A stretch of 64,000 bases of DNA. It comes from a virus. Its lineage: Duplodnaviria; Caudoviricetes. The notes beneath the pieces are model-generated. The model was not told where the DNA came from. It saw nothing but the letters and a program-made list of their open reading frames with translations, and did no database searches. Where the stretch lies: positions 34,586 through 98,585 of the IMG/VR virus record IMGVR_UViG_3300014204_000137, one strand, 5' to 3'. The translations under genes were made by a program, and so were the position numbers. Below, in pieces: positions 1 through 64,000 of the stretch; within the stretch, counting starts at the first letter, position 1, and each line of letters opens with the position of its first letter.

Positions 1-479
1 GAATGATTAAATTATATCAACGAAAGTATCCAGAGAAGCAGTTAGTAATATTCGTAGATAGTTTAAATCAGATGCATACGAACGTCAAAAAAGAAACCAG
101 AGATATCTACATGTATATTTCTGGAAAATTAAAAGAGTGGACAATTAAATTTGACGTTCCAGTTATTGCAATATCTGAGTTGAGAAAACTTAATCATCCC
201 GGAGCGCGTCCTACGAATGATGATATTAAAGAAGTATCCGATTTAAAATATGACGCCGATGCAACCATACTAATTTATAACGAATTGCACTCTCGTAGAG
301 AAACTACTGAACGAACATTTACTGGACCAAATAATATGATTTACCCCATAGTTGAACTCATATTTTTTAAGAATAAAACTAGCGGATTTAAAGGAAACTT
401 CTACTACAAGTTTTATACTGATATTGGGAAGTTCGAAGAATGCACTTTAGACGAAATGCGAAGGTATTGGAACCAATGA
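1..479 (+). CDS. dnaB: DnaB-like replicative helicase, C-terminal part (5'-truncated)
   Basis: VIFVDSL (Walker B), VPVIAISEL, RPTNDDIKE..DLKYDAD, KNK.G motifs. Confidence 0.85.
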   Translation, partial: MIKLYQRKYPEKQLVIFVDSLNQMHTNVKKETRDIYMYISGKLKEWTIKFDVPVIAISELRKLNHPGARPTNDDIKEVSDLKYDADATILIYNELHSRRETTERTFTGPNNMIYPIVELIFFKNKTSGFKGNFYYKFYTDIGKFEECTLDEMRRYWNQ

Positions 480-820
480 AGATAGTAATAGGAATAGTGA
501 TCGTTTTAATTGTTGGAGTAGCTTTCCTTATTCCAAAATTATTTACGCGAGAAGAGCCTAAAGATAATTTTGATAAACCTCACTCAGAATATCCATATGT
601 ACTAAAAGGAGTACTTTATACAAAAACAACCCAGATTAGTATGAGTATTATAGAATATGTAGAACTGGTCCAATCAAAATATGAGAGATACATAATCATC
701 CACTATCAATATAGCGACAGTAAATTTCATTCAGGAATGCTTACAATGACTGAAGAGAATTACTTAAAGGTCAGACAAGAATTTTTATCTAGAAATATTG
801 CCGAAGTAAAGACGGCATAA
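476..820 (+). CDS. Membrane-anchored hypothetical protein
   Basis: ATGA overlap with dnaB stop; N-terminal hydrophobic helix KIVIGIVIVLIVGVAFLI. Confidence 0.65.
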   Translation: MKIVIGIVIVLIVGVAFLIPKLFTREEPKDNFDKPHSEYPYVLKGVLYTKTTQISMSIIEYVELVQSKYERYIIIHYQYSDSKFHSGMLTMTEENYLKVRQEFLSRNIAEVKTA

Positions 821-830
821 GAGTTATAAT
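821..830 (+). promoter_or_regulatory. GAGNKATAAT promoter-like motif (copy)
   Basis: GAGTTATAAT then an AT-rich stretch and AGGAGG RBS; motif recurs at gene boundaries. Confidence 0.6.
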
Positions 831-850
831 ATTAGTAGGAGGAAGTTAAG

Positions 851-1177
851 ATGGAATGTCCACGAAAAGATATGGAAAGCGATTATCCAGTAGAAAATTT
901 TAGCGAACACGGAAGTGAGTGTAAACGCTGTACTAGTTATAGAAATTGCTTATTCTATAGTCAAAAAGCAGAAGAGGAGAAAATCGTGGATTCTGAAAAG
1001 AGAATACCTATTTATAAAACTGCTGAGTATCAGGAAAGACAAACAACTTTCTTTAGAAGTCCCAAACTTACAGCAGATGACGTAGCTGATTTTAAGATCG
1101 ATTTAAACACCAAGAACATCATAAAGGAGTTAGAGAATGAAAATTCACACAGAAATAAAAATCGACGCAGCTCATAA
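851..1177 (+). CDS. Hypothetical Cys-containing protein
   Basis: AGGAGG RBS; C..C....C cluster. Confidence 0.65.
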   Translation: MECPRKDMESDYPVENFSEHGSECKRCTSYRNCLFYSQKAEEEKIVDSEKRIPIYKTAEYQERQTTFFRSPKLTADDVADFKIDLNTKNIIKELENENSHRNKNRRSS

Positions 1178-1508
1178 ACTTCCCAACTACGTAGGTAAGT
1201 GTCATAACCTACATGGACACACTTGGAAGATTGTAGTAGAAATCGATGCAGACGAGTTAGACAAAAACGAGTTTGTAGTAGACTTCACCAAAGTGAAAGA
1301 AGTCGTTAACCAACTCGACCACGCATACATAAATGACTTCGTGGAGAATCCTACTGCAGAAAATATTGCTGTTTACCTAGCTAATCAAATCAAAAAGTTA
1401 GGTGACGTCTGGGAAGAATCTACTCCAGATAAAATAGTGAATAGGTTTAATTCGGTCACTATTAAAGTTTACGAAGCAGCAGAAAGTTTCGCTGAAGTAA
1501 CTATTTGA
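1137..1508 (+). CDS. queD: 6-carboxy-5,6,7,8-tetrahydropterin synthase QueD
   Basis: DAAH.LP.Y.GKC..LHGHTW, VVDF..VK, LDH.Y.N, NPTAENIA, V.VYE. Confidence 0.95.
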   Translation: MKIHTEIKIDAAHKLPNYVGKCHNLHGHTWKIVVEIDADELDKNEFVVDFTKVKEVVNQLDHAYINDFVENPTAENIAVYLANQIKKLGDVWEESTPDKIVNRFNSVTIKVYEAAESFAEVTI

Positions 1509-1594
1509 CAGGAAAAACTCAGACCAGTTAGGTCACTCAAATAAACGTTCCTTCAGCTCAAAGGTTATTCAGCGAATATATTTAGGAGGGAATA

Positions 1595-2035
1595 GTGCGA
1601 GGTAGATATAGTTGGAGGCAGTTCGAAGAAGACTGCAAAGTACTTACAAAGAAGATCAAACGTAGTAAGTTTCAGCCAAAAACTATAGTTGCATTAGCTC
1701 GTGGTGGATTAACATTAGGAGTAAAACTTTCGCACAGTTTACATACTCCATTAATGATAGTCTCTGCAAAAACATATAATGGTGAAAAACAATCTTTAAA
1801 TACAGTACTTTTAAATTCAAGTTATACTGTACCTCTTCAATCTCCAATCCTTATTCTAGATGAAATAGCCGATAGTGGAAAAACTTTAGCTGTAGTAATG
1901 GACCATTTTAAGAGTTTGGGAGTAATAGTAAAAACAGCTACAATACTCTATAAGAAGCATTCAGTAACAAAGCCAGACTATTATATAAAGGAAGTAGAAA
2001 ACGAGAAGTGGATTGAGTTTCCCTGGGAGGCTTAA
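1595..2035 (+). CDS. Type I phosphoribosyltransferase (xanthine/guanine PRT-like)
   Basis: VALARGG, PRPP loop ILILDEIADSGKT, C-terminal WIEFPWE. Confidence 0.9.
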   Translation: MRGRYSWRQFEEDCKVLTKKIKRSKFQPKTIVALARGGLTLGVKLSHSLHTPLMIVSAKTYNGEKQSLNTVLLNSSYTVPLQSPILILDEIADSGKTLAVVMDHFKSLGVIVKTATILYKKHSVTKPDYYIKEVENEKWIEFPWEA

Positions 2036-2382
2036 TGAATAAAAATACCCTGGTAGAAGAATTTTTAAAGTTAGATGAAGAATTAGAAAAAGAATCTAAA
2101 GAAGATATCCAACATGATGACGTAAAACTTCATAGATTCTTTAATCTAATAGGTACTCCAGAAGTTCAAAATTATTTAGGAGATGAGTATCATAAAGATG
2201 GAGGACAATTTTATATAGGAGATAAAGTACGTTCCATTAAAATTCACCAAACAGGTTGGGAAGAAGCAATCGTAGTTAAATACTCCGGACGTCCTCTTAT
2301 TATTGTTAAACCATTTAATTATTTTACAGATCCAAACTCTACCTGTGTAGCAAATGAAGAAGAAATAGAAAGAGTAAAATGA
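2035..2382 (+). CDS. Hypothetical protein
   Basis: TAATG-coupled ORF. Confidence 0.65.
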   Translation: MNKNTLVEEFLKLDEELEKESKEDIQHDDVKLHRFFNLIGTPEVQNYLGDEYHKDGGQFYIGDKVRSIKIHQTGWEEAIVVKYSGRPLIIVKPFNYFTDPNSTCVANEEEIERVK

Positions 2383-2636
2383 AAAATTATCAAATAGTAA
2401 CTGATCCAATTCTTTTGAAGGGAAAATATTTTGAAATAATAGATGGAAAATTTTTCGATAGATGTGCTATGATTACGCATGCCTTTTTTGCATATTCCAA
2501 TCCTAAAATGCTAGTTATTAGGTGCTACCCAGATAGATTAATAATGGAGTATGATCTATTACCGAATGAAGAGGGAAAATATAACTTAGAGAGGGTACAT
2601 GAACATATCAGAGATTTTTGTAGCTCTTCAAGGTGA
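2379..2636 (+). CDS. Hypothetical protein
   Basis: ATGA-coupled ORF. Confidence 0.6.
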   Translation: MKNYQIVTDPILLKGKYFEIIDGKFFDRCAMITHAFFAYSNPKMLVIRCYPDRLIMEYDLLPNEEGKYNLERVHEHIRDFCSSSR

Positions 2637-3243
2637 GGGAAGATTTCAAGGAACTCCTGTACTTTTTATAAGAACGTCAGGATGTACAAGAGCTTGTTCG
2701 TGGTGTGATACAAAATATCATACGGAAGGAAAAGAGATTAGCATAGTAGAATTAAAAAGCACTATCAAGAGAATAGTCTGTACAGGAACTACTACAGTTG
2801 TATGGACAGGTGGTGAACCTCTAATGCAACTAAAAGAAATTTTAGAAGTTATGAAAAGACTTCCAACAGATATTAAATGGCATTTAGAAACGAATGGTGA
2901 TTTAATAACTGACGATCACGTTTACAGAACACTATCGAAACATTTTAATTATATTGCAATAAGTCCCAAATGTCTTAAAACTGGTTCAGCAGTTTATAAT
3001 CTTCGACAAAGGTACGTACCAAATAATGAAGATGCCCTAGTAGATATTAAAGTAGTGACTGATCTAGAAAAAATAAATACGGAGTTAGTATTTTTTGCTA
3101 CATCTCTAATGCCTTATACTACATATAATAGAGAAGTAGACGACGAAGTACGTAAGAAAGTTTGGATGTATTGTGTAGAACATAATCTACATTATAGTGC
3201 GCGTCTTCATACTCTTAATTTTGGTAACAAGAGAGGTGTATAA
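2599..3243 (+). CDS. queE: 7-carboxy-7-deazaguanine synthase QueE (radical SAM)
   Basis: EIF.ALQGEG..QGTP..FIRTSGCTRACSWCDT (CX3CX2C), TGGEP, LETNG, ISPK. Confidence 0.95.
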   Translation: MNISEIFVALQGEGRFQGTPVLFIRTSGCTRACSWCDTKYHTEGKEISIVELKSTIKRIVCTGTTTVVWTGGEPLMQLKEILEVMKRLPTDIKWHLETNGDLITDDHVYRTLSKHFNYIAISPKCLKTGSAVYNLRQRYVPNNEDALVDIKVVTDLEKINTELVFFATSLMPYTTYNREVDDEVRKKVWMYCVEHNLHYSARLHTLNFGNKRGV

Positions 3244-3557
3244 TGATATGTAGAGTGTGTGATCAAGAAATAACTGAGAACGGAACAAAAAAATTAAACA
3301 TAGACGTTCATGAAGGTTGCAAAGATTTTGTAGTTTATTATGAAAATAAATCTGATATGGATTACGTTCGATGTCACGGAAACGTAATTGATCTTGTTCC
3401 ATCATTTATTAATGGATGGCTAAAAGGAGTAGGAAAATGTCCTAAGTGTGGAAAATTATATGTAACTGATAGATTTCCAGATAACCCTAAACCACGTAAA
3501 CTTAAATTGCCAGATCCACCATCGGCAGAAAAGAGATCATCAAATGCAATACAATAA
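3243..3557 (+). CDS. Zn-finger hypothetical protein
   Basis: CRVC and CPKC pairs. Confidence 0.6.
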   Translation: MICRVCDQEITENGTKKLNIDVHEGCKDFVVYYENKSDMDYVRCHGNVIDLVPSFINGWLKGVGKCPKCGKLYVTDRFPDNPKPRKLKLPDPPSAEKRSSNAIQ

Positions 3558-4434
3558 AGGAAAATTACCAGACGTTCAAAAAACGAAAATCAAAGATACT
3601 GCTATCTCCAGCGTAGGAGAAGAGAATATTGATTTTCAATTTAAGGTGTATAGAAAAAATCGAAAAGATTTTGTAGCAACCGCAGCTAAAGTAGACGTGT
3701 ATCATTGGCTACAAGGAAATCGAAAAGGCACCAACATGTCTAGAATTATGGAAGTACTAATGGCTGGAAGAGAAAAGCCACTCGATAAGAAAAATTTAAA
3801 ATTACTATTAATGGACATGATTACTAGTTTAGAGAGAAAAGAACCAAAAGAGCCTAAAGTTCTAGTAAAGGACGTCTACATAGCTATTCGATTTACATAC
3901 TTTATGGAGAAGGAGGCACCATATTCAAAAAAGGTAGGATTATTGGGATATGATTGTGCATTTTATGGTAAGTTAATGCGTACTAATAGTCCAGATAAGT
4001 TTTTATTTACACATGCTATTGAAGTAAATGTTCCAGTAACTTCTCTGTGTCCATGCTCTAAAGAGATTTCAAAATATGGTGCTCATAACCAAAGGAGTAA
4101 AATATCTGTAACTGTACAACTTAAACCAGATCGTACTCTATGGCTAGAAGATCTGATACAGTTAATAGAAAAGCAAGGATCTTGCGAAATCTACTCTCTT
4201 CTGAAAAGGGACGATGAGAGAGTAGTTACTGAACGCGCATACGAAAATCCAAACTTCGTAGAAGATATGGTTAGAAAAGCTCGTAGAGCATGCGAAACTT
4301 TAAATGAAGTTAAAGCTTTTAAGGTAGGTGTAGTAAATTATGAGAGTATTCATACTCATAACGCTGTAGCACATATGAAACGAATAAGAAAAGGACGTAT
4401 ATGGATATCACCATACAAAAAGGATATACTCTAA
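3544..4434 (+). CDS. folE2: GTP cyclohydrolase type IB (FolE2)
   Basis: LPDVQ, GTNMSR, SLCPCSKEIS..GAHNQRS, LKR.DE..VTE.AYENP.FVED.VR, ESIH.HNA. Confidence 0.95.
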   Translation: MQYNKGKLPDVQKTKIKDTAISSVGEENIDFQFKVYRKNRKDFVATAAKVDVYHWLQGNRKGTNMSRIMEVLMAGREKPLDKKNLKLLLMDMITSLERKEPKEPKVLVKDVYIAIRFTYFMEKEAPYSKKVGLLGYDCAFYGKLMRTNSPDKFLFTHAIEVNVPVTSLCPCSKEISKYGAHNQRSKISVTVQLKPDRTLWLEDLIQLIEKQGSCEIYSLLKRDDERVVTERAYENPNFVEDMVRKARRACETLNEVKAFKVGVVNYESIHTHNAVAHMKRIRKGRIWISPYKKDIL

Positions 4435-4898
4435 TGCAGCCCAAACTCATCAATAAGATTTACTTAGCAGGACCTCTTGAAGGGAGAACTGCAAAAGAAA
4501 GATTTGCGTGGAGAGATTACGCAACAGATTACTTGAAGGATTATGGTATTGAAACATATATTCCTGGAGAAGATCTAACTCTAAATGACGCTCATTCAAT
4601 CACAATTTTAGACTATGCCATGATTGATAATTCAGAAGCGTTGTTAGTTAATTTAACTTGTCTTGGTGAGAATACTCCTACCAATACAGGTACACTTATT
4701 GAAATAGGTTATGCGAAGAAAGCAGGAAAACTCATTATTGCATACACCAATAGCGAGTGGCAGAGAGAGAACAGATTCTTAAAAGGAACTGTGGATATGA
4801 TTTTTAATAAATCATTCTTTAATGGAGATCCACTTCAATCTGCATTAGATTACATAGCAAGTTTTAACAAACGAAGGAGGAACGAAAGTGAAGTATAA
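4434..4898 (+). CDS. Nucleoside 2-deoxyribosyltransferase (NDT)-family protein
   Basis: IYLAGP, D..MI..S, GTLIEIGYA; start placed at TAATG overlap. Confidence 0.85.
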   Translation: MQPKLINKIYLAGPLEGRTAKERFAWRDYATDYLKDYGIETYIPGEDLTLNDAHSITILDYAMIDNSEALLVNLTCLGENTPTNTGTLIEIGYAKKAGKLIIAYTNSEWQRENRFLKGTVDMIFNKSFFNGDPLQSALDYIASFNKRRRNESEV

Positions 4899-5154
4899 AC
4901 ATCAGAAAGATTTCAAAAAGTTTATTGGAATGATGCAAACAGGATTAGAGCATGGACAAGAGAAATATGGTGATACTGGACTATTTGGTGACTCTCAACT
5001 AGAGATGATTGAAGAAGAATTGCGCGATGTAGCTTCATACGCATATTTACTTTTCTTGAAGATACAGATGCTAAAAAGACGTATGGTTAAGATAACTGAC
5101 CTAAAAGAGATAACAGGAAAGATCAGTAAAAACAAATTCAAAAAAGGAGTTTAG
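4888..5154 (+). CDS. All-alpha NTP pyrophosphatase (MazG-like / dNTP diphosphohydrolase-like)
   Basis: G.EKYG and EEELRD...Y (EExxD) motifs. Confidence 0.5.
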   Translation: MKYKHQKDFKKFIGMMQTGLEHGQEKYGDTGLFGDSQLEMIEEELRDVASYAYLLFLKIQMLKRRMVKITDLKEITGKISKNKFKKGV

Positions 5155-5155
5155 G

Positions 5156-5602
5156 ATGCGTATCCGAATGGTGTTTGGTGGAATTCTAAAGTTCAAAAAA
5201 TTAGTTAAGGAAGCAAAGATAACTTATCCAGTAATGCAAAGTGATGTTGGATATGACATGTGCTCAATAGAAGATAAAGTTATTAAACCAAGTACCAGTG
5301 AAATAGTTCATACAGGACTGGCTTTTGAGATTCCAGAAGATTATTATGCTCTTGTTAGAACACGTTCTGGATACGGAGTCAAAAACTCTCTTCAACTACA
5401 TCATGGACTAATTGATCCCGGGTACAGAAACGAAATTACTGTGTGCATTTATAATCATAGTGCGACTGAGTACAGAGTTTCTAAAGGAGATAAAGTTGCT
5501 CAACTAGTTATTCTACCACGTATAGTACTACCCCTAAAAGAAGTTTCAGAGTTACATCCTTCAGAACGAAATCTTAAAGGACTAGGATCTACAGGTAGGT
5601 AA
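5156..5602 (+). CDS. dut: Trimeric dUTPase
   Basis: GYD, RSG, GLIDPGYR.EI, GDKVAQLV, R..KGLGSTG. Confidence 0.93.
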   Translation: MRIRMVFGGILKFKKLVKEAKITYPVMQSDVGYDMCSIEDKVIKPSTSEIVHTGLAFEIPEDYYALVRTRSGYGVKNSLQLHHGLIDPGYRNEITVCIYNHSATEYRVSKGDKVAQLVILPRIVLPLKEVSELHPSERNLKGLGSTGR

Positions 5603-5603
5603 T

Positions 5604-6767
5604 ATGAAATCTAATAAGAAGCTATTTTGGATTTTTGCTTTATCTGCCTCCGTATATTTCACTCAGGGCATAGAGGGTCTCCCAGGACAAGCATTTTTCT
5701 ACTACCTTAAAGAAACTCTAAAATTTAGTCCATCCACAATCATGTATTTAGGTACCATAACTGGTATCGCTTGGTTGATAAAACCAATTTGGGGATATGT
5801 GATGGACGTCTTCAAACTTAAAAAACGTACCTGGATTTTACTAGCACTAGCACTAGACCTTATTATTGCCGCGTTTATAGGTTTATGGGCAATACCAGTA
5901 GCTATAATAATTGCATTGATGACTATAAAATCTACTAACGCAGCATTTAGGGATGTAGCCGTTGACGGTATAATGGTAGTAGAAGGACAGAAAAATAATT
6001 GCTGTGGACGCATCCAATCAATTCAATGGATGGCAATTTCAATAGCTAGCATTTTAACTGGTATTACAGGAGGATATATTGCTGAGAAGTTTAATTATCA
6101 GTTAGGATACCTTCTTCTTATACCCATATTTATTTTAGTCGCAATTCCAGCACTATTCTATAAAGAAAAACCCAAGACTAGAGAAAAATTTAAAGTTGAG
6201 AAGATCAAAAAGTTGTTTAAAGATAAGAGGTATTTAATAGGGGGTATATTATTTATGTTCTTTTACTGCTACAGTCCTAGTTTTGGAACACCTCTCCTAT
6301 TTATACAGAGGGATGAGTTTCATTGGTCTAAACTATTTATAGGAGTATTAGGCACAGTATTATCCGCGTTAGAAATTTTAGGTGCAATTGTTTACTATAA
6401 ATTTAGCAAGAAGTTGAATGTACGAAAGTGGTTATTGTTTTCAGTTTTTCTAGGAGCCTCTACTACAATGTGTTATCTTTACTACACACCATTCACTGCA
6501 ATCGTATACGCGGTAGTATTCTGCATAGTAGGTATGTTTATCCACCTCATTCTCTTAGATTATGTTGCTAGAATATGTCCTAAAGGATTAGAGACAACAG
6601 CATTCGCGTTGTTATGTAGCGTGATGAATATCGCAGGAACAGTCTCTAGCTTAACAGGAGCAGCTCTTCTTCCAATAGTAGGATTAAAGCCTCTTATAGT
6701 AATTTCAGCTCTTACGAGCTTTTTATGTTTGGCGTTCATTAAATACGTTAAGGTGGAGACTACATAA
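5604..6767 (+). CDS. MFS transporter, BT1 folate/biopterin-like
   Basis: About 12 TM helices; YFTQGI, AW.IKP.WG...D, DVAVDG.MV, CP.G.E.T.FALL.S. Confidence 0.85.
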   Translation: MKSNKKLFWIFALSASVYFTQGIEGLPGQAFFYYLKETLKFSPSTIMYLGTITGIAWLIKPIWGYVMDVFKLKKRTWILLALALDLIIAAFIGLWAIPVAIIIALMTIKSTNAAFRDVAVDGIMVVEGQKNNCCGRIQSIQWMAISIASILTGITGGYIAEKFNYQLGYLLLIPIFILVAIPALFYKEKPKTREKFKVEKIKKLFKDKRYLIGGILFMFFYCYSPSFGTPLLFIQRDEFHWSKLFIGVLGTVLSALEILGAIVYYKFSKKLNVRKWLLFSVFLGASTTMCYLYYTPFTAIVYAVVFCIVGMFIHLILLDYVARICPKGLETTAFALLCSVMNIAGTVSSLTGAALLPIVGLKPLIVISALTSFLCLAFIKYVKVETT

Positions 6768-7322
6768 ATGGGTCCCATAGAGCAAAAAGCCAGAGAGATT
6801 TTAAAAGATTTCGAAGATAAAATAGACCAACCTGCATCCTTATCTGGATTATACCATAAGGGAGAGTCTATGCGGGATCATCTAGAAATGACTACTAGTA
6901 TTATGAAGCACTTATGCGACGCTTATAACATTAAACCAGAAGAACGAGATATGTTAATAGCTTGTTGCCTTTTACATGACATAGGTAAATTTCCCATATC
7001 CAGAAAAGGATTTATTGAAGGACAAATAAAAGAAGGATGGCTGTATTATGAAGCAACAGGTTGGAGCAGAATAGAAAAACGTATGAAAGAGCATCCAACT
7101 CTTTCGGCAGAAATTATAGAGAAGTACGGCATACCTAGAAAAGAAGAGATCAAGAGAATCGTGAGTAGACATATGGCTCATTGGTATAAGAATTCTCCAC
7201 AACCAGAAATGATGTACGATTATATGCTGGTAACAGCTGATTATTTAAGTACTCGCCAAGAAGACCTCTATAAGTATGTAGAACGTACTAGCGAGTTTAT
7301 TAAGAAACCTTCTGAGGGATAA
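6768..7322 (+). CDS. HD-domain phosphohydrolase
   Basis: H..GE...DHL, LLHDIGK, EHP, RHM.HW, ADYL. Confidence 0.85.
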   Translation: MGPIEQKAREILKDFEDKIDQPASLSGLYHKGESMRDHLEMTTSIMKHLCDAYNIKPEERDMLIACCLLHDIGKFPISRKGFIEGQIKEGWLYYEATGWSRIEKRMKEHPTLSAEIIEKYGIPRKEEIKRIVSRHMAHWYKNSPQPEMMYDYMLVTADYLSTRQEDLYKYVERTSEFIKKPSEG

Positions 7323-7330
7323 TATAATTA

Positions 7331-9937
7331 ATGGAAACCACAAAACCTGAGAATTGTATAAAGTGTAAGTTGCATCTAACTAGTTGTGTAACGTCTAGTT
7401 TGAACGGACCTACTAGCGCATACAAGGTAATGGGTACTGGATCAACTACTGCAAAAATTATGTTGATAGGAGAAGCACTAGGTCAACAAGAAGCGTTAAC
7501 TGGAATACCTTTTACAGGATCTGCGGGAAAGCTTTTAAATGATGCATTAGAAAAAGCAGGTCTTACTAGAAACGAATGCTATTTAACAAATGTGATTAAA
7601 TGTCGCCCACCTGAGAATAGATCTCCATCAAAAGCAGAATGTAAATTATGCTTACCATTCCTTCTAGAAGAGATAAAAACAGTTAAACCAAAAGTAATAG
7701 GATTATTAGGTAGCACTTCCTTGGAGATAATTGCAAAACTAAAAGGAATATCTAGAATTCGTGGAAACGTATTTGATATAGATATAGAAGGAGTCATTTA
7801 TAAAATTATCCCTATTTGGCATCCAGCGTATGTTTTAAGATTTCCAGAATTGACAAATTTAAAAGACGAATTGGTGAAGGACTTAAAACTTGCAAAAGAG
7901 GTTAGCGAAAAAGAGAATTACGTAAAAACAAAAACACCAGTTAGATATGAATTAGTGGAAGATGAAAAAGACGTAGAGAAGGTATTTGCATATCTAGAAA
8001 AGATTAAACTTAAGAAAATTGTATCATACGATATCGAGACAACAGGTTTTAATTTTCTGAAAGATGAAATTCTTAGTATAGCGTTGAGTTGTGAGGAAAA
8101 CGAAGGAATATGCATGACTGGCAGTATTTATTATAATTTAGTTTTACCTAAATTAAAATCGATACTAGAATCTCCAGAGATACTAAAAATAGCGCACAAT
8201 TTAAAATTTGATAATAAATTTTTAAAGACTAGTGGAATAAACGTAAAACTGCCATTATCAGATACTATGTTGAGTCACTATTTATTGGATGAGAATAGTA
8301 CCCACGGACTAAAAGAACTCGCTTGGAAATATACAGATATGGGTGGATACGATGATGGAGTAGATTACAAAGAGTTTACCCACGAAAAGTTTTATAGTGA
8401 TGCTGAATTTAGAAAAAAGATTATGACTTATAACGTTAGCGATACTGATTGTACGTTACGACTATATTCAATATTTAAACCAGAACTTATAAAAGAAAAG
8501 TTGGATAAGGTTAACGAGTGTATTTTGATTCCACTCTCTCAAGTATTTTTAGAGACTGAGTATGATGGTGTACCATTAGATATTGAGTACATGGATAAAT
8601 TAGAAAAAGAAATTGACGCTAAAATTGCCGATATAGAATTTCGTATGCTAAATTCAATAGAGATTAAAACTTCTGAAAAACTTATTAATACTGTTGACAT
8701 CAAAGTAGATAATGTAGTAGTAGAACGTAAAATTATACCGCCCGAAGATAAAAAGTACAAAAAATTTAACTTAAAGTCTACTCACGATTTACAAGTATTA
8801 CTGTATAAGGTATTAAATTTGCACGCACTCAAACAAACAAAAACAGGATATTCTACTGATAAAGAATCTATGGATTACTTGCAGGGTAAACATCCTTTCG
8901 TAGATTTATTGTTACAGTATCGTGGAATTACACACGACAAGTCTGCGTACATAGTTCAGATGAGAAACAATTTGGATAGTAGGGGTAGAGTGCATACTGA
9001 TTATGGTTTACACAAAGCAGTTACGGGTAGACCTCAATCCGCTGAACCTAATCTTCAAAATATTCCGCGTACATCACATATCAAGAGACTTTTTATAGCT
9101 GAACCTGGATGCCTACTTTTATCTGCAGATTATAAACAGATCGAATATCGAGTATGGATAAATTTTGCAAATTCCAAAAAAGGGTTAGAAGATATAGCTA
9201 GAGGATTGGACATCCATTCAGAAGTATGTTGTATGGTCTGGCCACAGCTATATAAAAAGGTATCAGAAGGACAGTATCAAGTAGTAGCCACAGGAGACAT
9301 ACTTAAAAAGATCGATGGCAGAGATGATACTGCAATTCACGAACATCGTGTTAGTGCGAAGAACGTAGTGTTCGGAGTAATCTACGGAAGAGGAATTAAG
9401 AGTTTAATGGCTGAATACAAATTATCTGAAGCTGAATGCAATAAGATTTGGACAAATTTTTTCGCTATGTATCCAGAAGCAGAACAGTGGTTAGAAAATC
9501 AAAAGAAGTTTGTAAAAAAATATAAGTATGTCAAAAATATGTTTGGTAGGATACGGCGACTTCCTGAAATAGATAGTAATGAAGAGGAGTTTAGAGCAAC
9601 TGCTATTAGACAATCATGCAACACTCCTGTCCAATCTTCTGCTAGTGATATCCTATCTACTGGTACTATCAGAATATTTAATTTGATAAAAAATAATAAT
9701 ATGAAGTCAAAATTGTTCTTTTCAATTCACGACGCTTTAAAATATAACGTACCATTGAGTGAGTTAGATATGGCAATACAAGTTATAACAAAAGGGATGG
9801 GAGATCCAATTCCTGGAGTAAACTTTCCTCTAGAGGTAGAATTTGAAATAGGTCCTTCGTGGGGAGAGATGATTGGATTAGAGGAGTTCAACGAAGACAG
9901 AGAGAAATATTTAAAATTATGGAGGATATGCAAATGA
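7331..9937 (+). CDS. polA: Family A DNA polymerase with N-terminal family-4 uracil-DNA-glycosylase domain and 3'-5' exonuclease
   Basis: UDG4: C..C.L, IGEALG, PF.G.AG, TNVIKCRPP.NR.P, HPAY; Exo: DIETTG, AHNLKFD, YN..D; Pol: TGR..S.EPNLQNIP, ADYKQIEYR, R..AK...FG..YG, IHDA. Confidence 0.95.
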   Translation: METTKPENCIKCKLHLTSCVTSSLNGPTSAYKVMGTGSTTAKIMLIGEALGQQEALTGIPFTGSAGKLLNDALEKAGLTRNECYLTNVIKCRPPENRSPSKAECKLCLPFLLEEIKTVKPKVIGLLGSTSLEIIAKLKGISRIRGNVFDIDIEGVIYKIIPIWHPAYVLRFPELTNLKDELVKDLKLAKEVSEKENYVKTKTPVRYELVEDEKDVEKVFAYLEKIKLKKIVSYDIETTGFNFLKDEILSIALSCEENEGICMTGSIYYNLVLPKLKSILESPEILKIAHNLKFDNKFLKTSGINVKLPLSDTMLSHYLLDENSTHGLKELAWKYTDMGGYDDGVDYKEFTHEKFYSDAEFRKKIMTYNVSDTDCTLRLYSIFKPELIKEKLDKVNECILIPLSQVFLETEYDGVPLDIEYMDKLEKEIDAKIADIEFRMLNSIEIKTSEKLINTVDIKVDNVVVERKIIPPEDKKYKKFNLKSTHDLQVLLYKVLNLHALKQTKTGYSTDKESMDYLQGKHPFVDLLLQYRGITHDKSAYIVQMRNNLDSRGRVHTDYGLHKAVTGRPQSAEPNLQNIPRTSHIKRLFIAEPGCLLLSADYKQIEYRVWINFANSKKGLEDIARGLDIHSEVCCMVWPQLYKKVSEGQYQVVATGDILKKIDGRDDTAIHEHRVSAKNVVFGVIYGRGIKSLMAEYKLSEAECNKIWTNFFAMYPEAEQWLENQKKFVKKYKYVKNMFGRIRRLPEIDSNEEEFRATAIRQSCNTPVQSSASDILSTGTIRIFNLIKNNNMKSKLFFSIHDALKYNVPLSELDMAIQVITKGMGDPIPGVNFPLEVEFEIGPSWGEMIGLEEFNEDREKYLKLWRICK

Positions 9938-10611
9938 AAAAAATAGTTGGAATAGTGAGTGGTGGTTTAGACAGCGTAGCTTTTGCAGCATCTAGAGTAC
10001 AGCCAGGAGATGAACTTTACGTACTAACTTTTAATTACGGTCAAAAAGCTAGCGCAGAAATTTTAGCAGCTCAAGAAGCATTAAAAGGAGTAGCTAAAGA
10101 ATTTAAAGTACTAGATATAACTTTCATGAAAAAGTTGTGGCCTAGAACACAATTAACTGATGACACAGTTAAAGTAGAAGATGGATACACCTCATCAGTA
10201 GTAGTCCCTATTAGGAATGCTGTATTTATTACAATTGGTACTGCATTTGGATATTCTATTGACGCAGACGAAGTTGTAACTGGTTCTCACTTAAGTGATT
10301 GTACGATAGATAATGGAGAACCTATGTATCCAGATTGTAGTCCAGAATTTACGGAAGCTATTCAAACAGCATTGCATTTAGGACACTTTAGAAAACATAG
10401 AAAAATTAAAATCCTTAATCCTGCTGTTTTAGGAATGTCAAAGGCAGATATAGTTAGAGCAGGGTATCCTGTATTAGGCGATAGTATATTCAAAACTTGG
10501 AGTTGTTACTCCACTGGAGAAAAACAATGCGGTCATTGCGAAAGCTGTAATAATAGAAAAACAGCTTTTAGATTAGCGCAAGTAGTAGATAAGACTCATT
10601 ATCAGAGTTGA
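9934..10611 (+). CDS. queC: 7-cyano-7-deazaguanine synthase QueC
   Basis: SGGLDS, F.YGQK, VP.RNAVF, YPDC, TWSCY..GEKQCG.CESC..R; GGAGG RBS 8 nt before ATG 9934. Confidence 0.95.
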   Translation: MKKIVGIVSGGLDSVAFAASRVQPGDELYVLTFNYGQKASAEILAAQEALKGVAKEFKVLDITFMKKLWPRTQLTDDTVKVEDGYTSSVVVPIRNAVFITIGTAFGYSIDADEVVTGSHLSDCTIDNGEPMYPDCSPEFTEAIQTALHLGHFRKHRKIKILNPAVLGMSKADIVRAGYPVLGDSIFKTWSCYSTGEKQCGHCESCNNRKTAFRLAQVVDKTHYQS

Positions 10612-10639
10612 GGTATAATATTTAGTACAGGAGGAACAC

Positions 10640-11044
10640 ATGGAAGAATATTCGATACCAGATCAGTGGTTAGAAGTAACGAAGCAGATTGACAATATAG
10701 GTGGCATCTTAAGATCTGATGCTATTTCAAAAAACTTCAATCCTACAGCAGAGTATAGACGATTGTTAAATGTTCTGACTGGAAGTTATATGTATTTAGT
10801 TCCTCTCTTTAAACAGTATCGTGCAGTTAAAGAGAATAACGAAGTTGCAAAATATGTGCAACTCAAAAACGAACAAACAGTTAAGTTCGTTAGTGCAGCA
10901 GCAGAACGCGAAGCGAGTTCATTTGTTGGTAAGGAAAGATACCTAAGAGATTTCTTAGAAGGTTGGATGTTGGCGGCGGAGAGCGGAATCTATACTTGTA
11001 AAAAACATATCGATTCTGATACCAAAGAAGAGCGACTAGCATAG
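10640..11044 (+). CDS. Helical protein, possibly UvsY-like recombination mediator
   Basis: Coiled-coil character; located near SSB/RecA; own promoter motif at 10610. Confidence 0.4.
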   Translation: MEEYSIPDQWLEVTKQIDNIGGILRSDAISKNFNPTAEYRRLLNVLTGSYMYLVPLFKQYRAVKENNEVAKYVQLKNEQTVKFVSAAAEREASSFVGKERYLRDFLEGWMLAAESGIYTCKKHIDSDTKEERLA

Positions 11045-11079
11045 TTGATGAGTTATAATTTTATTAACGGAGGATAACA

Positions 11080-11856
11080 ATGGACGAATTATGGAATTAT
11101 AACGTCGAGTTGAAGCAATTAAAAGTAGTTGACGATCACGGAAATATCCTTAGCAATCGTTTAGCTACTGTCGAACCAGAAACTGGAAGAGTTATAGGAA
11201 TCGTGACTCCTCGCTTTAAACTTATTCAAAATAAAACCCTCTACGATGTGATGCAGCAAGTAGGAGAACGTTTAGGGTTGAAATTGAATACAGTTCACGT
11301 CTGTCGCAATAAAGCCCTTACCAGTTTTAGATATGGATTCGCAAAACAAGAAGTAGCTGTTGAGAGTGGAGAGAAAGATGATGTAGTACGATTTGGGGTT
11401 GACGTCATCAACACTTTTGACGGAGGATTGTTTTCGAAACGTATTCAATTTACTGCCGATAGGTTAGCATGTTTAAATGGAATGACCCTACCAAGAGAAA
11501 TAGGTCGTATCTCCTTAAATAACCTTTCAGTAGACGAAGGTAGTTTCGCGCGTGTAGTAGAAGGACGAATCAAACCAGTTCTTGAAACTGCACACGTATG
11601 GAACGAATGGGCAAAGTTTACTCCCAACAGATTAAAGGTTGGAGAGTTTATTAGCAAGAAGTTGCCCTCAAAGGTCAGCGCGGATCTTTTAAATAGGTTC
11701 GATGCAGGAAGAGATAGAACACTTTGGGGATTGTACAATTTAGTAACGTTTTACGCAACACACGAACTTAAGACACGTACACCTGAAAATTTAAGGTTAC
11801 GTCAAATGGAGTTGGCGTCAGTAGAGAACTCTTTTTATAATACTGATTTTAAATAA
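11080..11856 (+). CDS. DUF932-like phage protein
   Basis: GIVT.RF..IQN, N.FDG, R..C.NG, TLWGLYN.VT. Confidence 0.75.
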   Translation: MDELWNYNVELKQLKVVDDHGNILSNRLATVEPETGRVIGIVTPRFKLIQNKTLYDVMQQVGERLGLKLNTVHVCRNKALTSFRYGFAKQEVAVESGEKDDVVRFGVDVINTFDGGLFSKRIQFTADRLACLNGMTLPREIGRISLNNLSVDEGSFARVVEGRIKPVLETAHVWNEWAKFTPNRLKVGEFISKKLPSKVSADLLNRFDAGRDRTLWGLYNLVTFYATHELKTRTPENLRLRQMELASVENSFYNTDFK

Positions 11857-11864
11857 AGGAGGTA

Positions 11865-12479
11865 GTGAAAATGGACCACAGTTGGAAAGATAGTAGTAAT
11901 GAGAAAGAAATTTTTAGCAAGGAAGGCTATTCGGAAATAAAACGCCTTGCTATGAAAGAAGGAGAATACACTATTCGTATTCTGGTGGCACCTAAGTTGT
12001 TTAGGTTTCACTGGATTGATGAAGTCAATCGATCAATCAATTGCGGACCCGATTGCGAACTTTGCGCTTCTGGAGAACGTGGTCAACTAAGGTACGCTGT
12101 CACCATTATTGATCGGGCTGATGGAGCAATTAAGATTTGGGAGTTTGGTCGCAGAGTAAAAACTTCCATTGCTAATATTGCTGACAAGTACGGAGATCCT
12201 ACGAATTATGACCTAACGATTATTCGTAAGGGTATGAAGGCAGAAGATACAGTGTACACAGTAATTCCAGCACGCGAAGAAAAAGCTTTAACGGACGCAG
12301 AGAAAAAGCTTCCTTTGTACGATCTGGAAAAATTGTACGCAGTAACTCCTAAAGAAGTAGTTGCATCATACCTTAAAGGAATCGTTCCTGAAAGGTCAAA
12401 AGAGAAGGCAGAAGCGAAGGATCGTGGTGGAGATAAGATTGTCGAGAAGGGCACCGACGATTTACCTACGCTTTCGTAA
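11865..12479 (+). CDS. Single-stranded DNA-binding protein (gp32-like)
   Basis: IRIL, HW...C..DC.LC Zn site, IIDR.DG..KIWEFG, YGDP..YDL.I.R.G...T.Y.V.P, charged tail. Confidence 0.75.
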   Translation: MKMDHSWKDSSNEKEIFSKEGYSEIKRLAMKEGEYTIRILVAPKLFRFHWIDEVNRSINCGPDCELCASGERGQLRYAVTIIDRADGAIKIWEFGRRVKTSIANIADKYGDPTNYDLTIIRKGMKAEDTVYTVIPAREEKALTDAEKKLPLYDLEKLYAVTPKEVVASYLKGIVPERSKEKAEAKDRGGDKIVEKGTDDLPTLS

Positions 12480-12489
12480 GGAGTAACGC

Positions 12490-12957
12490 ATGTTTGCAGG
12501 TACTTTATTGGGTCTCGACCTATCTAGCACCGAGACGGGTTGGTGTCTTGCTAAAAACGGTAAAATAGTTAAATACGGTACTATTAAACCTGGTTCAGAT
12601 TTAGACTCAATTGAGAAACTTATCTACGTAGCAGAAGAATGCCAAAAGTTAATTATTAAGCATCGCGTAGAAGAGTTAGTCATAGAGGACATTTATTGTG
12701 GATGGGTGCAAGCATTCTTGATTCTAGCACGACTTCAAGGAGCTATCATCCACATGTGGTATAAAATGAAGTTAAGGGGTCCTGTTATCATCAGAACTGT
12801 AACTGCTCGTAAGGCAATTGGAGCTCCTCCAACAGGAAAGAAGAAAGCTGTAATGGCTGTCGTAAATGCAATCCTCAACAAGGATATTAAGAACGATAAT
12901 ATTAGTGATGCATGCGTACTAATATTGGCGTATCTAAAAGAAGAGGATCCTAAATGA
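12490..12957 (+). CDS. ruvC: RuvC-like Holliday junction resolvase
   Basis: LGLDLS...TGW, VIED, K..V, DNISDA. Confidence 0.85.
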   Translation: MFAGTLLGLDLSSTETGWCLAKNGKIVKYGTIKPGSDLDSIEKLIYVAEECQKLIIKHRVEELVIEDIYCGWVQAFLILARLQGAIIHMWYKMKLRGPVIIRTVTARKAIGAPPTGKKKAVMAVVNAILNKDIKNDNISDACVLILAYLKEEDPK

Positions 12958-13988
12958 GTGATGAAAAGTTAACACAAGCAGCAACTGAACTTAATAAGTA
13001 TTTCAAAAAGATGATCATTGCTCCCGCATCTTTAATGATAGGATCAGAAATTCCTAGGATCTCTTCAGGCAGCATTGCATTAAATATAGAAATAGGCGGA
13101 GGATTTCCTAGAGGAAGGTTGATTGAAATTTTTGGTAGAGAGAGTTCAGGTAAAACGTACATTACTTTAAAGACTATGGCAGAGGCGCAAAAATTAGGTA
13201 AGGGATTATGGATTGATGCTGAAGGCGTTTTTGATCCTGCTTGGAGTAAGTTAGTAGGAGTAGATTTAGATAAACTTGATTTAGCTGTTCCTGAAACTGG
13301 AGAACAAGCTGGTACAATTTTAGACACAGCAGTTAGATCAAACGAATACTCTCTAATAGTTTTAGACTCAGTAGCATCTCTACTTCCAACAGAAGATTTA
13401 GAAAAAGCGATGAACGAATCAGAACGCATTGGTAATAGAGCGATGATGATGAATCGTATCGTAAGAAAAATTCAATCTGGATTAAATACGAGAGTTGACG
13501 GAAAACCAAACCAAACCTGCATCATATTTATTAATCAGATTAGAGAAAACATTGGAGTAACTTATGGAAACGCTGATGACACTCCTGGAGGATTAGGAGT
13601 TAGATTTGGTGCTTCAATGAGATTGCTTATGTGGAGAGCTGATTTAATAAAAGAGAAACCAGAAGAAGGAGATACAGGTGCATTATCAGATGGAAAAATA
13701 ATTACGGGTATTACTATCAAGTTTAAGACAGTTAAAAATAAAACCTTTACACCACTCAAGTCAGGACAATTCATTTTATATACTGAAGGGGAGAGAGGAG
13801 CGCAGATAGATAAGACTGACGAAATTATGCGATATGGAATTGTGTCGGGAGTTATAAAACAGAGTGGACCCAGTTACGCTTATGCAGGACATAAATTTTT
13901 AGGTAAAGAAGCAGTAGCAAACTTCTTAAAAGAAAATCCAAAAGAGATAGATATTATATACGAAGAAATCAAAAAGGTATATAGATGA
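12954..13988 (+). CDS. recA: RecA recombinase
   Basis: GGFPRGR.IEIFG.ESSGKT, IDAE, VLDSVA, FINQIR, TPGG, VKNK. Confidence 0.95.
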   Translation: MSDEKLTQAATELNKYFKKMIIAPASLMIGSEIPRISSGSIALNIEIGGGFPRGRLIEIFGRESSGKTYITLKTMAEAQKLGKGLWIDAEGVFDPAWSKLVGVDLDKLDLAVPETGEQAGTILDTAVRSNEYSLIVLDSVASLLPTEDLEKAMNESERIGNRAMMMNRIVRKIQSGLNTRVDGKPNQTCIIFINQIRENIGVTYGNADDTPGGLGVRFGASMRLLMWRADLIKEKPEEGDTGALSDGKIITGITIKFKTVKNKTFTPLKSGQFILYTEGERGAQIDKTDEIMRYGIVSGVIKQSGPSYAYAGHKFLGKEAVANFLKENPKEIDIIYEEIKKVYR

Positions 13989-14287
13989 GTCTTCCAGGAT
14001 ATCTTCAACCAGAGACTAATAGACATCGTTCAATAAGACAAGAGAAAAGAGTTCAACGTCAATTAGCTTCAGGTGCACTATGGCAACACAAAGGCGATCT
14101 AATCGACGATCTAGCAATGTATGAGTGTAAAATAGGAAAGAAACAAGTAACAGTAACATACGACATGCTTAAAAAGATCTTTGAAGAGGCTGGTAAAGAA
14201 GGTAAACAGCCAGTATTGATTATTGAAATTGGAGATAAGCAATTTACTGGATTGGTCACTCACAATAAGAGAGGTGATATATGTTGA
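13985..14287 (+). CDS. PD-(D/E)XK nuclease, Hjc-like resolvase
   Basis: QE.RV, ASGA...KGD, ECK. Confidence 0.75.
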   Translation: MSLPGYLQPETNRHRSIRQEKRVQRQLASGALWQHKGDLIDDLAMYECKIGKKQVTVTYDMLKKIFEEAGKEGKQPVLIIEIGDKQFTGLVTHNKRGDIC

Positions 14288-15027
14288 GAAAGATTGCAAG
14301 TTTTTTGAATCAATCGTTACGAATTTCAATTCGCGTTGTAACTCTAGCTGTTCTTTTATATGGATTCGCATTCGTCGCTTCTGTGAATAGCGTTTTACTT
14401 GAGCAAGATCAAAAAACAGACGTAATTTGCGAAGCTATTAAGAACGCTCGATTATTAGCTATCTCGCGACAGACGCCCAATTTTGAAAATTTATTGAAGA
14501 CGAATGTAGTAATTTATAATTTAACAAAAGAGTGTGCGGGTTCGGGAGTAGTTTTAGATGTATACGGTAAAACGTATATTTTATCTGCAGCTCATCTAGA
14601 TGATCCTACTGATCTATTCTATATGGATGAGGACAACACGCCTATTAAATTAAAAATTGTAAAGACTGATAAGGTAAAAGATCTACTACTATTTGAAGCA
14701 GAGGCACTTCCCGCTACTCTTCATACGTCAAGTCTAGCGTCAACTGAACCAAATATAGGAGAACGCGTTTGGGCAGTAGGTAATCCTGCAATGTTAGAAG
14801 ACGCTATTACTTCTGGAGAAATTATGCAGAAAGAAAGAGACTCCTATTATTCGAACTGCTTAATTTATATGGGAAATAGTGGTGGAGGAATGTTTAATAA
14901 AAATGGTCAATTAGTAGGAATTAATGTGGGATTAAAATTTAGACCACCCCACTATGGAGTTAGCGTTTCAGTAAGACTTAAAGCAATTCTAGCATTCTTA
15001 GAAGAATTCAAAAACGAGGTCAAGTGA
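14281..15027 (+). CDS. Membrane-anchored trypsin-like serine protease
   Basis: N-terminal TM; SAAH, DLLL, GNSGGG triad. Confidence 0.9.
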   Translation: MLRKIASFLNQSLRISIRVVTLAVLLYGFAFVASVNSVLLEQDQKTDVICEAIKNARLLAISRQTPNFENLLKTNVVIYNLTKECAGSGVVLDVYGKTYILSAAHLDDPTDLFYMDEDNTPIKLKIVKTDKVKDLLLFEAEALPATLHTSSLASTEPNIGERVWAVGNPAMLEDAITSGEIMQKERDSYYSNCLIYMGNSGGGMFNKNGQLVGINVGLKFRPPHYGVSVSVRLKAILAFLEEFKNEVK

Positions 15028-15980
15028 TAACATTTATTGCAGATTTACATCTCTCTATCAATAACAGGCTAGACGATTTTAAGAAGGTGTTGATAGAGCA
15101 AATAGTACCAGAGGCGAACAAATCGAAGAAGTTCTATATACTTGGAGACATCTACCACGATAGGAGACCCCACCCGCTTGAAATGAATGTATTCAGAGAT
15201 TTCTTATTACTACTTAAGATTCCTACACTTATAATAGTGGGTAACCACGATAAGAATTTAACATCGAGCACCATAGATGAAATTCTAAAGTGGAACCTTC
15301 CAAATCTAACAGTACAGTATCCACCATATGTAGATGAATGCGAAGGATTGACTCTATATTTAGATCATGATATGATCGAAGGAGCTAAATTAGGTCCTTC
15401 TAATATTAGCTTGGATGTGAAGGGTGCTCGAAAGGTCTCTCAACTCCCGAAAACATTCGAGGGGCATGATGGAATTAAAAAAATAGATTTTTATCTGTTT
15501 GGACATATTCATAAAGCTCAAATAATTAATAAAGAGCCTCTTGTATTATACGTGGGGAGTATTGACCACATAGATTTTGCAGAACGCAATGAAGATAAAT
15601 TTTTATTTCAAATAGATGAGACTACAAAAAAGTATGGGTATAAAAAGTTAATTACTCGACCTATGATTCAGATCGAATTAGATTTAGGAAAAGAAGAATA
15701 TATGTTTACAGCCGATACAACAGACGCAATAGTTAAAGTAGTGGTGACAGGTACTAAAGCTCAAATAGGAAAGTTTAATGAAGGTCCTATAAGAGAAGCT
15801 TGCAAAAATTCGCTTAGATATTCTCTATTATATAGAATAATAAGAGAGAACATAATAAGGAGTGAATCTGTAAATGAGAGCAAGAATTCTAAGGAGTGCT
15901 TCAAAGAGTACGCAAAATTAAATCAATTTTCAGAAGAAGAAGTTAGAAGAGGAATGGAGATTTTAGGTGAACATCCTTAG
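15024..15980 (+). CDS. sbcD: SbcD/Mre11-like nuclease
   Basis: ADLH, LGDIY, GNHD, GHIH, Y.GS....DF.E. Confidence 0.9.
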   Translation: MITFIADLHLSINNRLDDFKKVLIEQIVPEANKSKKFYILGDIYHDRRPHPLEMNVFRDFLLLLKIPTLIIVGNHDKNLTSSTIDEILKWNLPNLTVQYPPYVDECEGLTLYLDHDMIEGAKLGPSNISLDVKGARKVSQLPKTFEGHDGIKKIDFYLFGHIHKAQIINKEPLVLYVGSIDHIDFAERNEDKFLFQIDETTKKYGYKKLITRPMIQIELDLGKEEYMFTADTTDAIVKVVVTGTKAQIGKFNEGPIREACKNSLRYSLLYRIIRENIIRSESVNESKNSKECFKEYAKLNQFSEEEVRRGMEILGEHP

Positions 15981-16284
15981 AGTAACTCTTCACAACTTCA
16001 TGTCCTACAAGCATATAGAGATAGACTTTAAGGAATCGGGAGTTTATAATTTAATAGGCTTAACTGGCTCAGGAAAGTCGGCAATACGCGATGCAATTAC
16101 TTGGTGTTATTTTGGGAAGAGTAGAGTATCAGGAGCAGGTGACGAACTCATACATAACGGAGAAACTTTTATGTATGTGGTAGTTAACGCACTAATCAAT
16201 AAAAAAGTTTATAGCGTAACTAGATCTAAAGAATTAAAGCAAACTACGAAATTAGAAGTAGAGGAACAAGTATGTTCGGAATAA
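15967..16284 (+). CDS. sbcC: SbcC/Rad50 ATPase, N-terminal fragment
   Basis: LHNFMSY, Walker A G.TGSGKS..DAI.W..FG; stops after 105 aa. Confidence 0.85.
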   Translation: MNILRVTLHNFMSYKHIEIDFKESGVYNLIGLTGSGKSAIRDAITWCYFGKSRVSGAGDELIHNGETFMYVVVNALINKKVYSVTRSKELKQTTKLEVEEQVCSE

Positions 16285-16574
16285 AAATTCTTAAAGAAAT
16301 TTTGGATAAGTTGAACATCATTCTATCATATACTATGGTCGACACTAATACTTCACTTATGGATGTATATAATCACGTAGTCGATGAGCAACAGATTAGG
16401 GAGTTAAAAAATAAAAAACCTCCACGGTTATCAGAAGACGAAGAAAACACACTTATTATATTTGCACAACGTACTGGCAAGTTTAAAATAGATCAAGAAC
16501 GAGGAGTGATGATAGTTGAGAAGGATGGATTCAACTATGAAATTCCAAAATCGAGATTACTGCACAATGAATAA
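16272..16574 (+). CDS. Hypothetical protein inserted between sbcC halves
   Basis: GAGG RBS; overlaps both sbcC fragments. Confidence 0.7.
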   Translation: MFGIKILKEILDKLNIILSYTMVDTNTSLMDVYNHVVDEQQIRELKNKKPPRLSEDEENTLIIFAQRTGKFKIDQERGVMIVEKDGFNYEIPKSRLLHNE

Positions 16575-17796
16575 AACTGGTAACACACTTAGAGAGACAC
16601 AAGAAGTTTTGGTAAACTTATTAGGGTTCGATTATGATGTTTTCAAAACAACTAGCTGTTTTGAGCAAAATAATTCTGATGCGTTCTCTCAACTTAATCC
16701 TACAGAAGCAAAACAATTAATAATGAAGCTACTCCAATTAGAGGAGTATTCTAGTTACGAGCAACTTGCTAGAGAAAAAGCAAATCTCTTTGAGAGCGAG
16801 CTTCAAGTAGCCAGCATTACTCGTAACACATTAGCAACTGAATCTCAAAAACAAGTAGTAGATTTAGACAAGATTCAAAAAGAGATGAGTATTAATAAAT
16901 TAAAAATTGAGACGTTAGAAGCAAAAAGAACTCTAATAAAAACTACCATAGAGATAGAGCAAAAATTGAAAGAACTGAAGCAAAGTAAATTAAAGTTTGA
17001 TAGTATGGACAAATGCCCAACATGTTTACAAAAAGTACAACCCGAACATAAAAGTCAAATAGCTTCTAAATACGATCTAAAAATATCTGAACTAGAAAAT
17101 TCGTTACCTAAGGACATAAAAACAACTGAACTTCGAGAAGTAGACGAAACTATTAGCAATCTCAAGCAAGCAAACTTAGAAGGTAAATTCTTAGTAGAGA
17201 GCCAAATTAAAAAATCACAGACTGACGCTAATAACTTAGAAGAAGTAGATAAAAAGATTTTTAACCTAAAAGAAGAAATTGCTATCTATAAAAAACTAGC
17301 TACCGCTTTTGGGAGAAATGGTATACCTGCATTCATAATAGAGAATTCTATTCCCGAAATTGAGAGTAACGCAAACGAACTTCTAGATGAGTTGGAAATT
17401 AATATGCAGTTAAAATTAGAACTTCAAAAAGAACTTAAGGGGGGAGGTACTTCTGAGACTCTAGATATTCAAGTATGTAGAGATAAGTGGCAGATGTCGT
17501 ACTTCAACTTCTCCGGAGGAGAGAGATTCCTAATAGATTTAGTTTTGCGCATATCTCTAAGTGTTTTATTATTGCGTCGCAAGGGGTGCAATAATAGCAC
17601 TCTTATTATAGATGAAGGATTTGGTAATTTGGATAGTGAAAATAGGATGAAGGCTTTAAAACTAGTATCAATAGTAAAGGAAAAGTATAACTTTCAAAAA
17701 ATTATTATCATTTCACATATTTCTGAGATACAAGATAGTATAGGTAATAAAATTAAAATAGTAAAACGCGGAACTGAAAGTTTTGTAGAGTTATAA
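16567..17796 (+). CDS. sbcC: SbcC/Rad50 ATPase, C-terminal fragment
   Basis: RETQ..L..LLG.DY..F....FEQ, Zn hook CPTC, signature FSGGE, Walker B LIIDEGFG.LD, ISH. Confidence 0.9.
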   Translation: MNKTGNTLRETQEVLVNLLGFDYDVFKTTSCFEQNNSDAFSQLNPTEAKQLIMKLLQLEEYSSYEQLAREKANLFESELQVASITRNTLATESQKQVVDLDKIQKEMSINKLKIETLEAKRTLIKTTIEIEQKLKELKQSKLKFDSMDKCPTCLQKVQPEHKSQIASKYDLKISELENSLPKDIKTTELREVDETISNLKQANLEGKFLVESQIKKSQTDANNLEEVDKKIFNLKEEIAIYKKLATAFGRNGIPAFIIENSIPEIESNANELLDELEINMQLKLELQKELKGGGTSETLDIQVCRDKWQMSYFNFSGGERFLIDLVLRISLSVLLLRRKGCNNSTLIIDEGFGNLDSENRMKALKLVSIVKEKYNFQKIIIISHISEIQDSIGNKIKIVKRGTESFVEL

Positions 17797-17816
17797 TATA
17801 ATTGAGGAGAATCAAT

Positions 17817-18788
17817 ATGCGCTCGAACAAGAGACTATCTAAAAAAGTAGTAGAGTTAGTAAATTCAGAACAATGGGAAAGAGCCGCAAGTAAAGTAGTT
17901 CCCATCCTCAGAAAAAATATTTTCGACATTTCTACTCCTAAAATAATTAAACAATCTCACGAAGAAGAAGCGGTATTACTTCTTTCTGACATCCACACGG
18001 GAATGATTAATAGACATCCTCTTACTGGAGAGGTAACGTACAACGACGAAATTAGATCAAAAGAATACGTCTACTTGCGAGATTCGATCAGTAGTGTAAA
18101 AGGTTTATTAGATAAATCATTTAATATGAGGAACTTGCATATCTTCTGTTTAGGAGATATTGTTACCAACGATAGAATATTCGAGGGACAAAAATTTGAA
18201 ATTAGTTGTGGTATCGGGGAGCAGATCTGGGTAGCAGTGAGAGACTTAACAAACTTTATAGGAGAAATGAAAAAGCTATTTATTACGGTTCACTTCGAGG
18301 GAGTGATAGGAAATCATGGTAGAACGTTTCCAGATTATCAGACTGAACCTGTTCAAAATAATTTCGAATACCACCTATATAGAATTTTGCAAATGGTATT
18401 TGCAAATGATAAGCGAGTAAAGATAACTGTTCCCGAAACAGCTACTCATTCTGTAGATATCAGAGGACACAAGTATTATATGTCTCACGGAAATAACATT
18501 CGTGGATTGTCTAGAAATGCTTTAGAGAGATCCGTCAAAGACATCTTAGTAGCGTTACCAGAAGGATTTGACATTTATACGATTGGGCACCTCCACCGTT
18601 GTGAGAATATGGACCTTAATGAGAACTCAATGCTTTTAATTAATGGCTGTTGGATTAAAGCAGATTGCTTCGGATATGAAGTTTTCAAACAATTTAGCAA
18701 TCCTCGTCAATGGTTTTTTGGAGTCAGTGATAAACGTCCAATAACTTGGTGGTATAGATTAGGATTACAGGCACCGGAGAAAAAATGA
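17817..18788 (+). CDS. Calcineurin-like metallophosphoesterase
   Basis: SDIH.G, LGDIV, GNHGR, HG, GHLH. Confidence 0.85.
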   Translation: MRSNKRLSKKVVELVNSEQWERAASKVVPILRKNIFDISTPKIIKQSHEEEAVLLLSDIHTGMINRHPLTGEVTYNDEIRSKEYVYLRDSISSVKGLLDKSFNMRNLHIFCLGDIVTNDRIFEGQKFEISCGIGEQIWVAVRDLTNFIGEMKKLFITVHFEGVIGNHGRTFPDYQTEPVQNNFEYHLYRILQMVFANDKRVKITVPETATHSVDIRGHKYYMSHGNNIRGLSRNALERSVKDILVALPEGFDIYTIGHLHRCENMDLNENSMLLINGCWIKADCFGYEVFKQFSNPRQWFFGVSDKRPITWWYRLGLQAPEKK

Positions 18789-18940
18789 AAAAGACTACTG
18801 TTGGGACCGTACCGGAACAGAAATGCGCGCATAAAATCCAAACGGTGACAGCTAGGAGAGACTGCACAATATCAGAAGCAGAGTTAGATAGAGAATTTTC
18901 AAGAGGTTTACCAGGAATGAGGGAGAGTGATTATGATTAA
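18785..18940 (+). CDS. Small hypothetical protein (51 aa, MKKTTVGTVPEQKCAH...)
   Basis: ATGA-coupled open frame filling the gap; below ORF-track cutoff. Confidence 0.45.
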   Translation: MKKTTVGTVPEQKCAHKIQTVTARRDCTISEAELDREFSRGLPGMRESDYD

Positions 18941-19583
18941 TTCGTACTTAGATTACACTGATCTTAATCTAGCGAAGCCATCTAAAGAAGTAATGGAATC
19001 AGTTAAGGATGCCATCTTCTTGAACTGTTATGGCTTTTGTACATATATTAGCAACCACTTCTTAGTAGATAAGGTAGTAACTAGAGCGAATAGTCAGATC
19101 AAAAAGATTTATGTGGTGGGATTTCCGCAGGGAACCATGCGAGAGTATAGACGAGATCTCTCTCATATTGAATATTGTAACGCAGATGAGATTGATGTCG
19201 TATTACCAGCATACTTTCATTTTGACAAACTTATTAGAGCATCAAAGATGTTAAGTGCAGTACGAAAGTTAACTAAAGGAAAGGTTTTGAAAGTAATTAT
19301 CGAGACCACTCTTTTAGACGAGAAGGGTATTTTTTCAGCAGTACGTTTAGTAGAAGATGTTGGAGGAGATTATATCAAAACCAATACGGGATTCATCCAC
19401 ACTAGAAGAACTCGTACATTAGTGGAGGATGTTAAATTAATCAAGGAGTATACCAAACTACCTATTAAAGCGTCAGGGGGTATCCGCGATTATTCTCTAG
19501 CTAAAGAATTAGTAGACGCAGGAGTTTCTAGAATAGGTACATCCTCAGCAAGACAAATCATTGATGGGGAGAAAGCGAGTTAA
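18933..19583 (+). CDS. deoC: Deoxyribose-phosphate aldolase
   Basis: D.T.L, VGFPQG, ADEIDVV, LKVIIET, IKTNTGF (Schiff-base Lys), IKASGGIR, RIGTSS. Confidence 0.92.
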   Translation: MINSYLDYTDLNLAKPSKEVMESVKDAIFLNCYGFCTYISNHFLVDKVVTRANSQIKKIYVVGFPQGTMREYRRDLSHIEYCNADEIDVVLPAYFHFDKLIRASKMLSAVRKLTKGKVLKVIIETTLLDEKGIFSAVRLVEDVGGDYIKTNTGFIHTRRTRTLVEDVKLIKEYTKLPIKASGGIRDYSLAKELVDAGVSRIGTSSARQIIDGEKAS

Positions 19584-19585
19584 CA

Positions 19586-20128
19586 ATGTTGGAGAAGATG
19601 GCTGTAAGAGATAAAGTTGTGACGTATCTCGCCGGACCCATGGAAGGTGTTACAGCAGATAACGCAGTTGAGTGGAGAGATAGAATTACCCCAAAACTAA
19701 AAGAGTTTTTTGGCGACAACATTATAACTGTAGATCCATGCAAGACAGAATCTGCTAAGTTAGAAGGACTAGTAGAAGAAGGGATGGACTTAAAGGATTC
19801 AAAAAAGATCATGAAGGGATGGAAAGATACTGGTAAGTGGCGTCAGTTTGATACTGCTATGAAACGAATTAGAGAAGCAGATTTAAAAGCAGTTAGAGAT
19901 TCCGACTTCATCATAGTCTACTTAGATTTCAAAATCATTATGGGTGGAACTATTTCTGAAGTAGAACACGCATACGATTGGGGAATTCCAATCTACGCAG
20001 TCATCAAAGAACCCTCTGCTGCTAATAGTTGGGTGCTAGGTACAGTTCGACAAGGTGGAAGATATTTTCCAAACTTCACTCAATTACTAGAAGCGGTAAC
20101 GAAAGATTATGTGAGGTTCAAAAAATGA
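19586..20128 (+). CDS. Second NDT-family protein
   Basis: YLAGPM, WR, DL.AV..SD.IIV, GT..E...A. Confidence 0.85.
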   Translation: MLEKMAVRDKVVTYLAGPMEGVTADNAVEWRDRITPKLKEFFGDNIITVDPCKTESAKLEGLVEEGMDLKDSKKIMKGWKDTGKWRQFDTAMKRIREADLKAVRDSDFIIVYLDFKIIMGGTISEVEHAYDWGIPIYAVIKEPSAANSWVLGTVRQGGRYFPNFTQLLEAVTKDYVRFKK

Positions 20129-20508
20129 ACTTGAAAATTACTATTCTTAGAGAAGGCGATGATGGACGAGGAAATATCATTACACCCGATGCTTGCAAAA
20201 GTTTAGTAGAACGATTTAACAAAACTCCCGAGAAGATGTTTATCAAGTTAGGAGGAACCCCAATTAAGTTCGGCACTGTTAATTCATTGCAGCATGATGA
20301 AGAGAAGAGAGAAGTAGTAGGAGAAGTAGACCTTCATCTAGACTTTTCTATAGGAGGTAGAGTAGTATCTGATATTCAACTACCTCACGGAAGAAGCATT
20401 GTTGATTGCGAGTTAAAAGGTATCATAGCAACACTTACAGGAGGAACATTCCAAAATGGACAAGCAAGCGACGATTCAAAAAATAACAAAGATAGTGGAG
20501 GAGTTTAA
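20125..20508 (+). CDS. Hypothetical protein with prohead-protease-like motifs
   Basis: D..G.II..DA, FSIGG.V, IVD.EL. Confidence 0.4.
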   Translation: MNLKITILREGDDGRGNIITPDACKSLVERFNKTPEKMFIKLGGTPIKFGTVNSLQHDEEKREVVGEVDLHLDFSIGGRVVSDIQLPHGRSIVDCELKGIIATLTGGTFQNGQASDDSKNNKDSGGV

Positions 20509-20833
20509 AGGACATCCTGAGTTTCTCAACATCGTAGTTGAAATGCTTGAGCTGCATAGCAGAAAGTCTAACGACTACGCCTCTGAAGAAAGTCCCTTTT
20601 CAAATATAGAACTTTGTGAACGAGCAAAATTTGACGCGTGGAAAGGAGTCATCATACGTTTAGGAGATAAGTACTCCAGACTACTAAATGCTCTAGCGGG
20701 TAAACTATTTAAGTGCGAAGGGGTAGAGGACGCTTTCCTAGATAACGCTTGCTACTCCATCATAGGACTTATTGAGTATAGAAAAGCACAACAGCAAAAA
20801 ATAACTGGAGCTACTGGTCCAGCAAAGAGGTAA
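20456..20833 (+). CDS. DUF1599 / nucleotide-modification-associated domain 1 protein
   Basis: K..DY, PF.N, G..IR..DK..RL, E..ED...D...Y. Confidence 0.8.
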   Translation: MDKQATIQKITKIVEEFKGHPEFLNIVVEMLELHSRKSNDYASEESPFSNIELCERAKFDAWKGVIIRLGDKYSRLLNALAGKLFKCEGVEDAFLDNACYSIIGLIEYRKAQQQKITGATGPAKR

Positions 20834-20835
20834 GT

Positions 20836-21093
20836 ATGGAACTACTAATTAAGATTTGCGATATTTTAGCATGCGTAACTACAGTTTCTGGACTACTACT
20901 AGTTACGAGGCACTATAAGTGGTGGATACTTTATACGTCTTCTAACCTCTTCTACTTAGTAGTTACACTTCATTCTAAACTACCAGGACTTACGTTACTA
21001 GGAGTAATCTTATTTTTTGTTGGAATAAAGAATTACTTTACTGAGAAGAAGAAATTCGAGAGGAGTAACCAAAATGGAATACTTAACAGCTAA
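20836..21093 (+). CDS. Small 3-TM protein, half-PnuC-like
   Basis: Three hydrophobic segments; W..Y...N..Y pattern. Confidence 0.5.
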   Translation: MELLIKICDILACVTTVSGLLLVTRHYKWWILYTSSNLFYLVVTLHSKLPGLTLLGVILFFVGIKNYFTEKKKFERSNQNGILNS

Positions 21094-21442
21094 GAACATA
21101 GTAGGAATCCTAGTAGTCATCACTGGAATATTGGACGCTATAAAATATTGGATACAAGCAAACAAGATTAAACGATTGCGATCTGCAAAAGGAATGTCGC
21201 GTAGATTTATTAACTTTGCAATTCTTAGCGATTTAACTAAAATAGCGTACTCATTTCTTATACGAGACATCTACATCTTTTCTATTAGCGCACTCGCGTG
21301 TGTATGCATGTTTTATATGTTTTACGAAATTTACCTTTACTATCCATATAGGAATAGAAAAAGAGACTACTTCAAAAGGCCCAGTCTAATCATCTATACT
21401 ATTAATAGTTTACTACCAAACAAACTTAGAAAGCACTTATAA
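21074..21442 (+). CDS. PQ-loop/SemiSWEET-like membrane protein
   Basis: Y..Q..KI.R.RSAKG.S motif; 3 TM. Confidence 0.65.
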   Translation: MEYLTAKNIVGILVVITGILDAIKYWIQANKIKRLRSAKGMSRRFINFAILSDLTKIAYSFLIRDIYIFSISALACVCMFYMFYEIYLYYPYRNRKRDYFKRPSLIIYTINSLLPNKLRKHL

Positions 21443-21453
21443 GGAATTGGCGT

Positions 21454-21792
21454 ATGCTTACACCAACAAACATTTATCTATTGACTGGACTGTTCTTTGC
21501 AGTAGGTTTCTTAGAAATGTTATTTTGGAGTCTTCAAACAAAATCGCTAGTTAAAGATAGAATATTGAATACTTCCATCTTTACGGGTATATCTGTATTG
21601 ATTTGGTATTATGTAGTTGATAACATTGCAAAAAATATGGGTAGTTGGTCATTAATGGTTGCATACGTAGTAGGATGCATTTTAGGAAATATAGTGACTA
21701 TTAAGTTAGATTCGTATATAGATAAGTTAGCAAGAGTGAGATTATGGAAAAAGAAGAAGAAAAGAAAACAACGAACCCTCAAGAAGAAATAA
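21454..21792 (+). CDS. DUF5698/DUF2179-like membrane protein
   Basis: 3 TM; AY..G...GN.V; basic tail. Confidence 0.55.
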   Translation: MLTPTNIYLLTGLFFAVGFLEMLFWSLQTKSLVKDRILNTSIFTGISVLIWYYVVDNIAKNMGSWSLMVAYVVGCILGNIVTIKLDSYIDKLARVRLWKKKKKRKQRTLKKK

Positions 21793-22007
21793 AGTTATTG
21801 ACATACAATCCAGTTACTGCTCCTGGTGAAGTATTGAAGATTGATCAAGTTCAAGTACCCATACCCATTGAAGTACCGAAAGGAGGTAGTGAAAAAAGAG
21901 AGTTAGAATGGTGGGAAGAAGTTTTATTAACGTTATTTGGAGGTCAGTACGAGCCTGAAATTAAAGAGAACCATAAGGAGTCAAACGATGCCAAGACTAG
22001 AGAATGA
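21744..22007 (+). CDS. Hypothetical acidic protein
   Basis: ORF filling the gap. Confidence 0.5.
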   Translation: MEKEEEKKTTNPQEEIKLLTYNPVTAPGEVLKIDQVQVPIPIEVPKGGSEKRELEWWEEVLLTLFGGQYEPEIKENHKESNDAKTRE

Positions 22008-22578
22008 GTGTGGCGAAGAAAAACGTCGAGGTAAAAAATTTAGATTCAACCTTAAGAAATCACGCGAGTTATATTTATTCACAGAAATATCTAACGAAAG
22101 TATACAAGAACTAGTGGAGGATATTAGAGAACTTGATGCTGTCAAAAAGAAAAGTCCAATCCATTTATTTATTCATTCACCTGGAGGAGATATGGCTTCT
22201 GGGTTTGCTTTAATAGATGTAATACAAGGATGCAAGTGTCCTGTATATACATACGCCTTAGGTGAGATTTGTTCTATGGCACCTGCAATTTTTGTAGCTG
22301 GTACGAAAAGATTCATCTCAAGACATACATACGTAATGCTTCATCCTGTCAGTTGTGGAGCGATTGATTACGTAGAGTTTGCCAAGAGTAGAATCCGTAA
22401 CGCCGAGGCAGCAGAGAAGATGTACGATTCATACTTCAAAGAGCGAACAAAACTTCCTCGAAAGTTGTATGAAAAAGCAAAGTACACAGAATTGTGGCTC
22501 ACTGCAGAAGAAGCAATAAAGTATAAAATCGCCGACGGATACTACGAGGGCAAACATGACAATCGAACAACTGCTTGA
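21988..22578 (+). CDS. clpP: ClpP-like protease
   Basis: I.LFI.SPGG, G..CSMA (Ser), MLHP (His), WLTAEEA..Y..AD; AAGGAG RBS. Confidence 0.9.
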   Translation: MPRLENECGEEKRRGKKFRFNLKKSRELYLFTEISNESIQELVEDIRELDAVKKKSPIHLFIHSPGGDMASGFALIDVIQGCKCPVYTYALGEICSMAPAIFVAGTKRFISRHTYVMLHPVSCGAIDYVEFAKSRIRNAEAAEKMYDSYFKERTKLPRKLYEKAKYTELWLTAEEAIKYKIADGYYEGKHDNRTTA

Positions 22579-22837
22579 TTCTTTAAAAGATCAAATCACG
22601 TATCTTGCCAACTCTACTAAAATACCAGGCATGGATAGAGCAGACGTTAAGCAAGAGATTATCTTAAACATTATCATCGACTTCAACAAACTTCCAGAAG
22701 CTGATAGAGACAAGTATAAAGAGGGATGGTGGTTTAAACGTATGAAGTGGTTTGTAACGAATCTAGCTATCAAAGAAAGTAAGGAGCCCGTCAACCGCTC
22801 AATACGATTGGAGAGTTTAGGAGATGCAGGAAAGTAG
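22556..22837 (+). CDS. Sigma-70 region-2-like protein (N-half of sigma)
   Basis: I..LA...IPG.D..D..QE..L, aromatic W..KR....N, ends SIRLESL like the sigma2 linker. Confidence 0.6.
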   Translation: MTIEQLLDSLKDQITYLANSTKIPGMDRADVKQEIILNIIIDFNKLPEADRDKYKEGWWFKRMKWFVTNLAIKESKEPVNRSIRLESLGDAGK

Positions 22838-23111
22838 AGAAGACTCACCAGTTAGAGATTTAACTGCTGAGGACATATTATCATGCTTATCTAAAAGTGG
22901 CGGGATACACGAGAAAATGGATCTCGAATTTATGGTAGATGAGATCAGTAAAAAATTAACTCGTAGACAAGCTATCATATTGAGATTATTACTGATAGAA
23001 GAAGTTACCCAAACTGAAGTAGGTAAGATGTTGGGATTTAGTGCTCCCACAATATGTTTAGAGATGAAGAAGATTAGGGAAATCATCACAAGTATAATAG
23101 TAAATAAATAA
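22824..23111 (+). CDS. Sigma-70 region-4 HTH protein (C-half of sigma)
   Basis: KLT.RQ..IL.L...E..TQ.EVG..LG.S...I......I. Confidence 0.8.
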   Translation: MQESREDSPVRDLTAEDILSCLSKSGGIHEKMDLEFMVDEISKKLTRRQAIILRLLLIEEVTQTEVGKMLGFSAPTICLEMKKIREIITSIIVNK

Positions 23112-23148
23112 GACATTACTATGTTTTTACTTAGAGAGGAATCTAAGT

Positions 23149-23727
23149 ATGAGTGATTTACGAGATTTAAAAGCGATCGAAAGAAGAAAACAAGTCCGAA
23201 AATATATACGTCAAAGATTGACGCAAGTCGAGATGGCTGAGAAACTTCAAGTAGATGTTACTACTATCTCAGATGATGTAGCAGTTATTCGTAGAGAAAA
23301 TATTTATAACATACTATCTAATAAAGAATTAATAGAAAAAGACACCAAGAGTATCCTAGAGTCTATCAACCAATTAAATGAAATAGACGCAGAATGCTGG
23401 AAAATTTACTATGGCGGTTTTATTATAAAAAAGAAAGATGAAAAAGGTAACCCTATAGACGTAGAAATTCCGCTAGATCCAAAAACAAAATTAGACGCAT
23501 TATCTCACATAGAGGCTAATTTAAAACGACGTTGCGAACTCTTGAAATTAATAAGTCCTCAACAGATTACTATAGAGAAGATGGTATACGTAGAAAAAAT
23601 GATTCCTATTGTAATGCAAAAGTATACAGAAATAGTTTTAGAATACGTACCTAAAGAGAAGCAAGTAGAACTTTTAGACAAGTTAATGACAATTGATATT
23701 GAAGGAATGACCCTCGATGGAAAATAA
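23149..23727 (+). CDS. Putative terminase small subunit (N-terminal HTH)
   Basis: ERR..V.......TQ.EMA.KL.V...TIS.D HTH, then helical body; upstream of TerL. Confidence 0.65.
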   Translation: MSDLRDLKAIERRKQVRKYIRQRLTQVEMAEKLQVDVTTISDDVAVIRRENIYNILSNKELIEKDTKSILESINQLNEIDAECWKIYYGGFIIKKKDEKGNPIDVEIPLDPKTKLDALSHIEANLKRRCELLKLISPQQITIEKMVYVEKMIPIVMQKYTEIVLEYVPKEKQVELLDKLMTIDIEGMTLDGK

Positions 23728-24391
23728 AGAATTAAGTGATGTACAAGATCAAATAGTTGAACTCAAAAAGAAAGAAGCAGAATTGCTTAAGACTACTAAG
23801 GAAAAGTTTTCTGTAAAAAAGGCTTTAAGTTCTTTTAACATCTTAGATCCAATTGCTTGGATGAAATGGTTTTCGGGAGCATTTAGAACAGTAATAGTTT
23901 TAGCTTTAGTAGTAGCTTTAATATTCAGTGCAGGATACTTTAAGGGAGTAGGAGATAAACCAATTAATGTAGGATATAAAGATTTTACTGCTCAAGTAAA
24001 AGCAAAGGATGGTACTGTTCATACTGTTTCAGTTAAAGGAGGAATACTTTACTTTGATAAGCAAGTTGTGCATGGACATGATGTTAAAGAGTTGGAACAG
24101 TTTGGAATTAAAATACGTCCCAAAGTATTTTTTGGAATGGGTACTGCTTTAGAACCAGAAATAGGGGCGGGATTTCAATTACTCAAGTATCAGAAATTTA
24201 ATTTAGATCTCTTTGGAACTCAAAAGGCTTTATATGTAGGAGTTTCTTACGACTTAGATTTTAGTGGTACTGCAGGTACGCTTATTCAAAATTCTAGTGT
24301 AGGTATTGCTGTAGGAAAGTCTTGGAACAGCATGTTCGGAGATGACACCAACGACAACAGAGTTTTATTGTATTGGTCAGTAAAGTTTTAG
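23717..24391 (+). CDS. Membrane protein: TM helix plus C-terminal beta-rich domain ending in Phe
   Basis: TM VIVLALVVALIFSAGYF; alternating beta strands; ends LLYWSVKF. Confidence 0.6.
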   Translation: MENKELSDVQDQIVELKKKEAELLKTTKEKFSVKKALSSFNILDPIAWMKWFSGAFRTVIVLALVVALIFSAGYFKGVGDKPINVGYKDFTAQVKAKDGTVHTVSVKGGILYFDKQVVHGHDVKELEQFGIKIRPKVFFGMGTALEPEIGAGFQLLKYQKFNLDLFGTQKALYVGVSYDLDFSGTAGTLIQNSSVGIAVGKSWNSMFGDDTNDNRVLLYWSVKF

Positions 24392-24394
24392 GAG

Positions 24395-24952
24395 ATGAGT
24401 ATGTTTAATAAAAATGGTAAGGAGTATGATCAAGAGAAAATTATAGAATTGACGATCAGAAATTTAGAAGCAGCTATACACCTGTACGAGTACTCACACA
24501 GTCTTCTTATGTTAACTAGCAGCAATGCGTCAATTTCTACTCTACTCTTGGCAGATTACGCTACCATATATCTTTATCAAATTTTAGGAATGGCTCCAGA
24601 TAAAATTAATAAAATAAGAGTAGTATTGGAACGAGAGCACGATCAAATCATTAATAACCTCTCTCAAGGAAAGAAAGTAGATCCTACACCATTATCTGGA
24701 AAGTTTGAAGAATCGAAAGAAGAGTTAAAGAGATTAGGTATTAACTTTGATCTTCAGATGGGTGATTACTTTACTAATAAGGAGAAGGAAGATTCAAAAT
24801 CTCCAACTAAAGATCCAACAATGCCTAAATTAACAAAAGCACAAATAGATAAAATTATATCGGATAACGCCGACAAAGCCTTAGATGAATACCTTAGAAA
24901 GAAAAAGGAGAGAGAAAATGGATCTCACGGATCCCAAAGCACTCAAAGTTAG
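24395..24952 (+). CDS. Hypothetical protein
   Basis: ORF in operon. Confidence 0.65.
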   Translation: MSMFNKNGKEYDQEKIIELTIRNLEAAIHLYEYSHSLLMLTSSNASISTLLLADYATIYLYQILGMAPDKINKIRVVLEREHDQIINNLSQGKKVDPTPLSGKFEESKEELKRLGINFDLQMGDYFTNKEKEDSKSPTKDPTMPKLTKAQIDKIISDNADKALDEYLRKKKERENGSHGSQSTQS

Positions 24953-25484
24953 TAGGACCTTTTCTTTTGACGAGTTTAAACAGAAGTTAGATGCAAAAGA
25001 GAAATGGTCTAGCGAACATCCCATTCAAGCATTTATCATAGATCTTCCTTGGAAAGTATATAGAGGTTGGCATGAGTACGTAGTACTACTACCGAGAAAG
25101 ATCAAATGGTTTATTCAAAGAGGACGTAGAGGTTATTGCGATTGCGATGTATGGAATATGAACAACCACATCTGCGATGTTATTATAGGAATGGTAAAGA
25201 AACTTCAAAAAAATAAGATGGGTTGGCCTAGTTGTCTTGGAACAGAAGACGAAGGACAACAGAAGTGGAACTCAATCTTAGAGAAAATACTTAAGGGATT
25301 CGAGTTAAAGAGAGATGTAATCAATATGGATGCAATACCCTTCATAGAAGGAGATTCAAATAATGAAGCGTATAGAAAGTCTATGGAAGGTTATGGAGTA
25401 AGATTCATATCAAAGGAAGAGACAGCAGAGATGAACGAAGGATTAAAACTCTTCATAGAATACTTAGATGCACTATGTGACTAA
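24918..25484 (+). CDS. Hypothetical phage protein
   Basis: WF.QRG.RGY.D.D.W, G.P, W..IL.K...GF, GL.LF..Y pattern. Confidence 0.7.
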   Translation: MDLTDPKALKVSRTFSFDEFKQKLDAKEKWSSEHPIQAFIIDLPWKVYRGWHEYVVLLPRKIKWFIQRGRRGYCDCDVWNMNNHICDVIIGMVKKLQKNKMGWPSCLGTEDEGQQKWNSILEKILKGFELKRDVINMDAIPFIEGDSNNEAYRKSMEGYGVRFISKEETAEMNEGLKLFIEYLDALCD

Positions 25485-25818
25485 TAGAATGAGAAACAAT
25501 AAGAATTTACAAAGATACGAGAAACCATTTAAGGAAGAGACTTGCAAGAATTGTGGAAAGTGTTGCCACTACAAGATAAGGTTTATGGGAAAGGTCTACA
25601 TCGACTTAAGCAAGCCTTGTGAGTACCTAGATACAAAAACAAATAAGTGTACAGTTTATGAGAGACGATTAGAGACACAACCACTATGTCTACCACTAAG
25701 AGTAGCAATAGATAATGAGGTAATGCCGAAGGATTGCGGATACATAGTAGAATGGAAAGAAGCTGGCCTACCATATAAAGACCCTATTATAGTAGATAAG
25801 ATGGAATTTCGTCCCTAA
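25468..25818 (+). CDS. YkgJ/CxxCxxCC Zn- or Fe-chelating protein
   Basis: CKNCGKCC, C.YLD....C.VYE.R. Confidence 0.8.
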   Translation: MHYVTNRMRNNKNLQRYEKPFKEETCKNCGKCCHYKIRFMGKVYIDLSKPCEYLDTKTNKCTVYERRLETQPLCLPLRVAIDNEVMPKDCGYIVEWKEAGLPYKDPIIVDKMEFRP

Positions 25819-25857
25819 ACGCATGGATATATTAATATTTATATATAAGAGGAAGAG

Positions 25858-27651
25858 ATGAACAAAGAAGGCAGTAATCCGAAGATAGACCATCCAACGA
25901 ATCTATTCAGAGATAGCCTACTAAAGCTACGTAACGAGCTCACAGACACCAGCCTATGGATAAGAGAAGATGAGAATACTGCGCCCGTAGCGCCTCCTAT
26001 GCCTAGTGTCTTCTTCGAGAAATGGTTAGGCACTCCTGCATCACCTATACAGGCAGAGGCAATAGATACGATATTGGTGGAAAGCGACGGGAAAGGAGAA
26101 CCGCAGTGGCGCTTCGATAAATTTAATGAAGCGTATCTACTATGGGGAGAGGGATCAGGAAAGGACTGGACCAGCAGTCGTCTAATGTGTTACGCACTAG
26201 TATGGCTAACCCATTTGAAGAACCCCCAAGCATACTTCGGCCTGACAGATCCAAAGGCTCCTATCGAAATGGTTAACGTATCCTTCGACGAGGATCAAGC
26301 TTTGTATGTATATTTTAAAGAGTTAAAGAAAGCGATGGCATCTACGATAGATCCACGAGATGGGAAGAACTGGTTTGAGAAGAGAGGTGTGAAGGTAAAG
26401 GAATCATCCAAACAGCAAGTAATTGAGTTACCCCACTTCATCACATGCTACTCACTAAACAGTAGGGAACACAAGATTGAAGGTAAAGGTACACTACTAG
26501 CAGTCTTTGACGAAATGGCAGTATTCAAAACAGACAAGGCAAAGGACCTCTTCGACAACGTTATATCAAACCAGCGCACCAGATTTGCAAGAGCGCACAA
26601 ATTTATAGCACTATCTTATAAGAGAGACGACTACGACTACATGATGGTAAGGTGGGACGAGACTAAGGACGACCCTAGCGTGTACAGAAGTCAGAAGTGT
26701 ACTTGGGAAGTAAATCCTAGAGTCAAGAGAGAAGACTTGCAGAAGAGTTATGATGAGAACCCCGAGGAAGCAGAGAGAAGGTTTGAATGTAAGGGATCAA
26801 CATCCAAGACAGGATACTTCAAGTACAAAGAGAAGATTAAGGAGAACGTCAACAAGAAGAGGATCAGCCCAGTAGTAGAGGAAACAATTCCTATTAGAGA
26901 TATCTTAGGGATCAAGTTTCATGAATGGTTTGTAGGTAATGAGAACTACTCCTACAAGGCTCATATCGATTTAGCTAAAGGTAAAGATACTCAAGGTGAG
27001 AAAGCTGACTGTGCTGGATTTGTTATGGGTCACGTAGAAGGAACAGAAGATGAAGACAAACCTAAGGTAGTAGTTGATCTGATGATGCAATTGAAGGCAC
27101 CCCCAGGTAAGGAAATCATCTTCGAAGACATTAGAGCACTCATCTATAGTTTACAGCAGCACAACAAGTTTATGATTGAGGAAGTAACTCTTGACGGATA
27201 CCAGTCAACCGACTTTATGCAAATACTTAGGAACAAAGGAATAGCAAGTGAACTACTCTCAGTAGACAAAGACGTAAGTGCATACGATACCATGAAGTCT
27301 CTCATATATAATAATCGGCTAGATTACTATTGGTACCCAGTATACATTCGTGAATGTGAAGAGTTGCAATTGATAAATGGTAAAGTAGACCACCCTGAGA
27401 TATCTAGACGGAGAGCTTTAGAAGAGAAAGACGATAAAGGAAGTAAGGACGTGAGTGATGGAGTTGCTGCCTTATGCCAAAGTCTACTAACTCGTAAGGG
27501 AGCAAACAAACCTAGAATGAAATGGATGCCTCTTGAAGGTGGTACTGGATTTGGAGGCAAACCTAACATACTTACTAGGGATCCAAATGCAAGAGAATAT
27601 GGATCAGCCTACGATACAAAAGATACAGGAGTAGAAGACGATGACGATTAG
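25858..27651 (+). CDS. Terminase large subunit
   Basis: Walker A GEGSGKD, Walker B AVFDE, TWEVNP, nuclease HIDLA, T.DGYQS, KVDHP, KD.SD. Confidence 0.92.
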   Translation: MNKEGSNPKIDHPTNLFRDSLLKLRNELTDTSLWIREDENTAPVAPPMPSVFFEKWLGTPASPIQAEAIDTILVESDGKGEPQWRFDKFNEAYLLWGEGSGKDWTSSRLMCYALVWLTHLKNPQAYFGLTDPKAPIEMVNVSFDEDQALYVYFKELKKAMASTIDPRDGKNWFEKRGVKVKESSKQQVIELPHFITCYSLNSREHKIEGKGTLLAVFDEMAVFKTDKAKDLFDNVISNQRTRFARAHKFIALSYKRDDYDYMMVRWDETKDDPSVYRSQKCTWEVNPRVKREDLQKSYDENPEEAERRFECKGSTSKTGYFKYKEKIKENVNKKRISPVVEETIPIRDILGIKFHEWFVGNENYSYKAHIDLAKGKDTQGEKADCAGFVMGHVEGTEDEDKPKVVVDLMMQLKAPPGKEIIFEDIRALIYSLQQHNKFMIEEVTLDGYQSTDFMQILRNKGIASELLSVDKDVSAYDTMKSLIYNNRLDYYWYPVYIRECEELQLINGKVDHPEISRRRALEEKDDKGSKDVSDGVAALCQSLLTRKGANKPRMKWMPLEGGTGFGGKPNILTRDPNAREYGSAYDTKDTGVEDDDD

Positions 27652-27880
27652 AATAAAATGTGAGAGACTTACTCAATCTCAATGGAACGATCCACTAGAC
27701 TTTAAAGGTTGTGGTAAGTATAGGAAACACAGAAATCATAAAGTACGTACAGTTAAGAGTCATCAATGTGATGAAGGAGAAGGACGCTGTATAGATACCT
27801 TCGACGTAATCAGCGATGGAAACGTTTCTAGAAGGTTAAGTGAGTACAGAGATATGATGGGAGAAGGAAATGATAGTTGA
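27641..27880 (+). CDS. Hypothetical Cys/His protein
   Basis: ORF in operon. Confidence 0.55.
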   Translation: MTIRIKCERLTQSQWNDPLDFKGCGKYRKHRNHKVRTVKSHQCDEGEGRCIDTFDVISDGNVSRRLSEYRDMMGEGNDS

Positions 27881-28256
27881 GAAGTTAAAATTATTTATTC
27901 CTTACATACTCATACGATCTAAATACATCTATGATGGGAGTTGCGAATTATATAAAGTTCCTCTACATAGCGATGGTTTCTATAGTCCAGGTAAATTTTC
28001 TTGTGAATTACGTAGCGTAATCTTAATAAGAAAAGAATTATCAAAATGGAAGAAATACTACACTATATTTCATGAATTGGGTCATCACCTAATATGGATA
28101 GTAGGGGGAAGAAGTAAAATCATGTACATATTTCATATCATATGGGATCTAATAGGAGTAGTATTTAAGGCAGTATTAGAAATGATTCTGACGATAATTC
28201 GAAACACTAAAGAATATTTTGTAGTCTATAAAAAGTTATTGAGGTATAATAATTAA
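27870..28256 (+). CDS. HExxH metallopeptidase-like (ImmA/IrrE-like) protein
   Basis: TIFHELGH. Confidence 0.55.
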   Translation: MIVEKLKLFIPYILIRSKYIYDGSCELYKVPLHSDGFYSPGKFSCELRSVILIRKELSKWKKYYTIFHELGHHLIWIVGGRSKIMYIFHIIWDLIGVVFKAVLEMILTIIRNTKEYFVVYKKLLRYNN

Positions 28257-28296
28257 TGTCTAGTACATATATGAGTAAACGATCGGTTGTAGATAG

Positions 28297-28348
28297 TAAG
28301 GTAACTCTAGCACATCCAGCTTTCCCAGTTGGGTGTGCTAGTACCTTA
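28297..28348 (+). other. Long RNA hairpin in intergenic leader
   Basis: TAAGGTA/TACCTTA plus CTAGCACATCCAGC/GTTGGGTGTGCTAG (two G-U pairs), 3-nt bulge, 7-nt loop. Confidence 0.75.
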
Positions 28349-28584
28349 ATGGAGAAACGACGTGGGAATATTTCGCTGTCATAAATGTCATACAGACATT
28401 TTAATGTTTGATGAGAAAGCTATAAGAGAAGACAACTCAGGGATATTAAGATCGCAGTGGTTCAAGTCTATCCAAAGTAACACTCCAGACCCAAAACCGC
28501 AAACCAAACCTGAATGTCCAATCTGCAAAACTAATTTATATTTAGCTTTGTGCGAACTCTGTAAAATCCTACGCTTAAAATAAT

Positions 28585-28630
28585 TTTTATTTTGCTCTTG
28601 ATTTTTCTGCAATTGTAACATATAATTATA
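28585..28630 (+). promoter_or_regulatory. Sigma70-type early promoter, copy 1
   Basis: T-rich UP region, TTGATT(28598)-17 nt-TATAAT(28621). Confidence 0.85.
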
Positions 28631-29977
28631 TTGTAGAGAAGAAAGAGGAGAAGAGAAAATGAAAAATTACGATATAAGGTTCGAAGAGCAAAAGAAAGCG
28701 ATTGCGATCTACTTAAGTAGGTGTGCAGTGGGAGAAGTAGATAGTGCAGTCAAGCTAGGAACTTATAAAGTACTCTACGATGGAAAGGTTTATAAGTTCG
28801 GAAGAGACAATTCGATAGTGAGAACATTTCACGCTGATACGCTAGTTAAATAAAAGGAAACTCACATGAGTCAGATGACTAGAGAAGAGATGGTAGTAGC
28901 ACTACTAGTAAATGTCCTTCGCCAAAATTCTCATAGGAAGGATGCTTACAAGATAGTCTATGAAGAGAAGGAACGCCTTGAAAAGAAATCAACACTAGAA
29001 CTTCAGAATATGCTGTTGATCAACTGTTTCTAAGGAGATACATATGACGACCTTCAAAACAAAAGCTAGTAGGAGTTGTGAAGTCAACTTGGGAGAAGAG
29101 ACATTCCAAGGATGGATCAAAAAGGGGCAAATCTCAATCCACTTCGCAATCATGAGTGGAGGAAAAGAAATCGACTTGAGTGTTTGGTCTCCGATAGGAT
29201 CAAAAGTGAAGAAGAAGGTTTACAAGTATAGGTCGTTCCAAAACAGGGAGATATAAATGAAGAGAATGACTCTAGTAGAGTTCAAGAAGGAGTTGGAAGT
29301 AATAAAAGAGTACTCACAAAAGAAGATAGACGAGTTTACAGCTAGATTTAAAGAACATCAAGTCTACGCTATGACTTGGAGCGACAGTCTTTTCGAAGCG
29401 GTAACAAGAAAGAGTGCAGTAGAGGAAATTCAAGAAGCTCTTTCAAATGGAGCAACTTTAGACGACGTAGAAAAGCATCTAACCAAAGAAGTACTCCAAA
29501 GAGCACGATTTCCACAACGATCAACATCAGTGTCAAGCAATTTAGTAGAGCAGTATTTAAACTCTGCTAGAGCAGAACTGTTAGCAAGGTTACAAAGAGA
29601 TCTATAATGAACACTCCTTGGACATGGAAAGAAGAATTGACAGTAGAGAAAGAGTTACGTATGAGAGAAATCTCAAAACTAAGTTTTTACGTTACACTAC
29701 AAAGACTCTACAGACTATTAGGTGGGAATAGAACATCATCCGCCATTTGGAGTAAGATGTGTAGACTGAGAAAGAAGTTAGGTCTATAATGAACAAGTTC
29801 AAATTAAACCAAAAGGTGTACATCAAGATAGGTGGAAGAGTACACAAGGTAATAGTAAAAGAGATCGAGTATCAGTTCGGTAAGATAGCTTATTGGGTAA
29901 CAGTCTTTGGTGGAGATATATTTGAAGAGCATCTGTACAGTAGCTTTTGGAAGTGCTTACTCTTCTCGAAATAAATA

Positions 29978-30023
29978 TTTTATTTTGCTCTTGATTTTTG
30001 TATGAATGTAACATATAATTATA
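29978..30023 (+). promoter_or_regulatory. Sigma70-type early promoter, copy 2
   Basis: TTGATT(29991)-17 nt-TATAAT(30014); same flanks as copy 1. Confidence 0.85.
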
Positions 30024-30040
30024 GTAACAGGAGAAAGAAG

Positions 30041-30367
30041 ATGTCTGATACAAAAGATTTAGGTAGGTGTAGTGAGAGCGTAAGTGGAGAAGGACAATGG
30101 GGTAGTTTTCATCCTCATCAATGTAACAATAAGGGTAAAGTTGTTCGCGAAGGTAAAGTTTATTGTACGATCCACGATCCAGTACGAATAGAACTTAAAG
30201 CTCAACAGGCAAGTGAGAAGTGGAATAGGGAGATGACAATACGTCAAGAGAAGTTTGACAGAGAAAGGTTTTCTGTTAAGTATTGTGAGTACATGTCTGT
30301 GGACAAGTTAAGGGAACGAGTAGAAAAAGGATTTCACGCAGATGAACAAAACTCCAATAGTAATTGA
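30041..30367 (+). CDS. Zn-finger protein (C..HQC...C..H)
   Basis: RCS...HQC...YCTIH; first gene after promoter copy 2. Confidence 0.6.
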   Translation: MSDTKDLGRCSESVSGEGQWGSFHPHQCNNKGKVVREGKVYCTIHDPVRIELKAQQASEKWNREMTIRQEKFDRERFSVKYCEYMSVDKLRERVEKGFHADEQNSNSN

Positions 30368-31331
30368 ACGTACTTCAGATCCAAACGTCATATGGATCAA
30401 GATCGCTACGAAGTGGTTTATGGTAGCAATCAAAGGTGAGAACAAAATGTACGTCAACGGACAACTCTGCTATAATTAAAAGGAGACGTAACGTGAAGAT
30501 GCGTTGTATCATTGGTAGAGAAGTAGGAAAAGAGCAATGGGAGGAGAACTTAGAAGTGCATTCTCTAGCAACTGCAGAGAACGATATTCGAGAAATTGTA
30601 AAGTACTTTAATGATACTTTACGTCCTGGAGAGCACAAACGAAAATTTATTTCACTAGTAGGAAGAACTCCAGAAACTGATTTTGAAAAAGCAGTAGAAA
30701 CAATAAACGATTGGATTAGAGATTTTCGTTTAGAGGTTCAGAACCTTTATGGAAGTGTGTGGGCTAAAGGAGTATTCCAAAGAGTATTGACAGCGAAAGA
30801 TAAATACCTGGAGACAGGTAAAGATAAATCTCTTAAGGGATACGTTCGCAAAGCATTAAACTATATGGGCGACTATTCAGAAGAGCAGAAAATAAGGTTA
30901 AATGCTCTCTTAGAAATGGATTTAGAAAAAGCTTGGAAGGAAGAAGTAGCTAAAGGAGAATCAGAATGAAGACACTAAAAAGTATCTATTGGACAATGCA
31001 TCCAGTTTGGTTAATTGGAGGGATACTAGTACTAGCAGTTGGACACTCTTGGTACGGTTGGTTAATTCTTGCAGCAGCAGTACGACAGACGAAGGAGTAC
31101 TATGAGTAAGCAACTCGATCAGATATTGATGTTGTTCTTCACAACCTACGATGGAGCAATCGAAAAGGGTGGTCTTGAAGGACTAGGAGATGCTAAAAGA
31201 GCTTTAGATGAAGCAAGAGACAGCATCCAGAAGTTAGTAGTCCTTGAGAAGATGACTCGTAAGGAATGTAGCGATCACGGAAGAGTAAGTGGTTGGAATC
31301 GTTACAGATTGAAGCTACTAAGGAAGCTAAA

Positions 31332-31709
31332 ATGAAAAAGTTTATCAAGAGAATTCTTTATAAGTATGAACAAAAGAAACGTGACGCACTACAAAAGTTA
31401 GCAATAACTATAGGATACTTCTACGTGGTCAAACAGAATTCTGCATCCCAAGTAGCTTTTGAGGAAGCCAGAAAGAACATAGACGCGTTAGGAATCACCA
31501 AATTGAATATTAAAGGAAACGTCTTCACCATTACTCTAACTCGCCCAGGATTGTTAATAGGTCATAAGGGAAAGAACATTGATCAGTTACACGCATATCT
31601 CTCAAAGGAATACAGAAAGAAAGTAGTCATTCACATAAAAGAAGAACGGGCACTACAGTATCTGTATCCATACCACCCTAACGACTACGATTGTGGAGAT
31701 GAGTTTTAA
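31332..31709 (+). CDS. KH-domain protein resembling the ribosomal S3 KH domain
   Basis: ITLTRPGLLIGHKGKNIDQL....K....I.I.E. Confidence 0.75.
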   Translation: MKKFIKRILYKYEQKKRDALQKLAITIGYFYVVKQNSASQVAFEEARKNIDALGITKLNIKGNVFTITLTRPGLLIGHKGKNIDQLHAYLSKEYRKKVVIHIKEERALQYLYPYHPNDYDCGDEF

Positions 31710-32080
31710 TGAGTAGAAACTTTCCCTACACAGTAAAGGAACAATATATTAAACTAAACGACGACGGTTGTTGCAGTATGCAGTCTGACGCAAGTGGATA
31801 CCACTTCCAAAGATGTAGACATAAAGCTAAAGGAAAGATTGATGGAGTGGGATTCTGTGGAGTACATCTAAGAGCAATAAAGAGATGGAGAGGATATACT
31901 GAAAGTACAAACACAATATCATTCCCACCACAACCAGCAGCGAAGGATCTAAGGTTGGTAGAATTAGTAGAACGACATATAGGACACTTTAATGGTTTCG
32001 TAGATATCGAAGGACATAGAGACAGAGCTTATAAAGAAATAGAAGAGTACGTTCAAGAAAGGATAAAGGAGAGACAATGA
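31709..32080 (+). CDS. Zn-finger protein similar to ORF 30041
   Basis: C...HFQRC...FCGVH. Confidence 0.55.
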   Translation: MSRNFPYTVKEQYIKLNDDGCCSMQSDASGYHFQRCRHKAKGKIDGVGFCGVHLRAIKRWRGYTESTNTISFPPQPAAKDLRLVELVERHIGHFNGFVDIEGHRDRAYKEIEEYVQERIKERQ

Positions 32081-34343
32081 ACCAAGTACTTTACAGCAAA
32101 GTAATAGTTCCAGCAAGAGATGCATCTGACGGAGAAACTCCCACAAGGATTCAATGCACCCAAGAGGTAAGTGGGTTTGGAGTATTCATCACTGGAGCAG
32201 ACAAAAACGAAATACTTAAATGGTTTTGGGAATACGAGAAAGAGAAAGCTATAGAATTTGCAGTAGACTATGCTCGCGAGTGTCTACTGAAGCCACTAAA
32301 CGAGAGATAATGATATTAAGAGGATAACAAATGCCTTACATGGATAGTTGGGATCGCTTCGATAAGTGGAGGATGTACTACTACGTTCCTGACAGTACGT
32401 TTGGATACTATGAGACAAGCGCCCCCACACTCCTAGGAATCTTGAAGAAACTAATCCAAGCAAGAAAGATTTACAAGAAGATCAAAGCAGTAAGTATAAG
32501 AAGGAAACCAACGTGTAAGTGTTGTAAGTTACACCATACAGAGAGGTGGTAAGTGAAAGTAATAGGAAGAAGTAATTTCGATGACGAGACAGTATCAGAC
32601 ATCTTAATGCACGATAATCTCTCTGAAGCAAAAGCAACAGATCTAGCAATAAATTTGAATGGTAGAAATTTATACGCTAGATATAATTACATAGTAGTTC
32701 CAGACAATTACAAACTATACAGATTTCAACCATAGGAGAACATAAATGGGTAACAAAAGTAAGGGACCAGTTAAGCAAGTCACTATCAAGAACGCAGAAG
32801 GAAAAGAGAAAGTAATAGTGTTCCGTACTACAGGAGCATTTGGAACACCAAAGTACCTATCACCAAACTTACCGATAGGATACAAATGGCATCCACAAAG
32901 GAAGCAGAATGAAGAGAAAGTATCTTAAACTAGCAATAAGCGATATCGTTCGAGGAATAAGATTTCGATATCCTCTCTGCTGCGTAGCTAACTTTGCCTG
33001 GGATTCATACTTGCGTGGACGAGAAGAGCTACCTTACGGAAGAAAGACACTAAACGATTATGAAAAGAACTTCCACTACGTAAAGTGTTGGTGGTGTTCG
33101 AATAGAGAGCGAGTAAAAAATGGTAAACAAAGTTCTTAATCTAGGAACAAAAACAAAGTATGGAAAGATAGTAGCGATCATGTGGCTTGGTGAACGATAC
33201 TATATGTGCAGCAGGTATCGAGGAAAGTTGACAAGTCTGATACCTGGTTCCATATTAGAGAAAGAAGAGAACGCAATGAGCCATGAAGAGTTCTTAGGAA
33301 GGTGTCAACAGTTAGGAATGAGTCCATGACCAAAGAAGAAATCAAAAAGAAGTGTAGTTGGGATATAGGAAACGAACCAGTACCAGGAGATCCACGCAAC
33401 AAAGATTTCTTCGAAGCAGACGCAGAGAAGATAAAGAAACTTATAGAGGAGAACAGTAAATTAACTGGTGAACGATTCCAAATTAAACAAGGTTGGTCTG
33501 ATTCAGGAAGAGTAGGAAGGATAGTTTCAGAACCCGTTACACATGATGGAATAGAATGGATAGGCGTCATCTTTGATGATGACGACACTGAAGAAGGATT
33601 AGCGTGGTACAAAACATCATCCATTAAGTTACTAAATTGGGAGAGAATGCATGGAAGTTAAATTTAGCTTTGGAGATAAGATAACTCAAGTGTTAATAAA
33701 AAATACTACCAAAACTCAAAAGATAGATTATGCAAGAACAAAAGCAGACATCAAACAACTAATTATAAAAGAGTTACAAGAGTTGAAGGAATCTCGCTGT
33801 GCAGTATTGGGAGCATACGTTGATGCAATTAATGACATGATAGACAGAGTATGTAAATGATACTAGTACCAACAGAAGTAAAAGATTATCACACTATGGA
33901 AGTATACGGTTGGTTGCGTATACCTGATTACATTATATCTGGAACGCTTAGGTTCGTCCTTAAAGAAACTATGCATCCAGTAAAGGTATCGAAGAATTGT
34001 AGTGCACACAAAGTAGACCTTCCTACAATCAGATTAGAATTACTAGAGTGGTTAGATCCAAAAACTCATCAACGCGGAAAAGCATTAACTCATAAAGAAC
34101 TCACGCTAGATATATGTAAAAGGATAGCAGGGTTCGAAGAGAAGCTATGACCAAGCAAGAGAAAGAAAAGATTAAGCATGCAATCAGATTACTCACAACT
34201 GATCTAGATTGCTATGATGGTGGGTTAGAGATACTCTGGCAGTTAGCATACGACTGTCACTCTCCATTATATATTTTGTTGAAGGACGTTAAGGCAGTAA
34301 CTCTAGACAAGTTACCAAAAGTAAATAGTGAGTTCACACATCC

Positions 34344-34883
34344 ATGAAATCGTGGACAGAGTTCTATCAGAAGAGAGTAAGAAATAAAGCATACGAACAG
34401 TACGTATCAAATAGATACCAACCCTTCCTTAACTTACTGAAGCAAGAAAAAGGAACGATAGTAGAAGCAGGATGTGGAACAGGAATCATTACCAAGTTAA
34501 TATTTAGCCAAGAGAACTTACATGAGATGTACGATCAGAGTATAGGAATGCTCAAGATCAGTAAGGAAATGCTTCCACAAGTGAAACAGCAAAAGTTTGA
34601 TATTCGAAATGGTTACAATAAGTTAGTTGATTGCATATTCAGTCATGGTGTACTGGAACACTTTAATCCAGAAGAGATAAAGAAGATAGTTCACAACCAA
34701 CTCAAAGTAGCAAAGAAAGTATTTCATTACGTACCTACATCTAAGTACAACTATAAGAGCTTCGGTGACGAACTACTTATGTCAACAAAGGAATGGAAAG
34801 AGTTAGTCAAACCCACAAGAACGCTAGAGTTTAATAACGGATATGATTTAGTTATGGAATGGAGTCAAAATGGAACAACATGA
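34344..34883 (+). CDS. Class I SAM-dependent methyltransferase
   Basis: VEAGCGTG, SHGVLEHF. Confidence 0.85.
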   Translation: MKSWTEFYQKRVRNKAYEQYVSNRYQPFLNLLKQEKGTIVEAGCGTGIITKLIFSQENLHEMYDQSIGMLKISKEMLPQVKQQKFDIRNGYNKLVDCIFSHGVLEHFNPEEIKKIVHNQLKVAKKVFHYVPTSKYNYKSFGDELLMSTKEWKELVKPTRTLEFNNGYDLVMEWSQNGTT

Positions 34884-36207
34884 AGTAATTATACGAGACC
34901 ATGGAAAGTATTATGTAGGTACAGTAAGTGACTACATCAACATAGCCAGAATTGATGGACTTGGTCCTATAGGTTTAGGTCTCAGAGAAGCAACATTAGA
35001 AGATTTATCTCAGTACAAAGAGAAGATCAATAAGGAGAGATAATATACCATGGCAAAGAAAAAGCAAATAATTGAATTAGCTCAACAAGTCATAGATGCT
35101 AAGTTAGAGGTAATGGCTTTGAAGTGGTGTGCTTGGACAATAGTAGAGCGTCTAGAGAAACTACTTCGAGATACTGATTGTGCTAAAGAAGACAGAGTCA
35201 TAAAAGATTGGAGAAGGCAAATAAAAGGAATGATTGGATACCTAACAATCGAAACATCTACGAAGGTGATCAAATGATATGTAACGTAGTAACTGGTAAC
35301 GTAGTGAAATACATATGCAAACACATCTACAGCTACAAGTATATTTGGGGAGAGGTTAGTTACAGAATCAAAGATCATCGCGATGATAATCAATTACCTG
35401 ACAGTTGGAAGTATTGTCCAATCTGCAAAACAAAGATTCCAAAGTTAAAAGGGAGATAAAATGATAAAGAAAATTACTGTAGTATTATTACTTCCAGCAA
35501 TAGTAATAGGCTCATTACTATTCGGAATCATATCTGGTATTTTGTTAGCACTACAATCAGTGTACTACATAGTAAAAATAGTTTTGGAGAATGAATGAGT
35601 CAACTCAAAGAAGAATTTGAAAAGTCTGTTAGAGAAAAATTTGGAACAGCCATAACTGGGGATCCTGCAAACATACGTCAATGTTTATTTGGTGCGAACT
35701 GGATACTAGAAGAAATAGGAAAGAGATTGACCGTAGGTGGCAGATACGCTACTAAGCAAGACATGGATAAGATCAAAGAGGAGTTGCAAGGAGAATAAAT
35801 GAAGACGATACCTATATGTATAAATCATAAGTGGATTGGAACTATAGGATCTCTCAGAATAGATAAACTTATTGAGAAGGGTTTGATAAATGGTTCACTA
35901 GTTCTTGAACCAGGTTACATTAAGTATAAAAATGGTAAAGTAAAATTACTAGAAATATCAGTTTGTACAAATATAGGAAAGAAGAAATGAAGCAATGTAA
36001 CATCTGTAAAGAGTTTTACAATCCAACAATCCTATCAGAAGTATTTGATCACGAACACAAAGAAGTAAGTACTGAGAAAGAATACTTTGGAAAGGAAATA
36101 AAATATGAAACCTGTACACGTTGTGGAGGATTAGGTAGAACACCCAACCATCCGCATATAATTGCTCATATTTGTGAAAGATGTAAAGGAGTAGGAAAGG
36201 TAAAAGA

Positions 36208-36921
36208 ATGCAATTCAAAAACCTAGAACATAATCCAATCTTAGTAGTCAGAACAGAATCACACTGCCATGGTACATCATTACCAACCTCTGACATAGAT
36301 ACTAGAGGAGTAGCAATTCCCACACAAGATTACTTCTACGGACTAAAGAACTTTGAGCAGTATGAGGATAAAGAGAACGACGTAGTAATATATGGATTCA
36401 AAAAGTTCATATCACTAGCAGCAAAAGGAAATCTTTCCGCACTCAACTTTCTGTTTACACATAAACGAGATGTACTGTATACAGACTACTGGGGAGACAA
36501 GTTACTAGGGTTCAAAGAAAACTTCCTAAGCATGCAGATCCTTAATTGCATATTCGGATACATCAAATCACAGATACATAGGATGGATAGAGGATCAGGA
36601 AGATGTGGAAACCGTCAAGACCTAGTAGATAAACACGGATACGATACCAAGTTTGCATATCATGCAGTCATGCTAGGGTTCATTGGTATAGAGTTGGTAA
36701 AGACGGGGACTTACCATGCTTTAAGACCAGATGGAGAACAAAAACTGATAAAAGCAATCAGATTAGGTCAAACACCTTATGAAGAAGCAATGAGGATGAT
36801 ACAGGAAAGTCTAACTGTAATCAAAACACTAGAACCAATCGCACCTCTACCAAAGCATGTAGATGGAAACAAGATATCTGAATGGTGCGTGGAGTTCTTA
36901 AAGGAGTATTTTAATCAATGA
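36208..36921 (+). CDS. Pol-beta-superfamily nucleotidyltransferase (YcgL/RlaP-like)
   Basis: S..HG...PTSDIDTRGV, KF..LA.KGN, GYDTK.AYH. Confidence 0.85.
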   Translation: MQFKNLEHNPILVVRTESHCHGTSLPTSDIDTRGVAIPTQDYFYGLKNFEQYEDKENDVVIYGFKKFISLAAKGNLSALNFLFTHKRDVLYTDYWGDKLLGFKENFLSMQILNCIFGYIKSQIHRMDRGSGRCGNRQDLVDKHGYDTKFAYHAVMLGFIGIELVKTGTYHALRPDGEQKLIKAIRLGQTPYEEAMRMIQESLTVIKTLEPIAPLPKHVDGNKISEWCVEFLKEYFNQ

Positions 36922-37268
36922 GAGTACTAGTTTGTGGTGGAAGAGATTATAATAACGAGAAGAAAGTATTTGAAATACTTAGCAAAATAAATAAAGATAC
37001 TCCTATAGATTGCATTATTACAGGAGGATCTACAGGTGCTGATATGTCAGGAACCTTTTGGGGAAGAAAATTTTGTAATCACGTAGAGGTCTATTATGCA
37101 GAGTGGGATAAATATGGAAGAGCTGCTGGCCCTATTAGAAATCAAAAAATGTTGGAAGAATCAAAACCCGATATGGTAGTTGCATTTCCAGGAGGAAGAG
37201 GAACTGCAGATATGATTTATAGAGCAGGATTAGCTAAAGTAAAGATTATGATAGTAGGAGAAGAGTAA
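36918..37268 (+). CDS. DUF2493 / YspA-like SLOG protein
   Basis: RVLVCGGRDY, GG..GAD, A.W..YG.AAGPIRN.KML, AFPGG.GT..M. Confidence 0.9.
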   Translation: MRVLVCGGRDYNNEKKVFEILSKINKDTPIDCIITGGSTGADMSGTFWGRKFCNHVEVYYAEWDKYGRAAGPIRNQKMLEESKPDMVVAFPGGRGTADMIYRAGLAKVKIMIVGEE

Positions 37269-37590
37269 ATGAGAATTTCAATTAAATCAAAACCAAATAG
37301 TATTGAGTGGGATATTAAAGTAAGTTTGTACGCTAACATAGTAACAGTAATTGTACGTTTCGATAATGGATCTAAGATAGAGAAAGTTTTTTACAATCAG
37401 AACAAACAAGCTAAAAGATTTATAGATCGAGTTAAGAGAGAAGCAAAATGAAGAAGAAAAGAATCAGCCTAGATGAGTACAGTAAGTTAATGGATAGTAT
37501 TATAGCAGAGAAACTATCTGTACCAGATACCTTAATTAAAATGCTTGAAGTAGCATCTCGTTGCGAGATAATAGGAATGAAGGAAGTAAA

Positions 37591-38712
37591 ATGAAAAGAT
37601 TCATATTCCACGTACTAGGACTATCTCACGCACAAACAAAGCGAGAGTATAGTTGTGATGCATTTACTCAGAAGGTTAGACTGATCTGCAAGATGTTAAC
37701 CGAAAGGGGACATCACGTTATTCATTACGGAACAGAAGGTTCAGATCCAATCTGTTCAGAGAATGTAGATGTATTGAGTTTCGACACGTTTGCAAAAGTA
37801 CATAGAGCATACGATTGGAAGAAGGATGGATTCCTTATAAGTAACGAAAACGCCGCAACAGTAGAGTTTAACAAGAATGCAATTTTGAGAATCAATGAAA
37901 GAAAAGGACCTACAGATTTCTTACTATGTAGTTTTGGAGTACAACATGAACCAGTAGCAAATGCAGTTAAGCCAATCATCGTAACAGAGTTAGGAATAGG
38001 ATACGAATTATCATTCGCCCCCCATCGCATCTTCGAGAGTTACAACTACATGCACTACATATATGGGAAGGAAGGAAAGAAGTTGTGTCCTCACTTCTAT
38101 GATGCAGTAATACCAAACTACTACGATTTGAATGACTACATCTACTCAGAAGAGAAAGATGATTACTTCTTCTTTATAGCAAGAGACACTCCTCTCAAAG
38201 GATTAGAGATTGCAATCAAGGCAACAGAAGCAGTAGGTGGTAAACTAATTGTAGCTGGTCAAGGAACGCCCCCGTTCACTAGTCCATGTATGGAGTTCGT
38301 AGGAGTAGTAAGTATTGAGGAAAGAGCAAAGTGGATGAGTAAAGCAAAAGCAACATTCGTTCCTTCATATTATATTGAACCATTTGGTGGAACAGTAATT
38401 GAATCATTGCTTGCGGGTACACCAGTCATCTCTACAGACTTTGGAGCGTTTCCAGAAACAGTCATTCATGGGAAGACTGGATACAGATGTAGATCTCTAG
38501 AACAATTTATTTGGGCTGCAAAGAATATAGGAAACATCAAACCAATTGATTGTAGGAATTGGTCAGTAAATAATTATTCATTAGAACGAGTAGCAAAGAT
38601 GTATGAAGAGTACTTTGACATGGTGCAAAGAATTTATGTTAATAAGCAAGAAGGTTGGTATCAGCATAATGATGAAAGAACTGAACTGGACTGGCTCAAA
38701 AAATATTTTTAA
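37591..38712 (+). CDS. GT4-family glycosyltransferase
   Basis: VIPN, R...KG...A, EPFG....E....GTPVISTD.GAF.E. Confidence 0.9.
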   Translation: MKRFIFHVLGLSHAQTKREYSCDAFTQKVRLICKMLTERGHHVIHYGTEGSDPICSENVDVLSFDTFAKVHRAYDWKKDGFLISNENAATVEFNKNAILRINERKGPTDFLLCSFGVQHEPVANAVKPIIVTELGIGYELSFAPHRIFESYNYMHYIYGKEGKKLCPHFYDAVIPNYYDLNDYIYSEEKDDYFFFIARDTPLKGLEIAIKATEAVGGKLIVAGQGTPPFTSPCMEFVGVVSIEERAKWMSKAKATFVPSYYIEPFGGTVIESLLAGTPVISTDFGAFPETVIHGKTGYRCRSLEQFIWAAKNIGNIKPIDCRNWSVNNYSLERVAKMYEEYFDMVQRIYVNKQEGWYQHNDERTELDWLKKYF

Positions 38713-38753
38713 TTTAGCTCTTGATTTTTTCTCGAATGTAACATATAATTATA
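38708..38753 (+). promoter_or_regulatory. Sigma70-type early promoter, copy 3
   Basis: TTGATT(38721)-17 nt-TATAAT(38744); same flanks. Confidence 0.85.
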
Positions 38754-39326
38754 ATGAGAGAAGAAACAGGAGGAACAAATGAAAACCTATTTAGAACTGA
38801 ACGCAGAAGGATTATCACCAGCAGAGCAAGAAAGACTAAAGAATACTTATAAGGAGTGTAGAGACTGCGGAGAAGAGAAACCAGAGTTAGAATTCTATCC
38901 GTGGAACAAAGAAGATCGAGGAGGACAAAGAAGTCCTCGCTGTATAGTTTGCGATCACGTTCGCAGTGCTCTAATTGGAAGCAAGAAGAAAAAGTCGAAG
39001 ACTGTTAAGAGTGTTCTCGAGAGGTATAAAGTTGGTACCACCTTCATTATGAGGGATAATACAGTAGTAAACATTATCAGTTTCGACTACATTGGAGCAG
39101 ATATGTGGGCAACTTTAAAGTACACGGATGGACATCAAATCCTTAAGAAGGTACACGAGTTGGAGACAATGTAATGGAGAAGTACAAGATAGGTGATAAA
39201 GTTCAACTACTTGCAGGAGAGACGACAATTGTTTCAGTTCTAGATAGAGGATCAGAAGTGTGGTTAACATTACAGTTCCCTAATGGTGCGATTACATTAC
39301 AGGTAGTAAAAAAATAAGGAGCTCAA

Positions 39327-39503
39327 ATGGCAGCTAAAGATACGAGAGGTCTTAAAAGGTTGAGAGCAGGGAAAGGAAGAGTACCTTCGTACGAATGCGA
39401 CAACTGTAAATGCAAACGATACTCTCCCTGTACGTGTACACGAAAAGGTGGAAAGCAAGTACAGGTAGAAACTCCAGTAGAAGAGACTAAGGAGACAACA
39501 TGA
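39327..39503 (+). CDS. Small basic Cys-rich protein (58 aa)
   Basis: AAGGAG RBS; MAAKDTRGLKRLRAGKGRVPSYECDNCKCKRYSPCTC... Confidence 0.65.
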   Translation: MAAKDTRGLKRLRAGKGRVPSYECDNCKCKRYSPCTCTRKGGKQVQVETPVEETKETT

Positions 39504-41231
39504 AGGTAACTTGGTCAGATTCAGATCGCTTTACAATAGAACCAGAGTTCGGTGAAGACGTTCGAGAGATTGCTGCGCAGGTAATCGTAGCAAGTTATAA
39601 TGGAGGTAGTCCAGTAGGATTAGGATTCACAAGAGCATTTCAAACCACTCTAACAAAAGAAATGGCGTATAAGATGTTAGATGGAGAAGATGTCTCTCAT
39701 GACTATCCAGGAGACAGTCCTAACAAGAAGAACGAAGTATACATGGACTACGTATTCGGTCGTTGTTGCAAGACGCTAGTTAAGATTGAGGAAGGAAGAG
39801 TCGTAGGAAGAATCTCTTCCAGAGATCAAAATCCAAAAGCAATCATCAAAGCAGTAAAAGCAGGTTTGTATAAGTAAGAAGAAGGAGGCTCCAATGTTCA
39901 AGGTTGGAGATCTAGTAAAACTTCGTAAAGGTTATGAGAGTCAAATGCTAGCAAGACCAGGCGCACTAGCAAAGGTAACTGAAGTGAACATAGGATATTC
40001 AGCTACAGGATTTCCAGGTAGCATGTGGATAGAGTGTATCCGAATAGAGTGGCTGAGAGATAATTTAGACATGAATCAGAGCAACGGAATGTATAGTCCA
40101 AGCCACTTTAGCAAGGTAAGAGAAGAAGCAAGAGGACAAAAGAAAAAGAAATGAAAATGTACCAACTCATAAAAGATATAGAGCATCCATTTGGAAACTT
40201 CAAAGCAGGAACAACCAAAACAGTTACAGGTTGGATGGACGCATTTGGAGTGGATTGGTTAGCATGTTTTGAAAGAGATATAGAAAGCAATCCAATTTGG
40301 TTTAAGGCGATAGATGTTTAAAGAACTTTTATATCCATGTAATAATTTAGTCAAACCACACACTAATGATCTCAAGGAATTTTTTTATAGACATGATCCA
40401 TGTACGAAGGCAAATACAATTTGCGATTCTTGCAAGACAAGAGAAAAGATTAAATCATTAACTCTCACTATCAAGTCAGTAATATGGAACAGTGGATTAT
40501 GTTCTGCTAGTGAAGGAGATAAGTTAGCAGAAGATATTGCAGAAGAACTTATGAGGAACACATGATTACTTATTACGTAGTTAGACAAAACGCTCGTATA
40601 TGTGGCAAGTATTGTTATTATGTAGGAGATTGTTTAGGACATTATAAGTGGACTAAGAACCTTAAAAACGCATATAGATTCTCTGAGTTAGGATTAGCAT
40701 TTGAGTATAAAGAACATTTAAAATTTAACAATCCAAAGGTAGTAGCAATTCAAGTCAGAGGAGATGGAAAGATCAATCCACGCCACATTCCCCAAGTGAT
40801 GAAGAAGCGAATGTGTAAGATGTGTGGAGTAGAAGTAGTAGAAAAACAATTCGATATTTGTGATGACTGTGCAAGTCCTGATGATGGATACTTACCAGGT
40901 TACAAGGGAGAGGTACTCTAATGGTCTGTAAAAAGTGTAGAAAACTAGTTCGAAACGATTGTGTACTTACAACTGGAGTATGCGTCTTCTGTCACTACCA
41001 TATTCGTACTTGGGATAGTAATGGACAGTTAGTAACCAAAAAAGAAGCATGTGAACCTCTTCGCAAAGACAGATTCATAGTAGGATTTGGAACAAGCGAA
41101 GGTACAGTTCTTTTAGGTACCCAAGATAGATATGGCGAAATACCTTTAACATTAAGGAAGGCAAAACAAGTACAAAAAAATTATCCAGGAATGGTAATCT
41201 ACGAACTTCAACTCTATAAGGTAGGTTAAGA

Positions 41232-41738
41232 ATGCATCCTAGTTCTTATAATGAAATGAAAGACTTCGTAAGAAGATATTTAGACGAGAGTAAACAACTA
41301 GCCATCCTAGACGTAGGAAGCGTAGCTGTTAGAGAAGATTCTTCTACGTACAAAAGTTTGATGTCTTCCAATTGGAAATATGTAGGACTAGATATTGAGA
41401 AGGGAAGGAATGTAGATTTAGTAATCAAAGATCCATATAATTGGAGAGAGATAGAAGACGAAACCTTCGACGCAGTCATTTCAGGACAAGCACTAGAACA
41501 TATAAAGTATCCTTGGTTGACGATGCAAGAGATAGTTAGAGTAACAAAATCAAAAGGACTAATATGTATCGTAGCTCCCTCTAGTGGATTTGAGCATAGA
41601 TTTCCAATAGACTGTTATCGATTTTATCCAGATGGCTTAACTGCACTAGCAGAATTTACCAACATAGAAGTATTAAAATGCTATTGCAATAACGAAGGAA
41701 TATGGAAAGATACCGTAATGATAGGAAGGAAAAAATGA
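41232..41738 (+). CDS. SAM-dependent methyltransferase (type 11-like)
   Basis: LDVGS, Y.GLD...G.NVD, FD.VISGQ.LEH, H.FP.DC.RF. Confidence 0.88.
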   Translation: MHPSSYNEMKDFVRRYLDESKQLAILDVGSVAVREDSSTYKSLMSSNWKYVGLDIEKGRNVDLVIKDPYNWREIEDETFDAVISGQALEHIKYPWLTMQEIVRVTKSKGLICIVAPSSGFEHRFPIDCYRFYPDGLTALAEFTNIEVLKCYCNNEGIWKDTVMIGRKK

Positions 41739-43774
41739 ATCAATGTCCAACATGTAAGCACTTCTCAGAGACAAAGTTAGGAAGTTGCGTACTGATAGAA
41801 AGTATATTCATAAACGCAGAAGGTAAGTTGAGATGCTCAAGTTACCTAACCACTATAGTAGAAGAACCCGTTGAGGTAGAAGACTCAGCAGGACAAGAAA
41901 TAATCGACCATACAATAGAAGGATATTAAAATGAGGCTACCCCTTAATCCAATGAAGTACTGTACGTGTAAGTTTAGAAAGATAAAAATCTTCAATGTGA
42001 GAGTATCACCAATGAGTGATAATTTACTTAGCGGTGTATTTATTTGCGACTTCTGTCATAAGATCGTTAGAGGTCTAGGACAAGTACCAAAAATATTTCC
42101 GTATGGAAGGAAAATAAAAGGAGACGAACGATGCTAGTACGATCAATAAAAGATAACAAGGATGGATCAGCACTAATGAAGTACTCCATCACTGATGCAG
42201 AGAGAGAACTCTTTCGAAAGGAAGCAAGACAGCAACATAAGAAGTTCAACGATGAGTTCATCAACAAGAGTATCTTAAAAGGACTTGCGAGTTACTTGCT
42301 TACTGAAGCAAAACGTAAACTCACTCCTGAACAACGTCACATGAATGAGATACTTGAGTTGCAACATCAAATGAAACTCTTACGCCGCCGCAATCAAAGG
42401 TTGATTAGGAAGATCAAGCTGGACCAAGAGAGGAATTTAGAACCTCTAGGATCTTAATATGAGAGAATGCGAATGTCCTTACTGTGGGGACTACACTGAA
42501 ATTAATCACGACGACGGATATGGATACGAAGAGGGAGAAGCATTTAATCAAGAGTGTGAACACTGTGGAAAGACATTCGTCTACTATACGACAATCACTC
42601 ATACATACGACGCTCATCAAGCACCTTGTCTTAATGGCGAATCTCATAAGTGGAAACCAATAGTAGGATTTCCATCAGGATGGTTATCCAACTTTCACAG
42701 ATGTGAGTACTGTGCTAGAGAAGAAACAATAGATTCAAATTTGCGATACAATCACGACACAGATTCATGGAGACCAAAAGATGAAGAATCAAAAAGTAAC
42801 TAAACTACATCTTCGTAACGAACACGGAGACTATAACGTATCTGCTAATCATGGAGAAGCAGATCTAGTAGAGTTATGTGATATGTTCGAGAGACTATTA
42901 CTTGCAGCAGGATATTCTTTAGCTGGACACGTAACAATAATCGACGAGGACAAAGATGGATAACGGTTGGAGAAAGAACTTTGTAGGAATATGGATAGCA
43001 ATACTACTAGTACTACTAATGAGTACGATTTCTTCAATGTTATCATGAGGAGTATAGAATGCACACACAAATATCACTATGTCATCACTGCTTAAGTATG
43101 ACTCATACATTCGAAGGCCACTGCGGGAAGTGCCACCAACCTAAAGATAACGAACATTTCGAAAACGAATTAAGGCAACCAACAATAGTTAAAGAGAAAC
43201 CATTGAGTTGCGAACACCATAAAGGAGAAGGACAGTGGTGTGAAACGTGTTGGAACTATGAAGTAAAGATTGCTGATCTAGAGAGACGTTTAGCAATTGC
43301 ACACAGAACAGTTAGAAAACACGTTGAGACAATACTCAAGTTAGTGAAGGAAAGAAATGAAACTAATACTCACAATACTTAAGATTTGGTTGATCCTAGT
43401 ACTGTACGTATACTACATAGTTGGTATAATAGTACTAAGCATCTGGTGGGCATTCGAAGGACTGTTTAAGAAAGAAAAGAAAAATGGATGAAGTAAAACG
43501 TACATGTAACAGCTACGGATACTGCTCTTATAGAGTGCAGGGTACCTGTGGATGGGAATGTACCTACAAGAAGTATTGTGATTGGCAAAATCCTAGAGAC
43601 AGTAGACTTAAGGAAAAAGAAAATGAAGACATGCAAGAACTGGAACCCTAATTGTTCATATACAGTTAAGAGTGATAATCTAGGTACAGTACTTAATTGC
43701 AAGTATGAGGAATATTGCTATTTTCAAGATCCTAGAGATGAAAGTAAGAATCCTTTAAGGGAGTTAGATCAGAA

Positions 43775-44092
43775 ATGAGAATGTGGAATGTACCAACTAA
43801 CGTTTTATGCAGACGTCATCTCTTAGGAGAACATTTAGAGATGCACATGTTTGCTGGAACCATTCTAAAAAAGATTTCGATCAAAGGATACGTAGAGAAG
43901 GGATTAGTAGAAGTTCATAATATTGCAAAACGCCATCAAGAGTTAGTAGACGAAATGATTAAGAGAGGAATAAAACATCAATCAGAATTACAATCTTTTG
44001 AGTCTTGGGTAGAAGGAAAAGTAAACGTAGAGGAAAATCTAAAAACACTTAAAAGCAGATGTACTCTCTGCAGAATAGGAGATGCATCATGA
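43775..44092 (+). CDS. Pyrimidine-dimer DNA glycosylase (DenV-like)
   Basis: MRMW.V....LC..HLLGEH.E.H, RH..L..EM..RG..H.S. Confidence 0.8.
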   Translation: MRMWNVPTNVLCRRHLLGEHLEMHMFAGTILKKISIKGYVEKGLVEVHNIAKRHQELVDEMIKRGIKHQSELQSFESWVEGKVNVEENLKTLKSRCTLCRIGDAS

Positions 44093-45411
44093 GTTACGAA
44101 GGATATACGCAATATCTTTGTAAGAATGGACACTACTTTACGAGAGATTGTTACGAGATGGAGCCAGATAAGTGCCCTTTTTGTGATGCTGAAATAGTTT
44201 GGTGGAATATGGTAAACACCACTAATGGATCTTTTGATACTGATCCGAAGACAGGAAAAGAAGTAAGGATAGATGGATATGTAGAACTAGAAATACTAGA
44301 AGAACGCAAGTGTGATAAATGCAATAGCGTTTTAGAGTTGCGATTTAAAGTACCAGAAAAGGGTGGACATAAAGGATCACCCACTCCTCTAGACGCATTT
44401 GAAGATGAGTGATAATATATCATGGACGAACAAAAAGAACAACCCAGAAGCTTAATAGTTCGAATGAAGATTGAGTTTGGATATGAGACTGTTACCCAAC
44501 TCAAACAAGAGTTCGACAAGCTAAGTGCAAAAGATAAGCAAGACTTAGTTGATGCTTTTAATGCTGAGGGTAAACCAACGACACTCGGAAATGTATAATT
44601 GGTATTTATTTGATCAAATACTTTCTGTGCTACTGACATTAACTTGTTGGGGATATATTTTATTGTTAGAGTGTTTTTTATTCTTTGGCAAAGAAATTTT
44701 TGGAGAAAACGAAATGAAAAAATTAAAGAAGAATTTATCATTTCCTAAAGATACTAGGTCGCATTTTTGTTTGGTAGGATTGGGGAAGAAGAAAGTAAGA
44801 CTTTATATAGATGATGAGCTGTATGGTGTATTAGACAATAATTGTACCCTAGAGTTATGGATTCCTCCAAGATCTGAAGGAGAAAAGAAATGATTCAAGT
44901 ACTCCTATTTCTATCGTCGTTAACACATGTACAACCAATGCAACTTCCTCAACAGTTACCAGTACCACAAGTTCAGATCCAGAAGGTAGTACAAGTAGAG
45001 TTACCAAAGTGTGAACCTATGAAGATAGAATTCAATAGTAGAAGTGTAGACTCGTATGCATAAAATTCGTTGGCATGAAGAATGGTATAATCGATGGTGG
45101 GGTAAGATTTTAAGAATACCCGTTGCAATAATTCTTACAACATTTATGTACGTGTGCATCATTATTGGCGTAACTGTAGATTTTTTTATAGAATTAAAAC
45201 GTTCACTACTTAAGAACTGGTACTTTTAAGGAGCTACAAGTGAAGGTACTCAAGATAAGTTATTTAGATAATCCACCTAAACCATACGTTAGTTGGACAG
45301 AAAATGCTATCAAGAGTTTACTAGTCACCAATGGATTTAATTTAGATAAAGAAATAACCAGATGTGAAGACGCTATGACGTATGAGATCATGTTTTATCA
45401 AAAGGAGTCAA

Positions 45412-45936
45412 ATGACTGCACTCCGAAATGAGATGATTTCAATTATTAAGGTTGATCAACAAGAAAAGTTGCCTTTAGATTTTTTAAGGTATGGAAGACA
45501 TATTCAAGAGATCAAAAAAGTACATTTACCATTTGCAGATTATTGGTGCGAATGTTTAGATGGAAAAGGAAATCTATCCATACCCAGAATAGTATTTGAG
45601 AGGAAGTCAATAGAAGATTTATTTATGACTCTCACAACAGGAATGGAACGATTTCAAAGAGAGATTCAAAAAGCATTAGACTTAAACATCCAGATGTATT
45701 TAATTATAGAGGCAAATATTTCAAGAGTAGAAGGAGCTATTATAGGAAAGACAAACGGAGAACAAATCCTTAAAACACTAATGACCTTACGAGTTAAATA
45801 TGGTGTAGAACCAATCTTTTGTAATGATAGAGATGAAATGGAACTACAAATAGTAAGTACGTTCCTAGCAGTAAGACGTTATTGGAAGAGACATAAAATA
45901 GTAAATGATGATATGTTAACGATAAAGGAGGAGTAA
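45412..45936 (+). CDS. ERCC4/XPF-type nuclease
   Basis: D..E..P, L..ADY, ERKS..DL, RF.RE, LIIE. Confidence 0.85.
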   Translation: MTALRNEMISIIKVDQQEKLPLDFLRYGRHIQEIKKVHLPFADYWCECLDGKGNLSIPRIVFERKSIEDLFMTLTTGMERFQREIQKALDLNIQMYLIIEANISRVEGAIIGKTNGEQILKTLMTLRVKYGVEPIFCNDRDEMELQIVSTFLAVRRYWKRHKIVNDDMLTIKEE

Positions 45937-45937
45937 A

Positions 45938-46519
45938 GTGGAAATCGAGACGTTTGAAACAACAGAAGTAGGAGTCGAAGGTAAGATTGAAAACTTCGAA
46001 GAGAGTAAAGGGTTGTGTGAGAAGTTGGGATTAGAAGGACAGAAAGAATTCTTCAATGAAGAGAAGAAAGAGATAATTCCATACCGTAAGATTACAGCAC
46101 AAGAGAAACTAGTGTATGAAACTATCCTTCCTACCAAACATAAGTTGAAGGATTACTCTGATGGAGTCATACCTCTACGCGTCCTACAAGTTGCAGCACA
46201 CGCAATTGAGTTAGGAATATGTACAGTCGTAGAAGTTTGGCATCAACCTAACGGAGATGTAAAAGATCCATTGTTGGTTGGTAAAGCAGATGACAAGTAT
46301 TCGACAGAATACTTTATTCTTGCACGTTGGGGAGAGATTCTTGAACCCTTTAACAAGCTAGCAGAGATTGCAAAAAAGATTCTGATAGCAGAATATAAAG
46401 GACGAATTCAAAAAGTCATTCATGAAGCAAAACAGTTCGAATGTACTTTAGAAGCGCAAGCAGAAAGAGCTATTCTCACGGGTAAGGGTCCTTCAATTAG
46501 TTGCTATATCAGTGACTAA
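45938..46519 (+). CDS. Hypothetical phage protein
   Basis: L.DY....IP..VL, DPLLVG, F.LARWGE. Confidence 0.7.
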   Translation: MEIETFETTEVGVEGKIENFEESKGLCEKLGLEGQKEFFNEEKKEIIPYRKITAQEKLVYETILPTKHKLKDYSDGVIPLRVLQVAAHAIELGICTVVEVWHQPNGDVKDPLLVGKADDKYSTEYFILARWGEILEPFNKLAEIAKKILIAEYKGRIQKVIHEAKQFECTLEAQAERAILTGKGPSISCYISD

Positions 46520-46738
46520 GGAGTAAGATGAACGAGTTGATTGCAATAAATAAGAAGACTGGAGAGGTAAGACAAGTCTCTTCAGTTACATTAGGACCAG
46601 GATGGAACTTTAGAGGAATGGTATTTATAGATGGTGGTTGTGTACCAAACGATGAATGGGACATCTATATGAAAATACCAGAAGCAAGTGATTACGTGAA
46701 AGAGTGATAATATTAATGAGTAATAACATAGGAGGAAG

Positions 46739-47317
46739 ATGATGAAGAAGCTAATATGCTGTTTTGCGTTGTGTTTATTAACAACGTTTGTAACAGTGCA
46801 AGGATATTGTGCCTCTATGACTTTACCACCAATTGAAGTCACAGCAGAAGTAAAGGCACATCTAACTCTAACACTTCAGATTCACGATGGATTATCTTTT
46901 AGTGATCCAGTTGTGACGAAAATGATATTTGGTGTGTTAGTTCTAGACGAAGTTACTAATACATATAGTTCACCGAAGGTGTTTACAATAGAAGCTAAAG
47001 CACATTCGAATAGCGTACCTTATATTGTTACACAAACGGGAACTGTACTAACGAATACTACAGGACAAACACTACCAACGCTAACACAAATCGTAGAACC
47101 CAACGCTAATGGAGAACCTATTCGTGTAGGAGCTCATTACGGTACCAAAGGAACTTGGGTTGGAGTAAGTAAAGTAATATACGACAGTGGCAGTGGTGGA
47201 AAATTAGAAGTTCTAAACGCTAGATATACTGTAGCATCTGATGGAGTAAATAATATTACAGTAGATCAAAACGTAGGTGTGTACTCAGCAACAATCACGT
47301 ATACAGTAACGGCATAA
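46739..47317 (+). CDS. Secreted beta-sandwich protein (pilin/WxL-like)
   Basis: Signal peptide MMKKLICCFALCLL..; C-terminal G.YSATITYTVTA; own promoter motif and GGAGG RBS. Confidence 0.6.
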   Translation: MMKKLICCFALCLLTTFVTVQGYCASMTLPPIEVTAEVKAHLTLTLQIHDGLSFSDPVVTKMIFGVLVLDEVTNTYSSPKVFTIEAKAHSNSVPYIVTQTGTVLTNTTGQTLPTLTQIVEPNANGEPIRVGAHYGTKGTWVGVSKVIYDSGSGGKLEVLNARYTVASDGVNNITVDQNVGVYSATITYTVTA

Positions 47318-48825
47318 GTATGAAGGTTACAATTAAGATAGAAGACTCGAAGGTAATGGAAGACTACCAAGAGAAATTGATGGAGGCAGTTAACTTCTAT
47401 TTTAATAAACCTTACCATTGCGACCTACCAGTACGTAGAGGATCCTCCATCTTCTCGTACTTAGGTCGCGAGTTTGATGCAAAGGATTATTGGAGGACAA
47501 TGAATGGAAACTAACGTTCTCAGAATTATTAAAGTGATTGCAAAAGCGAATCCAACTCTTAGTCTTGCAAACATAGTAGGAAGAATGTTTGTACAAGGAA
47601 CTGACATCAGTAACATGAGTGATGAATCTCTGATAAAATTACTTAAGGGTTACTACCGGAGTAAGAGAGACGAAGCAAAAGAGTTAGTAAAGTTGGAAGC
47701 AGAAGTAGCCGATACTCCTGAACCAATAGTACCAAAAACTATACCTACTTCTATACAGAGCTTAATTGTAAGAGGGTATAGTGATGAAGAGATTTACCAA
47801 ATTGTAAAAACAACCAACCCGACTCGTACGGAAAAAGAAGTACGTACTCGTATAAGATTGGCACATTTAAAAATTGCGAGAAACAACGGGGTTGAAAATG
47901 AAGAGGAATCAGAAACGAATTAAAAAAATTTTGGCTCAAGTAGAAAAGATATGGATAAGATTTCCAGAGTTAAGTTTTACACAACTGTTGCATACAATAG
48001 ATGACGAAATATTTAGAGACCTGCATCTACTATATGATGACTGCTACTTAGAGATGGTACTTGATGAGTTTGTAAATAGAATGAAGAATAAAAAGGAGGA
48101 TCCAAGATGAGGTTGAAGATAGGAGAACGTCTGATTATTGAAAGATTTATCCCTAGAGAGGCAACTTACGCCGAAGCAGTTGCATCAATTGAGATTCGCA
48201 ACAAAGTAAGAATGTCTCCTGAGGAAGAGCAAGCACAAGGAGTACAGAGAGATGGAAGAACTGTAAGTTGGAAGAATCCTGATTACGAAGTAGACATCCC
48301 TCTTACACAAGAAGAACTAGACGTAATTCAAAAAGGGATTGACAGATTAGATAGAGAGAGCAAGATAGAAGTCAATCCAATGGTACTAGACCTTATTAAG
48401 AAAGTACGTAGTACAAAAGGAGAAAAGAAATGACACAACAACAGATAGGTTTCATAACGATGGGTGGAGGGATACTATTAACAATACTAGGATTAGTATT
48501 CATGTTAAAAGTAGCTCCAGTTCAAGCAGTTGTAACAGCAGTTGGAGTTGTAATGACACTAGTAGGTAATATGATAAGGAAAAACGACATTCCAGTCAAG
48601 GAGTAAGTTATGGACATAACTCCATTATTGATTGCGTTTGTAGTATTTGGTATCATCGATTTGATCTTCGTAGGTAGTACCATGATATCAGTTAGAAAAT
48701 TAGTAGTGGGACTAGCTGAAGGAAAGGTAGTACTGAAAGTAGATCAAGTCAAGCATACTAAGTCGCAAACAGAATCAACAATTCAAAGAGGTCAGACAGG
48801 TTCATTCAAAACAGAAGATTAATTT

Positions 48826-49134
48826 ATGATTGCAAAGGGTTGGATAACTGACGAAGGTTATAAAGAATTTTGGGATACAAAAAGAAGCCAGTATAGGTTT
48901 GAACATCAGATAGTGATGGAGAAGCATTTAGGAAGAAGGTTGACTAAAAATGAAAGAATCCACCATATAGACAATAATAAGTTAAATAATAAAATTTCAA
49001 ACCTATTACTTATGTCAATACGCGATCATGCTTTATTGCATTCTAAACTTTATGACTATTTAGTTCAGACGGGTAAACTTAATTTAGTTTTAGAGTATAT
49101 AGATTGGTTTTTGAAAGGACAAAAACATGACTAA
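48826..49134 (+). CDS. HNH homing endonuclease
   Basis: EH..VME..LGR.L...E..HH.D.NK.NN...NL. Confidence 0.9.
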   Translation: MIAKGWITDEGYKEFWDTKRSQYRFEHQIVMEKHLGRRLTKNERIHHIDNNKLNNKISNLLLMSIRDHALLHSKLYDYLVQTGKLNLVLEYIDWFLKGQKHD

Positions 49135-49663
49135 TTGGTTTACATCTGATTGCCACTTCGGCCACGAAAACATTATCAGGTATTGTGGTAGACCATTTCA
49201 CCACTGCGCAGAGATGGACTCTACAATTATAACTAATTGGAATGAACGCGTCAAACCTGAGGATACAGTTTACTTCTTAGGAGATTTTTGCTTCAAGAAG
49301 AGTAAGGAAGCACCTCTAGGAAGTACGAGCAGTGATTTTTATAGGAAGCAGTTAAACGGAAACATTATTTTTATAGCAGGTAATCACGATCACAACAATG
49401 GAATTAAGTCCATCATCCTAAGTATGATAGTTGAGTATGGTGGACAGAAAATGTTGATGATTCACGATCCAGGAAAGATAGGTAACAGTTGTAAGTATCA
49501 TATCGTTCTGTGTGGTCACGTACATGAGAAGTGGCGATTTAAAAAGCTAGATAAGTCTACCACGCTAATTAATGTAGGTCAAGACGTTTGGAATTTTAAA
49601 CCACAAACCATTACAGAGATTATGTCTGGATATGCGAAGTGGAATAAAGGAGAAGGTAAATGA
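49127..49663 (+). CDS. Calcineurin-like phosphoesterase
   Basis: FTSD.HFGH.NII, LGDF, GNHD, GHVH, NVG.D. Confidence 0.9.
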   Translation: MTNWFTSDCHFGHENIIRYCGRPFHHCAEMDSTIITNWNERVKPEDTVYFLGDFCFKKSKEAPLGSTSSDFYRKQLNGNIIFIAGNHDHNNGIKSIILSMIVEYGGQKMLMIHDPGKIGNSCKYHIVLCGHVHEKWRFKKLDKSTTLINVGQDVWNFKPQTITEIMSGYAKWNKGEGK

Positions 49664-49960
49664 GTAAGCGAGAAATCCCATTCGAATATAGAGCATATGT
49701 GAACAAGCATAGAGATGATATCAAATTATTATCAGACATATGCAATTACGTAAAAGAACGAAAAGATTGGTACGTAGATAGTGCGAATGGATGGCATTAT
49801 TTAGTGAAGGTAGATAAGAAAGCAGTAGTTCCTTACTCATTTAATAAGTATACTTTGCAAGATGCTTTAAGAGGATTCGAAAAAGAAGATTGGGATATGG
49901 TTTTAAAACAACTCGAATATGAAGCGCAAGCAGAAATGAAAAAGAAGTGGAAAGAAGATC

Positions 49961-50437
49961 ATGAAAAGATACGATAGAGAATTTGTAGTCATGATAGGAA
50001 ATATAGGTAGTGGAAAGAGCACACTAATTCCTTTTTTAGTTAAGGAAGGATACGTAGTAGTAAGTAGAGACTCTTTACGTTACATGTTGGGAGCAGGAAA
50101 GTACACATTCGATAGTATGCTAGAACCATGCGTCTTCCAATCTGAGAAAAAGATTCTACGATCGTTAATGACTACTGGTGTCAATATAGTAGTAGACGAA
50201 GTAGGAATGAGTAGATGGATGAGAGCATACTACTTGAAGTTGTGTAAACGTAGAAGGTATAAAGCTACTGCAATAGTTATGAAACAACTCGATATGGAAA
50301 CGTGCGTAGATAGACGAATGCAAGATCCACACGGACAGCATAACAGAAAACTATGGGAAGGAGTATGGACGCACTTCGATAAAGTCTACCAAGAACCTTC
50401 CTTCAGTGAAGGATTTAAGAGAATAGTGAGGTTATAA
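49961..50437 (+). CDS. Polynucleotide-kinase-like P-loop kinase
   Basis: MIG..GSGKST, VSRD.LR, VVD. Confidence 0.85.
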   Translation: MKRYDREFVVMIGNIGSGKSTLIPFLVKEGYVVVSRDSLRYMLGAGKYTFDSMLEPCVFQSEKKILRSLMTTGVNIVVDEVGMSRWMRAYYLKLCKRRRYKATAIVMKQLDMETCVDRRMQDPHGQHNRKLWEGVWTHFDKVYQEPSFSEGFKRIVRL

Positions 50438-50438
50438 A

Positions 50439-51053
50439 ATGGTTATACATAACATGCCTAAGTTGGATTCTCCGTTTGTTAGGAAGGATATCAATAATAA
50501 GCATGTGGTAATAGATGCTGTCAACCCAGGATACGAGTGGGTTTTCGACGATAATCGTGTGATAGCAACCGAGAAACTCAATGGTACTAACGTTAGTATA
50601 ATCATCGAAAATGGCAAGATAACCAGGATTTTTAACAGAACAACAGAGATACCTTTCTTCAATAAAGGCAAGACTTTTATTGTTCAAGGAGTATTGGAAG
50701 CGTTTCAAAGGGATTATACTAACTTTACAGATGGACAATACTTCGGAGAATTGATAGGTCCTAAGGTACAGGGCAATCCTTATAAGTTACAACAGCACGT
50801 TTGGGTACCATTTGAAGGATATGTAAAGGATCATCTTCGATACAAGTCGTGGGGTAAGTATCCAACTGACTTTGAAACAATATCACGTTGGTTTAAAGAA
50901 GATCTATTTTCACTGTATCAAGCAAGGTTAGGAGGAGAGAAAGTATTTCCAGAAGGAGTAGTATTTTATCATCCTGATGGAAGAATGGCAAAGCTTAGAA
51001 GAGATATGTTCGATTGGTATGACGGTCCTCAACACGGAGAGAAGGAGAAGTAA
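50439..51053 (+). CDS. ATP-dependent RNA ligase-like protein
   Basis: Motif I TEKLNG, GELIG, EGVVF, AKLR. Confidence 0.8.
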   Translation: MVIHNMPKLDSPFVRKDINNKHVVIDAVNPGYEWVFDDNRVIATEKLNGTNVSIIIENGKITRIFNRTTEIPFFNKGKTFIVQGVLEAFQRDYTNFTDGQYFGELIGPKVQGNPYKLQQHVWVPFEGYVKDHLRYKSWGKYPTDFETISRWFKEDLFSLYQARLGGEKVFPEGVVFYHPDGRMAKLRRDMFDWYDGPQHGEKEK

Positions 51054-51054
51054 G

Positions 51055-51345
51055 ATGCTAGATTTATTTGGATTGGGTGCAGTAGCAAATCAATTAAAAG
51101 AAATAGCAACTCAAATTGCTCCTGTCACAGAACAGTTAAAAGGAATTGCAACTTCTACAGCATCTGCAGTAGCTCATTTGGATGATGCTATTAACGTTTT
51201 ACATCAAGTAGCTACAGCATTATACGCAACATCAGTAACACTATCGATCCTGACTTTTATTTCTGCTGCTGCGATAGTTTCTGATATTGTAGTGATAATA
51301 CAACTAAGAAGATTTTTGAAGAAGAAAGAAGAATTGAAATCGTGA
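51055..51345 (+). CDS. Membrane protein with C-terminal TM
   Basis: AAGGAG RBS; Ala-rich helix, TM, basic tail. Confidence 0.6.
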   Translation: MLDLFGLGAVANQLKEIATQIAPVTEQLKGIATSTASAVAHLDDAINVLHQVATALYATSVTLSILTFISAAAIVSDIVVIIQLRRFLKKKEELKS

Positions 51346-51350
51346 AAGAT

Positions 51351-51425
51351 TGCAGGGTAGAGAAACGGTATCTCGTGAGGTTCATACCCTCAAGACAGTG
51401 GGTTCGACTCCCATCCCTGCTACCA
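51351..51425 (+). tRNA. tRNA-Met(CAT), initiator-like
   Basis: Acceptor GCAGGG/CCCTGC with 1:72 mismatch, A11-U24, anticodon arm TGAGG-TTCATAC-CCTCA, T-loop GTTCGACTC, encoded CCA. Confidence 0.9.
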
Positions 51426-51501
51426 GGGGGTGTAGCTCAATTGGTAGAGCATCTGCCTTGCATGCAGAGGGTTGGAGGTTCGAGTCCTCTCACTTCCACC
51501 A
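51426..51501 (+). tRNA. tRNA-Ala(TGC)
   Basis: G3-U70 identity pair, TCTGC-CTTGCAT-GCAGA, GGTTCGAGTCC, encoded CCA. Confidence 0.95.
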
Positions 51502-51572
51502 AGCGAGATAGCTCAGTGGGAGAGCAGTCGCCTTATAAGCGACAGATGATGGTTCGAGCCCATCTCTCGCTA
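51502..51572 (+). tRNA. tRNA-Ile(TAT)
   Basis: AGCGAGA/TCTCGCT acceptor, GTCGC-CTTATAA-GCGAC, GATGG-TTCGAGC-CCATC, A73; CCA not encoded. Confidence 0.9.
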
Positions 51573-51794
51573 TAGAATTGGAGTAGTAATGAGTACAATA
51601 AAATTAGAATTTAAAGTAGACGATATAGTATACGACGATTTAACCAATCAGATGGTAAAGGTTCTTGGCGTAGAATATAGAGATGGAGTGAGAAGTAAAA
51701 GACACCGAAGAGTAAGTTGTCATTGCGTAAGTTATTGGGTAGATAGTAAATATCTTGGAGGAGGAAGGCATCCTTGGGAGTTGACAAAATTAAA

Positions 51795-52505
51795 ATGAAC
51801 GGACGCTTATTAGTAATAGGAGACATTCACGGAAATCTAAGAGCACTAGAACAGTGTCTTGAACGGTCTCACTTCGATAAGACTCATGATAGACTGATAG
51901 TTCTAGGAGACGTAGTAGATGGTTACCCAGATACGAAGACGGTAGTATCCAGATTAATCAATTTAGGTAACGCGTGTAAATTTATTTTAGGTAATCATGA
52001 TGAGTGGGCAATGGAGTGGATGTTATATGGAGCGCAACCAGACATATGGACTAGTCAAGGTGGTTGGGCAACAATAAAATCCTACAGAGATCCAAGACTA
52101 GGAATCACGATACCAAAAGGACATAGAGAATTTTTTAGTAAGGCACCAATTTACTACGAAGAAGATGGTAGACTATTTCTGCATGGAGGAATCAAACCAA
52201 ATACTCTAGTAAGAGAAAATAATAGAGACTACATCTTATGGGATAGAAACTTAGCAGATACAATTCAAGAGAAAGAATTTCCTGGAGAACGTACAGACTA
52301 TAAATTACTATCAGCATACAAGGAAGTGTTTATAGGACACTCAGCATATAGTAGCATACCTAGAACAAAATATGGAGTATGGAATTTAGATACTGGAGCA
52401 GGTTGGGGAGGTAAGTTAACAATCATGGACGTATACACTCACGAATACTGGCAGAGCGATTCAGCAGAAGAACTCTATCCAGGATATCGTCATAGAGGAC
52501 CATAA
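51795..52505 (+). CDS. Ser/Thr-phosphatase-like metallophosphoesterase
   Basis: IGDIHG, LGD.VD, LGNHD, HGG, WDR, IGH, LDTGAG. Confidence 0.9.
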   Translation: MNGRLLVIGDIHGNLRALEQCLERSHFDKTHDRLIVLGDVVDGYPDTKTVVSRLINLGNACKFILGNHDEWAMEWMLYGAQPDIWTSQGGWATIKSYRDPRLGITIPKGHREFFSKAPIYYEEDGRLFLHGGIKPNTLVRENNRDYILWDRNLADTIQEKEFPGERTDYKLLSAYKEVFIGHSAYSSIPRTKYGVWNLDTGAGWGGKLTIMDVYTHEYWQSDSAEELYPGYRHRGP

Positions 52506-52831
52506 TGGAAGAAAAATTTTTATCAAAAGACGATGCATTCTTAAAGTATTACGTAGAAGAGTTTAGAGCGAGACGTAAACTTAAACTTAGAGGAGAATGC
52601 AAGATGTGTGGTAAGTGTTGTGATGGAGGAATAAGAACATTCTATATGAATCCAGTAACAATGCAAGCGGAGTTAAGAGAGCAGAGTGATAAACAGTGTC
52701 CGCATTTTGACACTAAGACTAAGAAATGTACTAAGTATTTTGAAGACAGACCTATTTTATGTAGGCTGTTTCCATATACACCAGAGAACTTGTATGAAGG
52801 ATGCGGTTATTATTTTGAGGAGGAAAAATGA
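52505..52831 (+). CDS. YkgJ/CxxCxxCC protein
   Basis: CKMCGKCC, C..Y..RP..CR.FP. Confidence 0.8.
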   Translation: MEEKFLSKDDAFLKYYVEEFRARRKLKLRGECKMCGKCCDGGIRTFYMNPVTMQAELREQSDKQCPHFDTKTKKCTKYFEDRPILCRLFPYTPENLYEGCGYYFEEEK

Positions 52832-53127
52832 TCTACGAATATAAATGCGAAAAATGCAAGAGGACGTTTGAAGTAAAGCAGAGTATGAAAGATAAAGCTT
52901 TTACTAATCATAAAGAAGTAACAGAAGGACATCAAGGTTTATCTGAACCATGTGATGGAAAGATAGAGAGGCTAATTTCTAGAAACGTAAGCGTAGTATT
53001 TAAAGGAGAAGGTTGGACTAGAAAATTTCATACAAGAACAGGAAAAAATTTAACTAAGATCGACAGAGCACTAGGTAGTATGGGTATAGATGATAGTGGT
53101 TCTGACTGGTCTAAGCGAGAGGAATAA
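52828..53127 (+). CDS. FmdB-family zinc-ribbon protein
   Basis: YEY.C.KC...FE..Q, RLIS....FKG.GW. Confidence 0.85.
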   Translation: MIYEYKCEKCKRTFEVKQSMKDKAFTNHKEVTEGHQGLSEPCDGKIERLISRNVSVVFKGEGWTRKFHTRTGKNLTKIDRALGSMGIDDSGSDWSKREE

Positions 53128-53817
53128 TGAGAAGTTTATCTGGCGACGAACCACCACAGAAGAAACCTAGACCTGATATGAGAGGTATGACTATTGCGAA
53201 CATGCACGCAGATTGCAATAAGTGTTTTGCGAAAGCTTTAGGATGCGACGCTATACCAAACACATTAGGTTGCGTTATTAATGCAAGAAGATTTAAAGCT
53301 GAAGTGGAAAAAGCTGTAGAGGAAAAAGAAGATAGCGTAGACAAAGAAATGGAGAAAGAGGAACGAAAAGCTATCCAAAGTTTATTAAATTTAGCTGCAA
53401 CTGAAGCCGAAGATAAAGCAGATGATGAGATGGAAGCTAGCGAAACTCCATCATCTCCCACAGACGACGACGAAGACGACGATTAAATAGTATCAAACTT
53501 TTAAGACTTATAAATGTTTTAATATCATAGCAGAACATATTTTGGAGGTAAATAATGGAATGCGAAAAGAAGAGAAAGTTTTTACCAAAGAATAAATGGG
53601 TAGTAAATAAGTTAAAAATATTTTTTATGGAAGCTAAAAGAGCTGAGGATGAGTATCGACATAGCCTTCGCAAAATAGAAGAAAAGATGCAGAGAGTATT
53701 CAAGATGGAAGAATTAGAGTTATTAATCAAAGATGGTCAGATAGAAGGAATCGGTACACCAAAAGATCCAAAGATTTTAAAGACAGTAACTAGAGTAGAA
53801 CTTGAAGGAGTGTAGTC

Positions 53818-54234
53818 ATGCAAGGAAAAGTAGTACTACCAATCAAGGGAGTAAGACAAAAGAAGTATTGTTGTGGTCCCGCTTGTATTGAGATGGTACT
53901 ATGGTATTACGGCTACAAAGTAAGTCAAGATCAAATCAAAAAAGAAGCGAGAGTAGGATCACAAAGAGGAATGTTTCCAAGTCAGGTGCTAAAGTATCTA
54001 GAGAAATATGGAGTGATTTGCTCAAAAGTTAAAACAATGGATGTAGACAAGTATCTAGAAAAGCCTAGACCATTAATTTTAGGTTTAGAAAATCACTACG
54101 TACTACTAATAGGTCACATAAATAAACACCTCATCTTAATTGATCCATCAACAGGCAGAAAGAGCATAGTGGCAAGAAGTTATTTGAAGGATGTTAAAGA
54201 TTATACAAAAATATTAAAGGTGCAATATGAGTAG
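53818..54234 (+). CDS. C39-like cysteine peptidase
   Basis: Q....CGPAC, HYV, IDP. Confidence 0.85.
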   Translation: MQGKVVLPIKGVRQKKYCCGPACIEMVLWYYGYKVSQDQIKKEARVGSQRGMFPSQVLKYLEKYGVICSKVKTMDVDKYLEKPRPLILGLENHYVLLIGHINKHLILIDPSTGRKSIVARSYLKDVKDYTKILKVQYE

Positions 54235-54457
54235 AAAAAGCAAATCAGATATTATTTTAGAGTCAATAGTTGATTTAGATAAACGTCTAAGAAAGATAGA
54301 AGATGATGTAGCTGCTACAAAGAAAGCAATCCGACTATTGATTACTGTAGGAAACGTAATAGGTTTAGTAGTAGGAGCTATTATAGGATGGTTTCAATTT
54401 TTTGGTAGAGGTTCAAAAGGAGCTCGTGGGAGAAAACGTGGAGGAAAAAAGAAATGA
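54227..54457 (+). CDS. Holin/XhlA-like small membrane protein
   Basis: Coiled coil, TM, basic tail. Confidence 0.4.
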   Translation: MSRKSKSDIILESIVDLDKRLRKIEDDVAATKKAIRLLITVGNVIGLVVGAIIGWFQFFGRGSKGARGRKRGGKKK

Positions 54458-54832
54458 TAGTAAGAGCTATAATATTTTTAATGAAGATATTGTACGTAGT
54501 AGTATCTCTACTATTACTTCCTGCTGAATTAATTAGAGTGGGATTATATAAAGTAATAATGAATTATGAAGCAAAGAAAATGTTAGCACGTTTAAGCAAG
54601 ATGTTGGGAAAAGAAGTTACAATAGACGATCTCAAAAATTTTCATAAGGAGTCTTAATTGAACGAGAATCTAAAAATATTTATTAAGAATTCTAGTAAAG
54701 ATATTAACTTTGGCGATTACGCTTTAGAAGTTAAGATGATGATGGACGGTGGTAGAGTACTCCACGACAAAGAATACATTGCAAAAGTTTATTGTATAGA
54801 AAAAGAACAGAAAATAATAGTGGTGGTAGCTG

Positions 54833-55258
54833 ATGATCGTTCAGGACTTGAGACTTTTGAGAACAACGTCCTCAGATCTAGAAACGTTTGATTCTGATCT
54901 AGAGCAAGAGTTGATCCAAGAGTTAGCAAAAAGTAAAACGGGTGTCGGTCTTAGTGCCATTCAAATAGGAATTCCAAAAAGAATGGCTATCATAAAATTA
55001 AGTAATCAAAAGTTATTGACAATCTGGAATGCTGAAATCATAAATCATCAAGGATCTGTTTTGGGTGAAGAAGGATGCTTAAGCGTACCATTTAAATTTG
55101 TTAACGTTCCTAGGCATCGAGAGATTACTTTGAAGAACGGTGATGGAAAGATTTTAAAATTTTTAGATTGGACTGCTAGAATTATAGAGCACGAGATGGA
55201 TCATTGGAGAGGTGTATTGATTACTGATTACGAAGGTACACAAGACTATGGAATCTAA
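54833..55258 (+). CDS. def: Peptide deformylase
   Basis: GVGLSAIQIG, EGCLS, HEMDH. Confidence 0.93.
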   Translation: MIVQDLRLLRTTSSDLETFDSDLEQELIQELAKSKTGVGLSAIQIGIPKRMAIIKLSNQKLLTIWNAEIINHQGSVLGEEGCLSVPFKFVNVPRHREITLKNGDGKILKFLDWTARIIEHEMDHWRGVLITDYEGTQDYGI

Positions 55259-55910
55259 AAAGAAAGAACTAAAAATAGTCGATATTCGAAAGATAAGATT
55301 CGCTCCTGAAATAGAAGTAGAGTTTAATAAGAACGTAGATGCTGATAAAATTATTGCTCACGAAAAGATTAGGAAGTGGGACGTAAAGTACGATGGTTCA
55401 TTGACTAATGGCGCAGAGTTTACTCCAATAGACAGTAATAAACTTTATTGGAATAGAGAAAGTTTAAGACAAATACAAGACGTTCTAAGACGTATAAAAA
55501 CTCATAGAGGAGTAGTGAGTGGACGATGTGGATTACATATCCATTTAGATATGACTCCTTTTTCTGATGAAGAAGTAGTGAAGATAGTGCAAGAATTTAT
55601 TCACAAACAAAGATGGATTGTAAATAAGTTTCACGTAAAACTTGATAGGTTAGATAATACGTGCAAACTATTGCCAAGAAAATATCTAACAAAAATTACT
55701 GCTAGAAATATTCATACTTTAAGAAAGCAAGGCGATTGGTATTCACAATATAATTATTTCGACAGGTATTCAGCTCTTAATATTTTATGCCTATCCATAA
55801 ATGGTTCAATTGAGATTAGATTATTTAACGCTAGTACATCATACGAACAGTTAACTTCTTGTATTAGATGGTGCCTACTGTTCATCAAAGATTGTATAGA
55901 GAGGGATTAA
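55248..55910 (+). CDS. Putative amidoligase (COOH-NH2 ligase fold)
   Basis: EIEVE, DGSL...AE, CGLHIH, RY.ALN, IEIR. Confidence 0.8.
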   Translation: MESKKKELKIVDIRKIRFAPEIEVEFNKNVDADKIIAHEKIRKWDVKYDGSLTNGAEFTPIDSNKLYWNRESLRQIQDVLRRIKTHRGVVSGRCGLHIHLDMTPFSDEEVVKIVQEFIHKQRWIVNKFHVKLDRLDNTCKLLPRKYLTKITARNIHTLRKQGDWYSQYNYFDRYSALNILCLSINGSIEIRLFNASTSYEQLTSCIRWCLLFIKDCIERD

Positions 55911-56120
55911 TGACTATAGACGAGTACGTAGCAATAGCTGTAAGTAAGATAGATCCTCAAGATTCAGTTGCGAACTGGAAAAAAGAATTGGAGGATATCT
56001 ACGAGGAACTAGAGAATATAGGATATTCTAACGGAGAAGTTTTTGCATTAATCAATAAAGCGATAACTGCAAAATTGCGATCACTAAATGAACAGTTAAA
56101 TAATTTAACAGGAGAACAAA

Positions 56121-56636
56121 ATGGATAAAGATAATTGTTTGGATAGAGAAGGTAAAAGTCACTTTGGAGAGTTTGGTTGGTATGACGGCTATAGAAGTTC
56201 TATAGGTAATTGTCGACTTAGTTTAAAAGCTAGAGGTAGTGCTTGTTCTGATGCTGATGAATGCTCACAAGCGTGTATGGGTAAGTTGGTAAATGGAAAT
56301 ATTATTTCAGCCAACATATTTAATATGACAATGGGAGAACGCCAAGCTAAGAAAGAAGCTCTCGAAGATAAGCAATTAGAAGTAGCCAGAAGAGAAGCAG
56401 AAAAGAAAAAGATGGAAGAACAAAAAGCTAAAGACGCCGAAGAGGCAAAAAAGACTGAAGAGCAGAAAAAAGCAGAAGCAGATAAGAAAGCCGAAGAAGA
56501 GAAGAAAGCAAAAGAAGCTGTAAAACCTGAGGAGAAAAAAGAAGATGTCAAAGTCGCAGATAAAGATACGCCGAAGTTGGAAGAGAAACCCAGCGACGCA
56601 GGTAGTCCCGAACAAAAAGAAACTCCAAAAGCTTAA
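56121..56636 (+). CDS. Cys-rich N-terminus plus Lys/Glu-rich coiled-coil protein
   Basis: GGAG RBS; low-complexity KE tail. Confidence 0.65.
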   Translation: MDKDNCLDREGKSHFGEFGWYDGYRSSIGNCRLSLKARGSACSDADECSQACMGKLVNGNIISANIFNMTMGERQAKKEALEDKQLEVARREAEKKKMEEQKAKDAEEAKKTEEQKKAEADKKAEEEKKAKEAVKPEEKKEDVKVADKDTPKLEEKPSDAGSPEQKETPKA

Positions 56637-56858
56637 TCCCGAAGTAGAAATAGATCCAGTATTCGTTGAGTGTACTGTATGTAAGGGAACTGGATTAAAA
56701 TTAATAGTAGACGAATTAGGTATAGAATCTACAACTTCCCAAACTTGTGAAGTATGTTACGGACTAGGAGAAGTAGAAGATTTATCTCAAAATTAGATAA
56801 AAAGAATTAAACATTTCCAGTAATTTCGTATTTTTATATTCAAGAGGGACAAAATAAT

Positions 56859-58463
56859 ATGTTTTTTATTAATAAAACCAAGTTAGATGAATACGTAAAA
56901 GATCAGATAGCTAAATCTTCCCATGCTCTTATAGACGATATGCCTGACCATAAAAAGCAGTATCGTGATCGAGAAATCTCAATCTCTTATGAAGACATGT
57001 GGAAGATGTATCTCCGTAATGAGTGGATTCGCGCATGCGTTGATAAGATTACTAAAGCAGTTACGTCTACAAAGTTGTATGCAGTCGCGCGTAACGAATC
57101 AGATGTAGAAAGTCCTCAAGTAAAAGAGCATATTCAAACCATACAAAATTTAATTGATGATCCCAATACTGGGCTAGAATCTTTTTCGGATATTCGCAGA
57201 GAAATTTTAAGAGACATTTTAATTTATGACGCGGGAGCAATGGAGATAGTTTACGATGATAAGGGAGAAGTAGCCGAACTTTATTCACTATCTGGAAGTA
57301 GAGTACGCCTTATAGTAGACGAACATGGTAACTTTTACGATGAGAATCAAGCCTATTTCTTAAAACCATATGACGAGTTTAAGCAAAAACCAGTAATTTT
57401 TGCACGCAACGAACTAATATATTTCGTATCAAATCCAAAATCAGGTTCCGTATACGGCTTATCTCCCCTCGAGAGTTTATACTATGCGGTACTGAACGAC
57501 CTGAACGCCTCTAAATATAACTCAGATTTCTTTAGTAATAATGCGGAGGCGTCAGGTATTTTAGGTCTAGAAGGACTTAATTGGACTGAAATGTTGAAAT
57601 TTAAGAACTATTGGAAGAGAGAAATTGAAGGAAAGTCTCATAAAGTAGCAATGGTAAATGGAAGACCTACTTGGACACCTATGAATATGTCCAATAGAGA
57701 TATGCAGTTTCTCGAATATCAAAGATGGCTTCTTTGTAAGATTATGGCAGTCTATGGAATGCAACCTGTAGTATTAGGAGTCATAGATCCTACTACGGGC
57801 AAGTTAAATTCAGCAGAACAGATGGAAGCATTTAAGAATGATACCTTAAAACCACTTCTGAGTATGGAGTGCTACCAGTTAACAAAAGTTTTAGTTCAGC
57901 AAGGATTCGGATTTGACGACGTAATTATTGAGAGTGAGAGTGTAGACATTACTGATGAGGTTTCTAGTACTTCAATAGCCGTTAATCTAGTAGGAAGTGG
58001 AATCATAACAGTAAACGAAGCTAGAAAAATGTACTTTGGATTAGATCCAATAGAAGGAGGAGACGCTGTTCAAGGTAGTGAACCACCTCCAATGACTCCC
58101 TCACCCACCAACAACACTCCAGCAGATACTACCATACAAGATAATTTTCAGATTCCTGCTGGGGACGATATATGGGTAGAGGAGTCGCCAATATCTGTAA
58201 CAGACGAAGTGACAAAAATGGTAGTACAGAGGGGTACTAAATGGTGTGTTGTACATGCTCATCCTAAAGTTCCAGGAAGTACTGCAGATAGAGCACCGGG
58301 AACACCAATCAAGTGCTATTCAGGACCAGATGCAAAGCGACGTGCCGAAGCAATGCATCGTGCGATTCAAATTTCGCAAGCTAAAGAAGCAGGAGAGTTT
58401 AAAAGTAAAAGATCTATTCGAACACGCACAATTATTAAACGGCAAGACAATACAACCACATAA
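56859..58463 (+). CDS. Portal protein with C-terminal extension
   Basis: W.RACVDKI, YGLSPLE, FF.N.A...GIL, DMQFLE, I..NEAR...GL.PIEGGD. Confidence 0.92.
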   Translation: MFFINKTKLDEYVKDQIAKSSHALIDDMPDHKKQYRDREISISYEDMWKMYLRNEWIRACVDKITKAVTSTKLYAVARNESDVESPQVKEHIQTIQNLIDDPNTGLESFSDIRREILRDILIYDAGAMEIVYDDKGEVAELYSLSGSRVRLIVDEHGNFYDENQAYFLKPYDEFKQKPVIFARNELIYFVSNPKSGSVYGLSPLESLYYAVLNDLNASKYNSDFFSNNAEASGILGLEGLNWTEMLKFKNYWKREIEGKSHKVAMVNGRPTWTPMNMSNRDMQFLEYQRWLLCKIMAVYGMQPVVLGVIDPTTGKLNSAEQMEAFKNDTLKPLLSMECYQLTKVLVQQGFGFDDVIIESESVDITDEVSSTSIAVNLVGSGIITVNEARKMYFGLDPIEGGDAVQGSEPPPMTPSPTNNTPADTTIQDNFQIPAGDDIWVEESPISVTDEVTKMVVQRGTKWCVVHAHPKVPGSTADRAPGTPIKCYSGPDAKRRAEAMHRAIQISQAKEAGEFKSKRSIRTRTIIKRQDNTTT

Positions 58464-58480
58464 TATAAAAGGAGACTACA

Positions 58481-58765
58481 ATGGGAGAATTATACGTACC
58501 TAATGCAGATCCCATTTCAAATACGGTTACAGTAACCGAGGAAGCTCTTACATTAGATCTCTCTGCAAAAGAGTACTGTATATTCTTATTTGATAATCAA
58601 GGATCTGAACCAGTTTACATTAATTTATTACCTTCGAATAAAGTCATTAAGTTAGTTGCGGGTTGCTTCATTTCGTTTGAGCAAGACGAAGTATCTAGCG
58701 TTACGCTCAATTCAGATGAGGGAAAGACGACTAGCGTGATGTACCTTATTCAGGGAAATGCATAG
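58481..58765 (+). CDS. Small beta-rich virion protein
   Basis: AGGAG RBS; N.G...VYI pattern; follows portal. Confidence 0.5.
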   Translation: MGELYVPNADPISNTVTVTEEALTLDLSAKEYCIFLFDNQGSEPVYINLLPSNKVIKLVAGCFISFEQDEVSSVTLNSDEGKTTSVMYLIQGNA

Positions 58766-58773
58766 GTGATAAG

Positions 58774-60984
58774 ATGAACATACGATACGGTTTAAATAGA
58801 GCGGGAAGTATAGGACCCCAAGGCGCACAAGGCGCACAAGGAGCACAAGGAGCTAAGGGAGACCAAGGCGATCAAGGAGCAATAGGACCAGAATTTGTAC
58901 CACAAGTTACTAACGTCTTATACGTAGATAAAAATAGAGCAGATAGTTATATTGTTGATGGTTCAAATACTCGTCCCTTCAAAACAATACAAGCTGCCAT
59001 AGATTACGTATCCTCTTTAGCGTTGGCAGAATATTTTACTATTAAAATTAATGCTGGAATTTATAATGAAAATTTAGTTTTGGAAAATGCTGGATTGAAG
59101 TATGTTGAGTTATGTGGTGTCGGATACGTTTCAATTAATTCTTCAAGTGGAAATGCACTACAATCAACTACCAACAACAATAACTTAATAGCATTTTATT
59201 TGACTAATATTTCGTTCGCTAAACCAGTAGTATTGACCGGCGGTAACGGTGCTGCTTCTTTTGCTGATGTAATGTTTAAGGACGTCAATTTTACAGGAAC
59301 AGCTACACTAACAGCTTCTTGCATAAATAACATATCTATGAAGGGTGTATATAGCGAGCAGACTATTAATTACGTAAACGTTAGTTGGTCTAACGTACAG
59401 AATAGTCAATTACAAGGAGCTCTTAACTTAACAGCAGATAGTACTTTAAATATTCCGTCTTGGGGAGTTAACGGTACTATCCAAATGTTTGGTTCCGCTT
59501 TACTAGGTAAACCCACTTACGTTATAGGTGGAACGGCTGCTTATACTGTAGCAGTTATAGGTAGCAGATGGGGTAGTAATACTGCTATCACAATTCCCAA
59601 TGGATTGACAATTTATGCATACAGCTCATTTATAAGAGGAACTGTCACTAATAATGGCTCTGTAGTATTACGTGCGTCTACAGTAGAAACGTATGTTGCA
59701 GGAACAGGTTCTTTAACTATTACTGCCCAACCAGCTAGTCAGATTAAAAACGATTCTTCTGTAGTGGGAACTACCGTTAAGGATGCTCTCGAGACATTAA
59801 GCACATCAAAAATAGAAGCTAATCCTATTACAAAAACTATCTACGTAGACAAAAATAGAGTAGATTCATATACTGCTACTGGATCGTTTTCAAAACCATT
59901 TAAGACTATAAGTGAAGCTACTTCAGTAGCAACTACTGGAATGGCTATAGATGTACAAGCAGGAACATATTCTGAAAATGTAGTATTACCAGATGGCGTA
60001 AGTATGATTAATCAGAATGCTAATAAAGCAACAGTAGATGGCGATTTTACTATTACAGCTTCTCAAAATATTAGTATTCGTGGAATGCAATTTGCTTCAG
60101 GACATACCCTTACTGTTAACGCACCATGCTCTTTTATAGATTGTTTTGCTGCAGGAGCTGTAGTTATTAATAACGTAGTAGTTCAGGGGTATAATTTTCA
60201 TATAGTATCTCCTGGAGTAACTGCTTTAACTGTAAATGGAGCGAGTGCTAAATTTCAATCATTACTTGCAACCATTTCTTCAACAGGAGATGTTCCAACC
60301 ATTGTACAGAACGCGGGTACTATCATATTAAATAGCGTTGCTGTTTATGGAGCAAGAGCAGGAGCATTAGTCTCTTCAGTAGGAGGATACTTTGTAGGAA
60401 TAGCTACTCAGATTATTAACTCTTTAGGAGGAATAGCAGCAGATTTACAAAACGGAGCTACATCAACAACCCCAAACATGTTATCAGATGTATACGCCGT
60501 TGGTAATATAGTTTGCGGAACTAAAGTTACATTAGTAGAAGGAGTACAGTTTGGAGCAGTAGGATCAATATCAGGAACAGCTCTAACTTATAGACCTGCT
60601 AGTAAAATAGCTAACGATTCTTCAGTTACAGGAGCAACGGTAAAGGACGCTCTAGACAATCTACAGAAAAATAGATTAGTAATAAATGCTCAAACAAATA
60701 CTACTTATACATTAGCTTCTTCAGATGAAGGAAAAGTAGTGACACTAGAAAATGCGTCTCCAGTAACAGTCACTATAGAAACTAATTCAGTGGTACCTTT
60801 TGAAATAGGTTCTAGAATAGACCTAATTCAGAAAGGGGTAGGAGTAGTAACTATTGCAGGAGCGGTAGGAGTAACTATTAAATCTAAAGATAGCAATAAA
60901 TCATTGGGTGGACAAAATGTGGCAGTTTCTTTAATTAAAGAAGATACAGATACATGGTACTTAATAGGAGACTTAATAGCATAA
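58774..60984 (+). CDS. Fibre-like virion protein: collagen repeat plus duplicated beta-helix modules
   Basis: GXY repeats; two YVDKNR.DSY...GS...PFKTI modules; C-terminal T.YTL...D.G domain. Confidence 0.75.
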   Translation: MNIRYGLNRAGSIGPQGAQGAQGAQGAKGDQGDQGAIGPEFVPQVTNVLYVDKNRADSYIVDGSNTRPFKTIQAAIDYVSSLALAEYFTIKINAGIYNENLVLENAGLKYVELCGVGYVSINSSSGNALQSTTNNNNLIAFYLTNISFAKPVVLTGGNGAASFADVMFKDVNFTGTATLTASCINNISMKGVYSEQTINYVNVSWSNVQNSQLQGALNLTADSTLNIPSWGVNGTIQMFGSALLGKPTYVIGGTAAYTVAVIGSRWGSNTAITIPNGLTIYAYSSFIRGTVTNNGSVVLRASTVETYVAGTGSLTITAQPASQIKNDSSVVGTTVKDALETLSTSKIEANPITKTIYVDKNRVDSYTATGSFSKPFKTISEATSVATTGMAIDVQAGTYSENVVLPDGVSMINQNANKATVDGDFTITASQNISIRGMQFASGHTLTVNAPCSFIDCFAAGAVVINNVVVQGYNFHIVSPGVTALTVNGASAKFQSLLATISSTGDVPTIVQNAGTIILNSVAVYGARAGALVSSVGGYFVGIATQIINSLGGIAADLQNGATSTTPNMLSDVYAVGNIVCGTKVTLVEGVQFGAVGSISGTALTYRPASKIANDSSVTGATVKDALDNLQKNRLVINAQTNTTYTLASSDEGKVVTLENASPVTVTIETNSVVPFEIGSRIDLIQKGVGVVTIAGAVGVTIKSKDSNKSLGGQNVAVSLIKEDTDTWYLIGDLIA

Positions 60985-61691
60985 TGCTTCCACTAGGAAT
61001 TTTATCATACAGTACTGGAGAAATAATAGGAAATTTTGAGCGAACCGATCCCTTTAGTATAGAAATGTGGGTTTGTGCTACGGGTGATAAAACGAATGCT
61101 ACATTAATTAGCCATATAACTGCTTTACGTGGTTGGACTATTTTTTCTCATGGAAGTAGAGGTAAACTGCAACAAATTGATTTTGGTCTATACCACATTC
61201 TATCAGAAAATAGATTAGTAGTTACCAATACTACAGGATTAGCTATAGTAAATAATACTTTTTTTCACCTAGTTATAACTTATGATGGTAGTTCTTTAGC
61301 ATCTGGAATCAAGTATTACGTAAACGGTTCTATAAAATCATTGACTACGGCTGCATCTAACCTTACAGGTACTATAAAAAATAGCGCAAAACTCTTAATA
61401 GGTAGTGGACCATATCCATATTTTTTAGGAAAACTTGATGAGTGTGTCGTATATAATCGCGTTTTATCACAGGCAGAAGTTACTCAAAGGTATAATAGTG
61501 GAGTAGGTACTGAGACTTTATTCGGTGATGCTTATTTACACTGCCACATGAACGAACTTAGTGGAGATGATGTGCTTGACAGTTCTGGAAATAATCGAAA
61601 TTTAAAAACGTATGGTACTCCTTCATGGACAGCTGGTAAGTTAAATAATTGCGTTCAATTGGATGGAAGTACTCAATATATTTCAGCATAG
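60984..61691 (+). CDS. LamG/concanavalin A-like domain protein
   Basis: FSIEMW, HLVITYDG, YVNG, F.G.LDE..VYNR.LS..EV. Confidence 0.88.
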   Translation: MLPLGILSYSTGEIIGNFERTDPFSIEMWVCATGDKTNATLISHITALRGWTIFSHGSRGKLQQIDFGLYHILSENRLVVTNTTGLAIVNNTFFHLVITYDGSSLASGIKYYVNGSIKSLTTAASNLTGTIKNSAKLLIGSGPYPYFLGKLDECVVYNRVLSQAEVTQRYNSGVGTETLFGDAYLHCHMNELSGDDVLDSSGNNRNLKTYGTPSWTAGKLNNCVQLDGSTQYISA

Positions 61692-61700
61692 GAGAAGTAA

Positions 61701-61907
61701 ATGAAAACATATTTAGAAATTTATGAAGTAACCGAAATGGGAGTAGAGCCCACAGTAGAATCTGTTAAAGTGGAAGCAGTAGATAGAGAAGAAGCTCTTT
61801 CATTGCTTTCAACTTATGAACCTGCTTTCGCTGAAGTTACTTACGTAAAAAGAATACATACATGTAAACACGAAGAAGGATTACCCTGCGAAGTAGAAAT
61901 TCTATAA
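61701..61907 (+). CDS. Hypothetical protein
   Basis: RBS; H.C.H...PC tail. Confidence 0.6.
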   Translation: MKTYLEIYEVTEMGVEPTVESVKVEAVDREEALSLLSTYEPAFAEVTYVKRIHTCKHEEGLPCEVEIL

Positions 61908-61920
61908 GGAGTGAATAAGC

Positions 61921-62262
61921 ATGAATGATCTTCAAGTATATAGAGGTGATGATAAAACTTGGGAAGTACAATTTAAGAATGACGCAGGTACTCCAATAGA
62001 TATTACAGGATGGAAAGTTTATTTTACAGTAAAAGAAAAAGATTCTGATAGCGATGATTTAGCAAAAATCAAAAAAGATACAGAAGTTCATAGTGATCCT
62101 ACTCAAGGAAAATCTCAAATAGTTTTAGTTCCTACAGATACAGAAAATTTAAAAGGAAACTTTTATTATGACATACAGATTAAAAAAGCTACAGGAGAAT
62201 TCATAACTGTAATTGTTGGAACGTTAGAGGTGTTGAGAGACGTCACTAGAAGAAAAAATTAA
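61921..62262 (+). CDS. BppU-like baseplate/virion protein
   Basis: RGD, PIDITG..V.FTVK, L.P.DT, YYDIQ, G...V..DVT. Confidence 0.75.
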   Translation: MNDLQVYRGDDKTWEVQFKNDAGTPIDITGWKVYFTVKEKDSDSDDLAKIKKDTEVHSDPTQGKSQIVLVPTDTENLKGNFYYDIQIKKATGEFITVIVGTLEVLRDVTRRKN

Positions 62263-62264
62263 TT

Positions 62265-62723
62265 ATGAAAATCATTAGCGAAGAAACTAGAAAGAAAATT
62301 AGTTTAAAGTTAGTAGGAATTAAAAAAGGTCCTATGACTGAGGAGCACAAACAAAAAATTAGATCAGCAAATTTAGGAGTATTGCGATCTTCTGAAGCAA
62401 GAAAAAATATGAGTGACGCTAGAAGATTGCTAATGAAAAATGGATTCCAACTTTCAAAGGAGACTAAAGAGCGATTACGTAAAGCTGCTACAGGACGAAA
62501 ATTATCTCAAGACGCTAGATTAAAAATAAGCACTACTTTAGCTAGACATCATATAGACTTAAATCATAAAAATAATCATGGAAGTAATATATTGATGTTG
62601 ACGAATTCAAATCACGCTAGATTGCACAGACTATCGTATAATTACTTGGTAGAGACAGGACAGATACTAGAGTACATAGAGTGGTTTAAGAAAAGGTGTC
62701 TAGTAAATGAAGTTACAACATAA
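62265..62723 (+). CDS. NUMOD3-repeat HNH endonuclease
   Basis: SEETRKKIS/TEEHKQKI repeats; HHID.N..NN...N......H..LH. Confidence 0.85.
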   Translation: MKIISEETRKKISLKLVGIKKGPMTEEHKQKIRSANLGVLRSSEARKNMSDARRLLMKNGFQLSKETKERLRKAATGRKLSQDARLKISTTLARHHIDLNHKNNHGSNILMLTNSNHARLHRLSYNYLVETGQILEYIEWFKKRCLVNEVTT

Positions 62724-62733
62724 GGAGATAGAG

Positions 62734-62919
62734 ATGACAAAAGCACAGATAGAGAAGGTCGGGGTCGCGTGGACACGTACGTTTAAGAATGGTAAAGAGG
62801 GATTAAAACTTTCCATCAACAAAGAAATTTTGGTGGCGTTCAAGAACCTTAAAAAGAAAACAGATAAAGATCCAGATTTTATAATTGTGAAATTTATCGA
62901 CGCACCAACAACCAAATAA
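62734..62919 (+). CDS. Small DUF736-like protein
   Basis: VG.AW, F.N..K...K.PDF; AAGGAG RBS. Confidence 0.5.
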   Translation: MTKAQIEKVGVAWTRTFKNGKEGLKLSINKEILVAFKNLKKKTDKDPDFIIVKFIDAPTTK

Positions 62920-62937
62920 GAAAGTAGTTGATTAGTA

Positions 62938-63123
62938 ATGGCAGACATTAACGTAACTATAACAGAAAAAGAAATTATATCTGTAACAATTAGCGGAGGA
63001 AGCGGAACGTCAAATCATGCTTCCCTTTCTAATTTAGATTACGCTAGCGCAGGCCATACTGGATTTCAGAAGACAATAGAGTGGGACGAATTTTACAGAT
63101 CATTTTTAATAGACAAACCTTAA
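62938..63123 (+). CDS. Small virion-associated protein
   Basis: H..L.NLDY..AGHTGF. Confidence 0.5.
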   Translation: MADINVTITEKEIISVTISGGSGTSNHASLSNLDYASAGHTGFQKTIEWDEFYRSFLIDKP

Positions 63124-63132
63124 GGAGTAGTT

Positions 63133-63552
63133 TTGAAATACATTAATAATTGCAAGAGTAAAATTAAATATTGTAGAAAATGTAGATCAATTTTAACTAT
63201 AGAAAATACTACTCCTAGCGTAAGAACAGTAGACTATATCTGTAGAAAGTGTTTTAGAATTGTAAATAAGACGTGGAAGAAAGCTAATAGTGTAGAAACA
63301 TTTAAAGATGGAAAGAGTGTTAGAATATATGGACGAAAAAGAGAACGTCCACAAAACGATTTATGTGAAGTATGTACCACTAATAAAATTGAAGGGTATC
63401 ATCACTGGGATGACACTAACCTTCTTAAAGGAATGTGGATTTGTAATAGTTGTCATTACTTAGCAAATTCATTAGAAAAACTTAAAGATGGTAGAGCAAA
63501 GAAGTATTTTAATTTAAAAAATAAACTTGAAGGGGGTGAATACAAAACATGA
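63133..63552 (+). CDS. HNH-like Zn-finger endonuclease
   Basis: CEVC...HHWD.....W.C.SCH. Confidence 0.7.
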   Translation: MKYINNCKSKIKYCRKCRSILTIENTTPSVRTVDYICRKCFRIVNKTWKKANSVETFKDGKSVRIYGRKRERPQNDLCEVCTTNKIEGYHHWDDTNLLKGMWICNSCHYLANSLEKLKDGRAKKYFNLKNKLEGGEYKT

Positions 63553-64000
63553 GTAATTATAGAGTTCCAGCACTAGAGAGATTTGAGTGGCAGCAAGCAG
63601 TTAAAGATATTCTTAATACACCTCCAGTAACACCAGCAAAGGGTGACAGATACTTAGTAGGAACGACACCAACAGACGCATGGGTAGGATCAGCTAATAA
63701 AATAGCTTATTGTTCAAATGCAACAGGACCGGTTTGGTCTTATGACAATCCACTTCCTGGTATGATGGTGTTCGTAGAAGATGTACAAGAGTATTGGAAG
63801 TACGCTAATTCTGCATGGTCTCAATATTTAGGTCAGAAAGGTGATCAAGGCGATCAAGGAGCAACTGGCGCTAAAGGTGATCAAGGCGATCAAGGAGCAA
63901 CTGGCGCTAAAGGTGATCAAGGCGATCAAGGAGCAACGGGCGCTAAGGGAGACCAGGGCGATCAAGGAGCAACTGGCGCTAAGGGAGACCAAGGCGATCA
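63549..64000 (+). CDS. DUF2793-like domain plus collagen repeat protein (3'-truncated; not in ORF track)
   Basis: MSNYRVPALERFEWQQAV...PP.TP.KGDRYLV...AW.G....IA, then (GDQGDQGATGAK)n. Confidence 0.85.
   Translation, partial: MSNYRVPALERFEWQQAVKDILNTPPVTPAKGDRYLVGTTPTDAWVGSANKIAYCSNATGPVWSYDNPLPGMMVFVEDVQEYWKYANSAWSQYLGQKGDQGDQGATGAKGDQGDQGATGAKGDQGDQGATGAKGDQGDQGATGAKGDQGD
63840..64000 (+). repeat. 36-bp tandem repeat, at least 4.5 copies, encoding collagen GDQGDQGATGAK
   Basis: ggtgatcaaggcgatcaaggagcaactggcgctaaa repeated with synonymous changes. Confidence 0.95.

Follow-up and report, generated by a model that had tools for sequence, protein, structure and literature searches.

A preQ0 synthesis cluster in a landfill phage genome without DpdA and its possible link to the nucleotide pool

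Introduction

Each of the 7-deazaguanine DNA systems that have been studied experimentally has a gene of the DpdA family, and the stated view is that the modified base is inserted after replication; DpdA has also been termed a signature of DNA modification (PMC10516641). In the phages that carry DpdA3 (phiST and others, described in 2023; PMC10516641), a FolE/QueD/QueE(/QueC) pathway is encoded beside a family A polymerase, and P-loop kinases flank DpdA3 in phiST, MA9V-3, and immuto. The Campylobacter phage CP220 group, with 100% dADG (PMC6884629, PMC10516641), represents complete replacement; a modified-dGTP route was once proposed for this group, which was later found to encode DpdA3. Z-genome phages of the PurZ/DatZ/MazZ/DpoZ type combine dedicated base synthesis, editing of the nucleotide pool, and a phage PolA, while the route to dZMP in the PurZ0 Z-genome phages Gordonia Ghobes and Arthrobacter Wayne is through DmtZ/DutZ, a pairing of an NDT-family protein with a trimeric Dut-family protein encoded near base-synthesis genes and a phage polymerase (NAR 2026, PMC12884076).

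Here we analyze a gene cluster of a phage from a landfill, located in a window of 64,000 nt (positions 34,586 to 98,585 of IMG/VR record IMGVR_UViG_3300014204_000137). The first-pass annotation of this window had proposed that preQ0 is activated as a nucleotide and incorporated by the phage polymerase. Coordinates given below are those of the window, and all features are on the + strand.

Results and Discussion

The phage genome is ~99 kb, and the 98,585-bp contig is essentially complete, a CheckV completeness estimate of 72% notwithstanding, because a single collagen-like repeat (fibre) gene is divided between its ends, with one half at each; a separate, independent ENA assembly is interrupted at the identical spot in this gene. 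Pfam and NCBIfam searches found all four preQ0 genes where the first-pass annotation had placed them, and the same was true for genes encoding a PRTase, an NDT-family enzyme, a dUTPase, an HD protein, and PolA. QueD (6-carboxy-tetrahydropterin synthase; 1137..1508; PF01242, E=2e-25) is 65-68% identical to the copies in relatives and has the motif CHNLHGH (CxxxHGH); the presence of this motif ruled out assignment of this ORF as a DpdL variant. QueE (7-carboxy-7-deazaguanine synthase, a radical SAM protein; 2599..3243; PF04055, E=4e-14) has the cluster motif CTRACSWC (CxxxCxxC) and is 50% identical to relatives' copies, and FolE2 (GTP cyclohydrolase IB; 3544..4434; PF02649, E=3e-73) matched the NCBIfam equivalog model above its cut-off. 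QueC (7-cyano-7-deazaguanine synthase; 9934..10611; PF06508, E=4e-46) scored 139 bits against TIGR00364 (cut-off, 150) and carries the SGGLDS motif plus a C-x7-C-x2-C-x2-C cluster; its start overlaps the polA stop in ATGA at 9934-9937, as had been reported. The ORFs u1 (2035-2382) and u2 (2379-2636), which have no family matches and no assigned function, are not kept in relatives, while u3 (3243..3557), a small Cys-rich ORF with weak zinc-ribbon matches only, is 52% identical to an ORF in a related contig (L008:8826-9119). Every ORF of the cluster is intact and closely coupled to its neighbors, and the whole is located between the primase-helicase gene and polA.

Pfam, PHROG, and custom HMMs detected no member of any DpdA class (TGT, DpdA3, DpdA4; DpdA1-4), which confirms the earlier observation for the 64-kb window and widens it to the whole contig. 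PF01702, PF20314, phrog_20335, and phrog_19058 had no match anywhere in the 98,585 bp, nor did a 6-sequence DpdA3 HMM that included close relatives, or tblastn; with a 120-sequence DpdA3 HMM, which recovers all controls (1e-44 to 1e-82), the best match in the contig itself had E=0.78. Since all but one (in the tail module) of the contig's family-less ORFs of at least 200 aa have orthologs that coexist with DpdA3 in relatives, none of these ORFs is a likely replacement for DpdA. Searches of the genome also found no TGT or QueF/QueA/QueG genes, no queuosine-decoding (GUN-anticodon) tRNAs, and no other hints of a tRNA-queuosine purpose.

The syntenic relatives closest to this phage have kept the PRTase and NDT genes, encode a homolog of DpdA3 (E about 1e-32 with an HMM built from phiST/MA9V-3/immuto), and lack QueC at the corresponding position; DpdA3 was found in 3/3 of the QueC-less relatives. 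The presence of DpdA3 in these relatives places the lineage in the DpdA3 "complete replacement" class, with this genome as a DpdA3-less, QueC-plus variant, and the PRTase and NDT enzymes therefore coexist with DpdA in this lineage rather than replacing it. Unlike the described DpdA3 phages (PMC10516641) and the CP220 group, this genome has no DpdA3; it also encodes FolE2 instead of FolE, has none of the P-loop kinases found beside DpdA3 in phiST, MA9V-3, and immuto, and contains DeoC, an MFS transporter, and a pair of NDT-family genes in addition. The first-pass annotation had suggested a check for co-occurrence of PRTase, HD, and NDT with que genes in phages that lack DpdA, and two additional, diverged lineages (L020/L021 and L024-26) do combine QueC with the PRTase-FolE2-NDT trio, with no DpdA3 in the available sequence. 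In the QueC contexts, namely this genome, the short contigs of L020/L021, and 33 kb of sequence from L024-26, DpdA3 was not found; this pattern is drawn from few contigs. The QueC-bearing contig P0027 had no TGT match at the Pfam level, while in the QueC-bearing contig P0028 a 308-aa ORF precedes PolA. A second, independent lineage shares the DpdA3-less, QueC-plus make-up, and the nearest QueC homologs, which are 73-81% identical, adjoin NDT genes in other lineages.

Biosynthesis of toyocamycin and sangivamycin involves a PRTase, ToyH. Like ToyH, the phage protein is a type I PRTase encoded beside preQ0 biosynthesis genes (1595..2035; PF00156, E=4e-21; phrog_8995), at the position between queD and queE where it had been reported. 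Unlike ToyH, its nearest characterized relatives are archaeal and bacterial 6-oxopurine salvage enzymes: in PDB, the best match was to 1vdm, a purine PRT from Pyrococcus (E=1e-19), followed by Sulfolobus GpT-1/2 and E. coli XGPRT, and the nearest NCBIfam model, matched under its cut-off, is xanthine PRT. While a 6-oxopurine PRTase is indeed present, ToyH-like activation of preQ0 by this protein is thus not upheld, as its nearest relatives are guanine/xanthine PRTases; it would more simply serve guanine salvage and supply GTP to FolE2. Homologs were found in only 13/50,697 phage records, with the gene located within a folE/queD/queE cluster in three and most of the others being phiST-group phages (31% identity to phiST CGPG_00045). 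This small PRTase family is nearly restricted to 7-deazaguanine clusters; one lineage has it as a fusion with FolE.

Two further proteins had been cast as counterparts of the Z-genome enzymes MazZ and DatZ. The supposed MazG-like protein, u4 (4888..5154), is a small helical ORF without assigned function; searches of Pfam, PHROG, NCBIfam, and PDB gave no match, the predicted fold is a hairpin of two helices (pLDDT 71), homologs do not share the acidic motif, and the protein belongs to a hypothetical family restricted to viruses, so that the MazG assignment is unsupported. In relatives, the u4 homolog immediately precedes DpdA3, and the two overlap. An HD hydrolase gene does precede polA (HD/HDIG phosphohydrolase, specificity unassigned; 6768..7322; PF01966, E=2.5e-13; TIGR00277); however, a DatZ-like nature is not supported, as the protein is a generic HDIG protein without sequence relatives in PDB, its structural neighbors are generic HD and YhaM-type proteins, and its gene, which follows RuvC in relatives, is split into two ORFs in L010/L011. 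The locus thus resembles the PurZ/DatZ/MazZ/DpoZ system in concept, while neither a DatZ-like nor a MazZ-like protein is substantiated. The genome also encodes no deoxynucleoside or dNMP kinase, RNR, or recognizable dGTPase, and several pathway steps must therefore fall to the host. These findings bear on the scheme of the first-pass annotation, in which a ToyH-like PRTase converts preQ0 and PRPP to a ribonucleotide, host kinases and ribonucleotide reductase form the deoxynucleotide, HD and MazG-like proteins deplete dGTP, and PolA incorporates the analogue. We consider this scheme improbable; the PRTase is found inside the cluster in many lineages, its fold is compatible with purine analogues, and the HD protein and Dut are conserved in the family, but the phage encodes no RNR or kinase, a ribonucleotide route would put the analogue into the RNA pool too, and the conserved folE2-coupled NDT enzyme would be left without a role.

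This NDT enzyme (NDT1; 4434..4898; PF05014, E=1e-11), a candidate base-swapping (phospho)deoxyribosyltransferase, truly belongs to the NDT superfamily and has the nucleophile Glu. Its start shares TAATG (4432-4436) with the folE2 stop, which bears out the reported coupling; the profile of its family matches purine deoxyribosyltransferases of Trypanosoma/Leishmania, in an alignment that includes the nucleophile Glu; and its AlphaFold model (pLDDT 79) matches NDTs, MilB, and DNPH1, a fold that leaves nucleoside and nucleotide substrates undistinguished. The subfamily is rare, with 22 representatives at E<=1e-10 among 1.84 billion, and whole-genome searches of five isolate phages that have the PRTase (phiST, immuto_2-6A, MaInes, BUCT-ZZ01, and MT835497) found no NDT gene. 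FolE2-NDT-Dut-PolA synteny is conserved in relatives, where Dut directly follows NDT1. The trimeric dUTPase-family enzyme Dut (5156..5602; PF00692, E=1e-24) is 33% identical to Ghobes DutZ and possibly also supplies dGMP from dGTP, and the Ghobes order of DmtZ, a small ORF, and DutZ mirrors NDT-u4-Dut. By analogy, the logic of exchanging a canonical purine for an analogue on the dNMP would carry over, although the analogue here would be a guanine surrogate from the Que pathway and theirs comes from PurZ. NDT1 and DmtZ show no detectable sequence relationship and are not sequence orthologs; any shared function would therefore be convergent within the superfamily.

A second NDT-family paralog, NDT2 (19586..20128; PF05014, E=2e-5, below cut-off), is a candidate dNMP N-hydrolase that shares with NDT1 the motif YLAGP.EG..WRD plus the nucleophile Glu. 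It follows DeoC/DERA (deoxyribose-phosphate aldolase; 18927..19583; TIGR00126, E=3e-32, 112 bits against a cut-off of 117), which has the Schiff-base motif IKTNTGF and is conserved in a relative; in relative L015, a 180-aa gene of the same size as NDT2 follows DeoC at the syntenic position. This arrangement fits an account in which the base is inserted into DNA after replication by a putative host DpdA/TGT-type protein or an unrecognized phage transglycosylase, with the NDT-like enzymes, DeoC, and the PRTase serving only as a guanine-harvesting arm (dGMP to guanine, GMP, GTP, and FolE2) that would give ample precursor for heavy modification. DeoC would consume the sugar product of a dNMP N-hydrolase, relatives pair NDT, PRTase, and DeoC genes with DpdA3 as expected for a supply role, the PRTase is nearest to guanine/xanthine PRTases and fused to FolE in one lineage, and kinases are not encoded; moreover, use of a host DpdA has been proposed for HVTV-1 (PMC6884629) and all such modifications have been argued to be post-replicative (PMC10516641). 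On the other hand, the essentially complete genome leaves no candidate phage transglycosylase, bacterial DpdA inserts at <0.1% of G (PMC10516641), so that a full pathway would bring little protection, and the shared make-up of a second lineage argues against accidental loss of DpdA3. We regard this account as unlikely, if worth serious consideration.

PolA (7331..9937; PF03167, PF01612, PF00476) is a UDG-3'-5' exonuclease-family A DNA polymerase fusion that is ~32% identical to SPO1-like Bacillus phage polymerases, a UDG-fused class that sets it apart from the Z-genome system and is otherwise linked to T-modified genomes (PMC13697223). Between dut and the HD gene lies a BT1 folate/biopterin-type MFS transporter (5604..6767; PF03092, E=7e-30; TIGR00788, E=1.5e-24, below cut-off), which the first-pass annotation had omitted; it is absent from relatives and had no match in the isolate phage collection.

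Such an unusual transporter within the cluster, along with the absence of the DpdA signature (PMC10516641) and the recovery of a single genome of exactly this make-up, might indicate that phage DNA is not modified at all, with preQ0 destined for host queuosine-tRNA, a small-molecule product, or MFS export/import, or that this is a recently crippled DpdA3-loss variant. We give this possibility a low probability; the cluster is intact and embedded between primase-helicase and PolA, an independent lineage has the matching make-up, queuosine genes and tRNAs were not found, and the phage was assembled twice, at an abundance sufficient for 98-kb contigs.

We tentatively favor, at somewhat less than even confidence, a preQ0 DNA-modification module that would work without a DpdA transglycosylase, with attachment of the base in the nucleotide pool by a DmtZ/DutZ-like logic. 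FolE2, QueD, QueE, and QueC, families with established chemistry, would convert GTP to the free base preQ0, which would be joined to deoxyribose within the nucleotide pool instead of on DNA. Either host enzymes or the Dut-family enzyme may provide dGMP or dG, on which NDT1 would swap guanine for preQ0 at the deoxyribose or deoxyribose-5-phosphate; the PRTase would return released guanine through GMP and GTP to FolE2, and the dG pool would thus be gradually turned into the analogue. Host kinases would form the triphosphate for incorporation by the adjacent phage PolA, and NDT2 and DeoC may dispose of or harvest surplus dNMP. The lineage normally has DpdA3 too, and this genome would have lost DpdA3 and gained QueC and the MFS transporter. 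Support for this model comes from the catalytic motifs of four intact preQ0 genes in an essentially complete contig without DpdA, the folE2-coupled NDT1 with its nucleophile Glu and conserved synteny, the recurrence of the trio with QueC, the Ghobes gene order mirrored by NDT-u4-Dut, the near confinement of the PRTase family to 7-deazaguanine clusters and its fusion to FolE in one lineage, the lack of DpdA3 in the QueC contexts, and the absence from this genome of signs of a tRNA-queuosine purpose. Counting against it are the missing kinase, RNR, and dGTPase, the lack of orthology between NDT1 and DmtZ, the presence of DpdA in all studied systems (PMC10516641), the few contigs behind the QueC/DpdA3 pattern, and the P0028 ORF. 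As relatives carry both NDT and PRTase with DpdA3, these enzymes are not simply DpdA substitutes and may only supply precursors.

Conclusions

The proposal of incorporation through the nucleotide pool remains viable, while the specific roles first given to the PRTase, MazG-like, and HD proteins were not upheld; it is strengthened by the absence of DpdA from an essentially complete genome and by the published DmtZ/DutZ pairing (PMC12884076). This phage encodes all genes for making preQ0 yet no DpdA, and the base may enter its DNA via the nucleotide pool.

A preQ0 cluster coupled to nucleotide-metabolism genes

The window, which spans bases 34586-98585 of a 98,585-bp IMG/VR viral contig, has a GC content of about 35%, and every gene called on the contig lies on the + strand. 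Along this strand, the cluster comprises QueD (1137-1508; motif CxxxHGH), a type I PRTase (1595-2035; PF00156), two small unknown ORFs (2035-2636), QueE (2599-3243; motif CxxxCxxC), a small Cys-rich ORF (3243-3557), FolE2 (3544-4434), the NDT-family protein NDT1 (4434-4898), an 88-aa ORF designated u4 (4888-5154), a trimeric dUTPase (Dut; 5156-5602), a folate/biopterin-type (BT1) MFS transporter (5604-6767), an HD/HDIG protein (6768-7322), a UDG-exonuclease-PolA fusion (7331-9937), and QueC (9934-10611). QueD, QueE, FolE2, NDT1, Dut, the transporter, the HD protein, and the polymerase were all assigned by Pfam/NCBIfam; QueC matched Pfam at E=4e-46 (PF06508) and TIGR00364 at 139 bits against a cut-off of 150, and carries the motif SGGLDS and the Cys cluster C-x7-C-x2-C-x2-C, the published Cys motif of QueC being C-x8-C-x2-C-x2-C (PMC13329287). 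The preQ0/CDG biosynthesis genes that accompany DpdA-dependent 7-deazaguanine modification (FolE2, QueD, QueE, and QueC) are thus present by both family assignment and catalytic motifs, and the gene content listed in the first-pass annotation (folE2, queD, queE, queC, PRTase, NDT, dut, HD, and polA) is confirmed. So are the two couplings that it described, i.e., of NDT to folE2, where the stop and start codons share TAATG, and of queC to polA, where stop and start overlap as ATGA. The cluster had no megablast match among isolate phages, and tblastn with the BT1 transporter, for which a pterin or a 7-deazapurine as substrate can be raised as a question, found nothing in 50,697 isolate phage records.

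Absence of DpdA from an essentially complete genome

Cui et al. (2023; PMC10516641) described DpdA3, a TGT homolog seen only by HHpred, in phages that were earlier believed to be DpdA-less (phiST, CP220, and immuto), and concluded that DpdA is present in every 7-deazaguanine virus and that insertion is hence always post-replicative. In view of these findings, DpdA3 proteins (from phiST, Chryseobacterium phage MA9V-3, and immuto_2-6A) were taken as references for our own search. PF01702, PF20314, phrog_20335, and phrog_19058 had no match at E<=10 in the whole contig, local DpdA3 HMMs had none in its six-frame translations, and tblastn detected no DpdA3 remnants in it. The DpdA3 family gave 750 matches in a large protein database, none of which has a Pfam assignment; a deep HMM built on 120 of these 750 metagenome family members reached a best E of 0.78 against the contig, as compared to 1e-44 to 1e-82 for six of six controls. 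The first-pass observation that no TGT/DpdA gene is recognizable in the 64 kb therefore holds and, by HMM search with positive controls, extends to the whole contig.

A cryptic transglycosylase was also sought among the ORFs without family assignment, and no plausible hidden TIM barrel was found among those of the contig; all but one (in the tail module) of those of at least 200 aa have orthologs in relatives that carry DpdA3. Four candidates (L004:6460-7221 and L004:12102-12845, and 23717-24391 and 11865-12479 in the window) were rejected as they have neither DpdA3 motifs nor HMM matches; three of the four also have orthologs in DpdA3-bearing relatives.

While CheckV estimated completeness at 72%, we set this estimate aside since the contig ends represent two halves of one collagen-like fiber gene. 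At the right end, a gene beginning at 63549 (63549-64000) runs out within its G-X-Y repeats, and the left end (L003:2-1069, the contig start) opens with in-frame, same-strand G-X-Y repeats, followed by a globular C-terminal domain that closes at genome base 1069. This phage was also assembled independently in ENA (98,406 bp), and that contig ends within the same repeat. As both ends and the independent assembly break in one repeat gene, only repeat sequence is missing from what is an essentially complete genome, either circular or permuted; the absence of every DpdA-family transglycosylase (bDpdA, DpdA1, DpdA2, DpdA3, and DpdA4) therefore holds for essentially the entire genome. A landfill metagenome, probably the source sample, was the one matching DNA run, and no RNA run is listed.

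Relatives with DpdA3 and lineages with QueC

NDT1 homologs with 62-71% identity led to syntenic contigs of 85 kb (L008/L015, an NCBI MAG contig) and 82 kb (L010, from Logan), on which the gene order is primase-helicase, QueD, PRTase, QueE, FolE2, NDT, Dut, UDG-PolA, RuvC, HD, RecA, DeoC, and NDT2. These relatives lack the MFS transporter, their PolA is not followed by QueC, and DpdA3 (E about 1e-32) is located approximately 3 kb upstream of the primase (L010:1112-1891 and L008:429-1205), with an overlapping u4 homolog on its 5' side and a second dUTPase/DCD-like gene (NCBIfam PRK02253, 117 bits) on its 3' side. A third relative, the 30-kb contig P0147, also carries DpdA3. The sigma factor, loader, and primase genes around this site are still present in our genome (48-57% identity), but DpdA3 and its Dut-like neighbor are both gone. 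As its relatives carry DpdA3, the lineage is a member of the DpdA3 class, and our genome is a variant that has lost DpdA3 and gained QueC and the MFS transporter.

Two other diverged lineages likewise combine the PRTase-FolE2-NDT trio with QueC. One (L020/L021) has a QueC that is 74% identical to that of our genome; the other (L024-26), a phage contig with a GC content of 27%, carries the trio and QueC, and no DpdA3 was found in the 33 of 44 kb inspected (replication module, ligase to UDG-PolA). The mutual exclusion of QueC and DpdA3 is seen on a few contigs only. A flavoprotein-like oxidoreductase (GAGPA motif, weak Pyr_redox_3 match) is located directly 3' of QueC at L020:4241-5284 and on contig P0027, where it may further modify preQ0. 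Another QueC-bearing contig, of 33.5 kb from Logan run SRR23086394, encodes QueD, QueE, a PRTase-FolE fusion (303 aa), QueC, a family-less 308-aa ORF, and, after this ORF, UDG-PolA; the 308-aa ORF might encode a DpdA.

PRTase as a marker of 7-deazaguanine clusters

PRTase homologs were found in only 13 of the 50,697 isolate phage records, i.e., in the phiST group (100% dDG), the immuto group (100% fdPreQ1), Brevundimonas phages MaInes and StAshley, Synechococcus phage BUCT-ZZ01, and one fecal contig. The best PRTase match came from the fecal phage (MT835497), a high-GC genome that lacks annotation and was uninformative. In immuto, MaInes, and BUCT-ZZ01 the PRTase gene is located within the folE/queD/queE cluster, and its fusion to FolE in the SRR23086394 metagenomic lineage is, at the level of gene structure, a tie between the PRTase and the pathway. 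Irrespective of mechanism, the small PRTase thus marks 7-deazaguanine clusters almost specifically. phiST, immuto, and MaInes carry DpdA3; in the complete 156-kb record of BUCT-ZZ01 (ON615601.1), no DpdA of any class, neither DpdA3 nor a TGT-family gene, was found anywhere. This cultured T4-like cyanophage, in which the cluster order is QueE-PRTase-x-QueD-FolE, is a candidate for a second, culturable DpdA-less system.

P-loop nucleoside/nucleotide-kinase-like genes are located by DpdA3 or PRTase in phiST (L001:46381-46860), MA9V-3 (L002:11528-11998), immuto (L005:15606-16130), and MaInes (L006:8617-9282), which hints at nucleotide-level chemistry in DpdA3 phages as well.

With regard to function, the closest characterized relatives of the phage PRTase are 6-oxopurine salvage PRTases, i.e., 1vdm (E=1e-19), Sulfolobus GpT, and E. 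coli XGPRT. The plain reading of these matches is guanine salvage, in which guanine would be converted to GMP and then GTP, the substrate of FolE2; the guanine would be released by base exchange or harvested from dGMP. The first-pass annotation had instead proposed that the PRTase activates preQ0 as ToyH does, with HD and MazG-like enzymes editing the nucleotide pool. ToyH and the phage PRTase share the type I PRTase fold and are both encoded with preQ0 genes, and the clustering recurs across lineages. However, the nearest relatives are salvage enzymes, and a ToyH-like route would leave the NDT enzyme unexplained and would require an RNR step; we consider this proposal improbable. No RNR or kinase gene is encoded, other than a P-loop kinase within an RNA-repair cassette.

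This RNA-repair-like cassette consists of a metallophosphoesterase (49127-49663), the P-loop kinase (49961-50437), and an RNA ligase (50439-51053), and is followed downstream by three tRNA genes (Met-CAT, Ala-TGC, and Ile-TAT; 51351-51572). Precomputed Pfam annotation (L012) lists possible modification enzymes at 34344-34883, 36208-36921, 37561-38712, 41232-41738, and 55248-55910, comprising two SAM methyltransferases, an RlaP-type nucleotidyltransferase, a group-1 glycosyltransferase, and an Amidoligase_2 protein, with a peptide deformylase and a C39 peptidase nearby.

u4, the HD protein, and PolA

The first-pass annotation had likened three further genes to the MazZ, DatZ, and DpoZ genes of Z-genome phages. 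The description of u4 as MazG-like is unsupported, and was rejected on the basis of Pfam, PHROGs, NCBIfam, PDB, ESM Atlas, and an AlphaFold model. The protein had no match in Pfam (even at E<=10), PHROGs, NCBIfam, or PDB, groups with hypothetical proteins found only in viruses, and is predicted to form a two-helix hairpin; its acidic EExxE stretch is not preserved in homologs, in which only ELRDVA.YA is kept. An HD/HDIG gene does precede polA, but its proposed DatZ-like nature is doubtful. The domain is a generic HDIG domain, its structural neighbors are generic HD and YhaM-type proteins, and a PDB search gave chance matches only, with no sequence relative. While the gene is whole in our genome and in L008, it is split into 105-aa and 72-aa parts in two assemblies of a relative (L010:16021-16501 and L011:6992-7472), which argues against an essential DatZ-like role, and the HD protein is probably dispensable. 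Finally, the UDG-fused PolA is approximately 32% identical to SPO1-like polymerases, a class otherwise tied to T-modified genomes (PMC13697223), and thus provides no specific evidence for G replacement.

NDT1, Dut, and the DmtZ/DutZ precedent

Conservation within the NDT1 family is strong, and its members are rare: of 1.84 billion cluster representatives, 22 matched at E<=1e-10. Scans of IMG/VR with the NDT1 protein and with the family alignment yielded no relatives, and no NDT gene was found in the five PRTase-bearing isolate phages that were searched whole. The family profile aligns to the Trypanosoma/Leishmania purine 2'-deoxyribosyltransferases (2a0k/6qai) with the nucleophile Glu matched, and Y21, D71/D76, and E101 are invariant, so that NDT1 has the NDT-superfamily fold and its Tyr / Asp(Asn) / Glu triad. 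In Foldseek searches, the AlphaFold model (pLDDT 79) matched the nucleotide N-glycosidases MilB and DNPH1 about as well as it did nucleoside transferases. Classical NDTs bind the sugar 5'-OH through an Asp, whose putative position is taken by an invariant Asn in this family; together with several invariant Arg and Lys residues, this Asn is compatible with a phosphorylated substrate. A second paralog, NDT2 (19586-20128), adjoins the deoxyribose-phosphate aldolase gene deoC, a pairing that is conserved in the family and that, as a gene arrangement, fits a dNMP N-hydrolase feeding DeoC.

In PurZ0 Z-genome phages, dmtZ adjoins or is fused with dutZ, which encodes a Dut-like enzyme that hydrolyzes dATP and dGTP to monophosphates (PMC12884076; 2026). 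The Ghobes order DmtZ - 61-aa ORF - DutZ parallels the order NDT1 - 88-aa ORF (u4) - Dut in our genome; the relatives have Dut immediately next to NDT. NDT1 is not a DmtZ ortholog, however (hhalign of the family profile against Ghobes DmtZ gave a probability of 2%), the 33% identity between our Dut and Ghobes DutZ is uninformative, and the DutZ study names no residues that set specificity and could be compared; the parallel is thus one of architecture and superfamily, not of clade.

A possible pool-level route and its alternatives

We tentatively propose a pool-level model that builds on the observed genes, motifs, couplings, synteny, and lack of DpdA, and in which every catalytic specificity, as well as the DNA modification itself, is predicted. 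In this model, (i) preQ0 would be made from GTP, (ii) dGMP or dG would be supplied by Dut or host enzymes, (iii) NDT1 would swap guanine for preQ0 on the deoxyribose (phosphate), (iv) the PRTase would recycle the released guanine into the pathway, and (v) host kinases and the phage PolA would bring about incorporation. We are more doubtful of a route that is pre-replicative and transglycosylase-free throughout, with Dut converting dGTP to dGMP, the rare NDT-subfamily enzyme exchanging guanine for preQ0 on dGMP, a dedicated PRTase recycling guanine by way of GTP and the Que pathway, and the whole dG pool becoming dPreQ0 nucleotides that PolA incorporates. If real, such a route would correspond, on the G side, to the DmtZ/DutZ route of Z-genome phages.

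An alternative that we regard as rather unlikely is that NDT, DeoC, and PRTase contribute to precursor supply only and that the base is inserted on DNA by a host enzyme or an unrecognized enzyme. The same genes do coexist with DpdA3 in the relatives, which speaks for this alternative; on the other hand, the complete genome contains no candidate transglycosylase, and the DpdA3-less, QueC-plus make-up recurs. A reading in which the cluster serves a function other than DNA modification, or is defective, has little probability in our view.

In the literature searched, neither a PRTase nor an NDT enzyme is connected with 7-deazaguanine DNA; Hutinet et al. (2019) offered only speculation on modified dGTP or undetected deoxyribosyltransferases. 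If the pool route is real, the DpdA3 phages that share the PRTase (phiST and immuto) may owe complete replacement to pool-level chemistry too, and not to DpdA3 alone. To our knowledge, no activity has been demonstrated for DpdA3, the subfamily associated with 100% replacement. DpdA3 is also a large family without a Pfam model, which matters for annotation regardless of mechanism.

An essentially complete genome with the base pathway and NDT, Dut, and PRTase but without DpdA, together with a second lineage of like make-up, provides a cloneable test case for a pool route, and makes the open question of the timing of complete G replacement, before or after replication, a matter of simple enzyme assays. 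If the route is real, it would yield enzymes for making 7-deaza-dG nucleotides, would explain complete replacement, and would extend the NDT-family base-swap chemistry of DmtZ from adenine to guanine analogues.

What the first reader, a model, noticed from the sequence alone, without database searches (positions are those of the whole stretch)
22556..23111. Bipartite sigma factor: region 2 and region 4 in separate overlapping ORFs
Seen: a 93-aa sigma2-like ORF and a 95-aa sigma4 HTH ORF overlap by 14 nt in different frames (+1), and the second has a GGAG upstream of its ATG. Together they are ECF-sized. They sit immediately before terS and are coupled to clpP. Established: two-subunit sigmas are rare (B. 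subtilis SigO-RsoA). Inference: a split late sigma, or a programmed +1 frameshift controlling late-gene timing.
Basis: partly seen in the sequence, partly recalled or inferred. Interest (0 to 1): 0.7.

Follow-up and report, generated by a model that had tools for sequence, protein, structure and literature searches.

The report
Phage sigma factor split into two genes
An uncultured phage encodes the two halves of a small ECF-like sigma factor (the promoter-melting half and the promoter-binding half) as two separate overlapping genes, and about 20 related phage loci keep the same split, so it is a real two-subunit sigma and not a sequencing error or a frameshift trick.

Summary
ORF1 (22556-22837, 93 aa) and ORF2 (22824-23111, 95 aa) overlap by 14 nt, with ORF2 in the +1 frame. 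ORF2 has its own ATG and a GGAGAG 8 nt upstream.

ORF2 is a sigma region-4 domain: 16 of 17 family members hit TIGR02937, and the nine best fold matches are all sigma-4 domains (Z up to 9.4). ORF1 has no significant sequence hit of its own. Its family of about 26 proteins hits sigma models over their sigma-2 half (10 of 27 scanned). A confident AlphaFold model (pLDDT 88.5) matches mostly sigma domain 2.

The split is conserved. Sixteen distinct related loci keep two genes, with ORF2 in the +1 frame (8 loci), +2 (5) or in frame (3). All three stop codons are used, and each ORF2 has its own start. One homolog is fused. This rejects an assembly indel and a conserved programmed frameshift.

It is a new family of two-subunit sigma, analogous to B. 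subtilis SigO-RsoA, T4 gp55/gp33, SPO1 gp33/34 and Tn916 Sig7-8. The "late" timing, RNA polymerase binding and target promoter are inferred, not shown. The kind is known; this clean collinear sigma-2 | sigma-4 variant is new.

The parts
21937..22578 (+). ClpP-family protease gene. Its last 23 nt overlap the start of ORF1, so it is probably co-transcribed and translationally chained with the pair. This neighbour is not conserved in all relatives.
   Evidence: PF00574 E 2.6e-26 and phrog_94 E 5.7e-31. A ClpP gene also lies upstream in L005/L006 but not in L001.
22556..22837 (+). ORF1, 93 aa: stand-alone sigma domain-2-like subunit. It carries a region 2.2-like D30-x-x-Q33-E34 motif and a region 2.3-like G57-W58-W59-F60...W65 motif. 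Its conserved C-terminal tail contains P78.
   Evidence: It belongs to a family of about 26 proteins, nearly all 68-143 aa. AF2 gives pLDDT 88.5 with five helices. About 18 of the top 21 VIA-align cluster representatives are sigma-2 domains, Z 6.2-7.9. 10 of 27 members hit TIGR02937 on positions 3-76 of 165, and 4 of 27 hit the RsoA model. 4 of 27 hit PF04542. hhalign to RpoE places D-x-x-Q-E on DVVQEAF and GWWF-R on TWLYR (P 0.028).
22810..22815 (+). Shine-Dalgarno-like GGAGAG, 8 nt upstream of the ORF2 ATG and inside the ORF1 coding sequence.
   Evidence: Read directly from the sequence. Purine-rich SD-like stretches precede the ORF2 start in most relatives.
22824..22837 (+). 14-nt overlap of the ORF1 stop region and the ORF2 start (ATG...TAG), giving translational coupling between the two genes.
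   Evidence: The same 14-nt geometry, with different nucleotides, is seen in L003 and L013; other relatives have other geometries.
22824..23111 (+). ORF2, 95 aa: stand-alone sigma domain-4 subunit (region 4.1 helix plus region 4.2 HTH, residues about 27-94) with a poorly ordered N-terminal about 25 aa.
   Evidence: PF04545 E 5.2e-5, TIGR02937 E 7.3e-6 on positions 110-161 of 165, phrog_351 E 8e-8. 16 of 17 family members hit TIGR02937, best 4.9e-9. hhalign to RpoE 144-183 gives P 3.4e-4. AF2 gives pLDDT 79.8. The top nine fold hits are all sigma-4: SigB Z 9.4 rmsd 2.3 over 69, SigF sigma-4 Z 9.2 rmsd 1.4 over 57. Foldseek's top hits are sigma factors with prob about 1.0.
23149..23727 (+). Conserved downstream neighbour, 192 aa, with an N-terminal HTH. 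It may be the small terminase subunit or a further regulator. It follows the pair in most relatives of the window's clade.
   Evidence: Weak HTH hits and phrog_309 terS E 0.015. Homologs follow the pair in L001, L003, L005, L010, L013, L014, L016 and L019. The atlas's nearest clusters are viral, one of them named putative TerS.

Best explanation
ORF1 and ORF2 are the two subunits of a phage-encoded, ECF-like sigma factor that has been split at the sigma-2/sigma-4 linker into two separately translated polypeptides. Shown: ORF1 has a sigma domain-2 fold with the conserved region 2.2-like D-x-x-Q-E and region 2.3-like W-W-F motifs. ORF2 has a sigma domain-4 fold with an HTH. The genes are adjacent, collinear with a normal ECF sigma, and coupled by a 14-nt overlap with an internal Shine-Dalgarno sequence. 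The two-gene state is conserved across a whole family of environmental phages, and one homolog carries both parts fused. Inferred: ORF1 binds the beta-prime clamp helices of the host RNA polymerase and recognises and melts the -10 element. ORF2 binds the beta flap and reads a -35 element. The two assemble non-covalently on the core enzyme, with coupling giving about 1:1 synthesis, to redirect the host polymerase to a class of phage promoters. Because the phage also has a canonical 204-aa sigma downstream of a host-type early promoter (about 620 nt away), a cascade of host sigma, then single-chain phage sigma, then split sigma (as in SPO1) is plausible but not shown.
For: ORFs and overlap.

ORF2 as sigma-4.

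ORF1 as sigma-2: a confident model. About 18 of the 21 best cluster representatives out of 48,161 are sigma domain 2, aligned to the right segment (for example sigma70 375-446, Taq sigmaA 197-271). Foldseek's top list is also dominated by sigma-2. 10 of 27 family members hit TIGR02937 over its sigma-2 half, 8 of 27 hit a sigma-70 model, 4 of 27 hit RsoA and 4 of 27 hit PF04542.

Family: 27 HMMER hits, of which 25 are 68-143 aa, one is a 192-aa fusion with a sigma-4-like HTH tail, and one is spurious.

Conserved split: 16 distinct loci have both genes, with varied junctions. Distant members are also followed by small Sigma70_r4_2 or other HTH genes. The tree shows all three frame relations inside one clade of 70-91% identity.

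No stop-codon recoding: TAA 110, TGA 46, TAG 19.

Precedents for two-subunit sigmas.
Against: No experiment or co-fold shows that either protein binds RNA polymerase or that they bind each other. Window ORF1 has no significant sequence hit of its own. Each structural score is only moderate (Z at most 7.9, Foldseek E at least 1), and small helical folds give middling Z often. All profile hits are below the curated cut-offs. By sequence profile alone, the ORF2 family also resembles MarR- and LuxR-type HTHs. No cognate promoter was identified: the candidate motif GTTTTTATAT has only 3 exact copies and is not enriched in the related phage. The host is unknown. A low level of frameshifted fusion product in this particular phage cannot be excluded from sequence alone.
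Confidence: 0.8

Rival explanations
1. The two proteins are functionally independent. ORF1 is a sigma-2-like RNA-polymerase-binding protein, for example a competitor or inhibitor of the host sigma or an appropriator. ORF2 is an ordinary HTH transcription regulator. They are neighbours but do not form one sigma.
For: The ORF2 family profile scores MarR- and LuxR-type regulators as well as or better than sigma-4 in the PDB sequence search. The sigma identity of ORF1 rests on sub-threshold hits and moderate fold scores. Phages do encode small RNA-polymerase binders.
Against: A natural fusion of the two parts exists, collinear with an ECF sigma. The pair is strictly co-conserved and translationally coupled in every locus with enough sequence. 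ORF1 retains the invariant D-x-x-Q-E and W-W-F positions of a working sigma-2. By fold, ORF2 includes the region 4.1 helix, and sigma-4 domains rank ahead of LuxR-type domains.
Confidence: 0.12
2. A programmed +1 ribosomal frameshift in the 14-nt overlap makes a single fused ECF-like sigma, and the frameshift efficiency sets late-gene timing.
For: In the window ORF2 is in the +1 frame. +1 is the commonest relation in the family: 8 of 16 loci with DNA, plus the distant members. An SD-like GGAG lies just upstream, as in prfB-type shifts.
Against: Close relatives have ORF2 in +2 (5 loci) or in frame directly after a stop (3 loci), or separated by 2-4 nt, or by 137 nt with an extra ORF. A +1 shift could not fuse any of these. 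Within one clade of 70-91% identity, all three frame relations occur. No slippery motif is shared among the three loci with the same 14-nt geometry. Every ORF2 has its own ATG or GTG. The last ORF1 codons (AAG TAG A) give no good +1 re-pairing.
Confidence: 0.03
3. A sequencing or assembly indel broke a normal single-chain sigma gene in this record.
For: A single-base change near 22824-22837 would fuse the frames. The record is a metagenome-derived virus contig, and reads could not be inspected.
Against: Sixteen distinct loci from independent assemblies and samples are split at the same place, with different junction geometries and all three stop codons. 25 of 27 HMMER hits are stand-alone short proteins. 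ORF2 starts with a proper ATG preceded by an SD.
Confidence: 0.02

Closest known systems
Bacillus subtilis SigO-RsoA (YvrI-YvrHa) two-subunit sigma factor
   Same: Sigma-2 and sigma-4 functions lie on two separate polypeptides encoded by neighbouring genes (PMC7826278 and bioRxiv 10.64898/2026.10.01.756105). Four of 27 ORF1-family members give weak hits to the NCBIfam RsoA model over its positions 11-54 of 77.
   Different: The hits are far below the model's cut-off (20 bits at best against 100), so ORF1 is not an RsoA equivalog. Here the gene order is sigma-2 then sigma-4, collinear with a fused ECF sigma, and each half is a clean single domain. From my own knowledge, not checked here: the B. 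subtilis order is sigO then rsoA, and SigO keeps an N-terminal part besides region 4. This system is phage-borne, not chromosomal.
Phage T4 late sigma gp55 with gp33 (and the gp45 clamp)
   Same: A phage splits sigma functions between a sigma-2-like protein and a second protein that takes the sigma-4 place on the beta flap. The T4 late transcription complex 7d7d chain F appears among ORF1's fold matches (Z 5.5).
   Different: ORF1 is structurally closer to cellular ECF and group 1-3 sigma-2 domains (Z 7-8) than to the T4 chain. ORF2 is a true sigma-4 HTH. From my own knowledge: gp33 is not a DNA-binding sigma-4 homolog, T4 late promoters have no -35 element, and T4 genes 55 and 33 are unlinked. 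Here the genes overlap. No clamp dependence is indicated.
Bacillus phage SPO1 gp33-gp34 late sigma, after gp28
   Same: Two phage proteins together direct late transcription. A phage sigma cascade is plausible here too, because this phage also encodes a canonical 204-aa sigma.
   Different: No sequence or fold comparison with gp33/gp34 was made here. The timing of the pair in this phage is unknown.
Tn916 Sig7-Sig8 split sigma (2026 preprint)
   Same: A mobile element encodes a two-subunit sigma, with one region-4 protein and one RsoA-like protein, shown to associate with RNA polymerase.
   Different: It belongs to a conjugative element of Gram-positive bacteria, not a phage. Homology to the present family was not tested.
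Single-chain phage ECF-like sigma factors (for example phiEco32 gp36, PDB 9m7y chain F)
   Same: Small sigma-2 plus sigma-4 architecture used by phages to redirect the host polymerase. 9m7y_F matches both the ORF1 model (Z 5.9) and the ORF2 model (Z 7.4). The fused homolog P0028 has this architecture.
   Different: Those are one polypeptide. Here the linker is cut and each half has its own start and stop.

Membership tests
Sigma-70 family, group 4 (ECF-like) sigma factor | Sigma-2 domain (regions 2.1-2.4 helical fold) | tested here: met
   The AF2 model has pLDDT 88.5. About 18 of the top 21 VIA-align representatives are sigma-2 domains, Z 6.2-7.9, aligned to the region-2 segment. Foldseek's list is dominated by sigma-2, but with E at least 1. 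10 of 27 family members hit TIGR02937 on positions 3-76 of 165. Each score is moderate on its own; the specificity is what carries the case.
Sigma-70 family, group 4 (ECF-like) sigma factor | Region 2.2 core-binding motif (D-x-x-Q-E) and region 2.3 aromatic residues | tested here: met
   D30, Q33, W59 and W65 are invariant and F60 nearly so across 27 sequences. hhalign puts them on RpoE DVVQEAF and TWLYR (P 0.028). The same D-x-x-Q-E alignment is obtained with the phage's own sigma.
Sigma-70 family, group 4 (ECF-like) sigma factor | Sigma-4 domain with region 4.2 HTH | tested here: met
   16 of 17 ORF2-family members hit TIGR02937 (best 4.9e-9); window ORF2 scores 7.3e-6 on positions 110-161 of 165. 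The top nine fold hits are sigma-4, Z 8.5-9.4. hhalign to RpoE 144-183 gives P 3.4e-4.
Sigma-70 family, group 4 (ECF-like) sigma factor | Sigma-2 and sigma-4 on one polypeptide | tested here: not met
   Two ORFs with separate starts and stops are found in the window and in 15 other distinct loci. Only 1 of about 26 family members is fused.
Sigma-70 family, group 4 (ECF-like) sigma factor | Score above curated family thresholds (Pfam PF04542/PF04545, NCBIfam TIGR02937) | tested here: not met
   ORF2 scores 23.1 bits on PF04545 against 24.1, and 25.7 on TIGR02937 against 42.9. ORF1 has no hit.
Sigma-70 family, group 4 (ECF-like) sigma factor | Binds core RNA polymerase and directs promoter-specific initiation | not testable with these tools
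   This needs biochemistry or a multimer structure prediction; none was available.
SigO-RsoA type two-subunit sigma | Small subunit belongs to the RsoA family (NF041489) | tested here: not met
   4 of 27 members give weak hits, best E 4.9e-4 and 20.1 bits against a cut-off of 100. Window ORF1 gives none.
SigO-RsoA type two-subunit sigma | Sigma-2 and sigma-4 functions on two separately encoded, co-conserved polypeptides | tested here: met
   See the junction table of 16 loci and the distant members.
SigO-RsoA type two-subunit sigma | Both subunits required for open-complex formation | not testable with these tools
   This needs in vitro transcription.
T4 gp55/gp33 type late sigma | gp55-like sigma-2 protein | tested here: inconclusive
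   The T4 late transcription complex (7d7d_F) is matched at Z 5.5, rmsd 7.7, below many cellular sigma-2 domains. No sequence comparison was made.
T4 gp55/gp33 type late sigma | Partner is a gp33-like flap binder without a DNA-binding HTH | tested here: inconclusive
   ORF2 models as a sigma-4 HTH. No T4 gp33 entry appears among the 50 rows shown, which does not exclude similarity.
Programmed +1 ribosomal frameshift gene | Frame relation and slippery site conserved among homologs, with no independent start for the downstream frame | tested here: not met
   The frame relation is +1 in 8 loci, +2 in 5 and in frame in 3. There are gaps of 0-137 nt and overlaps of 1-14 nt, every ORF2 has its own ATG or GTG, and no motif is shared.

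The most novel reading that the evidence does not exclude
This is a natural, clean fission of an ECF-type sigma exactly at its linker, maintained by selection across a clade of environmental phages. The junction has been remodelled at least half a dozen times without re-fusing. The separation itself may be functional. It could let the sigma-2 subunit pair with alternative sigma-4-type partners: the conserved 192-aa HTH protein just downstream weakly matches the ORF2 profile. Or it could let the two halves be regulated or degraded independently (protease genes flank the pair) to time a switch in a host sigma, phage sigma, split sigma cascade.
Probability: 0.2. Interest if true: 0.75.

Novelty: new variant of a known kind. 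Interest (0 to 1): 0.55.

Why it matters
Two-subunit sigma factors are known from only a handful of systems, and the 2021 ECF reclassification states that split-domain ECFs had not been surveyed (PMC7826278). This finding defines a family of about 26 proteins, plus their partner family, in uncultured tailed phages. In it a minimal sigma is cut cleanly into a sigma-2 and a sigma-4 polypeptide with collinear, translationally coupled genes, and one fused relative serves as a natural control. That gives a simple system for three questions: what the sigma-2/sigma-4 linker contributes, why a split is maintained, and how phages build sigma cascades. It also gives annotators a way to name an ORF family that currently has no Pfam or PHROG assignment. 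Naturally split sigmas are also useful parts for synthetic AND-gate circuits (one search lists such uses of SigO-RsoA).

Tried and rejected
- Word-indexed homolog searches found only ORF1 itself and no longer relatives of ORF2.
- tblastn of ORF1 against 50,697 phage records gave no match.
- phmmer of ORF1, and the ORF1 family profile, against PDB sequences found no sigma.
- The BFVD fold search gave no significant match.
- The genome-contig scan found no bacterial or prophage copy, so there is no host information.
- The search for related loci with the full 27-sequence alignment failed for lack of a conserved stretch; a six-sequence alignment worked.
- P0012 (1700 aa) is a repeat protein and a spurious hit.
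- hhalign of both families against the phage's own divergent 204-aa sigma was weak (E 0.011 and 0.24).
- The RpoE homolog search returned only near-identical sequences, which were no use for a diverse sigma profile.
- The generic promoter and terminator scan around the pair found fewer sites than shuffled sequence.
- One motif script timed out.
- The candidate late-promoter motif GTTTTTATAT is not enriched in the related phage, and the early-promoter pattern is absent from it. Neither could be tied to the split sigma.
- Stop-codon recoding was considered because ORF1 ends in TAG, and rejected: all three stops are in common use, and reading through TAG in the ORF1 frame reaches another TAG after 6 codons and a TGA after 11, still out of frame with ORF2.

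Full report
**1. The observation**

The window holds ORF1 at 22556..22837 (93 aa, stop TAG) and ORF2 at 22824..23111 (95 aa) on the + strand. They overlap by 14 nt, and ORF2 is in the +1 frame. A GGAGAG lies 8 nt before the ORF2 ATG, and a second GGAG abuts it. ORF1's ATG lies 23 nt inside the end of a ClpP-family ORF (21937..22578; PF00574, E 2.6e-26). After ORF2 comes a 37-nt gap and then a 192-aa HTH protein (23149..23727). TerL is at 25858..27651.

The window is bases 34586-98585 of a 98,585-bp IMG/VR virus record with 72% estimated completeness and 36% G+C. Upstream genes encode DNA polymerase, a UvsX-like recombinase, SbcCD and an exonuclease. Portal and tail-fibre genes lie at 56.9-61 kb.

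**2. What the two ORFs are**

ORF2 gives consistent sub-threshold hits to the C-terminal part of sigma models:
- PF04545, E 5.2e-5 (23.1 bits against a cut-off of 24.1).
- TIGR02937, E 7.3e-6 on positions 110-161 of 165.
- phrog_351 'RNA polymerase sigma factor', E 8e-8.

In a 17-member family alignment (A4), 16 members hit TIGR02937, best E 4.9e-9. The AF2 model has mean pLDDT 79.8, with residues 31-95 above 86. Its nine best VIA-align matches are all sigma-4 domains, including SigB 188-256 (Z 9.4, rmsd 2.3 over 69) and SigF sigma-4 (Z 9.2, rmsd 1.4 over 57). LuxR-type domains begin only at rank 10. Foldseek's top list is also dominated by sigma factors, though its best E is 0.012. By sequence profile alone the family also resembles MarR- and LuxR-type HTHs. 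The sigma-4 assignment therefore rests on the combination of fold, the region 4.1 helix, the family hits and the context.

ORF1 has no significant hit of its own in Pfam, PHROGs, NCBIfam or PDB sequences. An exhaustive HMMER search of 1.84 billion representatives found 27 proteins at E up to 1e-3. Of these, 25 are 68-143 aa, one is 192 aa (P0028), and one is a spurious hit to a 1700-aa repeat protein. The alignment (A1) has invariant D30, Q33, W59 and W65, and nearly invariant F60 and P78.

Scanned one by one:
- 10 of 27 members hit TIGR02937, on positions 3-76 of 165, which is the sigma-2 half.
- 8 hit a sigma-70 model.
- 4 hit the RsoA model NF041489.
- 4 hit PF04542, the only Pfam family matched by more than two members.

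The AF2 model of ORF1 is confident (pLDDT 88.5, five helices). Out of 48,161 cluster representatives, about 18 of the 21 best matches are sigma domain 2. Examples are sigma70 375-446 (Z 7.4), sigmaH (7.3), RpoE (7.2), SigB (7.2), AlgU, RpoS, SigR and sigmaE region 2. Each Z is moderate, and Foldseek E-values are 1 or more, so no single match is decisive. The near-exclusive enrichment for one rare domain, aligned to the correct segment, is what makes the case. hhalign against E. coli RpoE places D-x-x-Q-E on DVVQEAF (region 2.2) and GWWF-R on TWLYR (region 2.3/2.4), with P 0.028. The ORF2 family aligns to RpoE 144-183 with P 3.4e-4.

**3. The split is real and conserved**

P0028 (L002) is a single 192-aa ORF. 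Its N-terminal part aligns with the ORF1 family and its C-terminal part with the ORF2 family, collinear with an ECF sigma. In every other locus the two parts are separate genes.

I collected loci from IMG/VR, JGI metagenomes and other assemblies. I located both genes with family HMMs and tabulated the junctions:

| ORF2 frame relative to ORF1 | Loci and geometry |
|---|---|
| +1 (8 loci) | window, L003, L013: 14-nt overlap; L016: 11-nt overlap; L010, L018, L022: 8-nt overlap; L007: 4-nt gap |
| +2 (5 loci) | L005: ATGA; L014, L020: TAATG; L023: 2-nt gap; L008: 137-nt gap holding a 42-aa ORF |
| same frame (3 loci) | L001, L019: stop directly followed by ATG; L017: 3-nt gap |

ORF1 stops are TAA, TAG and TGA. 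Every ORF2 has its own ATG (one has GTG), usually preceded by a purine-rich stretch.

On a tree of the concatenated proteins, one clade of 70-91% identity (L016, L017, L019, L020) contains all three frame relations. The window's clade contains +1 and +2 forms. The junction has therefore been rebuilt repeatedly while the two-gene state was kept.

More distant family members (P0007, P0011, P0016, P0026) are also followed by a 66-93-aa gene with Sigma70_r4_2 or other HTH hits. P0020's contig ends just after a downstream gene begins.

These results reject an assembly indel and a conserved programmed frameshift. Stop-codon recoding is also excluded, because all three stops are in common use (TAA 110, TGA 46, TAG 19).

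**4. How it most likely works**

Shown:
- two domain identities;
- collinear adjacent genes with translational coupling;
- strict co-conservation;
- a natural fusion.

Inferred from the established roles of sigma-2 and sigma-4, and from the known two-subunit sigmas: ORF1 binds the beta-prime clamp helices and handles the -10 element and DNA melting. ORF2 binds the beta flap and a -35 element. Together they act as one sigma on the host core enzyme. The conserved ORF1 tail (P78 and following) and the disordered ORF2 N-terminus would stand in for the cut linker.

Timing is not shown. The phage has seven copies of a textbook host-type promoter: an A/T-rich tract, cTTGATT, 17 nt, then TATAAT. One copy lies about 620 nt upstream of a canonical 204-aa sigma gene just outside the window. 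None lies near the split pair. A three-step cascade, as in SPO1, is therefore an attractive but untested idea.

A second motif, GTTTTTATAT, occurs three times exactly against about 0.3 expected. All three copies are intergenic, 14-46 nt before structural-module genes, and one-mismatch variants lie before the portal gene and one other gene. The motif is not enriched in the related phage, so I treat it only as a lead.

**5. Comparison with what is known**

Split sigmas are established: T4 gp55/gp33, SPO1 gp33/gp34, B. subtilis SigO-RsoA, Tn916 Sig7-8, and Francisella MtvS1/2 as a proposal. The present family is not a member of the RsoA equivalog (20 bits against a cut-off of 100). It is structurally nearer to cellular sigma-2 domains than to the T4 late complex chain (Z 5.5). 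Its partner is a true sigma-4 HTH.

What differs from the known cases is the clean, collinear sigma-2 | sigma-4 cut of an ECF-sized protein, the tight coupling of the genes, and the existence of a fused relative. No paper in the held library describes such a phage family. The ECF reclassification paper notes that split ECFs remain unsurveyed.

**6. Verdict**

- The 'bipartite sigma' reading is supported.
- The frameshift and indel alternatives are rejected.
- The 'late' and 'terS' labels are unproven.

It is a new variant of a known kind and of moderate interest.

Noticed in passing
window 28598-28626, 29991-30019, 38721-38749 (plus genome 27337, 28509, 29018 and 30505, upstream of the window): Seven copies of a sharply conserved promoter-like element: an A/T-rich UP-like tract, cTTGATT, a 17-nt spacer, then TATAAT followed by TATA. 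This is a textbook host sigma70/sigmaA-type promoter, presumably for early genes. The pattern is absent from the related 90-kb phage G001.
   Followed up: partly
G000:C1:31155-31769 (L012:1411-2025), 3.4 kb before the window start: The same phage encodes a canonical single-chain 204-aa sigma (PF04542, 25.5 bits by the genome search), about 620 nt downstream of one of the early-type promoters. The phage therefore has two sigma systems. The homolog in the related phage (L031:1492-1986) is only 164 aa, with a shortened C-terminus that may lack a full sigma-4.
   Followed up: partly
window 56830-56839 and 53516-53525; genome 8443, 11527 and 26437 (outside the window): The motif GTTTTTATAT occurs 3 times exactly against about 0.3 expected, plus 2 one-mismatch copies. 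All of these are intergenic, 14-46 nt before structural-module genes, including the portal gene. It is a candidate late-promoter element but is not enriched in the related phage.
   Followed up: partly
L008:644-772 and L009:805-933: In one lineage a 42-aa ORF sits between the sigma-2-like and sigma-4-like genes (137-nt spacing). This is the only case where the pair is not directly abutting or overlapping.
   Followed up: no
contexts of P0007, P0011 and P0016 (no DNA held); window 21937-22578: Protease genes flank the pair in both subclades. A trypsin-like protease immediately follows the sigma-4 gene in the distant members, and a ClpP-like gene immediately precedes the sigma-2 gene in the window, L005 and L006. 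A terminase gene lies a few genes downstream in both.
   Followed up: no
window 23149-23727 and homologs (for example L001:5623-6135): The conserved 192-aa neighbour has an N-terminal HTH that weakly matches the ORF2 (sigma-4) family profile in many loci (E 1e-4 to 1e-3).
   Followed up: partly
L002:2832-3410 (P0028): This is the only fused family member. On the tree it groups with the split locus L010 (support 95/98) on a very long branch. The fusion may be secondary, but the rooting is uncertain.
   Followed up: partly
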